NCBI RefSeq assembly: GCF_964355755.1
Contig: NC_092680.1
Location: forward strand, 1,922,001 to 1,986,000
Reading direction: 5' to 3'
DNA: 64,000 nt
Source: Antedon mediterranea
Taxonomy: Eukaryota > Animalia > Echinodermata
Translations under genes and position numbers: made by a program
Shown: positions 1 to 64,000 of the stretch, in pieces
Layout: each line of letters opens with the position of its first letter
Position numbering within the stretch: position 1 is the first letter of the stretch
Notes under the pieces: model-generated
Told to the model about the DNA's origin: nothing
Databases searched by the model: none
What the model saw: the letters and a program-made list of their open reading frames with translations, nothing else

Positions 1-731
1 GGGGCAAAAGCATATTTATCCCTGAATTTGAACCGTTCTACACGTGACTTTTTTACACTTATTGGTCATCTCCATTACATCTCTTAAAATTTTGCTAAAG
101 AAATATTCTTCTTCTACTTTAGAAGAGGCCCTGACTGACGTGCATTATGAACTTATCATCTTAAACATATATTATCATAATATAAAACATCTTTTGTCTT
201 TTTTGTACCAATTGTTTCTTTTGAAGACTGAAGTTTTTTTATTCAAGACATTTGTATTACTTGTTCTATTTACAGTTCCATATGTTTCCAAAAAATAATA
301 GAAGGTTGCGAAAGTAGATTTGTAGAAATTTAGTTATTAACAACTTCCTTTAAAAGTTTAACAAAGCACAAACAATAATTTGGCGAAACAAACTCTCAAC
401 TTCTTTAAAGAAGCAGTTAGTTTAATGAAGCACAAACAGTAATTTCATTATAAGACTTTCTTTTAAAACGGTTTGTTACACATTTACAATTAACACAATT
501 TTGAGATTAAAGTACAGAATAAATACAGAATCCAAGATTTTAACAAGGAACCCTCAGTAGACTTGCCATAAATCTGTTATTTCGAGGTTTTTCGATATAT
601 GAGCCAAAATAGTTATCTTGTTACTAATAATAAGTCAAAACTCCGCCAGGAACCCAGATAAGGATCCCTGGTGCAGACTCGCTACTCTACCTAGAAAAAA
701 TAAAGTAATGCTTCAGTTTTGCCATTTACAG

Positions 732-880
732 AGGAATCTCGACTACCACCGGAGACGAATTGCGACATGAAACCATGTCATCCAGGCGTAGCATGTACGA
801 TGACCCCTAGTGGGTATGCATGTGCCCCATGTCCAAAGGGCTTTGATGGCAATGGTACATTCTGTACAGATATTGATGAG
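732..880 (+). CDS. THBS: TSP exon, EGF ([12 protein letters not shown]...CTDIDE)
   Basis: tttacag| acceptor, |gtaggc donor; EGF Cys spacing. Confidence 0.9.
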
Positions 881-3800
881 GTAGGCTTAATTTTAGATTA
901 CAAAATGAAATACAAATAAAATATAGGTCAAGTTATAATCTTGTTGCCTTCAATCAATCAATTAAAGATGTCTTGTCCCAATAGAAACGGTTAATTTTAA
1001 CCAAAATCCATTGTCTGACCAATAACTTAAGTATTTTTTGCTTTAAATTACATTAATTCTTTTTATCCAGTTTTTGGTCAAGATAAATAACTATTATGTG
1101 ACATTAAAATTGCATATTCAACAGCAAATTCGAAAAAAAAAATGTTTAGGAAGAATATATCTTTAAATAATAATTCGGTTCGATGTTCGAAGTTCGAAAG
1201 GTCGCTCTTTCCTGGTCAAATTTCTGTAAATCAATCAATTTAATAAACTTTATTGGTAAAATCTACAGTAGGCCTATATAATTCTGTTAAAATTTCAGCA
1301 TTCCAGCAATATTAGTCTGTGTGAAGGCGGGCTCCTGCTCGTTCTTTCCTGGTCAAATGCTCTGTAAATCTAAAAGTTGGGTTTACAAGGCCTAAGGGAG
1401 TGACAGTAATGTACTGTAAAGACATGAAACACGTCATATATTCATAATACAGTACGACATTGTGCAATTTTAATTGCTGGTTTCTCTCCTACCCAATCTC
1501 CATTAGCTGTCTCATTATCTATGTTTTTCTTAGCATATTATGTGACAGGGTTTAAATGACTGCTATTTTGTTTACGTGACATCAACCCACTTTAGAGTCA
1601 AGGTTGCATATTATTAAAATACCTCCCTGGTTGCAAAAAAATATGTATTTTAATATACAGTATATACTGAAATTATTGTGTTACTTCCAAGTGGTATCGA
1701 TGTTTTTCTTTTAGTGTTTTATTTGGTAGTACCAATAAGAATAATCTTACCACCTGCTAACATTTTGGAAAGCTTTCCAAAACTTTTTTTAAAAATAAAA
1801 ATTCATTTTTAACGGTTTTAAGCCTAGTCTATGGCAAACTTTTTGTTTCAAAACTCGAGCAAACTTTGATTTGTCAGACCAGTTGAAAACTTTGGCACAA
1901 ACGGCAAAAAAAAAACATGTTTACAATTTAGACAGTTGGTGTACAGTATAATGTTACCGTTATTTATAGCAGTAATCTTAAAGATATATTAAAAAATAAT
2001 ATTATGCCATATTATGCCATTTTAATGTCACATAATATTTATTCACATTGACCAAAAAGTGGATCTAAAAAAATTTACCTGAAAAAAAATGTACTTTAAA
2101 GAAAAAATACTAAAATTGTCCGTCAGACAATGGTTTTTGGTTAAAATAAAACATTTCTTTTATCTTTTAATAAGTTAAATAATTTTTTTACAGAAGTGAC
2201 TAACTTGATTAAAACTGCAAAATGGCCTATTTTTTAATGTCTCATTATATTAATCTTCATTTTTCATGTGTTTTGGGGACAATGCATTTTAAACTAAATA
2301 TGATAAAGTTGGAGTTGAGAAAATCAAAAATGTAATATATGTATTAGTAATATCCATAATTACTTTTTGTACGTTTCAGTGCGCAGAAGCAATGCCGTGT
2401 TCTAGGGTAACAAAATGTATCAACTCATCACCTGGTTTCCGTTGTACTGACTGTCCCCGCGGCTACATCGGTACCGGTAGAGAAGGTAACGGTAGGGAGG
2501 AGGCTCATGGGACTAAACAGGTTCGTGACTTATTTCATATTTAAAATAACAAATTGGAAGTTGGGCAATACGCCCTGTAGTAATACAAGCAACAATTCTG
2601 GTAATTAATCTTTTGTTATGTTTACTTGTTTATTGTCATTATGTTAACTTAAGTTGATGTACGCGTCATAGTCAATCATTTAAAAGTAGCATATTATATA
2701 GTTACACAGGTGTCATGAGAAAACATTGTCCTGAACTTTTGCTTTGGATAATTATTAACAAATTACAACACAGACATCCTGTTGAATATCATTTTCAAGT
2801 CATATCATCATAGTTATGTTTTCACTGATGAAAGGTTTTTATTCAAATATATTCACCTCTCTTAGAACTGTACAGTAAAATAAACATATCTGAATAAAAA
2901 ATCACAAATCATAAAAAGAAAATCAAAATGGTTTAAACAAATTAAATAACTTGTCAATCATTGTGAAAAATGGAAGACTTAAGATGATTGACACAATCCA
3001 AAGATTATTGTTGTATGTACTATTAAAAACAATATTACAAATAGAAAAGTCATTGCTTTAGACAAAAGTAGCCTGTTAATTTTTTTGAAATATATGCTTA
3101 ATTATTACTTCTATTTGTCTATTCAAAATGGTATACAATGTCTTGTTTTTTAATAGGTGTGTATTGATATAGACGAGTGTTCTATCAACAATGGTGATTG
3201 CGCCGATAACTCACTTTGTGTTAACACTGAGGTAAGATTGGTTAAAACATTTTCAAATAATAAATTGTTCATATATTTCAAAGTGTATTTATTAAGGATA
3301 ATTGCTCTGATTGATTGAGCTATTATTTTATTATATTTTAACATTATTTTAGGGCGGTTATTTCTGTGGAGAATGTATCCCTGGTTACCAAGGCAACCAA
3401 TCAATCGGATGCACTAAAAAGCGCCTGTGCACAGATGGGGTGACAGTTAGTCCGTGTCACACACATGCTGAATGTTTTGTTTACTTCACAAAGTTATACT
3501 GTGTGGTACGTCAAACTTTTTTGTTTCATAATTTGTTAATTTTAATCCTTAAATGTTATTTAATTTGTAATTGGCCTAAACAATATGCTTTTTCGACAGT
3601 GTGAATTGGGCTGGGCTGGTAACGGCCGCGTCTGTGGTCCTGATATCGATATGGATGGCTATCCAGATATTCAATTGAATTGCAGAGATTTTGTTTGCAA
3701 TCGGGTAAGATTTAAATATTTATTTAAATAAACTAAACAGAAAATACAGAGACAACGAACTTAAATAGTATACCGTAGGCTTACATTTCATCTGGTTTCA

Positions 3801-6800
3801 ACAGTTTTTCTAATTAATACATTGGTGGTGATAATCAACATTCCTAAAAATAACTGAGAAAGAATTGAAATGGCGTACAATATTACGGAAATCCTTTTGT
3901 TTTATTAGGACAACTGTGTAGAGTTACCAAACAGTGGACAAGAGGATCAAGACAAAGACGGTATTGGTGACGTATGTGATAGTGATATCGACAATGATGG
4001 AGTAAAAAATACACAGGTACAGCCGTTTTCATATTCTCCGTATACGTGTATTGATACCTTTCTTCCATTTTTATTTATGATAAATCAATGTTCAGCTCAC
4101 ACTATCAAATTAGTTTAACAATTATGGTATTGATATGCCCAATTAAAGTAGTGATATGACATCATCATGTCCATATATGGGTGCATCGCATTTTTTGTCA
4201 CATAAAGTTTGATATTGTAGACAGAGCATTAGGCTGCAACCAGCAGATACTACAAATCGCATGTCTGTACTTTTCTATGTGTTTACTTGTGTAGGACAAT
4301 TGCATCTATGACGTCAATGCCAATCAGGAAGCCAATAGGGATGGAGATGAGTTTGGTAACGCCTGTGACAACTGTCCACTCTTGAGAAATCCTTCGCAGA
4401 GAGACATCGATAACGATAATGTAGGGGACGCATGCGATGACGACAAAGATGGTGACGGTATGTTAAATACTTGGAAATATCTATTATTAGTATTTTCCTT
4501 TTTTTATGCTTTTCTGCATCGTGTAATTTACCAAACACTTAATACAATTTAAAACCTATTTTTTATTGAAAATATTTGGTAGAAAATACTGCATTCGTCC
4601 TCATTTCATCAAAGTTTGTACGCGCTTCTCAATTTCTCATTTCATCAACGTTTGTACGCGCTTCTCAATTTCATCATTTCATCAAAGTTTGTACGCGCTT
4701 CTCAATTTCTCATTTCATCAACATTTGTACGCGCTTGTCAATTTCTCATTTCATCAAAGTTTGTACGCGCGCGCTTGTCAGTGATTGTCGTAATGATAAC
4801 TGTGATTGTTATTTCACCTGTGTTTAGGTATTTTGAATCAAATCGATAATTGTCCAATCAAATACAATCCTCGTCAGTATGATATGGATGGAGATGGATA
4901 TGGCGATGCCTGTGATAACTGCCCATATGATGCTAATCCTGACCAAGTAGGTTTGCTTTGCATATTAAGATCAGGAATACTCGTATAGTTATATTTAGCT
5001 CTGTCTAAGTTATCAAAATAGTTTGACAAAAAAAGGTGTGATGTGCCCAAATATGGTAGTGATATGACATCATCATGTCCATATATGGGCACATCACATT
5101 TTTTGTCACATACAGTTTGATAGTGTAGACAGACAATTTGACAACACATAAAGATTACAGTTTAGCCATAACAATGTTTTGTACAGAGAATGTATATAAC
5201 AGAATACTTCATCCTGTTTAAAATGTATTCTTGTGACAACAATCGTCTAATGTTTTGTTTTAATTAAACAGCCTTTTTTGTGTAAGTAAAATGGATAAAT
5301 GATGTTATTAAAATTACACAATGTTTCTGTTTCTCCTTCAGGTAGATTATGACATAGATGGATTGGGGGATACATGTGACACAAATGAAGATAGGTAATG
5401 CATTAATACCTCGTCCGTTTATTTTGACAATCCATATCCAATCCGTATTCTTGTATGTATGCATGTAGTCCGCCTGTAGCCAGTTTTTTTCATAGACTTT
5501 GTGATCTTAAACAATCTTGATTTTTCAGTGATGACGATGGAGTGCAAGATAATATCGACAATTGTCCAGGTGTACCAAACAGCGCGCAGATTGACACGGA
5601 CGGTGATGGACTAGGTGATGCGTGTGACGAGGATGATGACGATGATGGTATCAGAGATGTGTATGATAACTGCAGACTTATTCCTAACACCAATCAGGCT
5701 GACGAGAACGGCAACGGGGTTGGTGACGTGTGTGAATACGATCTTGATAATGATGGTGTTGAGGACTTCTACGATTCGTGCCCGGAGCGGAGGGATATCT
5801 ATGCGACTGATTTTCGAACTTTTCAGACGATCATTTTAGATCCAGTAGGTGATGCCCAATATGACCCAAACTGGATCGTCTTTGATGAGGTAAGTGTGAT
5901 TCATGATACATGTTGATATAAAGTTTGCACTACATATATTTATTCTGAAAAGAACTGTTGAGTTTATCGACGTTTCGATCAATATATAGTAACCCTCTGA
6001 ACAAATCGTCATCCAATGTGTTTCTTATTCATCCCTCATTTTCCAGGGCCGTCAAATTTTGCAAACTATCAACAGCGATCCAGGCTTAGCTGTAACCTAC
6101 ACAACTTTCAATGGTATTGACTTCGAAGGAACTTTCTATATTAACACAGAGGTTGATGACGATTATGCAGGCTTTGTGTTCGGCTATCAAAACAGCAGCC
6201 GTTTCTATACCGTCATGTGGAAACATGCGCAACAAACGTACTGGCGAGCAACACCATTTAGGGCGGTAGCAGAACCAGGGATTCAACTCAAGGTAGTGGC
6301 CTATCTGACAATGTTCTCTTTGCATTTCAAGTTCTTTTATAACGTAGAGTGAAATGAAATACCGTTAGAAATCAACTTACATTGTTGTGTATACTTTAAA
6401 TTTACAGGTAGTAAACTCGGTTTCGGGACCCGGTAGAATGCTCAGGAACGCTCTATGGCATTCGGGTGATACAGACGAGGAGGCAAGTTACTATTTATTG
6501 ATTTTACAATCAGTTGTTGTTGAAGAACTGTCACCTAACCTGATTTACTATTAACTAAAGAATGTATTATTTATTTATTTGTTAATAGGTTAAACTCTTG
6601 TGGCACCAAATAAATTACGGTTGGGAGCATAAAACAGCATACCGTTGGCAACTCATGCACAGGCCGTCAATTGGTCTCATCAGGTATGTTTTATATTATT
6701 CTTTAAATTCAGAAGTTATTTTTATAACTATTGTTCTGGTTGATGAACAGCTTGCTTATGTGTAATACATTATAATAACAGGATTTTTATAGCGCACATA

Positions 6801-7506
6801 CCACTCAAGAGTGCTCAAGGCGCATTCAAAAAAATAAAAAACAAATCATACAAATGTCTGACAAATATAATGCAATTTCTTTGGAGGGTCCCCATCCGTT
6901 CTCGTTCTGTCGCGGTACCGGACCCCTACCTAGATACATTAGTATATCTACCATTCAAATATTGTTTAATACAAAGAAAATTACAAAAACAAAGTATATA
7001 TCATTGGCGCCGCGGGATCTTATAAAAAAAGAGTAATAATCGTTTGGTTTTAGGATCTTTTATACATACAACAGAGGTATAGGCCTACTTTGGAAACCCC
7101 CCAAAAAAATCTTATTAGGATGTTTCTCCTCAGTAGGTGTTTCAAATACAGTATGCTTTTCTCAACAAAATAGGCAAATAAATACGGAATGCACTTTTGT
7201 ATTTTATAGGGTGCGGTTGTACCAAGGAAGGAATCTGATAGTTGATTCAGGCTACATAACAGATCTAACATTAAGAGGAGGTCGGCTAGGCTTGTTCTGC
7301 TTCTCACAAGAACAAATCATTTGGGCTCGACTGAAATATACGTGTAATGGTGCGTTATTAATGTCTTTACTATAATTGTGCCTAAAATCACTGACATTTT
7401 TTTAAAACAGTCGGGTTACTTAAACGATTAAATTACATTTCTTCTAATGATTGTTCTATTATGTCTTCTTTTTCCAGATGCCATACCAGCTGACTACCGA
7501 GGATAG
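732..7506 (+). CDS. THBS: Thrombospondin, subgroup B (COMP/THBS3/THBS4-like); 3' 15 coding exons, 5' part lies upstream of the window
   Basis: Phase-consistent exons encode 4 EGF domains, type-3 repeats (DNC..xN..QxDxDxDGxGDAC) and the TSP C-terminal domain ([53 protein letters not shown]), ending [11 protein letters not shown]. Confidence 0.96.
962..1166. mobile_element. Degenerate copy of the TTAA-flanked MITE
   Basis: ttaaagatgtcttgtccc start; shares tttttggtcaaag.ataactattatgtgacattaaaat with the 47374 copy. Confidence 0.6.
1978..2293. mobile_element. Degenerate inverted copy of the TTAA-flanked MITE
   Basis: Ends ttttggggacaatgcattttaa; internal similarity to the 47374 copy. Confidence 0.6.
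2380..2520 (+). CDS. THBS: TSP exon, EGF ([31 protein letters not shown]...TKQ)
   Basis: tttcag| and |gttcgt; open in frame. Confidence 0.92.
3157..3231 (+). CDS. THBS: TSP exon ([25 protein letters not shown])
   Basis: taatag| and |gtaaga. Confidence 0.92.
3353..3505 (+). CDS. THBS: TSP exon ([20 protein letters not shown]...LYCV)
   Basis: ttttag| and |gtacgt. Confidence 0.9.
3600..3704 (+). CDS. THBS: TSP exon ([23 protein letters not shown]...CNR)
   Basis: Canonical GWAGNGxxCGxDxDxDGxPD motif; cag| and |gtaaga. Confidence 0.95.
3909..4016 (+). CDS. THBS: TSP type-3 repeat exon ([23 protein letters not shown]...)
   Basis: Motif; tag| and |gtacag. Confidence 0.95.
4094..4228. mobile_element. 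Harbinger/Tourist-like MITE family A copy
   Basis: TIR AGCTCTGTCTACACTATCAAACT (degenerate) with catcatcatgtccatatatggg core. Confidence 0.75.
4295..4457 (+). CDS. THBS: TSP type-3 repeat exon ([11 protein letters not shown]...[10 protein letters not shown])
   Basis: Motif; gtag| and |gtatgt. Confidence 0.94.
4601..4780. repeat. Intronic minisatellite, ~36-bp unit x5
   Basis: tcatttcatcaaagtttgtacgcgcttctcaatttc repeated. Confidence 0.9.
4828..4946 (+). CDS. THBS: TSP type-3 repeat exon ([17 protein letters not shown]...NPDQ)
   Basis: Motif; tttag| and |gtaggt. Confidence 0.94.
4997..5133. mobile_element. MITE family A copy
   Basis: TIRs and core. Confidence 0.8.
5342..5394 (+). CDS. THBS: TSP type-3 repeat exon ([17 protein letters not shown])
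   Basis: cttcag| and |gtaatg; phases match both neighbours. Confidence 0.92.
5529..5889 (+). CDS. THBS: TSP type-3 repeats and start of the C-terminal domain
   Basis: [11 protein letters not shown]...[23 protein letters not shown]; tttcag| and |gtaagt. Confidence 0.96.
6047..6292 (+). CDS. THBS: TSP C-terminal domain exon ([16 protein letters not shown]...GIQLK)
   Basis: Conserved TSP-C motifs; ttccag| and |gtagtg. Confidence 0.96.
6408..6482 (+). CDS. THBS: TSP C-terminal domain exon ([25 protein letters not shown]), GC donor
   Basis: GPG..LRNALWH motif; donor GAG|gcaagt. Confidence 0.92.
6589..6683 (+). CDS. THBS: TSP C-terminal domain exon ([32 protein letters not shown])
   Basis: Motif; aatag| and |gtatgt. 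Confidence 0.94.
7210..7349 (+). CDS. THBS: TSP C-terminal domain exon (VRLYQG...[25 protein letters not shown])
   Basis: Motif; tatag| and |gtgcgt. Confidence 0.95.
7478..7506 (+). CDS. THBS: TSP last coding exon (DAIPADYRG*)
   Basis: ttccag|; matches the subgroup-B CND(T/A)IPxDY ending; TAG at 7504-7506. Confidence 0.88.
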
Positions 7507-7793
7507 AACATCCTACCAAGTTCATAGAAATATGCTAATATCATAATAATAGTGTGTGAAACTGACAAATTCAAATTGTGGTTGTTGCGTTCTATCGTCC
7601 TCCTTTTTATCAAATTCAACTCAATTTATTTATGACGTCATGCATCGATTTAGATATTTTCGGTTTCTGCTTTGTGCTGATGATATTTAAATATATACTT
7701 GAAAAAATGACTCAAATAATAATAATAATTATAGTACGATTATCATAGAGGCATACAATATGTATTGTAAACAGCAAGGACAATTACAACTAA

Positions 7794-7929
7794 AGCTACA
7801 CTATCAAACTTTATGCGACAAAAAAAAATGTGATGTGCCCATATATGGACACGATGATGTCATTTTAATACCATATTTGGGCACATCACACTTTTTTTGT
7901 CAAACTAGTTTGATAGTATAGACAGAGCT
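7794..7929. mobile_element. MITE family A copy in the putative TSP 3'UTR
   Basis: TIRs and core. Confidence 0.8.
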
Positions 7930-8487
7930 TTAGTCATATTGTTGAGCATGGCACTGATAGGTCTAGATAAATAAATTGTCTTTAAAAATCCCACTACAAC
8001 ACCGGCCGTCGGTTAGATAGATGATCAGGTAACTGACTACTGTAGATTAAAACACTAACGGGTAATAATTGTCCAATTCTTGTTTATTTTCATATTCCTA
8101 TAAATCTTATATTATATTTCAAATTAGAGTAACATTTTACACTTTTATATATCTTTACATAGCATTGAATGTATAGTACGTAGGTATACAGTATCGTTTT
8201 GTGATATTTGTACTTCTGCTATATTACATAGTATAAATAGAAAATGTGTGTACATTCTTGTATTTAAATTATGAATTAATATGATATTTATGTAAATATT
8301 CAACAGTAGCTGTATTTATCAATTGTTTAAATATTTTACTAGGAGATATTAAATAGAATACCACACGAATGTGAAAATTAGTTATTGTATAAAAAATCAG
8401 GAAGAAATAACTTTTGTGCGTTGAAACGTTGGATACAGTTAGCTTTGACGAGTCTCTTCAAAGAATATATCCTTTGGTATAGGACTA

Positions 8488-8627
8488 ACTAAAGGACGCA
8501 AGCGCAACGCACGTCATTTAACCAGTCACAAAAGATGGATTGTATGAACTTTCGCTTGTCATTTGTTCAACTCGCTTGCGTTGCGTTTACGTCATTACGT
8601 GACGTCCCGAGTGTGAACCCAGGCTTA
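8488..8627. mobile_element. Second MITE family (gacgcaagcgcaacgca...ttgcgttgcg)
   Basis: Internal inverted motifs; related copy at ~58436-58590 and fragment at ~18600-18650. Confidence 0.55.
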
Positions 8628-9218
8628 AGCTGAAGATACGTGCAAACAACCAATGTATATCTTTGCTCGTATTCAAATCCGTTTTCAGAATAAATAAATA
8701 AATAAATATTACTAAGTTATCTAATGTATGTCTTACAGTATATTAAAGTTTATTACCACGATTGTATTGCAGTGGATGACTGACTGAAAATAATTGATAA
8801 TAGGCTTTTGTAAATAGTAGTTACACAGCAAATATTTAAGTAGTATTCTATAGTTTTCATTTACAATGGAATAGGCCTAATATCGTAAAAAGGTATTCTG
8901 ATTGAACTATACAGCAATACCGTTACAGCCAGCTATTTCTACTTCTCAGTTGCTGGAATGGCTGTATTTATTTAGCCTATTCTTACACATTAAAGTATTG
9001 ATATAAATTAATGTTTTATACTATTTAAAACTGTGAATTTTAATAAATTAATACATAAAATAGTATTCTATCTACTCGCAGAACACATTATCTGATTCTA
9101 TGCATGTCAATTATGATATAGTAACCAGTTATGTCAACAAATAAAAGAGTCGAAATGTTGTCATTTTTCGAAATTTTCCCTGTAGTCAATTATTATGCAA
9201 TAATATATTAGGCCTACA

Positions 9219-12200
9219 GAGATTTTTTCTAAAAATGTCCAAAATATCGACTTTTTAATATTCGATTATTATGCAATAATATGGGTATATACGCGCATAT
9301 ATTGTTTTGTATCGTCTTATAGAGCCATAGTAACAAGTTTAGTCGAAAAATAAAAAGGTCGGAATTTGAGGGATTTTTTAGGGGTAAAATTTCGACCATC
9401 TTGGATTTTGCTGAAATTTTGTACATAGCATCATATGATGATGCTGAATAAATATATGCAAAAATATTCCCACTTATATGCGCAGAAGTGCTAAAATATA
9501 GTGATTTTTGCGCATAATCAAAGACTGATCAAATATCGGCATAATTTTTTCTGAATTTTTAAGAAATCCCTGAATTATATGTAGAAATATATACATATAT
9601 AGATAGATATAATGATTCTGAATAAATATATGCAAAAATATTCCCACATATATGCGCAGAAGTACAAAATATAGCACTTTTTGCGCATACTCTTAAGAAT
9701 TATCAAATATCGGCTTATTTTTGCTGATTTTTTTAGAAATCCCTGAATTATATGCAGAAATATGTTCATAAATTGAAAGAGCATCATCATACGATGCTAT
9801 GTACCAAATTTCATCAAAATCCGAGATGGTCAAAATTTTACCCCTTAAAAATCCCTGGGCTATAGCTCAGGGATTTTTTAATGGTAAAATTTCGACCATC
9901 TTGGATTTTGCTGAAATTTTCTACATAGCATCATATGATGATGCTGAGTAAATATATGCAAAAATATTCCCACATATATGCGCAGAAGTGCTAAAATATA
10001 GCGATTTTTGCGCATAATCACAGACTGATCAAATATCGGCATATTTTTGCTGAATTTTTAAGAAATCCCTGAATTATATGTAGAAATATGTACATATATA
10101 GATAGATATAATGATGTTGAATAAATATATGCAAAAATATTCCTACATATATGCGCAGAAGTGCAAAAATATAGCGATTTTTGCGCATAATCAAAGACTG
10201 ATCAAATATCGGCATATTTTTGCTGAATTTTAAAGAAATCCCTGAATTATATGCAGAAATATGTTCATATATTGAAAGAGCATCATCATACGATGCTATG
10301 TACAAAATTTCATCAAAATCCGAGATGGTCAAAATTTTACCCCTTAAAAATCCCTGGGCTCAGGGATTTTTTAAGGGTAAAATTTCGACCATCTTGGATT
10401 TTGCTGAAATTTTGTACATAGCATCATATGATGATGCTGAATAAATATATGCAAAAATATTCCCACATATATGCGCAGAAGTGCTAAAATATAGCGATTT
10501 TTGCGTATACTCAAAGACTGATCAAATATCGGCATATTTTTGCTGAATTTTAAAGAAATCCCTGAATTATATGTAGAAATATGTACACATATAGATAGAT
10601 ATAATGATGCTGAATAAATATATGCAAAAATATTCCCACATATATGCGCAGAAGTGCAAAAATATAGCACTTTTTGCGCATACTCTAAGAATTATCAAAT
10701 ATCGGCCTATTTTTGCTGATTTTTTTAGAAATCCCTGAATTATATGCAGAAATATGTTCATATATTGAAAGAGCATCATCATACGATGCTATGTACCAAA
10801 TTTCATCAAAATCCGAGATGGTCAAAATTTTACCCCTTAAAAATCCCTGGGCTATAAAATTTGGTACATAGCATCATATGATGATGCTGAGTAAATATAT
10901 GCAAAAATATTCCCACATATATGCGCAGAAGTGCTAAAATATAGCGATTTTTGCGCATACTCAAAGACTGATCAAATATCGGCATATTTTTGCTGAATTT
11001 TTAAGAAATCCCTGAATTATATGTAGAAATATGTTCATAAATTGAAAGAGCATCATCATACGATGCTATGTACCAAATTTCATCAAAATCCGAGATGGTC
11101 AAAATTTTACCCCTTAAAAATCCCTGGGCTATAGCTCAGAGATTTTTTAATGGTAAAATTTCGACCATCTTGGATTTTGCTGAAATTTTCTACATAGCAT
11201 CATATGATGATGCTGAATAAATATATGCAAAAATATTCCCCCATATATGCGCAGAAGTGCTAAAATATAGCGATTTTTGCGCATAATCACAGACTGATCA
11301 AATATCGGCATATTTTTGCTGAATTTTTAAGAAATCCCTGAATTATATGTAGAAATATGTACATATATAGATAGATATAATGATGTTGAATAAATATATG
11401 CAAAAATATTCCTACATATATGCGCAGAAGTGCAAAAATATAGCGATTTTTGCGCATAATCAAAGACTGATCAAATATCGGCATATTTTTGCTGAATTTT
11501 AAAGAAATCCCTGAATTATATGCAGAAATATGTTCATATATTGAAAGAGCATCATCATACGATGCTATGTACCAAATTTCATCAAAATCCGAGATGGTCA
11601 AAATTTTACCCCTTAAAAATCCCTGGGCTCAGGGATTTTTTAAGGGTAAAATTTCGACCATCTTGGATTTTGCTGAAATTTTGTACATAGCATCATATGA
11701 TGATGCTGAATAAATATATGCAAAAATATTCCCACATATATGCGCAGAAGTGCTAAAATATAGCGATTTTTGCGTATACTCAAAGACTGATCAAATATCG
11801 GCATATTTTTGCTGAATTTTAAAGAAATCCCTGAATTATATGTAGAAATATGTACACATATAGATAGATATAATGATGCTGAATAAATATATGCAAAAAT
11901 ATTCCCACATATATGCGCAGAAGTGCAAAAATATAGCACTTTTTGCGCATACTCTAAGAATTATCAAATATCGGCCTATTTTTGCTGATTTTTTTAGAAA
12001 TCCCTGAATTATATGCAGAAATATGTTCATATATTGAAAGAGCATCATCATACGATGCTATGTACCAAATTTCATCAAAATCCGAGATGGTCAAAATTTT
12101 ACCCCTTAAAAATCCCTGGGCTATAAAATTTGGTACATAGCATCATATGATGATGCTGAGTAAATATATGCAAAAATATTCCCACATATATGCGCAGAAG

Positions 12201-14275
12201 TGCTAAAATATAGCGATTTTTGCGCATACTCAAAGACTGATCAAATATCGGCATATTTTTGCTGAATTTTTAAGAAATCCCTGAATTATATGTAGAAATA
12301 TGTTCATAAATTGAAAGAGCATCATCATACGATGCTATGTACCAAATTTCATCAAAATCCGAGATGGTCAAAATTTTACCCCTTAAAAATCCCTGGGCTA
12401 TAGCTCAGGGATTTTTTAATGGTAAAATTTCGACCATCTTGGATTTTGCTGAAATTTTCTACATAGCATCATATGATGATGCTGAATAAATATATGCAAA
12501 AATATTCCCCCATATATGCGCAGAAGTGCTAAAATATAGCGATTTTTGCGCATAATCACAGACTGATCAAATATCGGCATATTTTTGCTGAATTTTTAAG
12601 AAATCCCTGAATTATATGTAGAAATATGTACATATATAGATAGATATAATGATGTTGAATAAATATATGCAAAAATATTCCTACATATATGCGCAGAAGT
12701 GCAAAAATATAGCGATTTTTGCGCATAATCAAAGACTGATCAAATATCGGCATATTTTTGCTGAATTTTAAAGAAATCCCTGAATTATATGCAGAAATAT
12801 GTTCATATATTGAAAGAGCATCATCATACGATGCTATGTACCAAATTTCATCAAAATCCGAGATGGTCAAAATTTTACCCCTTAAAAATCCCTGGGCTCA
12901 GGGATTTTTTAAGGGTAAAATTTCGACCATCTTGGATTTTGCTGAAATTTTGTACATAGCATCATATGATGATGCTGAATAAATATATGCAAAAATATTC
13001 CCACATATATGCGCAGAAGTGCTAAAATATAGCGATTTTTGCGTATACTCAAAGACTGATCAAATATCGGCATATTTTTGCTGAATTTTAAAGAAATCCC
13101 TGAATTATATGTAGAAATATGTACACATATAGATAGATATAATGATGCTGAATAAATATATGCAAAAATATTCCCACATATATGCGCAGAAGTGCAAAAA
13201 TATAGCACTTTTTGCGCATACTCTAAGAATTATCAAATATCGGCCTATTTTTGCTGATTTTTTTAGAAATCCCTGAATTATATGCAGAAATATGTTCATA
13301 TATTGAAAGAGCATCATCATACGATGCTATGTACCAAATTTCATCAAAATCCGAGATGGTCAAAATTTTACCCCTTAAAAATCCCTGGGCTATAAAATTT
13401 TGTACATAGCATCATATGATGATGCTGAATAAATATATGCAAAAATATTCCCACATATATGCGCAGAAGTGCTAAAATATAGCGATTTTTGCGCATACTC
13501 AAAGACTGATCAAATATCGGCATATTGTTGCTGAATTTTTAAGAAATCCCTTAATTATATGTAGAAATATGTACATATATAGATAGATATAATGATGCTG
13601 AATAAATATATGCAAAAATATTCCTACATATATGCGCAGAAGTGCAAAAATATAGCGATTTTTGCGCATAATCAAAGACTGATCAAATATTGGCATATTT
13701 TTGCTGCATTTTTAAGAAATCCCTGAATTATATGTAGAAATATGTACATATATAGATAGATATGATGATGCTGAATAAATATATGAAAAAATATTTCCAC
13801 ATATATGCGCAGAAATAAAAAAATATAGCACTATTTGCGCATACTCTCAGAATTATCAAATATCGGCCTATTTTGGCTGATTTTTTTTAGAAATCCCTGA
13901 ATTATATGCAAAAATAGGTTCATATATTGAAAGAGCATCATCATACGATGCTATGTACCAAATTTCATCAAAATCCGAGATGGTCAAAATTTTACCCCTA
14001 AAAAATCCCTGGGCAGCTCAGGGATTTTTTAAGGGTAAAATTTCGACCATCTTGGATTTTGCTGAAATTTTGTACATAGCATCATATGCACAACTTTTCC
14101 CATATATATGCGCAGAAGTGCAAAAATACCAAATTTCATCAAAATTTTACCCCTAAAAAATCCCTGATAGGGATTTTTTCGAAAAATGCCCAAAATATCT
14201 ACTTTTTAAATTTAAATTATTATGCAATAATATGGGTATATATGCACATATATTGCTTTGTATCATCTTATAGAG
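9219..14275. repeat. Palindromic higher-order tandem array (1269-bp period built from ~150-bp subunits and 78-bp inverted arms)
   Basis: Near-identical spurious ORFs recur at 10018/11287/12556 (spacing 1269); recurring CCCTG-ggct-CAGGG hairpin centres; ~100-bp direct repeat near both ends (9219-9324, 14170-14275). Confidence 0.95.
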
Positions 14276-15969
14276 AAATCTAACTAGACTAAGACTAGAT
14301 ATTAAATCAATAAAGGAGCACTTCTTTTGTCAAAAACGAGATTTTTCATCGTTTATTTATTCCTCTGAAACAATTCGGATTCTGACGCAAACGAACTTTC
14401 AATTGGATTGATGACATCATCAGCGGAACGTCCGCGGATTGGTTTAATTACTATACTGTACTTCGCTACTAAAATATCTATAATACATAACAATTTGGAT
14501 ATGCACATTTGAATAAACATTTGCGTATACACTTGCATGATTCTGTTAACAATAGTATTTATAAAATATAACAAGCTTTGAAAAATGTTAATATTAGAAA
14601 AAATTGTTTCATAAAAAATATTGTACAAAAATTAGCAGCAGTAGCAAACACGCAGGTTTTCCCTTGTAACATTGTAGATAGCTAGTAAACAATACCACCA
14701 TGTAAAGAATCATTATCCAATTAAAGATTATTAAAATTAATAACTTTATTAAATTAATCCTATCTTGAACATGAAACGATGTACTCTCTAAGCAGCAAAT
14801 GAAAAAGGTTTTCTTTATTAGTCAAACATGCTAAAAAAGTTTGTCTTTAAGTAACGTGACAAGATTTTAATACCATTCAAAGTTGCTCTGACATTAGATT
14901 CGAAAGTTGTTCCAATAAAGCCAGTACCTAACGAGAACTGTGATAAAGTGTAATAGATTCAGTGATTTAAATTAATTAAAATCAAACTGGTATTATTTAA
15001 ATAAACAAATTATGCTTGCTGTACATAGTATTTCATTTCATAATTCCTGTTATTAATAAACAAAAGATCTATTTTTAACCATATCACTTTGATTTGATTC
15101 TGTGAACCTACAGTATATGCGCAGTGATATCACAATAATTGTTTTCTGATTGTAAATAACAATATGCATATTTAAAATTGATATCTGAGGGAAGTGCGAG
15201 ATTAATCTCACGTTTCCATAATTTTATGATGAAGAAATTAATTCCATCATTATTTCACACACATACATGTATTGAGTTGCAGCGTTGTGTTTTGAACAGT
15301 TAAATATAAAAATGATAAATATAATGTCAGAAATCCTATTTATTATTTGTCGTTTGTTGCATATTTTAAGATTGCTAAATAATATGAATACAGTATAAAA
15401 GGTATGCCAAATGAAATACATTTAACTTCTGTTAAATTCTTCATATGGCTTTATAAAATATACAATATACAACATTAATATTTTTTTTTAAAGACGATGG
15501 TTTTTTTGTAATTTTGTTAAAATTCAGAAGTATTTTTTAATCTAATGAGTTTTTAAAAATAGTTTATTATTGATAAATCACTCTGGTAGATTAAAATATA
15601 CTAGTCTGTGGATTAAAATATTAGATTGAATTAAATTATATTTTTAGTCTACAAAAAATGATCTATTTTATGTGGAATTCTCGTTATAGTCTTGTATAAA
15701 TCTTGTTATAGATAATAATAAAATACCAAACTGGCCCATTTACTTTTTAAGTATTAAAATATATAAAGTTCAACAATGCTTTTCTATATCAGCAGACAAA
15801 TATATATTTCACTATTTTTAAAAAAATGATACAAATACAAATATTTTGAGAAAGAACATTACAGTGTGTAAGTTTCTAAATTAGCACCATATTTTTTCCA
15901 AATACACTCCTTTCCGAACAACATACTAAAAAATAATTTCAGTTGGTTGGAAGACGTCAATAAATGTTT

Positions 15970-16459
15970 TTAATTTTCTTTATCTTTAATTACATTTAAA
16001 TCAATATCAAGAACCATTATTTGATGCATTTTCTCCGCTAGTACATCGACGTTGAGTACCTCCTTGTTCTTCGGTGCTACACTGCCCTGTACTTGTAGAT
16101 GAAACACGGCTGGATTTCTAATTTCATTTTTAACTCGTAAGATAGCGATTCCTCCATCTTTCTTTTGTATGGTGAAGTTTTCGTGACCAGTAGAAAGCTT
16201 GTAATGCATGACGCCAATCTTCTTAGAATATGCCGTTACCAATTTCATGATGCGTACTTTCGGTTGCGCTTTCGACAGTGTTAAATTTATCTGTAGTACG
16301 TCACTCTCAGCTTGCAGATCGTAGATGCCATGATCGACGTCTGAAGCCTCGTTATCGTCTTCATCTCCTGCTGCTCGTCTCCTTCGACCGTTGGCGGTGT
16401 ATTGGCAAGAGTAGCACGGTTGAGATTGCGAGTCAAGTCCATATGTAGAAACACAAGCG
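15970..16459 (-). CDS. FBN: Fibrillin last exon: CYSC motif, furin site RRRR, 134-aa C-terminal propeptide
   Basis: [28 protein letters not shown]|AAGDED...IKDKEN*; phase matches the previous exon. Confidence 0.92.
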
Positions 16460-19400
16460 CTTCGATTGAAAAAGAAAGATTGAATAGTCGTGTGACTGAG
16501 TAGTTAAGGCAGCTAAGGATCAATAGCCATGGTTGCGCAGTTAAGGCAGGTAAGGATCAATAGCCGTGGCTGAGCAGTTAAGGCAGGTAAGGATCAATAG
16601 CCGTGGCTGAGCAGTTAAGGCAGGTAAGGATCAATAGCCGTGGCTGAGAAGTTAAGGCAGCTAAGTATCAATAGCCATGGTTGAGCAGTTAAGGCAGGTA
16701 AGGGTCAATAGCCATGGCTGAGCAGTTAAGGCAGGTAAGGGTCAATAGCCATGGCTGAGCAGTTAAGGCAGCTAAGGATCAATAGCTATGGCTGAGTAGT
16801 TAAGGTAGCTAAGGACCAATAGCCATGGCTGCGCAGTTATGGGAACTAAGGATCAATTATGTTATATAAAGCAATTTTTAAACATATCAACAAAACAAGT
16901 TTTATTGTTGAGATCAACTTTGTATTAAATAACACTACTTACCCTTGGGCAACTGTAATGTAACCTGGTGGGCAACCACATGAGAAGCTACCTTGAGTGT
17001 TATCACATCCATAAGAACATGGTGATAGCCTATCACATTCATTAACATCTAAAAATAATCAATATTTATACAGTATGTTTAAATGATGACAATGCTCCGC
17101 GTTCTAGTAAAAAATTATCAAATAATTACCGTCAACAAGTTTTTATTAAACAATTGGTCAATAATTTTGAAACTTCTATCAATTTTATATCAAGAATTTA
17201 CAGTATAGCTCAGTTATGGATTTGTTTCAGCGCAGTAAGTAAGTAAGTACAATAGTAATGAATAAAACTACCAAATTTGAGAACTACAGTATCTGGGCCT
17301 CACTATGCACAAGAGGCACATTTGCAAATAACTAGTGTATATGATCGAATAAAATCACATGATCATTTCCACCTCTTAATTTAGACCATTAAGGCTAACA
17401 AGCCTGCTTCAGCTTACCTTGACAGCCTGACTGATAATTATCATATTCAAAGCCAGTATTACAGTTACATGAGTAACTTCCATCTGTATTTACGCACTGT
17501 GCATTGCCACACATACCAGGTGATAGACATTCATTCTCATCTAAAACAATATAAATATGACTAAAATTAATAATAGAATGGCTGTATATGGGCCAAAAAG
17601 CCCCCTTAACCCTGCCACACTCTATCGAAAGAAGATAGACTGTGGCGATTAAAGGTAAATTCAAGGTAAATATATTTACTAATTATATAATGAGAAATAA
17701 ACTAATGACTAAGTGTGTTATTATGTAAATATCACATTTAAATTGCACTCTTTTCACGAATAAACATGTCTGAATGCGCTTTACATAACGAATGGACATG
17801 GAAATAACTGTACTTGATTTTCATCTACATGCTTCTTCCCCATAAAGGCAAATTTACATAGAAAAGCAGTAACGGTACTACAAATAGAAACTATGTTACT
17901 TCTTATGACCATTTACATAAACATGAAGAAGACCGATGATTTCTGCTCAGGATAGACACAGATTCTAGGTGGGACAAGCTACACGATTTTCAGCTTACAG
18001 TTACCGCTTGTCTGTGTGAATTGGCCTTGTTATGTACAACAAGGTAATCATATAGAATAAAGTGAATATGCATACCTCTACAGTGACTGCCATATGCATA
18101 TGGGATGTAGCCAGCTGGACAATTACACTGGTATCCACCTACAGAGTTCTCACAATCATACTGACACCTGCCTTGCATCGAACACTCATCCAAATCTGCC
18201 AAAATTCAAACATTGACATTGTTAATGTCAAATTATATAATTTGGTTATATAGAAAGCAAGAGAATGGCAGAGAGATATTGAAGTTGAGTACCACACTAG
18301 ATTTACATAGTGAGTGAAGCTAAAAAGATTACATATTGCATATTATATAACAAATTCCTGTCATTTGATTGGACAATTGTGGGTCACATGACATGCAATA
18401 TGCACTATTGAACGGTTTCTTACCAATACACTGAGTACCAGCTTCATCCAATCGGAATCCTCGTTTACAGTCACATCTGTAGCTGCCTTGCATGTTATGG
18501 CAGATACCGTGAGCGCCACAAATCTGAGGATCTGTTGTACACTCATCTATGTCTGTTGAAACGAATTTTAATTAGCATTTAATGGAAGAGCATTTTCTTA
18601 CATTGCATAGGTTGCGCTACGTTGCGTCGCTAGTGGGAACCACACTTAAGGGATCGGACTAGTGTGAGAGGTATGCGTTTTATTGTTAGTATCACTAAGC
18701 AAGATGATAGTTTCAGAATTTGATACACTATTCATTAAGTGTAGAGAATTTTGTCCATGTGTGTTGATCTGGGTAGTCCCTGCACTGCTAGCTGGCCAAA
18801 TTTTGTACATTTATATTTTTATATTACATTTAAGGACAGACTACATGTAATAGAATAGACACTGGAACTTGGGATGGTAAAGTCAAACAAATATTTATAC
18901 ACTATTTTAACCTACCAATGCAGTTAAGTCCACTTTGACGATATCCATCTGGACAAGAACAGAGGAAACTTCCTTGTGTGTTGGTACATTGATATTGACA
19001 ACTATGGCGGCCAGAGGCACATTCATCAATATCTAAAACACAAATGCAATGTCTTTAATGCAATATTTTGTAAGTAGTAGTTTTGGTAGCTTGGTATCTA
19101 CATTCATTTATTAGTTAGGGTAAGAAAAGGAGATGAAGAGAAGGAATCGTTGGGTAATTGGCTTCTATCTCCAAGATGTGGTGTCTTTACAATTTTGAAA
19201 CACCGCTTTCCCCACCCCTATAATAATGAAATAAAACTTTCTTTAAAGCTCTGTGTACACTATCAAACTAGTTTAACAAAAAAAGTGTGATGTACCCAAA
19301 TATGGTAGTGATATACCCAAATATGGTAGTGATATGACATCATCATCATGTCCATATATGGGCACATCATTTTTTTTTTTTCACATAAATTTTGATAGTG

Positions 19401-22400
19401 TAGACAGAGCTTAAGATGTACTTTAATTGTTTACATACCAACACAAGTAGCACCATCCGGTGAAAGCTGGAATCCTACATGGCAACTACAGCTATAACTT
19501 CCAATCGTGTTGGTACACTTGAACGGACAAGGTGATTGAGGGCGCTTGCATTCGTCCTCATCAACGCAGTGTGTGCCATCAGGATGCAGAATGTAACCAA
19601 CATTGCACTGACACAGGAATGACCCCTGGTTGTTCAAACAACGGCCATTCTCGCAAATGTCGGGTAGTACTTGGCATTCGTTGATATCGTTGCAATCTCT
19701 GTTGTAGCCTGCTCCACATGTACACATCTGCATGTATGGTGCTAACAAATGAAAATACACCCTAATTAAATACATTTTTTATCAGACCAAACCTTCAGGA
19801 GACACCTCTATTTATGAGACACTTCTATTCAGGAGACACCTCTATTCAGGAGACACCTCTATTCAGGAGACACCTCTATTTATGAGACACATCTATTCAG
19901 GTGACAACTCTATAAGGAGAGTTCCATTTCCATTTCAACACTATGGTAAAACTCTATTCAAGGATCACCCCTATTAAAGGGACACTTAGGTCCCATCCTC
20001 TTTTAGGAGTTCAATTGTATAGAGATATCCATGGTTTATTTCCATATCCGTATATAGGAAAAAATATAATGAAAAAAAATAAAAATCTTACTTGATCCAA
20101 ACATAGGGCAGTGTTCGCAGTTCTGTCCCCAGGCCTTGCCTCCTCCACAACAGCATTCATCTAACGTAACTGGGCCTAGCACGGCTGATGGTGCTGTACA
20201 TATGCCCTGAGGTAGATCCGCAAAACATGAGCCAACACGATTATCTTAATAAATAAACAAACAACAAAAAATATTTAAATCTCAACATACTGCTCTAAAA
20301 TATGTTAAAAAAACTTTGAAACTGCACAATGGATTAAGGAAATTTAAATCCTAACAAAGGGTTGCCATAAATCATAGAAATAAAAATGGCACAGCAATAA
20401 GTTCTGGTTGTAAAATGAGGAATGGACTTAAAACTGGAGCTCCAGTGTCCACATCTGCCTAATGTGTACTTTCAAGAACTCATACGTACATCTTTTCAAT
20501 TTTATCATGGCATTCCAAATTTAATATATTGTATATAGTGTATAAAAGCTAAATATAATTAGCTAAATTGGTCAACGTTATATTGTTATCCCTTCTATTT
20601 AACTTAACTTTTTTCTATAGTTGTATATTAAAAACATGATGAAACAACTATGTATGTATGTACAGATTAAACCTCATGCTCAATCAATGGTATCTTACCT
20701 AGACACCTGAGTCTATCTGGGCTTGGTACATATCCTGTGTTGCAATCACATTCATAGCTGCCTTCTATGTTAATACATCGGCCATTTTGACACAGATTAC
20801 GATTGTTTTGGCATTCGTTAATATCTGAAAAATAAATAAAATTGTATTTGGAAACTTAAAAGAGATAGAATAAATGTTTCTTTCTTTACATAAATGGTAA
20901 CAATTTATTAAATAGAAGGTTTCAAATTCTTATTTTTTACAGATTTGTTTGTTAACTATTTATAATCATACCCATCAACCAATCAGATAGTGCCATATTA
21001 AGCATATGCAGATTCAAAGGCGGCCACCTGACCGCCTTTAAATTTAGAAAAATACAATTCAAAATATAGAACATTACTTTACAATTCTTAGGCTCCTTTA
21101 TTTTAAAATTATAAATTCGCTATTGCTAATCACGTGTTTTAACATTTAACTATACAAAATATAACAAAATCGGTAAAACCTCACCAATACAAACATCTCC
21201 TCTTCGGTTAATAGCTCTCATACCAGGTGGACACATGCATCGGAATGTACCAATCAGATTCTTGCAATCAAATTTACAATTATTGGCAGATGTCAAACAT
21301 TCATCTAAATCTGAAATGACATAAAAGAAAATTAGAAATAGAACACTAGATATATATATCACGTTGATACTGTGTGTGAGCGGTTCTGGACATATATCAG
21401 AGTTTTAAAATATTTAAATGTCTCATCTATTATATTCTACTAAAACATAAAATATTAAAATCTCCCTCTATACATACATACATTTATTAATTTCTATCAA
21501 TGGTGAACAATACAAAAATAAATGGTAATATACACAATGAAACAATACCATAGAGGATCTTGCAAGAAGAAAATTTCTTGTCACGCAAGACCATAAACGA
21601 AAAGAAAAAATGCACACAACTCCACAATTAGAGTACAGTCAACTCTCCCAATACCGGACACCTTTGGGCCGGCCAAATAAGTCTGGTTTTCCGGAAAGTC
21701 TGGTATTCGGAATGTGTTTTTAATGGTAAAATTAAATTTGGGACCTTTTGGTCCTCAAAAAAAGTCTGGTATTGGGAGAGTTTCTGGTTTTCAGAGAGTC
21801 CGGTATTGGGAGAGTTGACTGTATATATAAAAGTAAATATATTAAAGTCTCATATATGAAGCTTTGGTAGTGTAAAACTCTGTCTACAATATCAAACTTT
21901 TTTGTCAAACTATTGAAGACATATAGCTTAAATGTATTGGCCATCATAAAAATCCTACTATGACAGGATTTGACACGATAACCCTGGGATTGGTAAGTAA
22001 GCATGTCAACTACCAAGCCATAGTGTTACTATAACAGATAACTAAAATTCATCTTACCTTCACAGCTTTTACCATCAGGTTTGAGAGTATAGCCTCTGGG
22101 ACAGATACATTCAAATGAGCCTGGCAAATTCTTGCAACGGAAAGCACAGAAATTACGGTTGCGATGGCACTCATTGATATCTACATTGAAAACATTTTTG
22201 TTTTAAAATATTTCATACATAATGATAAATTTAACTTTCCTTGCAGAATTCAAACTCGGATTTGGTCCAGTAACCAATTTTTAACAGACATGTACAGTGT
22301 GTACAGAATGAGTTTAGTGTGAACGGGTCTATTCTTAAACACTGTGTGTGAATGTAGGTTTAAATGTCTGTATACCTTCACATACACCAGTGTAACCTGG

Positions 22401-25400
22401 TTGAAATCCTGGGCCGCATTCACAGAAGAAACCACCTTCACTGTTTATACATGTGCTATTGTAACCACACATCTCTACATGCTCAATGCACTCATTAGAA
22501 TCTGAAAGCAGAAAGAATTTTAACTGTAAATAAAGATAGTCGAGTCAAGTGGCAGAACAGGCAGGGTGCCACAAACCAAAGTCATAATATCAGCACAGGT
22601 TCAAGAATTTCCTCAATCAAGTCTTCTCATGTTTACTGTAAGTCTCAATTTAGTTTATGGACTTTGTAGTAATGTCTAAATTGATAAAAGTGAAGATAAG
22701 ATTTTCATTTTCGCCGATCAACAGTAGATTAACACTATGAAGTCTTTTATATTTCTATGGACAACCAAACTTTTGATGGACCCCTAAATGTAAAAGATTT
22801 TCACTAGCCACTGTATAAAAAGTACATCGTTTTAAACATAGATAAGGTAACATATTCACTCCTAAAGACTTGTAATAAGATGTAGAGAATAGTGTGTATA
22901 TGTTTGTCTTGTGAACAGGGAATTCGATTATGGTTGTCCTTGGCAATTTACCTAAATATAAAAACAAAACAAAAACAAAACAATATTATAACATTACCTA
23001 TACAGTTCCTTTCTTCAGCATCCAGTTTATAGCCTTCATCACATTCACAACGGAATGAACCATCCATGTTGACACATCGTCCGTTGTTACAGATGTCTGT
23101 GAACACCTTACATTCATTGATATCTTCATAAATATCAGGATTTCGTATATTGGCATAACCTTTACCGTTTGGACACAGGTTAAGGAAATCAGCTGTCAAA
23201 ACAATTAGAGGTTAGTTAGCAGGACTGTATATATTTGTTATACTTTATGAAACATATTCAACTACATAGTCATAATACACACAATGCAAATGATTATATT
23301 TTACCTAAATGTAAACACAATTTGATTAAGAACTCTATTAAAAAAAAACAATGTTTATATGCACTCCTGACAAGGGAAATAGATTTTTGCTGCCAATTTC
23401 GTCTACAAGATCTACAAATTAAGTTTAAGAATCACTTACGATCAACTTCTGTTGGACATACAGTACATGGCTCTGATCCCCAACCTGAGCCAAAGGTACA
23501 ACAGCACTCGCGTTTGGTAATATTTTGAGGTAAAGCGTCTCGACATGTATTATCAACAATGTTTATGAAACAGTTACCCTGTCTCATATCTAAATGAAAA
23601 CGAAAACTCATTAAATATAATAATAAAACAAACAACCCCTAAATTAATATGAAACTCTCTATGAAGAGCTTATGCATATACGATATGGTTTAATGACAAA
23701 TACCTGTGACTATTTTGTCAATGCAATGATAACCACAGTTATTAAAGTAACATCATTGGCTTCCCAACAAATTCAACTCAATTTTATTTTCATAAGATAC
23801 ATCATTATGTAATAGCATGAGAGTTTTTGTTAAATTCCAAATTCTATTGACTGAATACACATCCAACTACAAAGTAGCACACATGTTTTATGTAATACAT
23901 AGGCATCAACTTTTATGATAATACAACATTAAAGATATAAATGATAACTCACCAACACATTTAGTTCCATCCAGTGTGAGTAGGAAGCCATCTGGACACA
24001 TACATTGGAAGTTACCTTCTGTGTTGCGACAAACTCCATCGTAACAAATTCCAGGTATTAGATCGCACTCATTTTGATCTGTAAAAGGTTGTAAATATAT
24101 ATTGATTTGGCATTCCAGTTTGGGAGTCGCATAAGCAGAAAACATACTGTAGCTTAAAGGACGTGCACCTCCCTAATCATGACTTATGATGAGTGGCTGT
24201 GTGTGACAATTCAGCCATTTAAAAATTATTATTTAGGCTTACTTTATTTGTTTTGGAAACACTGCAAGTCTAACTTCACTAGTGATTATTTGTCATGTAA
24301 AGCTTTAAACAATATTAGTACAAATTTAATGATAACATCAAAATATATATCCATGTAGACCTTTAAACAATTTTATTAAATTGTTTCTATTAAACTTACC
24401 AACACATTCAAAGCCGTTGCTGGCTAATTCAAATCCTGTGTCACAAATACATCTGAAGGAACCAAACACATTCTCACATCGACCATTATTACATATCCCT
24501 AGCTGCTCTAAGCATTCGTTACGATCTGAAACATTGAAAAACATTTTTTATTTATATTTTTTTCCAAATTTCATACTTTTAAAGACCACAAATTGTGATT
24601 AAGGTTAACAGTGTAGACAGAACTTAAGCACTTATATCCTGAAGGTTCCTTCCATCTCTATGGATGCCAGGCCTGCAAATAACCTACTCTGTCTAATCAG
24701 AGAAGAGTGTAATTTCACTCTTCCCTCGTCTCATTATCATAATGATACTAAATATACTATACAGGTATATATAATACCAGAGTGACTCTTCCCTGATAAT
24801 ACTAATAAAACTAAATTACTAGAAAATTATATTGATTAGGCCTACCTTCACAGTTCCTTTCATCAAAACTGACTTTGAATCCTTCTTGACACTGGCATTC
24901 AAAGCTACCAGGAGTGTTTGTACAGAATCCATTATTACATACAACACCAAGTTCTAAACACTCATTGATATCTGCAGAAGAAAGTTAGAATTTTTATTTC
25001 AGAACCCTCCTTGCCATGTAATGTATAAGGCAGTTCAACCGTTGCTCACAAGTCAAGTCAGGATTTTTTTTACATTTATTTATTCAACCTTATTTATAAA
25101 GGGTGACTTTAAACAGCATATGCTGACAATCAAGGGGCCCTCTGATGAGTTATGTTAAGTGTTGCAGTGGGTGTGTGTATACTATTACACCGGGATAACC
25201 CCCTACTCGTCTCAAAAGATGTATAGGTTCTTTAAAGTGCACATGAGATAGATATGAACATTTGACATACGGTGTATAGTCCTCCCGCTCACCTCAGCAT
25301 GAATGATTTAAATATTTTACTTACCAACACAGTCTTTGTTGTGACTTTGCCTGAAACCAGGGAAGCAACTGCAAGTGAATGTTCCAAAATCGTTGAAACA

Positions 25401-28400
25401 TGTTCCATTCATTCCACAAGCTCCAAGTAAACATTCGTCAGTGTCTGTAAAGTACATTAATAAGAGTATTCATAATTTGCATATCAAGATGGTTATTTTA
25501 ATTAAACAATTAAACTACTTTCTTTCTAGCATTATTATCAATCAATCAATCAATCAATTATTTTTGTATATTTATTTTGTTTTGTATTTATTTTCTTCCT
25601 CAAGCTTAACTGAAAACTGAAGAAATTCGGATCCACGGCAGCCAGCAGTGCAGCGCCTACAAGATTAGCACACCGGAAGATGATCCCCTACTCTTTGCGA
25701 ATAGTGTACCAAGTTCTTTTACTACGTACACGGGACCAATGACTTTTCATCCCATCCCATCAAATATTTATCACAATAGACATAAACACATCTTTAACAA
25801 CATAATGGTATGATACAAGTCATCAATAATAATAATAATAATACTTACCAACGCACTGGCTTCTATCATCAGTAGGTGAAAAACCTTGGTTACACAGGCA
25901 TTCATATGCTCCTGGTATGTTAGAGCACGCACCATGATTGCAGAGGTTTACATTCTCAGCACATTCGTCCTTATCTATAACATTGTAAAACATCTTATGT
26001 GAATTTTGAATTTATTTACATATAAAGTGAAATCACTTTGGACATTCCTATTCTTTCATTCATCTTTTATTTCGGAAAAAAAAGTAATTCTCCATAACTC
26101 AATAACAAATTATTAATTAATTAAGGAGACACTTTTCGCTAGAGACAAATGGGTGGCAAAAGATGTTTTTATAGTAAGGCCACTTTTTAAAGCACACTTT
26201 GTTTGGTCTTGAAGGTATTTTTTAAATTTTTAATAACCTAAAAACTAAAGATAAGTTATGGTCATCTACCAACGACACGATATGGATAGGTAATTGGTCA
26301 TCGTAATTTAAAAGATCTAGTAAGGGGACACTTTCCTGTGAACAGAACGAGGGGCATATATATGTTTAATCCCCATGGTGAAACCCTATTAAGGGGATAT
26401 TTTGATGTGAGTAGATCAAGGAGCATTATATGTTGTAACCCTATCAAGAGGACACTCCTGTCAAAGGGACACTTTATACGGTCCCTTAATAGTTGGTCTA
26501 TTGTAACTGATGCATACTGACCTATACAGTTCCTCTCATCAAATGTCAATGAATAACCATATGGGCATGTGCAGGTATGACCACCAGGTGTATTCAAGCA
26601 TTGAGCATTACCACGGCAACGGTGTGTGTTTAACAAGCACTCATCAATATCTAAAAATAACACATTTTTGATTTATTTATTTATTTATTTATTTATTCTT
26701 TCTTTTGACTGAATTGCATTTTCAGTAACGCAGTACTGCTTTCCAAAATGGTCCAGTTATAAGTTTAAAAGTAAATAAAAATTATAACATAAATAGATAG
26801 TTAGACTGTGAAATGTTCTGCAGACTTAATGTACTTTCTTAATATCTTGTTTGTATTAAATATAAGTCACACTACATTTTAAAAATCAATAATTTATTTA
26901 GTCTAAATATAAAATAGTTTAAATATAAAATAATACTTGCCTCTGCACTTGAGAGCCATTTCGTCATAAACATAGCCCAGGAAACAATCGCACCTGAATC
27001 CCATGTTGTCATTGACTGGTATGCACTGGCCATTTTCACAAATATCTCCAATCATAGTACACACTGAAACAAAACAAAATATACTTTAAACAATGTACTC
27101 TCTGTTAACATGTTTTAGATGAAGGAAAATTGGACCTAGTAGACAACATATTCTCAAGCCAGTAATTAAATCAATCAGATAAATTGATACACCAAGAATC
27201 TGGAAAGTTAGAGAGAGAAAAGGTATGTTTTCGGTCATATTTTGAAATAGATAGACAGAGCTTTAAAAAGCTTTTAAAACAAATATCTTACTTTTCATGA
27301 GATCCATGGGCTTAGTACCACATAGTGATGCGTAGTCATCAGAGCCATATGAAGGGCAGGCCTCGCAATTTTCACCCCAACCAACAGCAGCAACACTGGA
27401 GCAGCAGCACATCATCTTTGTAATCGTTGAATCTAGCGGCATTGTGCAATGGTTGGTGGAATTCTTCATCTTGTAACAATAGCGTTCGCGTACATCTGCA
27501 ATTTAATATAGACTAAATTTTCACATTTAGTAAAAAAAATTACCATATATAAACATTTTATACCGAATGTAACAAAAGTTTTAAATTATATAAACACAAA
27601 CCATCCTGCCCATAACGGAGTAAAATGGCATAAACAGTTGAAAGACGACAAGAAGCGCAACTGATGATGATATCGAAAATGTTTTAGCAAATTGAATCAA
27701 AAGATGATTAACTGATAACAAATGACTGAATACAAAAAATAACTACCTACCAAGACAGAAGAGACCTCGGAACTGATTATATGTCAAGATGTATTCGGCA
27801 GGACATTCACAAGTGTAGTTGCCAACAGTGTTCTGACAATAACCAGGAGAGCAGACAGTTGGAGATTCGACACATTCATTTATATCTTAAATTATAGAAA
27901 GAATAAAAATGTAATGTATACAACGAGAACAGCTATTAGCAATCTGTACACGAGCCAAAAATGGATTAATCTTAGCTATGTCTACACTATCAAACTTTAC
28001 ATGAACAAAAATTATGTGCTCATATATGGACATGATGATGTCATATCACTACCATATTTGAGCACATCACACTTTTATTTTGTCAAACTAGTTTAATGGT
28101 GAAGACAATAAAAGAGATGGATTAAGGAACCTGGAGTATCAGCATTTAACATAATTTAATATTTATAGGTTTTTTTAAATGATGCCTTTAAGTATTTTCT
28201 TTTTATTAAGCCATTTAGAGTTTCTTGATATGGATAAAATATTTCCAAAATAAAAGAAATTGATGAAGTATTAACTTGGTAAATCTCACTGTTCTCAATT
28301 ACTAACATTCAAGATTACATTGAAACTTTAAACATGTTGGAGAGACACGCCCTTTGGCAATAGTTGTCTTTGACAGCTCTTGTCTCTACTTAGTGCTCTG

Positions 28401-31400
28401 TTTTTTTATGTTTCACTGTTAGGAATAAATAAATAAATGAACTTTGAACTAACCTTCACACACTTTCATCTGCTCATCATACCTGAGTCCATCTGGACAG
28501 GTACACTTGTAGCTGCCAAAGGTGTTGATACATTTTCCTCCCTCACAGATTTTATCTAACTCTAAACACTCATTGATATCATCAAGCACACCAGTTTCTT
28601 TGTCTGGTCTGAAGCCAGATCCACCAGGACACAGCAGATTGAACTCGGCTACAAAATAACAAAAGATTCTTGAGTCTAAGACCCTATTTACACAAGACAT
28701 AGACAGATGCAATTCAGTGTACTTACAAATGAATGATGTTGCATTACAATTCATTTACTTCATTGGGCTCTTAAGCTCTGTCTACACTATCCAACTAGTT
28801 TGACAAAAAAAGTGTGATATGCCAAAATATGGTAGTGATTTTTTAAATTTATTAAACCTTATTTAGCGAGGGTGACCCTAAACAGCATATGCTGACAATC
28901 AAGAGGCCCTCATATAAACAATATGCCCAAATATCATATGTCTATATATAGACACATCACATTTTTTTGTCACAAAGTTTGAAAGTGTAGACAGAGCTTA
29001 AGATTTACAATCATTCATCAGGTTAAAATACAATATATAGTATATATCCAAAAGGAGCCATTGAATTATATACAATCAACTCTAATACCGGACACAATTG
29101 AACTGGGCTATGTCAGGCATCCTGGAAAAAAAACACACTTACTTGAGTTTACTTTTGGACATGGCTCGCATGGATTACCCCAACCCTTGCCCATAGAACA
29201 ACAACAAGATGCACGAGCTGTGTTGATATCTAGCAGACCGGTACACTTTTGATCAGCCGTGTCTCCTCGACCACTCTCACTGTGCATTGCGTAACAACTA
29301 CCAATACGTAAATCTAAAAAGGAGAATAAATAATGTTATCATTAAAATTTATTTACGCCATTTTATTTTATTTTATACCCAATTCACATACACAAAATAG
29401 AACATATTGTAACAAATTATCTTTTATAAAATTATATTTCTATAAATATTTGTCTACATTTTGTTACCTTTTCATTTTTTATGGAATATCATGTAAGACA
29501 AATGTATGTAGTATCAAACTTGAATCTTAATTTGTAAACACTTACAACTGCAAAGCAATAAAGTACCAGTGCTTTGTAGTATATGGTGCCACATCAATTA
29601 AAAAAAGTTCTTGTTTAAAATTAATGCTATTTGTGTATTGTATTACAATAGTAGCAAATGGTGCCACATCTATTACAAAGTTATTGTGTACTGTCATCTA
29701 TAAACCTCAACTTACCAACACATACGGTGTTAGACAATGTAAGGCTGAAATTTGGTGGGCAATCACAATTAAAGCTTCCCCATGTGTTGATGCATGTACC
29801 ACTCTGGCAGAGGCTAGGATCTCGAGTACATTCATCAATATCTGAAAGTATAAACAATATCGTAATACTAACCTTCAATTTTTTCTAGATTGTTGGCATT
29901 TTTGTTTGAACCATTCTCACTAAAATTAAATCATTTTGAGAATTTTAATTGTAGAAAACTCAATTTTCAAAATAGGGAACAGCATAATTACACAAGCATT
30001 TCTATTTTCTATACAAATGGAATAGTTGTGTAATGCAATTCATACAGCCAATGCCCTTAATGCGATGTCTGATCATTTTGACTCACCTGTACAATTGCCA
30101 CCTGTCTGGTCCTTCTCAAAACCTTCCCAGCATTGGCATCTAAACATTCCAGGTACGTTGATACATTGACCATAAGTACAAATTTCAGGGAATGTAGTAC
30201 ATTCATCAATATCTAAACATAGAAAATGTTTAATAGATTAGATAGAAAATACAACTACAGGCTACAGGGGAGATCCAGGATTTTCTGGTAGAACACAACC
30301 TCTGTCAATAGTATCAAACTAGTTTGACAAAAAAGGTGTGATGTGCCTAAATATGGTATTCATATGCCCAAATATGGTAGTAATATGACATCATCATTTC
30401 CATGTATGGGCATATCACATTTTTTTTGTCAATTTGATAGTGTAGACCGAGCTTAACATATAAAACCAATTCGCTTCAAAGACCACTTGTTTCTAATCTA
30501 ATTTAGACTATACACACATATGTAACATTATGTTAATTTTAACACTTCCTTTTTACACTCTATGAACCTGAATTAATATTTGATATTTAAATCATTGTTT
30601 AAAGAACATTTATTATCATTTTACAAATAAAAAAAAAAATACTTGTTGCAGGATTTAGCTTTTATTATTATTTAAGTATTAGTTTTTAGGCTAGTTTCAA
30701 AGACCACTTGTTTCTAATCTAATTTAGACTATACACACATATTTAAGTATTAGTTTTTAGGCTAGTTAGGAACGTAGGGGGACACAACTAATTAAGCTCT
30801 TTATGTTATGTATTCATATATTGTTGTATTTTTTTTTTTGAATAAAGAATATTTGATTTTATTTGATTTTAAGTGCATTTACCTTCACATTTATCTTGGT
30901 TTTCAGAAGCAAAGAAGCCAGTTTCACAATCACAGACATAGGCTCCTGGCGTGTTCAGACACTGACCATTGATACACAGGTTAGGATTGCGAGTACACTC
31001 ATCAATATCTGTAATGATGCAGTATTTTAATATTATAAGAAACAAAATTGGGGTTATATGTTAAATATAAAGGTAATCAGAGGTACTGCATTAAATATTA
31101 ACTCTGATGATCATCTTGGCAATTAATTAAAATAAATAACAACACATAACAATGTGTTTTTACAGTATTATTAACCATAGTACTAAGTCTCAGTCAAACT
31201 GGAAAGCACAGATTTTCTGAAGCGGAGTAAATTTTAATTCTAATACCAAAACAAGTAGAGTTTATGATATGCAAAGTATTACATGATCAAAATTTTAAAA
31301 TGTGACGATAATCATATTAATAATTTAGATCTTGTTTACCTGTACAAGTTCTGCCATCGCCAGTGAATCCAGCCTGACATCTACATTGGTATGTTCCAGG

Positions 31401-34400
31401 TTGGTTAATGCACAAAGCATTCAAATGACACTCATCTATCTGTGTGTCACATTCATCAACATCTAAAAGTCAAAAGAATTACTCTATGATATTGTGCTCT
31501 TAAGAAAATCTATAATTACAAACAAAAATATGAAGATGACCGCGAGAGGCGTTTACGACGCAGGGGCTGTTCAAATGTACCTGTCGAGGGGTGTTCATAT
31601 TCTTGGAATACTGTTATTTTTGTGTCTACAAGAAGGGAAATGTATTGGCAAATTTGGCATGCTAGTTTGGCATGTTAGTTTGGCATGTCATTTATTTGCC
31701 ATTGGGGTGGTGTAAAAATAATTTGAAAAACTTGCCTACACAGCTGATACCATTGCCTTCAAAACCTGGTTTGCAATCACACACAAATGAACCCTTGATG
31801 TTGATACATTCTGAGTTCATAGCACAGTTGTGCACTCCCATCTCACATTCATTAATATCTGAAAGTAAACAACTTGATTTATTTATTTTTTTATTTTTAT
31901 TTTATTTAGTCAAAACCAACAGCGATAAATACCGCCACTAACAGGTTTGAAACATAAAACAATACAACATAAAAAACAGTTAACAATAAAATACAGATAA
32001 AATATATAAATATACTGTATATATATATATAACATAGATCGGCATGCCATAAACAATTTCAATTTAAAATTTATATTAATCAAACAGGTTATGCAGGGTA
32101 GTCAAGAAGTGAACACATAATCGTCCTCTTAAAATAACCAAGTCTATTAAAATGTACGATTTGTTATTAATACCTCCTCCAGAATAAGTGAGAGGTTATG
32201 TGGTCGGTCGTGTGTGGGGGTGTTTTTGTGAGAGGTTATGTGGTCGGTCGTGTGTTTTTGTGAGAGGTTATGTGGTCGGTCGTGTGTTTTTGTGAGAGGT
32301 TTTGTGGTCGGTCGTGTGTGGGGGTGTTTTTGTGAGAGGTTATGTGGTCGGTCGTGTGTTTTTGTGAGAGGTTATGTGGTCGGTCGTGTGTTTTTGTGAG
32401 AGGTTATGTGGTCGGTCGTGTGTTTTTGTGAGAGGTTTTGTGGTCGGTCGTGTGTGGGGGTGTTTTTGTGAGAGGTTATGTGGTCGGTCGTGTGTTTTTG
32501 TGAGAGGTTATGTGGTCGGTCGTGTGTGGGGAGTTTTTGTGTTTGTTTCTTTCTATATTCGTTAGCATGATTACACAAAGTGTTATTGAGGCTGATTTTC
32601 ATAAAATCTTAAAGGATGTTTTCATAGCTGTATGTGAACAATGCCCTTCTAGTTAATATTGTGGTTTATGTATGATTTGTTTTATATTATAAATACTGTA
32701 GTCTCAGACAATTACACCAGTAAGTAGGTTCTACTTATTTATTTTATTTCACCTTATTTATAGAGGGTGACCTAAACAGCGTATGCTGACAATCAAGGGG
32801 TCATCTTGATGAGTTATGATAAGTGTCTGTGTATGACAGTGTTCCCAGTGGCTCCTTAGTTTATTGTTCTGTCAGACTTACCTAAACATCCCATACGTCC
32901 AGGTTTCATTGCATATCCCATTTCACAGTGGCAAAGGTATGATCCGCGTGTATTCTCGCAACGCCCATCCAGGCATATCGTTGGATTCAGATCGCACTCG
33001 TGGAGATCTAAACAGTTTTTGTTATCAGCAGAAACTCGGAATCCAGCAAAACATGTACAGGTATAAGAACCAGGCTGATTGGTACACATGCCACCCCCAC
33101 AGACATTCAGGTCCTCTACACATTCATCTACATCTGTTTAAAGAAAATAAGAATTATATATGATTATTATATAAATAATAAATGACACTAAGAATATTTT
33201 TATGATTTTTTTTTCAATTCAATCATCTTTATTGCAGCTTAACTTGTGTACAATTATGTTTTGGTTTATAACAGATCATCTCAATGTCAAATAAATATAT
33301 GTAAGAAAAATTACATTTTTTAAAGTTTGTTTAGTCTTTTGAGTTAAGAAAGATGGACTAATCTATTTAATAAAGCAGACTTAATGAATGCACACTGAAG
33401 GTTGATTTTTGACATACACTAATGCCAATGCATCCAAGTATAAAGGTACATATTATATTTATTTTTTGGAAGTTCCCATTTGAATACTGTTGTAGAACAT
33501 AAACATAAATTCAAGCATAGAAAAGCATTCAATTAAAGGAAGATTTTTTAGTGGTACATCAGTTACATGTATTTCAAAGGTGTACTTACCTACGCATGTT
33601 TTTCCATCTGGTAGAAGGAGGTAGCCTGGGTTGCATTCACACAAAAAGCTTCCTAAGCTGTTCTTACAAATGTGATCACACCCTCCGTTGTTCATGTCAC
33701 ACTCCTGGATATCTGAAATAAACACAAAAAAAATATAATATCATTTTAGCCTCTGAACAATACTACTCAATGAAATATGGTGATTCTGTTAAATTCTTGG
33801 CAATATTTTACATATCTGCTCTGAAATCAATAGGCATGTAAACATGGTCATGTTTTATGCCTTATAGGGCCTGTTCACACTTATAAAATAACTAAGGCTG
33901 AACAAGCCTACTGACTCAACCATGTTTATGTTTTGAAGTTCCTGTTTCCACTAGTAAATTTATTAGCTAACACTTTACTGTAACTGTACCTTGGCATGCT
34001 TTAAAGTTGACAGTTGATTTAAATCCAGCATTACACAGACAACGATAACTTCCAAGAATGTTATGACATCTTCCATTAGAACAAATGCCATGAGTTGTAG
34101 AACATTCATTTACATCTGAAAAAAAAATCATAAATCGTACTTATAAAGAAATTTATTTATTTTATTTTATTTCAACTTTATTTATAGAGGGTAACCCTCC
34201 CAGCATGAACCCGCAGGTCAGCTGATATCCAGAAGCCCTCTTAAAAATGACAAAACATATAAAACTATAATTAACTAATACGAATCTACTATATACATTT
34301 AAATTTAAAACAATTATCCAAAAAATAATTATCTAAACAAATATTCAATTAGACAATTACGATAAAATGGATAAATTGTTTATTTTCTATATCTTTCTTT

Positions 34401-37400
34401 ATCAGCTTACTTGCGTTTAATAAAATGAAAATAAAGAAACGAGTATTACCTCTGCAGGAAAGTCCATCAGGTGAAAGCTCTTGCCCTTGTGGACATATAC
34501 ACTCAAAAGTTCCCATTAAGTTATTGCATGTGCCTCCTTTACACATCTCATAATTTGCTGTACACTCATCAACATCTGAAAAAAGAAAATGAAATTATTT
34601 ACCTAAAGTAACGCTCTGTTTATACAATCAAACTAGATTGACAAAAAATGTGATGGGTCCAAATATGGTAGTGATGTGTCCAAATATGGTAGTTATATGA
34701 CATCATCATATATTCATATATGGGCACATCATATTTTTTGTCACATAAAGTTTGATACATTAGACAAAGCTTAACATATACACGTTGTGTCTGGGAGCGA
34801 GTTAAAGCCAAAAACAAAATAGAATTCAAACATTGATTGGTAGAAGTGTGCGTAGGGGCGTGTCAGATGAGATACAGTAGTAGTACTCATCATGATATGA
34901 TACACAGGCATAAGCCATATCTCCCAGTGGTGCCTATCTCCCAGTGGTGTCTATCTCCCAGTGGTGCCTATCTCCCAGTGGTGTCTATCTCCCAGTGGTG
35001 CCTATCTCCTCTCTGGTCTGGCGGGTTTTTTTTACTAACTTACCCATACACATTTGATCCATCATAACGCCCTCAAAGCCTTCAAAACAATCGCAGACGA
35101 ATGCACCAGGACGATTTACGCAGGTTCCATTTCCGCATACATTACCCATCAATGTACACTCATTGATATCTATCATGAAAAATAAGTAATAACATATAAA
35201 TTTGAATTCGGTACACAACTCTAATTATTAATTGTATTTAAATAATTTATATGGAGTGTTTTGCATTATTTTATTTATTCATTCCTATTTTACCACCTGA
35301 CCTGACCTGACCTCCCTTAAAACTTATCTACCAGATTTACAAAGTCCTGGAAAAAGGGTTCTTCTTTTACCAGAATCAGTTCTAGCCTTTAAAGATCTGT
35401 CCACACTATTGATAGTATAGACAGAGCTTTAGAAGAAGAATCAGAAGAACTGAATATTGTAGAATATTCATGAGAATTTTGCGATTTTAATATTATTAAA
35501 TTAACAATTTTCTTGCTGAATCTTGAATATAATTTTGGCAGATAGAACATTCTCAATAAGATTTGAACATTTTTTACCTATTCAATATCTAAACAAAAGC
35601 AAAGAAGACACTAAATTGATTTGAGTTAAATGGAAGTGGGCTTTCTTTACTTTTGTTCTTTCTTTGGATATGGCGTTAACTTACCAAAACAAGAATAATC
35701 AAACTGATCCAGTGCGAATCCTTGGTCGCACTCACAGTAATAATCTCCAATATTGTTCTCACATATACCATCTGCACATAAGTTTTCAAATACAGAACAT
35801 TCATTGATATCTGCAAAGACAACAAAAGAAAAATATATTAAAACTAGTCGTTGCCCATCCAAAATGGTAGAGAATTACCGAACACAGCAGTTGCGAAGAA
35901 ATTGATCTAAAAAACACATTTTTTGTACAAAGAGCTTTACATCCCATCTGAAGAACAAGGAAAAAATGAAGTTTGTGTTGTCTCAAGATGCAAGCAATAA
36001 GGCAGACACAGGACTCGAACCCATACCACTCATATGCTATCTTATATCAATTTATTATTAAAGTACAAAACAAGAGAACTATACCATTGATGAGTATGGA
36101 TCCATCAAGAAGGTCAGTTCGTATTCTTGTATCAGCAAAGCCATGACCTCTGGGGCAAAGGGCGTCATATTCCTCTGAAAAATAAAAAAAGTAATAAATT
36201 GGTAAGCCTAACTTGATAAATAAAACATTATAACTATATTATTATATTATTACATAATTATGACATGATGATGATGCTATATATTTTTAATGTCTAGAGT
36301 TTAAAGTTTTGACTAATTGTTCATTTCTTATTAATAAAGCTTATGTCTTTGACATTATCAATCCTTAACTAGTTTTACATAAGCAAAAACATTGACACAT
36401 GCAAGGCCTGTCAGTATGTTAAGTAAAGGTTGCTACACACAATAATCTAGATCTATATAAAAATACATTTTCTTTTTTTAGAATCCAATAAAATGATGTC
36501 ATGATCAATAAAATTATTGTATCATCACTCTTATTAATCATGATATCATCATTTGATTGGACAGTCAAAATCAAAGACAGCATAAATAGTTCTAGAAAGA
36601 AGGCAATCGAGCTTGATGGAATAAAATAATTTAATTTAATTTAAAGAAAACTTTCCTAATTTCTTTTGTTTTATGTTTAAAAAAATGGGCCTTAAGTATC
36701 TTACCTGATCCACGAACAGGGCAAGCAGTACACGCCCCTAAACTGCCCCAGGCTGCACCAATAGAACAACAACAAACAGAGTTACGATATAACCCATCTA
36801 CTGGTTCCATACACGTTCCTTCTACATAGTCCAAGTAACATTCATAACTTCTAAGATCTGTAATTAATCAAATTATTTTTAAGCTCAAAATTCCATACAT
36901 GTTTAATCAGGAAAAAATGACTGGGTTAATAATGTTCAGCGCTTAAAGGTTTCACAACATTAGGCGCTATATAAATCTAGGATATCATATTATTATACCC
37001 CTTTTACACCACCAGCAAAAACGCGAAGTTGATCCGGAATTGTGTAAACCGTGTCATACCCGGCATTGTCAACGTAAAAAGTTACATTTAATTCAGAAAT
37101 GAGCCCACAATAAAAAAGACAGGGCAATGGTTGAAAATATATTATTTGTAAATAAACATGTATATTAAGTATGTTGAAGACATATTTTTTTACCTATATT
37201 TTTATACGTACAATGTTTATATATTTTCATAATTATTTTGGTTAAACTTCAATTTTAAATGTTTTATTTGAGATTGTAATCAACTTTCCTCGTATCGTAT
37301 CACTGTAAGTGAATGGTGCTGCTTTTAACAAATAATACATAAAGTATACCTATACAGTTTCTGCCAGTGTTATCAAGTGAGAGTCCCACTGCACAAACAC

Positions 37401-37577
37401 ATCTGAATGAACCCATGCTGTTTTCACAGTCACCATTTCTACATGCCATCATGTCCAACTCACATTCATTGATATCTGTAAAGATAAAAATGACATCAAC
37501 AATTTATATATTACAATATTTAATGTATACTTCATATTCATTGAGCACTCTGGAGTGGTATGTGCGCTATAAAAATC

Positions 37578-37608
<31 letters not shown>

Positions 37609-40600
37609 TTGATATTGATTGATGTACCGTATAGAGATAATAATAACATCAGTAATTTATTTACAGTAACAGTTTAAATTAATACTTAAATATGTATTGT
37701 CCCCCAATAACATAAAAATAAATATAATAAAATCAGACTTTGAAGAGGCCATTTTGCAGTTTTAATAACGTTATTCACTTTCATAGAAAAAATCAAATTA
37801 TTTCACTTTCTTTTCTTTTTATTGTATATTATGTATTTTGCCAAGGATAACCATAAGCGAATTCATTCACTATCCTTCTGAAGGGTGGCAATCCTGTTCA
37901 CAAGACAAACATATACACAAGTCTTATTACAAGTCTTTCGGAGTGGAGATGTAATTTGTCATTAGAAAAAATTGAACTCAGGACCCTTGGATTGGTACCC
38001 AAGCATCATAACCACCAAGACACTTTATGTTTTTGGGGGACACTATATCTTTAAATTATTATTCTTCTTCATACCAACACATTGACTGTTCTCAAACACA
38101 AATCCTCTTTGACATTCTTGGACCTGTGCTGCTGGACATGCCTCGCATGGACTGCCCCATGCTTTACCAAATGTTGAACAACACTCATCTCGTCGCATTA
38201 CACCCATGATGTTTGCTTCACAGCGACCTTCCCTGATCTGGGTCCAGCATGTACCTAGACGACGATCTGCAAAACATGTCAAATTAATATTTGTTATGAT
38301 GTTGTTTTGTTTGCCCATACAAGGAAGTTATGATATGCAGTATGTAAAAACCCTATTAAGGGGACACCTCAAAGTGTCTCCTTAATATGGGTTTCCACTG
38401 AATAAGGGTTGGCTGTTCAAATATACATTTCCATCATAAAGCCTTGTCTACACAATCAAACTAGTTTGACAAACAAATGTGATGTACCCATAATTATATG
38501 GACATGATGATGTCACACTGACAGAGCTTTAAGGAGGGTTTTACAGTAATTATAACATACCTAAACATTGAGTTCCTGTCTCATCAATTTCAAGACCTGG
38601 CAGACGACATTCACATCGAACACCACCAGCTGTGTTCACACAAATGGCATTCACACAAGGATTATTTTCATCACATTCATTTATATCTGAAATTCAAATA
38701 CAAAATTATTATTAACACTATGGGATTTATTTATAAATTATATCCAATTCAGTTTATTATTTCAAATATTTCATAAGAAAATTAGAAATGTGCAAGAGTA
38801 CTAATGACACAAAATGAATGTCTATATTAGAATGCCTCTCATTGGATAATAAAAGACCTCCCACAGACTATGCAAGCATTGTCTGCAATAGTTGATTTTA
38901 CCCCCAGAGAGCAAGAGCTGTAAAAATGTTTAAATCAACTTTAGGCCAACGTTTTGTAGACAAACCATGACCTTTCGGATGTGCCAAGAATATTGTTTGC
39001 TGTCCATTTGAATTCATTGAACATTTATAATGAAATATGTTTTCATTAAATATATTATTAAAAACAAAACACAAACTGAGTATTAATGAAGATCATTTTT
39101 GTTTGGCTGTTTGAATTTTATCTTTTCACTTGGTCATTTCATAATGATCAAGACAGCAAAAAAATGGCAAAATTTAATTTGATTATGAGATGAGAAACAT
39201 ACATACCAATACATACGATGTTCGCACTATCAAATTTATATCCCTCTGGGCATTCACATTCGTAGCTTCCAGCGGTGTTTCGACAAACACCACGTTCGCA
39301 CAGAAGTCTGTTTAATACGCAATCATCAATGTCTATAAAAAAAAAGAAAGGGAAAGTTTAGATAAATAAATTAAACACTACAGACTGTTTCTCTAAGGTA
39401 ATAAAAAATCATCAGGTGATCGGCTCTGAGTTGGAGTAAAGAATAATGTGATGTGCAATTAATTCAGAGGATTGGAAGAACTGTTTATGTAGTTAATTTA
39501 TGCAAGTATCACTTATTGTTTATTTGGCTAGTCTATTGTTTGTCTATAGTCTTCTAAGTCTGCATGTACTGAATAATTTGTTCTTTTGTGTCAATGTCAA
39601 TGCTTGAATGCTTTTTGAAGTTTATTTTGAACATTATTAAAGCAAATTTGAACTCATGTTCCTACTTATTATACCTAACAATGTTTTTATTATTATAACA
39701 TGTCACTATGTTTTGATCAAACTTATAGTAAACAAACGTTTTTACCCATTATTCTTCAGGTGAATTTAAAATTAAATTATCACTCTCAAAATTATCTAGA
39801 TTACTAATTTCCCAAACTACTTATGCAATTAATAATCTTTATTAGGAAGGAGTTGAGTGGTCAGAGTTTATGACCCCCTATCTTCATCAGGAGACCCCCT
39901 ACCGATATCGGGGGACACTTATCTCCATCAGGGGGTTCCCCAAAACAGTCTGTAATTAAAACGCCTGCAGTTGACTTTCCCTTCACAAAAACAGCCAATT
40001 AAAAACAATAAAGTGTATTAGCTAGTTGAAGTGTACTTCCTATAATAACAAACTTCTTGACCAAGAGTTCAGACATAACAATGAATGGCATGTTTAAACT
40101 GAAACATATGAAGTATTCATTTATACATTATTTCACTAAGAAACAGTTATAAAAATTCTTTAAACAATTTCTTTTTTTAATTTCTATATATATTTATATT
40201 TTTGTAAATCTTAAACCTTTGTTTTTCTGTGTGAATTTTGGATATTTGAATAAATAAATAAAATGTCCAATCCAATAAAAACCAATTAACAGGACAAAAA
40301 CTTCAGAAATATATGAAACATATCGAAAAAGCAAAGCAAAACTAATTTATAAAAATGCACACAAATAATGAAAGCAAAAATAGAACATGATTGTATACTG
40401 TATGCCAATAAAAAAACATTTGTTGGCAAACAAAAATAAATAAAAACACATTTTTAGAACTGAAGTCAGTTGTATATTGCAGTTTTAGGTGTAAAAATTA
40501 AAGTTATGTGTAAATAACAAAACCAATAAATATATTATACGAAAAGGTTGTTTATTGGAAAGAAGGGGCCCTCTATGCTTTTTAATATACATTTAGGCAA

Positions 40601-43600
40601 ATTGCCAAGGATAACCATAAGCAAATTTATTCACTATCCTTCTTAAATGTGGCAATCCTGTTCACAAGACAAACATATACATAATATGCTCTACATAAAC
40701 GAAGTCTTTGGGAGTGGAGTTGTAAATTGTCATTAAAAAAAATCCTGACATGTGACAGGACTTGAACCCAGGACCTTTGGATTGGTAGCATCATAACCAC
40801 CAAGTCACAACTCCACCCCCAGGGCACCATCCCACCTCTCAGGATCCACCTCTGCGGACTTAATTATAATAAGGAATGTACTATGTATTCATACCTGTAC
40901 ATAGTCTGCCTAGAGCATCTATCTGATATCCTTCATTACATCTACACTGGTAGTTGCCTTGCCTATCCTCACAAATACCATTAAGACACAGTAAATTGAA
41001 CAGCATACATTCATTCACATCTGAAGAAACGCATAAGAATATTAATATACATATGCTGTACTATAATGAATGTTTATGAGTTGAATGTTGGGAATATTTC
41101 ATTTTTAATTAAATATTGACTGCGCTATATAGACGGATACCTAACATTCATTATTTGTTCATAAAAACACACCTACCGCTAAAAATAAAGCTAGGCTTGA
41201 ACGGAGGAAACCCGAAAAATCATGGCAATAATAAATATTACTCACTTCTTCCTGTATTGTCTCTCCCACCGCCATGGCTACAAAGTTCATTAAACTCTGG
41301 TGTGTTTTGGCGAGGACAAGTCTCGCAGCCTAATCCCCAGCCACCTCCCGTCTCCACTACCACTGAGCTGCAACAACAGTGCGATCTTGTAACCTGGACT
41401 TGTGAGCGTACCGCACATTGTCGTTCGGCCGTGTTATGGTAACAATAATCTGTACGAGTTTCTAGAAACGGAAAAATTGATATGTAATTTCTGATGATTG
41501 ATTGATTTATTATTTTTCTTTTCATACTCATCATACATGCAAGCACAAACTCGCCAATTACAGGATGGATAAACTACTTTCTTTATCATGCTTATTAACT
41601 AAGTCTCATTTGAGGCTTAGGGAGTGGAGTTGAAAGAGTTGTGAGTTACAACCCTGGCACTAGGTTATGATTGAACCCTGGACCTTGGGATTGGAAGGCA
41701 AGCAGGTTAACCACCAAGCTACAGCTCCACTGCTATGTTAATATAATGTTTACCATGACAAGAACCATCAGGTTGTTCAGTAAATCCGTTTGAACACAAA
41801 CATCTGTAGCTACCAGGTGAGTTGATACAACGTCCACCAAGACATAGAGAAGGTTGTTCAGTACATTCATTAATATCTTTCAATAGAAAAAAGAAAAACA
41901 TTTTTTTTTAAAGTTTTATCTTAGTAGTATATCAGAAACTTTAAAATTCTTCTTAATACCTACTGTGCAATCGATTAATGAAGAATTGTTTGAAAATATC
42001 AAACAATAAAATTAACCTTTGACATGGGTTATTTCCAACAAGCAGTATTACTACATTTCATGATAATTGTATAAAGTTTTTGGTACACCACCTAAAAAAG
42101 TGAGATATGCAAAAATATGGTAGTGATACGCTTAAATATCAGGTCCATATATGGGCACATCACATATTTTTTGTCAAATAAAGATTGATAGTGTAGACAG
42201 AGCTTTACACACAGACTTGCACTGTTGTTCCTAGACAAGAGGCAGTAAATAGGGTACAATAGGATTCTTACCAACACAGACACCTTGAGAATTTCTAAAG
42301 CCTTCGTCACAAATACATTTGTAGCTTCCTTCCATGTTCACACATCTACCATTTCTGCACATACCTGTCTTGTCACATTCATCCATATCTGATAATGTAT
42401 TCAAATCAAAACAAATTGTAATACAGTAAATGGTAGTGGCTCTTAGTAAGTCAATTTAATGTCATTTGTAAACATATAAAAAACAAATAAATGATCAAAG
42501 ATAGTAACTTACCGATGCAGAATTTTTTATCATTAGAGAGAACATAGCCATCATCACACTGACAAGTGTGTGCCCCTGGTGTATTCATGCACACACCTCT
42601 CAAGCAAACATCAGGATTTTCAAGGCATTCATTACGATCTAAAAAAGAAATTAAAAGAATAAAAACTAACTCTGCTGCTGTCAGGTATATCAAAGCACGG
42701 TAGTCAAAGAAGCTAAAGTATAATAAGCTTTGTCTACACTATCAAACTTTATGCGATTTATCCATATATGGACATGATGATGTCATATCACTACCATAGT
42801 TGGTACATCACACTAACTAGTTTGATAGTGCAGATAGAGCTTTAAGAAAAAAACAAACTCATTTTAAAGAAAACAGAACATGCTGTTGCCACCAAAGAAC
42901 TACTCAGAATGTAAAGTTTTGCGAAAAATTAGCATGATTTGCACATAATTATCATCAAAAATCTTTTTTTATCTGAAAGGTCAGGAGTGTTTATTTGCCA
43001 GGTAAATTTCGGCTACTGAACCTCTGCTAAATCCAGTTGTCTAACTTCATTGAGAATAACTTTTTTTAAATCTTTTAAATTAAACAAATGCTAAATTTAA
43101 AAAAATAAGTTCTTCTTGCTCTATCTAGGCATAATTCTAAATATTTCACACTTTAGTTTATCATCACTTGAAGTTTAAATCAAATTATACTATGTAATTA
43201 ATATTTCAATAGACTTGGCACAAATATTGGATTGAACTAAATATCATCTATTTTTAATTGTTTGGCATTAAAGAATTACTTTCTGTATCATTGTTGCAGT
43301 TGAGTTCTGAATCTGTCAGTGGACTGATTGTGTATAAATAAACTGTTATTGAAAGAAGGTGTTTAGTAATTGTTTGTATCAAAATGGTTCATTTTTTATA
43401 AATGGACAGACAGGGAAAACAACATTCTTAAGCTCTGTCTATACTATCAAACTTTATGTGACAAACAAATGTGATGTGGCCATATATGGACATGATCATG
43501 TCATATTACTACCAAATTTGGGCATATCACTACCATATATGGTCACATTTTTGTCAAACTAGTTTGATAGTGTAGACAGAGCTTTAGAGGCTAGAACTGA

Positions 43601-46600
43601 TTCTGGTAGAACCACCCTTTTTCTGGGAATTAAGAATTGTAAAGCTGGTAGATAAATTTAGAGGGAAGTCAGGTGGTAAAATAGGAATGAATAAATAAAA
43701 TAATGTAAAATACTCCATATTTATATGAACTTACCTTCACAAATTTTTCTATTATTTGTCATTGGTTGGTAGCCAGGGTTGCAAGTGCAGGAGAAACTGC
43801 CCATTTCGTTGAAGCAAACACCATTGCGACAGTTTCGGGGATCCACACATTCATTTATATCTGAAGAGACATAATCAACAGTTACAAACAAATTCTTCAC
43901 TTCTGTTCCATGACTTTATCTGTATGAATTTTTAAAACATGTGGAGACAGAGGTCAGGAGTTAAAGGTCAAGAGTCAATCTTGAAGGGTTCTCAAAAATT
44001 ATTATAAGGAAATTAGTGGGCAAATTATGTATTTAATCATAGAAACATTTGTCCCCTCTTTTTTAACATTCTAAATCATTTTTTGATTCATAATTAGCAA
44101 GAAATAAAGTAAACATATAATAAGTACAATCAGAATATAAAAGTTGGTTACAAAACTTGATATTTAGTGCAGATGAATACAATAATAAATATAGCATAAC
44201 TTTTTTTTAAATACAGACATAAGATAATATGTATATTGATTATATAAAAATATAAAAAAAAATATAATTGTTTATTAGAAAGTTTTCAGCATGCAGAAGT
44301 TAATAGAATGAAACATCCATTGGGTTAAGGTTTACCCTTGCAAACTCATTATCATCATTGTTGTCATCATTTCTTTAAGCCCTGTCCACACTATCAAACT
44401 TTATGTGACAAAAACATTTGATGTGCCCATATATGGACATGATGATCTCAAAGCAATACCATATTTTAACACATCACACTTTTGTTGTCATACTAGTTTG
44501 ATAGTGTAGACAGAACTTTACTCTGTAATAGAAATAATTAGCACTAGTACTTTTAAGGTCATAGGTCATAATCATGAGATTTTACAAAGAGATAAACAAT
44601 ATTAAATGTAATGGAAGAAGTAATAACAAATTAGAATATAGGCCTAGTACAATAAACATGGGAAAACAAAAGCCCAGCAAAATGACATACAACAGAAATT
44701 TTAAAAAAATAAAAAATAAAACATAGTTTTTTCATAAAGTTTGCTTGCTTTTCATGGTATGAAATTATTTTCTTTTGGTAATTAAAAAAAATAACAATAT
44801 TGAACTTTATTTCTCAGTTTTTTCAGATTTTTGTGGATAATACCACAGAAAGCAAACAAATTCATATTAAGCAACACAAATAACAAATATTATATATGTT
44901 ATACTTAATTGATTAAATACAGTATAATTTATTTTACATTCTGCGGATGTGTAGTACATAACATAATAATATTGCACTTACAATAAGTTTGCCTGTAAAA
45001 CTTTGCTTTAAGCTCTGTCTACACTATCAAACTAGTTTGACAAAAAAAGTGATATTCCTAAATATGGTAGTGCTATGACATCATCATGTCCATATATGGT
45101 CACATCACATACAGTTTGATAGTGTAGACAGAGCTTTAGCTATTAAAGCACCCATATATTGTTATGTTATTGTTAGAAGCACATCTTAAAATACAAAGAA
45201 GTTGTGTTAATAAAGAGAGAAAGAAAAATAAAACATTTTGATTCATTAGAATTGTTAGCTAAATAATTCCAAAAGAAAATCTGCAAGTGAAATGAAAAAT
45301 AGATGAAAAAGTTAATGTTGATTATGTAGATATCTGCATGACGCATGATGCAACATCCCAGGCTCACCTATACACATGTTACCACTGAGTTCAAATCCTT
45401 CATCACACATACAACGATAGGAGTTTCCTGGTATGTTGATACACTGTCCATTTTGACAGATTCCATTGAAACGTGTACAGATGTCTATCCCAATAACTGG
45501 TCCTGGCGATACTTGTGCTGGTTGATCAGGTTTATATGGTGGACCGCGAGGTCCATCAGTTCCTGGGCCTCCAGGGACTCCAGGGACGCCTGGACCTCCA
45601 GGGCCGCCTGGACCTCCAGGGCCACCTGGAAGTCCAGGGATGCCATTGACAGGTGGAAAGCCACTAGGTCTTGGTCCAATGGGGTCTGTGACACAAAGAC
45701 TTTGGTATCCAACTATAAAAGACATACACAGCAAACACAAATATCAGTAAACTAATATCTACTAATGAACGAATAATTAAACTCACCTACACAAAATCGT
45801 TTTCCATTCAGTTGGAAACCATGGTAGCAGATGCACATAAATTTAGAATCCTCTAAATCATAGCACAATCCATTTTGACAAACGTCGGGGTATTGTTTAC
45901 AAATCTTAAACTCAGGTATATCAGGTGGGGGCCTAGGATCCTTACACAAACGATTGTAAGAGGCTGAAATGTCATTTGCAAGTTAAATGCTTTAAATATA
46001 CTATGAAAGCTCACTATATAAATCAGGACCACTGTTGAAAACTACTTATGTAAATAAAAAAAAAAAATCATTATTAATGCAATCATTATTAATGCAATTA
46101 CAGCAAAAATGAAATTCATTGAAGAATGATTGGAGCCATATACTATAAAGCATTGCATCATTTGACAAATATAAACGTGCAAATATACAAACCAATATTA
46201 ATATTTAAAACCTAAGAAATTAATCGAATGCCTGGGTTGGCATTTATCAATATTTGCTTATATTTAAGCAATTTGTATTAAACCGTCTTAGCAGAAAAAT
46301 TGTCTTAGGTAAATTTTACTTTGAGCATGCGTAAAATAAAACTCCAGAGGGCAGCAAATTATGTCCTAAAACGAAAAATCCTTGCTTACATAAATGGGTT
46401 ACACAAATCATCACCTCCATAAATAGGCCTACATACAAATAAGGCCAGTGGACTAACATTTACACAAAAAATGACCCACAAGAAGGTAGTACAATTGAGG
46501 CTAGGCAATCTAGCTAACCATGCTAAATTTCTGGATTTAATGGTGATGCGTCATCATAGTTACCAACTGCATTTCAAGGTGATTTTTAACGAAACACGCA

Positions 46601-49600
46601 CATGCGAGACCACATATTTGTCACGCATTTAGCAGAAGTATATGCGTGACATTTTTTTCACTATTTGAGTGGAATTTGTAGGACTCTGGCTCATATACTT
46701 TGTGTCCGCTTGGTAACTATGCATCTTGGGATGGTAAAAGTCAATTTATTTATTTTTCATTTATGAGTTACAATTTACCATCATGTTTGGCAATATGCCC
46801 ATCTGGAAATAAAATGGTAAGATGGCAAGGAGATGCCTTATAGTATAGCTAGACAAAGTTTGTATCTTTTAATTCATTTATTTAAATATGATACTAACTG
46901 GTTCCTCGCTGTGGGCAGCTGATGCAATCCAGTCTGTCACCCCATCCTCTTCCACTGTTAGTGCAACAGCAATCATAAATAGAATACAGTTGTGGTAATG
47001 GCGTGCTACAACGTCCTTCAGTATCGGATCTAGTATAACAATAATCTACCCGAGACACTGAAAAACAATTTAAATATTTTATGATATTTAAAAAATCTCC
47101 ATAAACTTTTAAAATCATAGCAATATGAATTCAGAATTTACCTGCATAAATGAAAATACAATCATAACAATAATAATTTGATCTGTATATTTCATGTTTC
47201 CACAACAATTCTTTTAAATATTATATAATATGCACAACTTATACTCTTTGGAATCCACACCAAGTGCCCAAATATGGTGGTTATATGCCTAAATATGGTA
47301 GTGATGACAACATCATGTCCATATGACACCTCACATTTTTTTGCCACAGATTTTGATAGTGTAGACAGCTTAAAGATGTATTGTCCTCCAAAAACATGAA
47401 AAATGAAGATTAATTAAATCAGACTTTGAATAGGTTATTGTGTAGTTTTAATCAAGTTAATCAATTGCGTAGAAAAAACCGGAAAAAATGATGTTTTCAC
47501 TTATAAAATAACAAAATAAATGGTAAAATTTAACTAAATTACAGTTTTTTCAGGTAAATATTTTTTTTTCTCGATCCAATTTTTGGTCAAAGTGGATAAC
47601 TATTATATGATATTAAAATGGCATATTCAACAAAAAAATTTAAAAAAACATTGTTTTCAGGGGGACAATACATCTTTAACAATGACTAGCAAATTTAAGC
47701 ACTTTTATAGAGCGCTGAAGGATACAAAACAGATATGAAAATCCAATGAGTAATAAAATATGATTTCTCAATTATTGACCTTTAACTCATCACCAACATT
47801 GATGGTGACAGATAACGAATAATAATGAACAACAGTACCATGATGAAAAATTAAAAACACACAGAGATGACACCATGATGACAGACTATAATGCCATTAC
47901 TAAACAAGATTGTAAAGTTCTGCCTACACTATCAAACTAGTTTGACAAAAAAAGTGATGCACCCACATATTGTGGTGATATGCTCAAGTATGGTAGTGAC
48001 ATGACATCATCCTGTCCATATATGGGAACATCACATTTTTGTCACAAAGTTTGATAGTGTAGACAGAGCTTAAGTTTGTTGTCTCCAATATTCCTGGTGA
48101 TGCTCATGGCATATGACTGTGTTATTAAAGATAGCAAAGGAGACTTTTATGGAATATACCATTAACTGGCAAATAGAGATAGAAATGAAAAGATAGCCCG
48201 ACATGAAAAAAATAGCAGACACAAGCACTTCAATTAACAATTTTTGGTCCTGGGACCCTATTTAAAAATCCTGGATCTGGAATTGGCCTGTGTTTTGGAG
48301 GGTACTTGTTCAATAAGTTGGGTTCACCTTGTTTAATCCATACTACCATGGTTGATCCAGCATTATAGATTAGTGAGGGGGGGGGGGCACCTAATGATTT
48401 TATAAATGATAAAAACGATCCGTCGGGTGGCAGAAAAATAAATTATTTATTTTTAAAAAGAGATGGCTGTTAAATGTTGGGGGGGGGGGGGGGTCGGGTA
48501 AAGCATGTTTAGCCCCCATCTAAATCCGTGCCTTACTGCTACTAATACATAAAGCAATGGGAAAAGAAGTAAAAAACTCACCAATACACTGATCTCCATT
48601 AGGACTAATAATATACCCATTTCGACATAAGCAACTAAAAGTGCCTTCTGCATTTATACATTGTCCATTTTGACATAGGCCAGGTTGAAGCAGGCATTCA
48701 TCAATATCTATAAGAAAGAAATTGATTTACATTATTTTATCAAATTTCTGCATATGGTCTTAAACAGCAATTTACAACTCCACTCTATTGCAAGATATTT
48801 TAGATTGGACATTAAAGTCATTAGTGTACAGCACAATATTAAAGAAACACCATTTAACGCTTCGTTCACAACATGAATGTTTTGTTTTTCTGCTATCCAT
48901 CAATATATGCGTAGCCGCGTGGAGGGTTGTGAAAACAAAACATTGACGTTTGATTTGATTTGCTGGCGCCGGATCAGAACCGTGCCGGCACAGGTGTGAA
49001 AGACCCTTAAGTATTGGTTAATCTGCAACTATGATCTGAGGTTGGCTTAACCAAGTTACACAAACAAGTATCTAATTGTTGGTGGACATTAAGGGCATAA
49101 TAAATGTACATAACGTATTATAACTTTAGAACTTATTCAAGTCATATATCTCTTTGACATTGCCTATAAAAAAAACAGAAAGAGTTTGTGTGCGCTGCAG
49201 TCACTAGCGTTAATGGCTATGAGCACTCACTGGCCAAACCCAGGGGCCAGATTTTTATGGGGGAACCTGGGCAGTGCCCAGAGAAAAAAAACCGGCATTA
49301 AAATAATGTCAAAAAGGGATAAAAACACCACCCGAGGTCTCCAACATTGGAGGGCCACTAGGGGTTCCTAAGCCAGGGGCCTCAGGTCTCTGCGTTACGC
49401 CACAGTGTGTGCAAAATGCGGAGTTTTGCTAGCGGTAATAATAATATACAGTGTATATATATATTATGTTATAATAATGTTACCTTCACATCGATTTGTA
49501 ATCGGGTTCACTTGATATCCCTGGACACATTGACATGTAAAAGAGCCTATTGTATTAACGCACTGACCATTCAGACATAGATTAGGTATAACTTGGCATT

Positions 49601-52600
49601 CATTTACATCTGAAAATAAAACATAAACATTTTCAATGTAATCTTTATATTTTTTTTTAAATGTTCTCGTATTTTTATGTATATTTGTAAAAATTAAATG
49701 TTTTCCTAAATGTAGTTTCTCTAAATAAAAGCTCTGTCTACACTATCAAACTCTATGTGACAAAAATGTGATGTGCCCATATATGGACATGATGATGTCA
49801 TATCACTACCATATTTTGGCATATCACCACCATATTTGGGCACTTTTTTTGTCTGACTAGTTCGATAGTGTAGACAGAGATTAATGTAATGATGATCACT
49901 GCCATATTTATCCACATCACATTTTGATAATATAGACAGCTTAACATGGTCTTATGAGACTTGGATAGTGGCACTATATTGGCCATACAGGAAGATCCAG
50001 GAATTGAACCAAGAACCCTGGGATTGGTAAAGAAGCATGTCTACCACCAAACCACAGTGCCACTTTCCTCAATGTATTTAAAATGCAATACAGTGTAATT
50101 TAATAAATACTCTTCCCAATATATTTCTTTAAATAAAATCACTTTAAGTTTACCAATGTTATTCAAAACTTGAATATTCAATCGAGAATATTGTTTTTAA
50201 CCTAAAGTGCAGTAAACCAGAACAAAATGTAAAATACCTACATATTACAATACCAATGAACCACAGAGCTGCATTTTTTTTTTTAATCTATTTTAAGTTA
50301 CATTTTTTATTTCTCATTTGAGAATAAACTCTATTCTAAATAGACAACCAGTCTACATTTTTATGCAAAATCAGTATAAACAAATCATGTATCTATGGTA
50401 ACAACAAATAATTACTTTGTCAGATGATATTGTTATATTATTTTGAATATGGAAACGCTATAATGTAAAATAGTAAAGTTAATAAAAAAATAATTTATGA
50501 ATTATTGAGGTCTTGAACTATATAAATACTTTATATGAATACTCAAGTGATTAAGTAATGCTGTTTGTCATTTGTCAGAGTTTCTAGATTAAGACTACTG
50601 CCTCTAAGATGTTTCTATTAGCATTAAAGCTCTGTCCACACTATCAAACTTTATCTATCAACAAAATGTGATGTGCCTATATATGGACATGATGATGTCA
50701 TATCACTACCATATTTGGGAATATCACTACCATGTATAGGCAAATCATACTTTTTTTGTCAACTAGTTTGATAGTGTAGACAGAGCTTTAGACATGTAAT
50801 GACATATTCAAGTAAAAATTTAAAATATGATATCCTTCCTTCATACAATTAAAATATTATTCCAAAAATAAAACAATTTCTATATAATATAAATACATAC
50901 TTCATAGCTGACATGGTGTACTTACCTATACACTGCTGAGTAGCTCTGTCAAGTATATATCCTTTAGCACACGGCGCTGATTGGGTAGAACATTGCTGAC
51001 ACGGACTGCCCCAAGCTTGACCAACGGTTGCACAGCATAGCGCCATTGTACAGCGCAGATTAGTAAGTAAATCCGTGCACTGGTTCGGACCAATATATGT
51101 TTTATAACAAGGACCAGTCCTATAATCTAAAACATGAAGGAATAAAAGAATTTATAGATAGATTATAAAACTATTTTAGTGATTTATAAAACTAAAGCTC
51201 TGTCTACACTATCAGTCTATATAGTTTGAACAAAAAGTGTGATGTGCCCAAATATGGTAGTAATATGACATCATCATGTTCATGGGCACATTACATTGTT
51301 GTCACATTAAGGTTGATAGTGTAGACACAACTTTAGTTGCAATGTGATATATTATAAATTTTTTATTTTCAATATCATTACATTATTGACTTAATTATCA
51401 TTTTTTCACAAATACCAATATCTTTAACAATATTTAATAATAATAACTATATATTAAAATATTTTTTTTAAAAACAAGTAAATTGTCACTAGGACCTAAT
51501 ATTTAATAATAATATCTTAATTTCATCTCCGAACATTAACTCCTTCCAGAAGCTATGGTACGTAAAACATGCGATTCTGTTTACATTTATTGCAACTCAT
51601 TTCAAGCTTGTGAAAATAGACAAGTTTTGAAGCTGATTAACCTGTCACTATATCTGTTACCGACGCACACGCTTTGTGACCCCGGATACCAATGACCTAT
51701 TAACACTAAATGTAGTAAAGAATGGTAGTCTGTGATTAGTATTAGATACTGTGTATATGGTATGACAGGCATAGGGGAAGTAGATGACATAAGATGAACA
51801 TATTGATTGCCTACAGGTATTAATGTTCAATTTGTTTTATTTCTCAATAAAAATGAAATCTTTGTTGCCATAAATTTATTAAATATACAAGGGTAAATTG
51901 TTATCAAAATCCCATATATAGTAGGCCTATATCCTCGGGTATAATCCTACATCTTGTTTAATCCCACCCCCAACTTTATGTCTGATTTCACAAACAGGCA
52001 TATCCCTGGGTATAGTCCCAGTTTTGACTTTTGGTCTGGATGTCTCTCTAGCCAGTTCAGATGAGTTTTTACTTGGGGTACCTGAGTCTAGGACTCTCAT
52101 CTTCTCCTCTTCCATCCGACAATAGTATTAGTATTTGATCCTTAATAAAACCTCTGCATATAACATAACCCAAGTACATAACCCAATGAAAAAAAAATTT
52201 AAATGTTTTCTTTCATGTTTTTTTTTTCTTTTGAGCTTTCCCTCCTTTATAACAAATGTTTATAAATGGAAATAAAGAAAGAAAGAAGACGACTTCACAA
52301 AATTCTCTCTGAATCCCCCAAACAAACTTTAAGGTCATCCTGAGTGTCATTTCTTTCACATTCAGTTCTTCCTCAGCAAAAAGTTATAGAAGTCAGTGAT
52401 TGATTTGTGTCTTGGCATAGTTGGTCAACTTTGTACTGAGAAGTGATGTTTAATTCCCCAAATGAAAACAAATCATTAGCATCCACGAATTTGCCATCAA
52501 GAATAGTTATCATAATATACTATAATGCGAAACTGTTCTATTTAGTGCTCTAAAGGCTGTGTGCTATGAGTTTAAATTGAAGCTATTGATATGTAGCATG

Positions 52601-55600
52601 ACGTTCTAATGCAAAAAAAAATCGATCAGAGCAATAATATGAAGAGTTACGAAATTCAAAGATTACAAACCAAGTACATAGTTCATGGATTATACCATTT
52701 GTGGAGAAGGGTGTTCAATAAAAATATCTACTTTTTGAGTTATAAGTTGCTCTGTAAGGAGAAAGGGCTTTTGTTGGTTTATCCAGGTAAGCTTGGCACG
52801 AACTAGACTCTTATTAATATTCAATGTATTAATTATAACAACACTGTATCGTAAGCACTGAATACATTGCTAGTTTTTAGAAATCTTACTTACCATTTTC
52901 ACACCTGCTCCCTGAGAACCCATAAGTACATGAGCAGTGGTTATTAGCAACACAACGGCCACCATTTAAACATTCAGGTTGGCACACAGCTAGAAGAAAA
53001 ATAGATGTATTTTATATCAAAATATTGAAGAAAATTAGTCATGTGATTGATTTTAACCAATCAATAGGGTAGTTTGATAATGATGATGAACTAATTCATA
53101 GATTGAATTAAAACATTTTTTTTTAAATAGTGTTTGATTTTAATATAAAAGTTTATTGCAGCAAATTAACTATGTCATTGATTTTGACCAATCAACAGGA
53201 TAGTTTGATAATGATGATAAGCTAATTCATAGATTATGAATAGATTAGATTAGATTATTACTAAATGTATAACCATAATATAACCAAAAAAACTATAATT
53301 GGTTTTCCATGTGCATTGAATTATTATGTGATATTGTGACTGAATGACACAAGTATTGTCAACCAATCTAAACGGGCATGAACTATAGCATCATCATTTC
53401 AATAACAATATTATATATATTCATCAGACATTGAATATCGACACATTTCTTCTCGAGAGATTCTAACAACAGGTTCAACCCATATTGCGTGCCATAAAAA
53501 CATAGCAAAGTTAGCAAAAACCACAGCGCTAAGAATGGTGCAAGCTATTGCAGTGTTCCCACGGGAACTATTTAATGCGTGAAATCCTTTGGTGGTATGA
53601 GAATCCTTTGCTGTTTTACACTTTCGCAGGATGTTACCAAATATATAACTTCCCCCCTGAGAATCCAGATCCCATTATTGTTGAACATTCAGACGATGGT
53701 CTACGAAGGAAATTGTTCTTTGCAAATGGAGGTCTGCACAATTCACATAGGCCAGCGATTGTTAGAATCAGAGGGTCAGGGTTGTGTTATAAGGATTAAT
53801 AATGTACTGATAGAATAATCATAGGTAACCACAATATATTAATGTGGCAATAATGTCACCTAAGTTCAAGACTGTGTGGAAAGAAAAAAAATTGTTTGTG
53901 TATTGCGACCCGACAAAGATGTTATTAATATTTTTAGATGACATCATGTCGTTGTGATGAAGTGGTGCTGTTGTACAACAAGTTGGAAGAACTAGGTCAA
54001 AATTATACTACATAATGCATATTATTGTGAGTTATTAAATAAATGAAAATATATCAGACACTGATTTATATTAGGCGCTGAAATCAAACATACACAAACC
54101 AGTCCTCCAGATTATACTGTTTGTGCCTAGGGATTCGGTACACAGGTAATGGATGAGGCAAACTACTACAGGCCTAGGGCCTAGGCCTACTTCTGTCACT
54201 CCATGGCGATGGTATCTACCGGCAAGACTAAGAATGGGAACCTAGCACTAATTAATTAGGCTTAGAGGCCTACTAGGCCTAGGCTAGGGCCTAGATTACT
54301 CTAGGCCCTATACTGTCACGGTGGTAGCCCTAAATGTGTTTGTTTCCATTATAACTTTTTACATTTTAACTAATTGTTACCTTAATGTCATAATTTTGAT
54401 TTTCAAAGTTTAATAATTGTGAGATAACCCACCTGCTTTGAATTTAAATGAACCACCACTTGGACCACGTCACTCGTGGGCGTGGCTCCTTCGCGACGAT
54501 ACCATTGTTTTAAAGGGGAATATTAATATACAGTAGTTTAAAAATGGCAATTTCAGTTTATGTTGCTACGTAAACTATAGGCAAGAAATAGACCAGAGTA
54601 AATTATATACTTCTCACCTGTGCTACCTCCATTGGTACATCCTCCTGGGCCAAGTATACCACGCTGACACATGCAAGCATTTGGGCTTGCGCAGAACCCA
54701 CCATTGCAAGATCGGCTGCATATAGCTGAAGAAAAAAAATCACAATAAAAATTTGTGTCAAATTCTTCAACATTTGTCATAATTGTGAATAACTTCAACC
54801 AATCGATGTGACAAGACAAATAGTAGGCCTATTATTATCTTCATGACAACATTTGATAATCTTGATTGCAATGCGAAAGAAAAGTTTTCCAAAGTTTGCA
54901 GTGGACAAACTTCGTTCAAACTGCAGAAAAAAAACCCTGCAAAATGCATGTTTGCCACAGTGTAGTAGGCTACTAGTACTACTTTTTATTCAGGCCAACA
55001 TCTTTTCACCAGAAATCTAGTAAAACTTAAAAAAATGTATACTTACGAACAATACATTGATTTAACCTTGAATGGAGCCTCCATCCTGGACAACAATATG
55101 CATATTGCCTTGGACCACAAACATTTGGTCTGTTAACAAAATGATGAAATCATGATCATGATGACAAAAAATAAAGAAATATTTACATCACTACCTATCC
55201 TATCTGATTAATATACTTTCTTCAAACACAAAGAGATAGAAATCTGTAAGAATGAGAAAAAGCTATTCCAGACGAGATGACTAATATTTAATCTTTATTT
55301 ATTTATTTCTTTTTTTATTTTAATCTGTTCGGATCTTCTTCGATTTTACAAATGATTAAATCACTCACTTCTTCAGCAAAAATACGTATATTTTGTTATT
55401 TTGATGGCAACAAAGGTTTAATTATTGGCAAGAGATCAGAATTGCCTAAAGTCCCAAGACAGGGATTTCCTGAAGGTCATGGTTTAGCACCACTAAACAA
55501 AATGCTGTAGCAGGACTTTCTAATTAACTAACATTACTATTAGGCCTGACAAGTATTCATCAAACTGTTGGTCCTATACAATTTATAGATCCGATCAAAC

Positions 55601-58600
55601 TATTGAAGGAATAAAGCACTGTCTACACTATCAAACTAGTTTGAAAAAAAAGTGTGATGTGCCCAAATATGGTAGTGATATTACATCATTATGTCCATAT
55701 ATGGGCACATCACATTATTTTTGTCACATAAAGTTTGATAGTGTAGACACAGAGCTTAAGCCAGTGACTTTACAAACGTATAGAGACCAGAAACAAAAGT
55801 GCTAGTATAGTCTTAAATCATGGCGATTTTGGGGATAAATTATTTTCATCTTGGCTGAGGCCTAAATCTATCTTTTCTTCATTTGCTTACGATTGCACTT
55901 TTGCGAAAACAAGAACCCCTGTAAAAATCCTGGCTACGGGCTTACCAGTGTGTGTCGAACGATTTACTTGCGAAGGATGATATTCAATTTAATTTAAACA
56001 TTCATGAAAATGTCATCGTACGAATAATCAAATGGTTCGTATTCTAGAAAGGTTCTGACTTGCGAAGGATGTTGGACTAACCATTTTAGTGACACTGAAC
56101 TAGAACTAATATTAATAAAGTTCTCGTCAAATTCACAGACCGCTGTCAATCATAAATGAACATATTTTCCAAAAAATCAACATTGGTGCCACGGGCACAA
56201 CCACAACTTCGTACTTCTAAGAAATAAACTATCTACGCGGATGTTAATTTGTTTCTCATTTACACTTTTAGTAATTAACGAATTTTCTCAGCTTATCTAC
56301 CAGACCATACTGGGTACAATTGTCCTTCAGGGAGATTCAATAGTGCCAGTTCAAATTCAAACTCTACCCACAAGAGACCACAATACAACCCTCTCCACTT
56401 AAAATGTTAAATCAGGTCAAACCAATATAAATCAATCAATCTTGAAGCTTGAGAAATTGCAGGACTACATACTCGTTACAGGGTTTGTTTAATATGAATT
56501 GTTTTTCGTTATCTATATCATTGGTATTCCATCCTATATACTGTAGTTATGCCTCAACATAGTTCACCTCTTATTTTCTTGTATGTGTTTGTAATATAAA
56601 AGCGTTAATTAAGTTTTGAGTCAGCACTACCCCCAAGTTTATATTTCAACGAGGAAAGCTATTACCGTATGTAAATAAATTTAGTTTAAATGAAATTAAT
56701 AAATTTCACTGCTGCCAAATACATTTTCCGGATGTTTTCATCGAACATTCTATTTACAAACTTTTCAATAATTATAAAGTTTGTAAAAAAGAAACTCGTA
56801 AAGAACTCCCATGAGCCAGTGAAGAAAACACGATCGCCATGACCTGAAGAATGCGGACGTACGCAAGTGTTTCCACTAAACGTAGTTTAGCATTTATGTC
56901 TTTGAACTTTTTAAGTTTGTTTCCATTAAACAGACATAAACAATTACTAGGAAAAATCAAAACAAACTTTTATCTGTGTTTTATCTAAGATTTAATTATC
57001 GATTGTAATGTTTATGGCAAACTGTTTGTCTTAACATCCATATGTTAATTATATGTGACATTATGCAAACGTGAAGTCTAGGCCTGAAAACCATGAACGG
57101 GACATTTTACTATTGTGCCTTAAACCAGTCCCTTCTCGAATAGAGATCGAACTATGCTACATACATTTTCATGTTACATTTTTTAAACATGTAAAATAAT
57201 ACCTACATGTTGCTATACTGGCCTTATTTTTTCAGGTACAGTATAACTCATGTATATGTTTGTTATAAGCCAAAAGAAAGTGTCTATCTCTGTCCGCCCA
57301 TAAATAATTATTTTGATATAAAATTGATATGGTCCGCGCCGGGAACTATCTCAAGAATGCCGAAAATCAAAACTAACAAACTCAACTTTTATTTAATACG
57401 AATGATTTTTTTTTTATACCGAAAATGTTATATTTATTTGTAGGCCTGATTGATATATGTTATTGTTACACGATTTCCAACAAGCGTTATCAAATTTTTG
57501 GAAAACGGGAATTATATACCGTGAAGGTATAAGAAGGGTCACGCACGGTTATATCAATATACAATGTACGCAGCATTGATAGATATCAACGAGATATAAC
57601 ATGTTAGCTCACTGTCTTGACTTTGTCATCATAGACATGCTTACAGCCAAAGGCATGTTTGGTTTTCTACGGTGATGCAATAATATTTGTTTAGAATTAT
57701 GGTTAACGTATGATGTGATGAAAACATTTTAATAGAGTTTATGAAAACACTATAGGCCTACTGTATTCACAGCGTTGATCTGTTTTTACTAAACTGGGAG
57801 TAGAGTATATAGCATTACATAACTAACAGTTATAACAAATGATTTGAATTAATTCATTCAACAGTGGAAAATTACTTCAATTTATTGTAATTTGCATATA
57901 AAATATACATAGAAATTATGTTTGCTCTGAGATATACAAAAACAGATAAATAAAAAACTAAAAAAACAAACAATTACAAAGTGTCACATGACTCTCGTAC
58001 GGTATACTGACAAGCATTCAGTGCCCGAATGGCAGCTGGATAAAAGATGACGAAACCTATTTGTACGAGAGATGATGGACCGGTTCTTAATTAATCAATT
58101 TTCAAAAATGGATCCAATAGAACTCAGTTCCAATGATACGTGATACATACTTATCAACACGTTATAGGCATACTTAGTTACAGTATTCCCATAACTGTAA
58201 TTTTTCTAAAGATCTATACATATATATGTTACAAAATATCAATCAACCTAGATAAAATGGGTGTAACCACAATATAATCCCTGTTAGTGCTACCCTACGC
58301 GTCCGCAAAGCTACAAGGAATCCCATGCAAAATGATGTATATTGTTGTTTGAACTTTTGTACACTTTGATGTTGAATATATAACATTTCATTGTTCTTTA
58401 ACTTTTCGGGTAAACTTTAGTTTTTATACACTAATTAGTTCTCACTAAATGACGCAACTCAATGACGTAAGCGCAACGCAACCAATTTGGCCAATGACAA
58501 GATATTTCTGATAATCCATTGCTTGTGATTTGGTCAAATTACTTGCGTTGCACGTACGTCCCTGCGTTGCGACTCGGTAGTGGGAACCAAATCAAGAAAA

Positions 58601-59140
58601 AAAAATCCGGTCCATATATTCACTTTGTTCGAAACACTATATAACAACATTACTGAAACATATAACACAGCAGCACCATATTACATTTTCCTCAAAATGT
58701 AATTAATACTTGAAACCAAAGCTTTTAATTATTAATGAACGTGATAAGTTAAAAAGAACGTAATTGAATGTGATGTTTACCTACATAACAGAAATATTTT
58801 AAATAGTATGTATGTACGTGACTAAAAGCTACAACTATTTTGATACTTTGCAAAACGAAACTAACTTTGATGCACGAACTTTATTCGCATTTCGACAAGG
58901 AACAAGGAACGCGTTTGTGTTTAATGTTCCAACATCACTAACATTATGATATAATATGTATATTTGTGCTATGTGTAAGCAGGCAGTAGATCTACCGATA
59001 CTTAAGTATATTGAATCAACTCACCCATAAATAACTGACTTCTGATTGTTCGGATCCGGCTGCTGTTGCTGTGCTTTCGATCCATTAAATACTAGAAATA
59101 GTCCAGCTAAAACACAAACGAGCCTCCTTCTTCCCAGCAT
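15970..59140 (-). CDS. FBN: Fibrillin (single invertebrate homolog of FBN1/2/3), complete CDS, 58 coding exons including a putative mutually exclusive pair
   Basis: Signal peptide, FUN ([17 protein letters not shown]), EGF, hyb1, 2 cbEGF, TB1, hinge, EGF4, 4 cbEGF, TB2, 3 cbEGF, hyb2, 1 cbEGF, TB3, 12 cbEGF, TB4 (RGD), 2, TB5, 7, TB6, 5, TB7, 7 cbEGF, furin RRRR, C-propeptide. Same order as human FBN1; exon phases are consistent throughout. Confidence 0.97.
16493..16856. repeat. Intronic minisatellite, 37-bp unit x~10
   Basis: tggctgagcagttaaggcaggtaaggatcaatagcc repeated. Confidence 0.92.
16943..17048 (-). CDS. FBN: Fibrillin cbEGF43 exon
   Basis: [15 protein letters not shown]...[10 protein letters not shown]; phase 2 donor. 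Confidence 0.93.
17418..17540 (-). CDS. FBN: Fibrillin cbEGF42 exon
   Basis: [16 protein letters not shown]. Confidence 0.94.
18076..18195 (-). CDS. FBN: Fibrillin cbEGF41 exon
   Basis: [15 protein letters not shown]. Confidence 0.94.
18424..18552 (-). CDS. FBN: Fibrillin cbEGF40 exon
   Basis: [18 protein letters not shown]. Confidence 0.94.
18916..19032 (-). CDS. FBN: Fibrillin cbEGF39 exon
   Basis: [16 protein letters not shown]. Confidence 0.94.
19247..19411. mobile_element. MITE family A copy
   Basis: TIRs, TAA/TAA flanks. Confidence 0.85.
19439..19741 (-). CDS. FBN: Fibrillin end of TB7 and cbEGF37-38 exon
   Basis: [22 protein letters not shown]...DEDEC. Confidence 0.93.
19795..19915. 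repeat. ~17-bp tandem repeat (caggagacacctctatt)
   Basis: Direct inspection; related ctattaagggacac motifs at 26320-26500 and 38350-38400. Confidence 0.75.
20092..20244 (-). CDS. FBN: Fibrillin TB7 exon
   Basis: DNRVGSCF...[11 protein letters not shown]. Confidence 0.94.
20699..20824 (-). CDS. FBN: Fibrillin cbEGF36 exon
   Basis: [17 protein letters not shown]. Confidence 0.94.
21185..21310 (-). CDS. FBN: Fibrillin cbEGF35 exon (contains a second RGD)
   Basis: [12 protein letters not shown]...[27 protein letters not shown]. Confidence 0.94.
21636..21821. mobile_element. Tc1/mariner-type MITE
   Basis: Perfect 24-bp TIR CAGTCAACTCTCCCAATACCGGAC, TA on both flanks. Confidence 0.85.
22058..22180 (-). 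CDS. FBN: Fibrillin cbEGF34 exon
   Basis: [16 protein letters not shown]. Confidence 0.94.
22376..22501 (-). CDS. FBN: Fibrillin cbEGF33 exon
   Basis: [13 protein letters not shown]...GFQPG. Confidence 0.92.
22998..23192 (-). CDS. FBN: Fibrillin end of TB6 and cbEGF32 exon
   Basis: [11 protein letters not shown]...DINECKVF. Confidence 0.94.
   Translation of the reverse strand: MISLTCVQTVKVMPIYEILIFMKISMNVRCSQTSVTTDDVSTWMVHSVVNVMKAINWMLKKGTV
23440..23589 (-). CDS. FBN: Fibrillin TB6 exon
   Basis: DMRQGNCF...TKRECCC. Confidence 0.94.
23953..24078 (-). CDS. FBN: Fibrillin cbEGF31 exon
   Basis: [17 protein letters not shown]. Confidence 0.94.
24400..24525 (-). CDS. FBN: Fibrillin cbEGF30 exon
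   Basis: [17 protein letters not shown]. Confidence 0.94.
24846..24971 (-). CDS. FBN: Fibrillin cbEGF29 exon
   Basis: [17 protein letters not shown]. Confidence 0.94.
25185..25290 (-). mobile_element. SINE-like fragment (resembles the MetaSINE central domain, from memory)
   Basis: Reverse complement gtgcactttaaagaacc...gagtagggggttatcccggtg; related fragment at ~25670-25760. Confidence 0.45.
25325..25444 (-). CDS. FBN: Fibrillin cbEGF28 exon
   Basis: [16 protein letters not shown]. Confidence 0.94.
25849..25974 (-). CDS. FBN: Fibrillin cbEGF27 exon
   Basis: [17 protein letters not shown]. Confidence 0.94.
26522..26650 (-). CDS. FBN: Fibrillin cbEGF26 exon
   Basis: [18 protein letters not shown]. 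Confidence 0.93.
26941..27063 (-). CDS. FBN: Fibrillin EGF at the cbEGF25 position, GC donor
   Basis: [14 protein letters not shown]...ALKCR; donor GAG|gcaagt. Confidence 0.9.
27292..27495 (-). CDS. FBN: Fibrillin TB5 exon
   Basis: DVRERYCY...TKMMCCCSS...DYASLCG. Confidence 0.94.
27751..27885 (-). CDS. FBN: Fibrillin cbEGF24 exon
   Basis: [26 protein letters not shown]. Confidence 0.93.
27974..28107. mobile_element. MITE family A copy
   Basis: TIRs and core. Confidence 0.75.
28454..28648 (-). CDS. FBN: Fibrillin end of TB4 and cbEGF23 exon
   Basis: [14 protein letters not shown]...DINEC. Confidence 0.94.
28774..28998. mobile_element. MITE family A copy with a nested short repeat insertion
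   Basis: TIRs; internal aaccttatttagcgagggtgaccctaaacagcatatgctgac insert. Confidence 0.8.
29143..29313 (-). CDS. FBN: Fibrillin TB4 exon with RGD ([24 protein letters not shown]...[12 protein letters not shown])
   Basis: TB motif with RGD at 29261-29269. Confidence 0.95.
29716..29841 (-). CDS. FBN: Fibrillin cbEGF22 exon
   Basis: [17 protein letters not shown]. Confidence 0.94.
30087..30212 (-). CDS. FBN: Fibrillin cbEGF21 exon
   Basis: [12 protein letters not shown]...DQTGGNCT. Confidence 0.94.
30298..30453. mobile_element. MITE family A copy
   Basis: TIRs and core. Confidence 0.78.
30883..31008 (-). CDS. FBN: Fibrillin cbEGF20 exon
   Basis: [17 protein letters not shown]. Confidence 0.94.
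31340..31462 (-). CDS. FBN: Fibrillin cbEGF19 exon
   Basis: [12 protein letters not shown]...[10 protein letters not shown]. Confidence 0.94.
31736..31858 (-). CDS. FBN: Fibrillin cbEGF18 exon, GC donor
   Basis: [12 protein letters not shown]...GNGISCV; donor TAG|gcaagt. Confidence 0.92.
32190..32535. repeat. GT-rich minisatellite (gagaggttatgtggtcggtcgtgtgt[gggg]ttttgt)
   Basis: About 10 copies of 30-38 bp variants. Confidence 0.92.
32882..33133 (-). CDS. FBN: Fibrillin cbEGF16-17 exon (two domains)
   Basis: [12 protein letters not shown]...[12 protein letters not shown]; 252 bp. Confidence 0.94.
33590..33712 (-). CDS. FBN: Fibrillin cbEGF15 exon
   Basis: [16 protein letters not shown]. 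Confidence 0.94.
33990..34115 (-). CDS. FBN: Fibrillin cbEGF14 exon
   Basis: [17 protein letters not shown]. Confidence 0.93.
34450..34575 (-). CDS. FBN: Fibrillin cbEGF13 exon
   Basis: [17 protein letters not shown]. Confidence 0.94.
34612..34771. mobile_element. MITE family A copy
   Basis: TIRs and core. Confidence 0.75.
34918..35010. repeat. 17-bp tandem repeat (tatctcccagtggtgcc) x5
   Basis: Direct inspection. Confidence 0.88.
35044..35169 (-). CDS. FBN: Fibrillin cbEGF12 exon
   Basis: [12 protein letters not shown]...GVMMDQMCM. Confidence 0.94.
35685..35810 (-). CDS. FBN: Fibrillin cbEGF11 exon
   Basis: [12 protein letters not shown]; splice sites. Confidence 0.94.
36085..36174 (-). 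CDS. FBN: Fibrillin TB3 exon (second part, [14 protein letters not shown]...)
   Basis: Matches FBN1 EYEELCPRGPGFA; 90 bp phase 1-1. Confidence 0.9.
36705..36857 (-). CDS. FBN: Fibrillin TB3 exon (first part)
   Basis: DLRSYECY...[11 protein letters not shown]; splice sites. Confidence 0.94.
37350..37475 (-). CDS. FBN: Fibrillin cbEGF10 exon
   Basis: [12 protein letters not shown]; splice sites. Confidence 0.93.
38075..38266 (-). CDS. FBN: Fibrillin hybrid domain 2 exon
   Basis: GTCW...[14 protein letters not shown]; splice sites. Confidence 0.95.
38561..38686 (-). CDS. FBN: Fibrillin cbEGF9 exon
   Basis: [16 protein letters not shown]; splice sites. Confidence 0.94.
39207..39332 (-). CDS. 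FBN: Fibrillin cbEGF8 exon
   Basis: [12 protein letters not shown]; splice sites. Confidence 0.94.
40604..40815 (-). mobile_element. tRNA-derived SINE fragment
   Basis: Minus-strand A-box/B-box-like head (gtgacttggtggttatgatgct...ggtcctgggttcaagtcc); homologous copies at ~37846-38024, ~41580-41728, ~49990-50062. Confidence 0.65.
40895..41020 (-). CDS. FBN: Fibrillin cbEGF7 exon
   Basis: [16 protein letters not shown]; splice sites. Confidence 0.94.
41246..41461 (-). CDS. FBN: Fibrillin TB2 exon
   Basis: ETRTDYCY...HCCCSS...EFNELC; splice sites. Confidence 0.94.
41754..41876 (-). CDS. FBN: Fibrillin cbEGF6 exon
   Basis: [12 protein letters not shown]; splice sites. Confidence 0.94.
42272..42388 (-). 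CDS. FBN: Fibrillin cbEGF5 exon
   Basis: [16 protein letters not shown]; splice sites. Confidence 0.94.
42513..42638 (-). CDS. FBN: Fibrillin cbEGF4 exon
   Basis: [12 protein letters not shown]; splice sites. Confidence 0.94.
42727..42841. mobile_element. MITE family A copy
   Basis: TIRs and core; partial copy also at ~42070-42203. Confidence 0.78.
43431..43583. mobile_element. MITE family A copy
   Basis: TIRs, TTA/TTA flanks. Confidence 0.85.
43735..43860 (-). CDS. FBN: Fibrillin cbEGF3 exon
   Basis: [16 protein letters not shown]; splice sites. Confidence 0.94.
44378..44517. mobile_element. MITE family A copy
   Basis: TIRs and core. Confidence 0.8.
45011..45135. mobile_element. MITE family A copy
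   Basis: Perfect TIRs, TTA/TTA flanks. Confidence 0.88.
45368..45712 (-). CDS. FBN: Fibrillin alternative exon B: end of TB1, long Gly/Pro-rich hinge, EGF4 ([15 protein letters not shown]...PGGPGGPGG...[15 protein letters not shown]...MCI)
   Basis: 345 bp, phase 1-1, ttatag| and |gtgagc. Confidence 0.92.
45787..45963 (-). CDS. FBN: Fibrillin alternative exon A: end of TB1, short Pro-rich hinge, EGF4 ([33 protein letters not shown]...FCV)
   Basis: 177 bp, phase 1-1, tttcag| and |gtgagt. Confidence 0.9.
46899..47057 (-). CDS. FBN: Fibrillin TB1 exon (SRVDYCY...[12 protein letters not shown]...CPQRGT)
   Basis: TB CCC motif; donor |gttagt. Confidence 0.93.
47374..47674. mobile_element. TTAA-flanked MITE (Kolobok-like)
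   Basis: ttaa-AGATGTATTGTCC...GGACAATACATCT-ttaa; related copies at ~962-1166, ~1978-2293, ~37686-38054. Confidence 0.75.
47916..48070. mobile_element. MITE family A copy
   Basis: TIRs, TAA/TAA flanks. Confidence 0.82.
48582..48707 (-). CDS. FBN: Fibrillin cbEGF2 exon ([12 protein letters not shown]...)
   Basis: 126 bp phase 1-1 cbEGF. Confidence 0.95.
49484..49609 (-). CDS. FBN: Fibrillin cbEGF1 exon ([12 protein letters not shown]...)
   Basis: 126 bp phase 1-1 cbEGF. Confidence 0.95.
49730..49879. mobile_element. MITE family A copy
   Basis: TIRs and core. Confidence 0.8.
50628..50787. mobile_element. MITE family A copy
   Basis: TIRs and core. Confidence 0.82.
50926..51126 (-). CDS. FBN: Fibrillin hybrid domain 1 exon (DYRTGPC...[14 protein letters not shown])
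   Basis: Motif and splice sites. Confidence 0.96.
   Translation of the reverse strand: MIGLVLVIKHILVRTSARIYLLICAVQWRYAVQPLVKLGAVRVSNVLPNQRRVLKDIYLTELLSSV
51196..51332. mobile_element. MITE family A copy
   Basis: TIRs and core. Confidence 0.78.
52894..52989 (-). CDS. FBN: Fibrillin EGF3-equivalent exon ([31 protein letters not shown])
   Basis: Matches FBN1 [24 protein letters not shown]. Confidence 0.95.
54618..54725 (-). CDS. FBN: Fibrillin EGF1 exon ([19 protein letters not shown]...)
   Basis: Motif and splice sites. Confidence 0.93.
55047..55129 (-). CDS. FBN: Fibrillin FUN domain exon ([27 protein letters not shown])
   Basis: Matches FBN1 PNVCGSRYNAYCCPGW; splice sites. Confidence 0.95.
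55615..55756. mobile_element. MITE family A copy
   Basis: TIRs, TAA/TAA flanks. Confidence 0.85.
59025..59140 (-). CDS. FBN: Fibrillin first coding exon, signal peptide ([39 protein letters not shown])
   Basis: ATG, basic plus hydrophobic signal, donor |gtgagt; phase 2 matches the next exon; an AG acceptor 9 nt before the ATG suggests an upstream non-coding exon. Confidence 0.85.
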
Positions 59141-60167
59141 AACTGTATTCTATTAAAAATAAAACAAGTTTACAGCTCAAGTTGCAAGGATACAGAGAGT
59201 TTGTCTTTCTGCTACCCAGATAACCAATCACCTACACCAGAGTTTCTAATTTGAGACATGAACTTTTCCTCTCGCTCGCTTGATGCTGTCACTGTTGTAA
59301 TGTGTTGATAAATGACGATGTTTCGGTAATACGAATCACAGGTTAAGCTTGTACGAACATATTTCTATGACCTTAGAGAAATATTTTCAGAATCCCAAGT
59401 GACAGCACCGGAGTTCGTCTACTTTATTGGCACCCACATACTTAAATCAGGGTAAAGACCTCTTTCTAAAAGCACGGAAAATGTTTAGATACATAATATT
59501 TAGCCTACGAGTTATCCGGGAGTTCGATTGTACGTAAAAGTAAAGTAAAAAAGTGTTTTTATATTTTTTCACATGATTCTATCCTATCCCACTATGATAA
59601 TACTAGGCAACAATGCTTTTTGTGTGTGTTTATTATGGTGTTTGTAAATATGCTAATTATAATGTAGCAACTGATATTATTATTCCATTATCTTACTATT
59701 TCCTGTATACAGAAAATCAACAACAGCCAACAATTCACGATTTATTACACTGTACGCCTCAACATGTTCCAAATTAACAATGATGGTGAGGAAAACACAC
59801 ATATCTTAATTTGTCTATGGCTTAACTATACTTTCCGTTTAAAATTAATTGAAGGTTAGGCAACCCGCATGGGTTCGAACCCCATCCATACTAAGCCTTT
59901 TTTCGGATAATCTACTTCAGATAATTATATAGGCCAATATTAGGATTCCCCAATATTATAGTTTTGATTCATATTCAATTATTTAACATGATGGAAACAG
60001 TACGAACATTTTGGAGAAGCTTATAACCACTCCTATGTTTTGAAATATTTGAACTACTTTCTTTAACTTGCATAAAACAACTTCCGGGTGCGTAATTTTT
60101 TTTTCTTTTTCTGAATTCGAGAGATTGCAAGATACTGATCATTCCTAAACCAACTCCTCCTAAAAAC

Positions 60168-60308
60168 TATGTCTAAACTATCAAACTAGTTTGAGAAAAA
60201 AAAGTGATATTTCCAAATATGGCAGTGATATGCCCGAATATGGTAGTGATATCATCATCATGTCCACATTTTTTTTTTGCCACATAAAGTTTGATAGTGT
60301 AGACAGAA
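60168..60308. mobile_element. MITE family A copy
   Basis: Degenerate TIRs and core. Confidence 0.72.
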
Positions 60309-62431
60309 AGGTGTAAAGAGGACCATTGGATTGATAATGATATGAGAACTAAGGTATAACACAAATACTCCCGTTTATTATTGAATAAAGTACCGTCCGA
60401 TCCTAAATGTTTTATTACAATTTAATCTTCTATAGATTGATTGTATTTATCCAAAGGTCAAGTCTGTCTGGACATCGGCTTGCCTTGTAAATACAACTCT
60501 TTCATCATTAACACATTTGGCACGCGCTGTCTGAGAAACCGATTATGAATATGAAAGTAGAATTTAACTAGCATCTTCTATTAACTGATAAAAGTACAGT
60601 AATCATTTATTTGTTTACGTACAAGCAAATACACATAAACATGACATGAAGACCTTACAGTACTACCAATGTTGAATCTACAGATCAGATGAAAATTAGC
60701 AGATGTGTAAATGTTTAAATAATGTGTTTGTCAAACATACAGACATTGGTTCTTATTGTTTTTAATAACCTACCAACTACTGAAAGTAAATATTCCCCAA
60801 CAATTGCTTCATTCAAAGCTAAATACAGATCTCATTTTGTCACAATTGTTTTTTCTTCCTGGTTGTTTTGTATTCAAGACAGGACCACAATGCAAACCAG
60901 GTTATCTTTTACCTGATTGTGTAATCCTGTATAGGCCTAAAGATGTTGTTAAATAAAATAAATTGTAACCATGTTAAAGGGCCAACTGAGACAAGTTTAC
61001 TTCTAGATTGGTCCTCGTGTTATGCTCTGTATTATTAGCATTTGATGAAATCAATCTTTGTTGAATTGAATAAACTATACAATTGTGAAACAATTTTGAA
61101 ATTATTCAAGCAGAAAAAAATCACTGAAAATAACATTTTAGTATTAATTTGTTTAAACTGTGAAATGGTTCAACCTCATTATGCATTTGTCTCACAACAA
61201 CAAATTGGCAAAAAATAATTCAAGTCAGCAGGAAGTTCAACACGTTACTGTTAACTTAAAATAATTTAGATAAGATTAATAATAACGCAAAAAATCATCT
61301 TTTGGGATGAGTCTGTAAACACATACGGGGCTTAGACATCCCAGTCGTCACCGAACGGCCCACATTCTAAATTAATTATCAGGAACATTTAATTTTAATG
61401 TAGGGCTAGGTCATAATTATTAAAGTTTGTACATACGTCTGTTTGCATTCAGTAAACCATGCAATCTTAAAATAGTACGCAAAGCAATTAATTTTCTTAT
61501 TTATATTATGTTAAATACGGCAAGCAAGTTTTAAAACAATCAAAACATTTTGAATTGCACCCTGCAAAGATATTCAAAGCAGAAAGCCTCTGCCATTTGG
61601 GATGTCTCGAAGTAATTAATTGCATATTCTCTAGGTAATTTTTAGTCCGATATGTTTGCAGCAATAACAGTTGTTTTTAACTTCAAACAAAAGGAATACT
61701 GCATATAACGCATATCCTTATGGCAGTGACATGTGACACAACACTGTATCAATTTGAACGCGTACAAAAGTTGATGATTATATCATTTTGTGTACGTATT
61801 GTGGTGTATGAGGGGTGGAGTGGGGGCAGTGTCATGCAAAAATACAAGTGTACAATTTAAAATATAATAATCATTATTATATAAAGATTTTGATATTAAT
61901 AGTTTTATTTATATACATATTTTAATATTTTTATTGAACTCTGAGCAAATGAATGTTTACGTATGTTAGTATTGGGGTTTGTTTCTAAATATACTTATTG
62001 GTGCATGTCTTCTCTTTATATGTATTGTTTTTATCGTACTTTTTATAATAATCATTACTATGTAAAGTTTTTAATAATAATATTTTATTTACATACATAT
62101 TTTAATATTTTAATCGTTTTAATTCTGAGCAAATGAATTTCTCCTTTGGAGATCAATAAAATTATTATGATTCTGATTTTACTCTATGAACTAAACACGC
62201 TTGACAAAGTTTATTCAACGACGTGAACAGTATGGATATTTGGTATTGTTTTAGGTGTTTGATTAGGGCTATAGGATGTACTCAAAGGTGATAGTACTAA
62301 CGATATGTCTTTCACACAGGGTTGAAGGTCAATTAAACCTGTTGAAACATCTTGCACTGGTCTCGTCGCCTTCCACTTCGGTATTGCTGTCATTTTCAAG
62401 ATCGGACCCAACAAATATTGTCCGCTTTATC

Positions 62432-63342
62432 AGGGTGTTAATGGTTGGCCCGTATAGGAAAGTTTTTCCTCAGGGGGTGTCGCAAAGGAAGGGTTCTCTA
62501 ATGTTTTGCGCGCCTGTGGTGTTATAGTATATACTGTAAATACAAAACAAAATAAGACAAGAACTGATTGATTACAAAGAAATGTATTTATTCAAAATGA
62601 GTATGGTATGTAAAAAAAAAATCGAATAAAGGTGAGTGGATCTCACAAAAGGAGGCCGGGGTGCGATTTTTTTTTTCGTACATAAGTTGGGGACCCCATG
62701 TGAAAGATAGCCGAACTACTTCCCTAAATATAACTAAACCTAACCCTCCAAATAATCTCTCTCTCACTATAAAGTAAAAGAAGTAGCTCATGGGAGTCGA
62801 ACCCCATACATCGACATGTAAAGTCCATAGTCTTATCCATTCGACTACACAGACGGCTCGACAGAAATCGTTTGCATTCGCGAATTGTAGTTAGCTGAAT
62901 TCTTACGTCACACCTTATGGATATGATTAATGAATATTCATGAATATTTTGTGACGTTTCACGAGGGGTCCCCAACTTATGTACGAAAAGAAATATCGCG
63001 GCCGGTGTTCTACTGTACGACCGTATCGTTTCTAAAAACAATAGTGTCTCTAGAGAATGTGTGGATTGTGAACATTAACAAATTGCATTTTTTTAATCAT
63101 AGACTGACACCTGTAATTGTTCTAGTATTCATAATTGTCTTTATTCTAAACTAAACTCATGAACTCGAAACTAAAACATATAATTATCATAATTATATTC
63201 GAAGGTCTGTAAATTGTTAAGACATAAAAACTGATACTCAGGTGGCTGTTAGAAATGAACATACATTTTAACACCTGTCTTCTGCTACGTAACACCTGTT
63301 TTTGTGTTTTGCAGCAATCGTTGCTATACAACGTATACGGTA
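62432..63342 (-). CDS. Possible last two coding exons (63265-63342, 62432-62533) of an unidentified upstream minus-strand gene
   Basis: Acceptors ttcattcag| and ttgtatttacag|, donor |gtatgt; phase-compatible reading PYTLYSNDCCKTQKQVLRSRRQVLK-LYTITPQARKTLENPSFATPPEEKLSYTGQPLTP*; no recognised domain. Confidence 0.3.
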
Positions 63343-63584
63343 CTGAATGAAAGGGAGTTCATAACATTATTCCTTAAATGAAAAGTTATAAACAAAGTAT
63401 AAAGTAAAATACCTATTCCGGGCGAACATATTTCGTAACAGAAAAGGATCCACATTAATAATTCTCTTCGTTACGTGTTTAGAACAGAATTTATATCACA
63501 TCGTAGTTGTACGACACGGTTTGGTATTTATGCCGTGTGTTGTTATGCAAATGAGCTTGTACGGGTGCAGTGGAAGATGGTATT

Positions 63585-63725
63585 GCTGTCTATACTATCA
63601 ACCTTGTTTTACAAAAAAAAAGTGTGATGTGCCCAAATACGGTGGTGATATGCCTAAATATGGTAGTGATATGACATCAATATGTATCTATAGGGACATT
63701 ACATAACGTTTGATAGTGTAGACAG
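63585..63725. mobile_element. MITE family A copy
   Basis: Degenerate TIRs and core. Confidence 0.72.
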
Positions 63726-64000
63726 TCCCAGAATAATTTACATGTTTTTTAGACAGATAGTTTGTCTCTGTTGGTTCTTGTATGGGATTTGATTCTGAAT
63801 AGGGGGGGGGGGGGGGGCGGGGGGCTGAAATAATTAGGGATTTTCTCTGAATATGGGTTGGATGTTATCTCCCCTGAATCGTTTCAGAGAAATGTTTCCC
63901 CTGAATCGTTTGAGGGGAATGTTTTCCCTAATAGGGGGTGTACCTTGATGAAAAGAGGCGTAGTTGTTTCTTCTCATATGCATTTCACAGTTAAGAAGAG

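What the first reader, a model, noticed from the sequence alone, without database searches (positions are those of the whole stretch)
45368..45963. Candidate mutually exclusive hinge exons: one invertebrate fibrillin gene encoding both a Pro-rich and a Gly/Pro-rich hinge
Seen: after the TB1 exon come two tandem homologous exons. Each supplies the last TB1 cysteine (SYNRLC vs GYQSLC), a hinge and a full non-Ca EGF4 (IC..CQNGLC vs IC..CQNGQC). Exon A has a ~14-aa Pro hinge ([13 protein letters not shown]); exon B has a ~70-aa PGG/PGV-repeat hinge. Both are phase 1-1 and a multiple of 3 (177 and 345 bp). Including both would leave an orphan Cys and a duplicate EGF4. Established: this hinge is what distinguishes vertebrate FBN1 (Pro-rich), FBN2 (Gly-rich) and FBN3 (Pro/Gly-rich). 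Inference: splicing could switch microfibril hinge mechanics within a single gene, which would matter if the animal is an echinoderm with mutable collagenous tissue. Gene predictors may well include both exons in tandem and miss this.
Basis: partly seen in the sequence, partly recalled or inferred. Interest (0 to 1): 0.9.

Follow-up and report, generated by a model that had tools for sequence, protein, structure and literature searches.

The report
Swappable hinge exons in crinoid fibrillin
A feather-star-like animal's gene for fibrillin, the protein of stretchy connective-tissue microfibrils, carries two old, intact versions of its hinge exon, one short and one long and rich in glycine and proline; RNA shows the long one used alone, and the short one is likely used instead in some other tissue or stage, which would let one gene tune fibre flexibility.

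Summary
After the TB1 exon of a minus-strand fibrillin gene lie two homologous phase-1/1 exons, A (177 nt) and B (345 nt). Each supplies TB1's last cysteine, a linker and EGF4. Either alone gives an even cysteine count; both or neither gives an odd one. Contigs of one spliced RNA run join TB1 to B and B to cbEGF3, skipping A. No A-B join was listed, and A appeared only unspliced. So exclusion is shown for the B form, but use of A is not. A is old, intact and predicted to fold. Its acceptor, B's acceptor and TB1's donor are the gene's weakest sites. The 74-nt A-B intron puts a predicted branch point 43 nt from A's donor. The gene is closest to the crinoid Anneissia model, which uses a B-type exon. 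Correction: A is not an FBN1-like hinge but a 14-residue linker like starfish and sea-cucumber models, so the choice is short versus long hinge. No paper on this was found, nor an earlier scan finding. Database isoforms of relatives could not be checked.

The parts
46899..47057 (-). TB1 exon (7 of the 8 TB cysteines); its donor (GTTAGT) is the weakest of 52 internal donors
   Evidence: (Pfam TB 39.8 bits); its last 30 nt are joined to exon B in an RNA contig
45787..45963 (-). Exon A: last TB1 Cys + 14-residue Pro linker + non-calcium EGF4; weakest acceptor, strong donor; splicing-in not observed
   Evidence: AlphaFold model of the EGF part pLDDT 84-93 in 10-residue blocks; seen only in an unspliced contig of depth 7
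45713..45786 (-). 74-nt A-B intron, shortest of 53 (next 124); branch-point-like CTGAT with its A 43 nt from A's donor and about 31 nt from B's acceptor
   Evidence: branch point predicted from motif only
45368..45712 (-). Exon B: last TB1 Cys + 71-residue Gly/Pro hinge (9-nt PGG/PGV repeat at about 45553-45656) + non-calcium EGF4; the form seen spliced in RNA
   Evidence: hinge pLDDT 40-51 in a single-sequence model; orthologous exon in the Anneissia model
43735..43860 (-). cbEGF3 exon, common downstream exon
   Evidence: its first 30 nt follow exon B in an RNA contig
45791..45791 (-). Allelic difference in exon A, third base of the last Cys codon, synonymous
   Evidence: runs X1, X5; codon read
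15973..55128 (-). Host fibrillin gene: N-terminal FUN exon to C-terminal exon with furin site; 52 internal exons modelled besides A and B; first (signal peptide) exon not located
   Evidence: open frame, 7 CCC TB motifs, RGD in TB4

Best explanation
Exons A and B are old duplicated copies of the exon that finishes TB1 and encodes the hinge and EGF4 of a crinoid-like fibrillin; the RNA seen splices TB1 to B and skips A, and A is likely spliced in instead of B in some tissue or stage not sampled. Shown: exon anatomy, the B-only transcript, and the odd cysteine count for both or neither. Inferred: weak sites (TB1 donor, both acceptors) leave the choice to regulators. The 74-nt intron, with its predicted branch point 43 nt from A's donor, likely blocks A-B joining by steric interference; frame-shift decay cannot enforce it because both exons are multiples of 3. 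Inferred function: B gives a 71-residue disordered Gly/Pro hinge, A a 14-residue tether plus a different EGF4. The two proteins would differ in how far the N-terminal region can fold back or extend in the microfibril, a difference that vertebrates vary between paralogous genes.
For: RNA contigs of run X1: TB1->B junction record (depth 76.8) and B->cbEGF3 record (depth 86.9), loose ends identical to the TB1 end and cbEGF3 start, no A-B joint. Cys parity. In the published alignment, 15 of 18 sequences have the region, and none has two EGF4-like domains or an orphan Cys; all 4 echinoderm models have 5 EGFs between TB1 and TB2, as here with A or B alone. A is old: 53% nucleotide identity to B over 57 aligned codons, 11 of 22 identical residues use different codons. 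B's EGF4 is closer to Anneissia's (27 of 38, by eye) than to A's (14 of 39), so the duplication predates that species split. A neutral copy would stay intact (7 Cys, no stop, AG/GT) with probability 0.0036 after 0.2 and 0.00025 after 0.3 substitutions per site (simulation without indels). A's donor is stronger than 41 of 52; both acceptors are weaker than all 52 and the TB1 donor is the weakest. Donor-branch distance under 50 nt is the steric criterion in human MXEs (PMC5740500). The one variant seen in A is synonymous.
Against: No spliced A junction was seen; in X1, A lies only in an unspliced 454-nt contig of depth 7 that is unbroken at both of A's splice sites. Only one RNA run, tissue unknown. 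The TB1->B record has 30 letters on each side, one short of the tool's 31-letter bridging rule. A's acceptor is the weakest in the gene, its codon log-odds sits at the bottom of the constitutive range (0.16 vs minimum 0.15) and its synonymous-codon score is slightly negative; these fit recent decay as well as rare use. The simulation allows loss of function within the last few percent of divergence (intact with probability 0.55 at 0.02 and 0.23 at 0.05). No A orthologue was found in any relative. The branch point is a motif guess, and the minimum distance in echinoderms is not known to me.
Confidence: 0.74

Rival explanations
1. Exon A is a formerly used copy, now silent or nearly so: B has taken over and A is at the start of decay.
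For: No spliced A in the one RNA run. Weakest acceptor of 52, lowest codon log-odds, synonymous score -0.03 against a median of 0.09. The Anneissia model in the published alignment shows only the B type (one model per species, so uninformative on isoforms).
Against: Seven Cys, open frame, near-consensus donor and an EGF fold with high pLDDT. B's acceptor is as weak and is used. Loss would have to be recent. The 74-nt intron has stayed uniquely short and free of the MITE-like element that sits in neighbouring introns.
Confidence: 0.18
2. A and B are both included in tandem in a substantial share of transcripts, adding a sixth EGF as in amphioxus, Ciona and oyster fibrillins.
For: The frame stays open. 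Those three models have 6 EGFs between TB1 and TB2.
Against: Their sixth domain is a calcium-binding EGF, not a second TB1-end/EGF4 module. Tandem use gives an odd Cys count. No A-B joint is listed, and the TB1->B plus unspliced depths (76.8 + 7.0) nearly account for B's 86.9 (contig depth is a poor measure).
Confidence: 0.04
3. A matters mainly as part of a slowly spliced or retained TB1-B intron that throttles fibrillin output, not as coding sequence.
For: An unspliced contig covers the A-B intron, A and the start of the upstream intron, while the intron after B has no cover.
Against: It does not explain conserved cysteines and fold in A. A hole in contigs proves nothing, and slow splicing is expected around any weak-site alternative region.
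Confidence: 0.04

Closest known systems
Anneissia japonica fibrillin model (An._jap._FBN2 in supplement S13 of PMC10381214)
   Same: Closest sequence seen: 23 of 27 identical residues in the FUN exon and 22 of 22 in EGF1 (S. purpuratus 10 of 22), by eye. It has a B-type exon with a 53-residue Gly/Pro hinge, the same one-residue-shorter C5-C6 loop and the same reduced EGF2.
   Different: One model only; whether its genome or database isoforms hold an A exon could not be checked.
Vertebrate fibrillin unique regions (FBN1 Pro-rich, FBN2 Gly-rich, FBN3 Pro/Gly-rich; PMC3306419, PMC5639267)
   Same: Same position between TB1 and EGF4. B matches in length and is closest in make-up to pre-eutherian FBN3 (31% Gly, 20% Pro).
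   Different: Vertebrates vary the hinge between three genes; here two exons sit in one gene, EGF4 is swapped too, and A is a short linker, not an FBN1-like hinge. Echinoderms lack tropoelastin.
Homologous mutually exclusive exons from tandem exon duplication (PMC5740500; alpha-tropomyosin exons 2/3 as the steric case, recalled)
   Same: Adjacent homologous exons, same frame and phase, same protein position, short intervening intron with predicted donor-branch distance under 50 nt, protein-folding penalty for both or neither.
   Different: The two exons differ twofold in length, so a predictor that requires similar lengths would miss them. The word fibrillin does not occur in that paper's main text.
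Known fibrillin alternative splicing (N-terminal domain of FBN3, PMC3306419; FBN1 transcript isoforms, listing only)
   Same: Splicing changes the domain content of a fibrillin.
   Different: The FBN3 case is one optional domain; nothing seen describes a choice between two hinge/EGF4 exons.

Membership tests
Fibrillin (FBN) | FUN, hybrid 1 with 9 Cys, 7 TB domains, hybrid 2, cbEGF arrays in the canonical order, C-terminal furin site | tested here: met
   7 CCC motifs, 9-Cys exon at 51126, EGF runs of 2/5/3/1/12/2/7/5/7, RRRR in the last exon. EGF2 appears reduced, as in the Anneissia model.
Fibrillin (FBN) | RGD in TB4 | tested here: met
   Exon 29313-29143
Homologous mutually exclusive exon pair | Neighbouring exons with sequence similarity, same reading frame and phase | tested here: met
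Homologous mutually exclusive exon pair | Transcripts that include one exon and skip the other | tested here: met
   B form only: TB1->B and B->cbEGF3 contigs
Homologous mutually exclusive exon pair | Each exon is included in some transcript | tested here: inconclusive
   No spliced A in 1 of 1 RNA run; contigs show presence, not absence
Homologous mutually exclusive exon pair | No transcripts joining the two exons | tested here: inconclusive
   No joint listed; rare forms are dropped from contigs
Homologous mutually exclusive exon pair | Similar exon lengths (prediction criterion in PMC5740500) | tested here: not met
   177 vs 345 nt; the difference lies wholly in the linker. A search convenience, not a mechanistic need.
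Steric-interference MXEs | Donor to branch point under 50 nt | tested here: inconclusive
   Motif CTGAT with A at +43; only 3 adenosines lie further 3' (+45, +62, +71) before the acceptor's own. Not mapped by lariat.
NMD-enforced MXEs | Joint inclusion shifts the frame | tested here: not met
   A+B is in frame without stops
U2/U12-incompatible MXEs | One flanking intron of minor type | tested here: not met
   Donors GTTAGT, GTGAGT, GTGAGC are major-type (minor consensus recalled)
Vertebrate-type unique region | Long Cys-free Pro- and/or Gly-rich linker between TB1 and EGF4 (exon B) | tested here: met
   71 residues, 30% Pro, 30% Gly; low pLDDT
Vertebrate-type unique region | Long Cys-free Pro- and/or Gly-rich linker between TB1 and EGF4 (exon A) | tested here: not met
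   14 residues, 5 Pro
Vertebrate-type unique region | Acts as a folding hinge in microfibrils or binds matrix partners | not testable with these tools
   Even for FBN1 its contribution is called essentially unknown (PMC5639267)

The most novel reading that the evidence does not exclude
One echinoderm gene does by splicing what vertebrates do with separate fibrillin genes: it switches microfibrils between a short-tethered form and a long elastomeric Gly/Pro-hinged form, tissue by tissue, including the mutable ligaments. The pair is ancient, so the patchy long and short hinges in single gene models of starfish, urchin, sea cucumber and amphioxus are one member each of a hidden pair, and the hinge predates elastin.
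Probability: 0.15. Interest if true: 0.85.

Novelty: new variant of a known kind. Interest (0 to 1): 0.62.

Why it matters
The TB1-EGF4 hinge is the main sequence difference between vertebrate fibrillins and a proposed folding point of microfibrils, but its role is described as essentially unknown (PMC5639267). A natural pair of isoforms that differ only in this module, in an animal without elastin, would make that question directly testable. It would also offer a molecular handle on echinoderm connective-tissue mechanics, where reviews ask for more work on fibrillin (PMC10381214). Independently of A's use, a spliced Gly/Pro hinge in a crinoid, and similar hinges in the Anneissia and amphioxus models, argue against the published view that the unique region is absent from invertebrates and arose with elastin. 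That paper left sea urchin and amphioxus undetermined (PMC3306419).

Tried and rejected
No whole genome is held, so other copies of the gene could not be checked. No listed sequencing run is on record as RNA. X1 was treated as RNA because its contigs join exons at canonical sites, while DNA-like runs X2 and X5 run through unspliced; X2 and X5 are one sample and may be the window's source. The TB1 and cbEGF3 exons were not themselves laid, so their junctions rest on loose-end letters. The missing cover after exon B in X1 is not used as evidence. Protein searches for relatives' isoforms failed. B against proteins of 201-2000 aa gave 3 hits among 7991 scored, none an echinoderm. A gave no candidate among proteins of 103-2000 aa. 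Both ranges exclude full-length fibrillins. An alignment search listed 120 of 340 hits, all LTBP-sized (1693-2170 aa) and LTBP wherever named. The TB1 search of representatives gave 26 unnamed hits, mostly single-exon ORFs, LTBPs or noise. The metagenome scan gave 4 loci of 98 stretches, all short Pro-rich chance matches. ESM Atlas gave only leads under 0.9. The PDB search found only generic EGF matches. Docking/selector pairing: across 8 region pairs only 3 stems of 11-12 bp turned up, none convincing. Folding of the A-intron-B region is ordinary (z -0.13; intron z -0.42). A hairpin over the branch motif reaches z -2.06 only when cut out after the fact, with an unpaired centroid. The first splice-site ranking used a pyrimidine-filtered exon set and was replaced by the unfiltered one. 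Origin of A from the similar TB4-end or TB6-end exons was rejected: those carry the calcium consensus and the shorter C3-C4 loop. The supplement table of PMC3306419 lists accessions only. No complex prediction was run.

Full report
Observation. The window holds a complete minus-strand fibrillin gene from about 55.1 kb to 16.0 kb. I modelled 52 internal exons besides A and B. They give an open frame with 7 TB motifs, two hybrid domains, an RGD in TB4 and a C-terminal furin site. After the TB1 exon (47057-46899) come exon A (45963-45787, 177 nt) and exon B (45712-45368, 345 nt), then cbEGF3 (43860-43735). All four are phase 1-1 with AG/GT ends. A and B each begin with the helix carrying TB1's eighth cysteine and end in an EGF without the calcium consensus. 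The linkers are 14 residues (5 Pro) and 71 residues (21 Pro, 21 Gly). From TB1 to cbEGF3 the cysteine count is 20 with either exon, 27 with both and 13 with neither. No third copy was found.

RNA. Five runs hold the stretch, none on record as RNA. Three were laid on 45340-45990. X2 and X5, one sample, cover it in one unspliced piece. X1 gave three records. One is exon B entire followed by 187 further letters (depth 86.9), of which the 30 shown equal the start of cbEGF3. One is a 60-nt record joining the first 30 nt of B to 30 letters equal to the end of the TB1 exon (depth 76.8). The third is an unspliced 454-nt record over the A-B intron, A and the upstream intron (depth 7.0). The matches were checked. 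So X1 is spliced RNA and its listed product is TB1-B-cbEGF3. No A-B, TB1-A or A-cbEGF3 join was listed. Limits: one run of unknown tissue; contigs drop rare forms; the TB1-B record is one letter short of the tool's bridging rule; depth is a poor measure of level.

Is A alive? For: A and B are only 53% identical over 57 aligned codons, and 11 of 22 shared residues use different codons. A neutral copy would stay intact with probability 0.0036 after 0.2 substitutions per site. A's codon profile lies above all 5000 intron windows and its donor outranks 41 of 52. Its EGF part is modelled at pLDDT 84-93 (14-row alignment of the gene's own exons), and the single variant seen is synonymous. Against: its acceptor is the weakest in the gene, its codon scores are at the low end, and loss within the last 2-5% of divergence is not excluded. 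B's acceptor is also weaker than all 52 others and is used, so weakness here marks the locus rather than A alone.

Mechanism (inferred). The TB1 donor and both acceptors are the weakest sites of the gene, the usual mark of a regulated choice. The A-B intron is 74 nt, the shortest of 53 (next 124), with a branch-like CTGAT whose A is 43 nt from A's donor. In human clusters a distance under 50 nt is taken as steric interference (PMC5740500, passages). Frame-shift decay and minor-intron incompatibility do not apply, and no docking/selector pairing was found. At protein level, both or neither leaves an unpaired cysteine.

Relatives. I read all 18 sequences of the fibrillin alignment in supplement S13 of PMC10381214; 15 contain the region, and comparisons are by eye. 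The window gene is closest to Anneissia japonica (22 of 22 in EGF1, against 10 of 22 for S. purpuratus), so the animal is most likely a crinoid. The Anneissia model uses a B-type exon: 27 of 38 identical in EGF4, a 53-residue Gly/Pro hinge and the same 10-residue C5-C6 loop. A keeps the 11-residue loop and the proline four residues after the first cysteine that the urchin, starfish and sea-cucumber models show. Linker lengths are oyster 10, Ciona 14, starfish 9, sea cucumber 13, urchin 47 (Pro/Thr), amphioxus about 74 (Gly/Pro) and human FBN1 about 60. All 4 echinoderm models have five EGFs between TB1 and TB2; none of the 15 has two EGF4-like domains. Each species is one model, so these data say nothing on isoforms. 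Searches for database isoforms or an A orthologue failed for technical reasons.

Comparison with what is known. PMC3306419 (passages and section 13 part 1; supplement table) reports the unique region in vertebrates only, undetermined in urchin and amphioxus, and ties it to elastin. Exon B, expressed here, and the Anneissia and amphioxus models argue against that. Amphioxus has both a long hinge and six EGFs, so the hinge did not simply replace an EGF. PMC5639267 (passages) names the Pro-rich region as a candidate folding site whose role is essentially unknown. PMC10381214 and PMC5897022 (passages) place fibrillin microfibrils in mutable collagenous tissue; 'splic' does not occur in the latter. 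Ten literature searches found no description of alternative hinge exons; the two most direct returned no paper. The library lacks most subscription journals, and RefSeq may already list both forms, as an earlier scan note reports for an urchin alpha-actinin pair (not checked here). The scan's own notes hold no fibrillin case.

Verdict. A real duplicated exon pair, with skipping of A shown in RNA and use of A likely (0.74) but unseen. It works like a homologous mutually exclusive pair. Membership is met for homology, frame and skipping of one exon, and is open for inclusion of the other. Novelty: new variant of a known kind. Interest 0.62; 0.85 if a tissue-specific, ancient mechanical switch is shown.

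Noticed in passing
window 9369-13934: Complex tandem array downstream of the gene (173-nt units, higher-order repeat of about 1.27 kb).
   Followed up: no
window 44377-44521, 45010-45139, 47915-48074, from 49728, and others: MITE-like element with 24-26 nt terminal inverted repeats and an internal 21-nt repeat, many copies in the fibrillin introns; none listed in the TB1-A or A-B introns.
   Followed up: partly
window 54725-52894: EGF2 seems missing or reduced between EGF1 and EGF3; the Anneissia model shows the same.
   Followed up: partly
window 27495-26941: After TB5 the first EGF lacks the calcium consensus and follows a short linker, as in Anneissia: a possible second flexible point.
   Followed up: no
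window 29313-29143 and 21310-21185: RGD in TB4, described as conserved in cephalochordates and vertebrates, is present here and in the Anneissia, Apostichopus and Patiria models; a second RGD lies in a late cbEGF.
   Followed up: partly
supplement S13 of PMC10381214 (Patiria, Apostichopus models): These two short-hinge models carry Gly/Pro/Asp repeat inserts after TB4 instead, so a flexible insert may have moved between TB linkers across echinoderm classes.
   Followed up: no
window 45683-45990 and beyond (run X1, record 2): Unspliced RNA-run contig spanning the A-B intron and exon A, continuing 146 letters past the laid stretch; whether those letters are colinear is unknown.
   Followed up: no
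window 32188-32541, 16496-16857, 19794-19913: Intronic minisatellites of 32, 37 and 17 nt.
   Followed up: no
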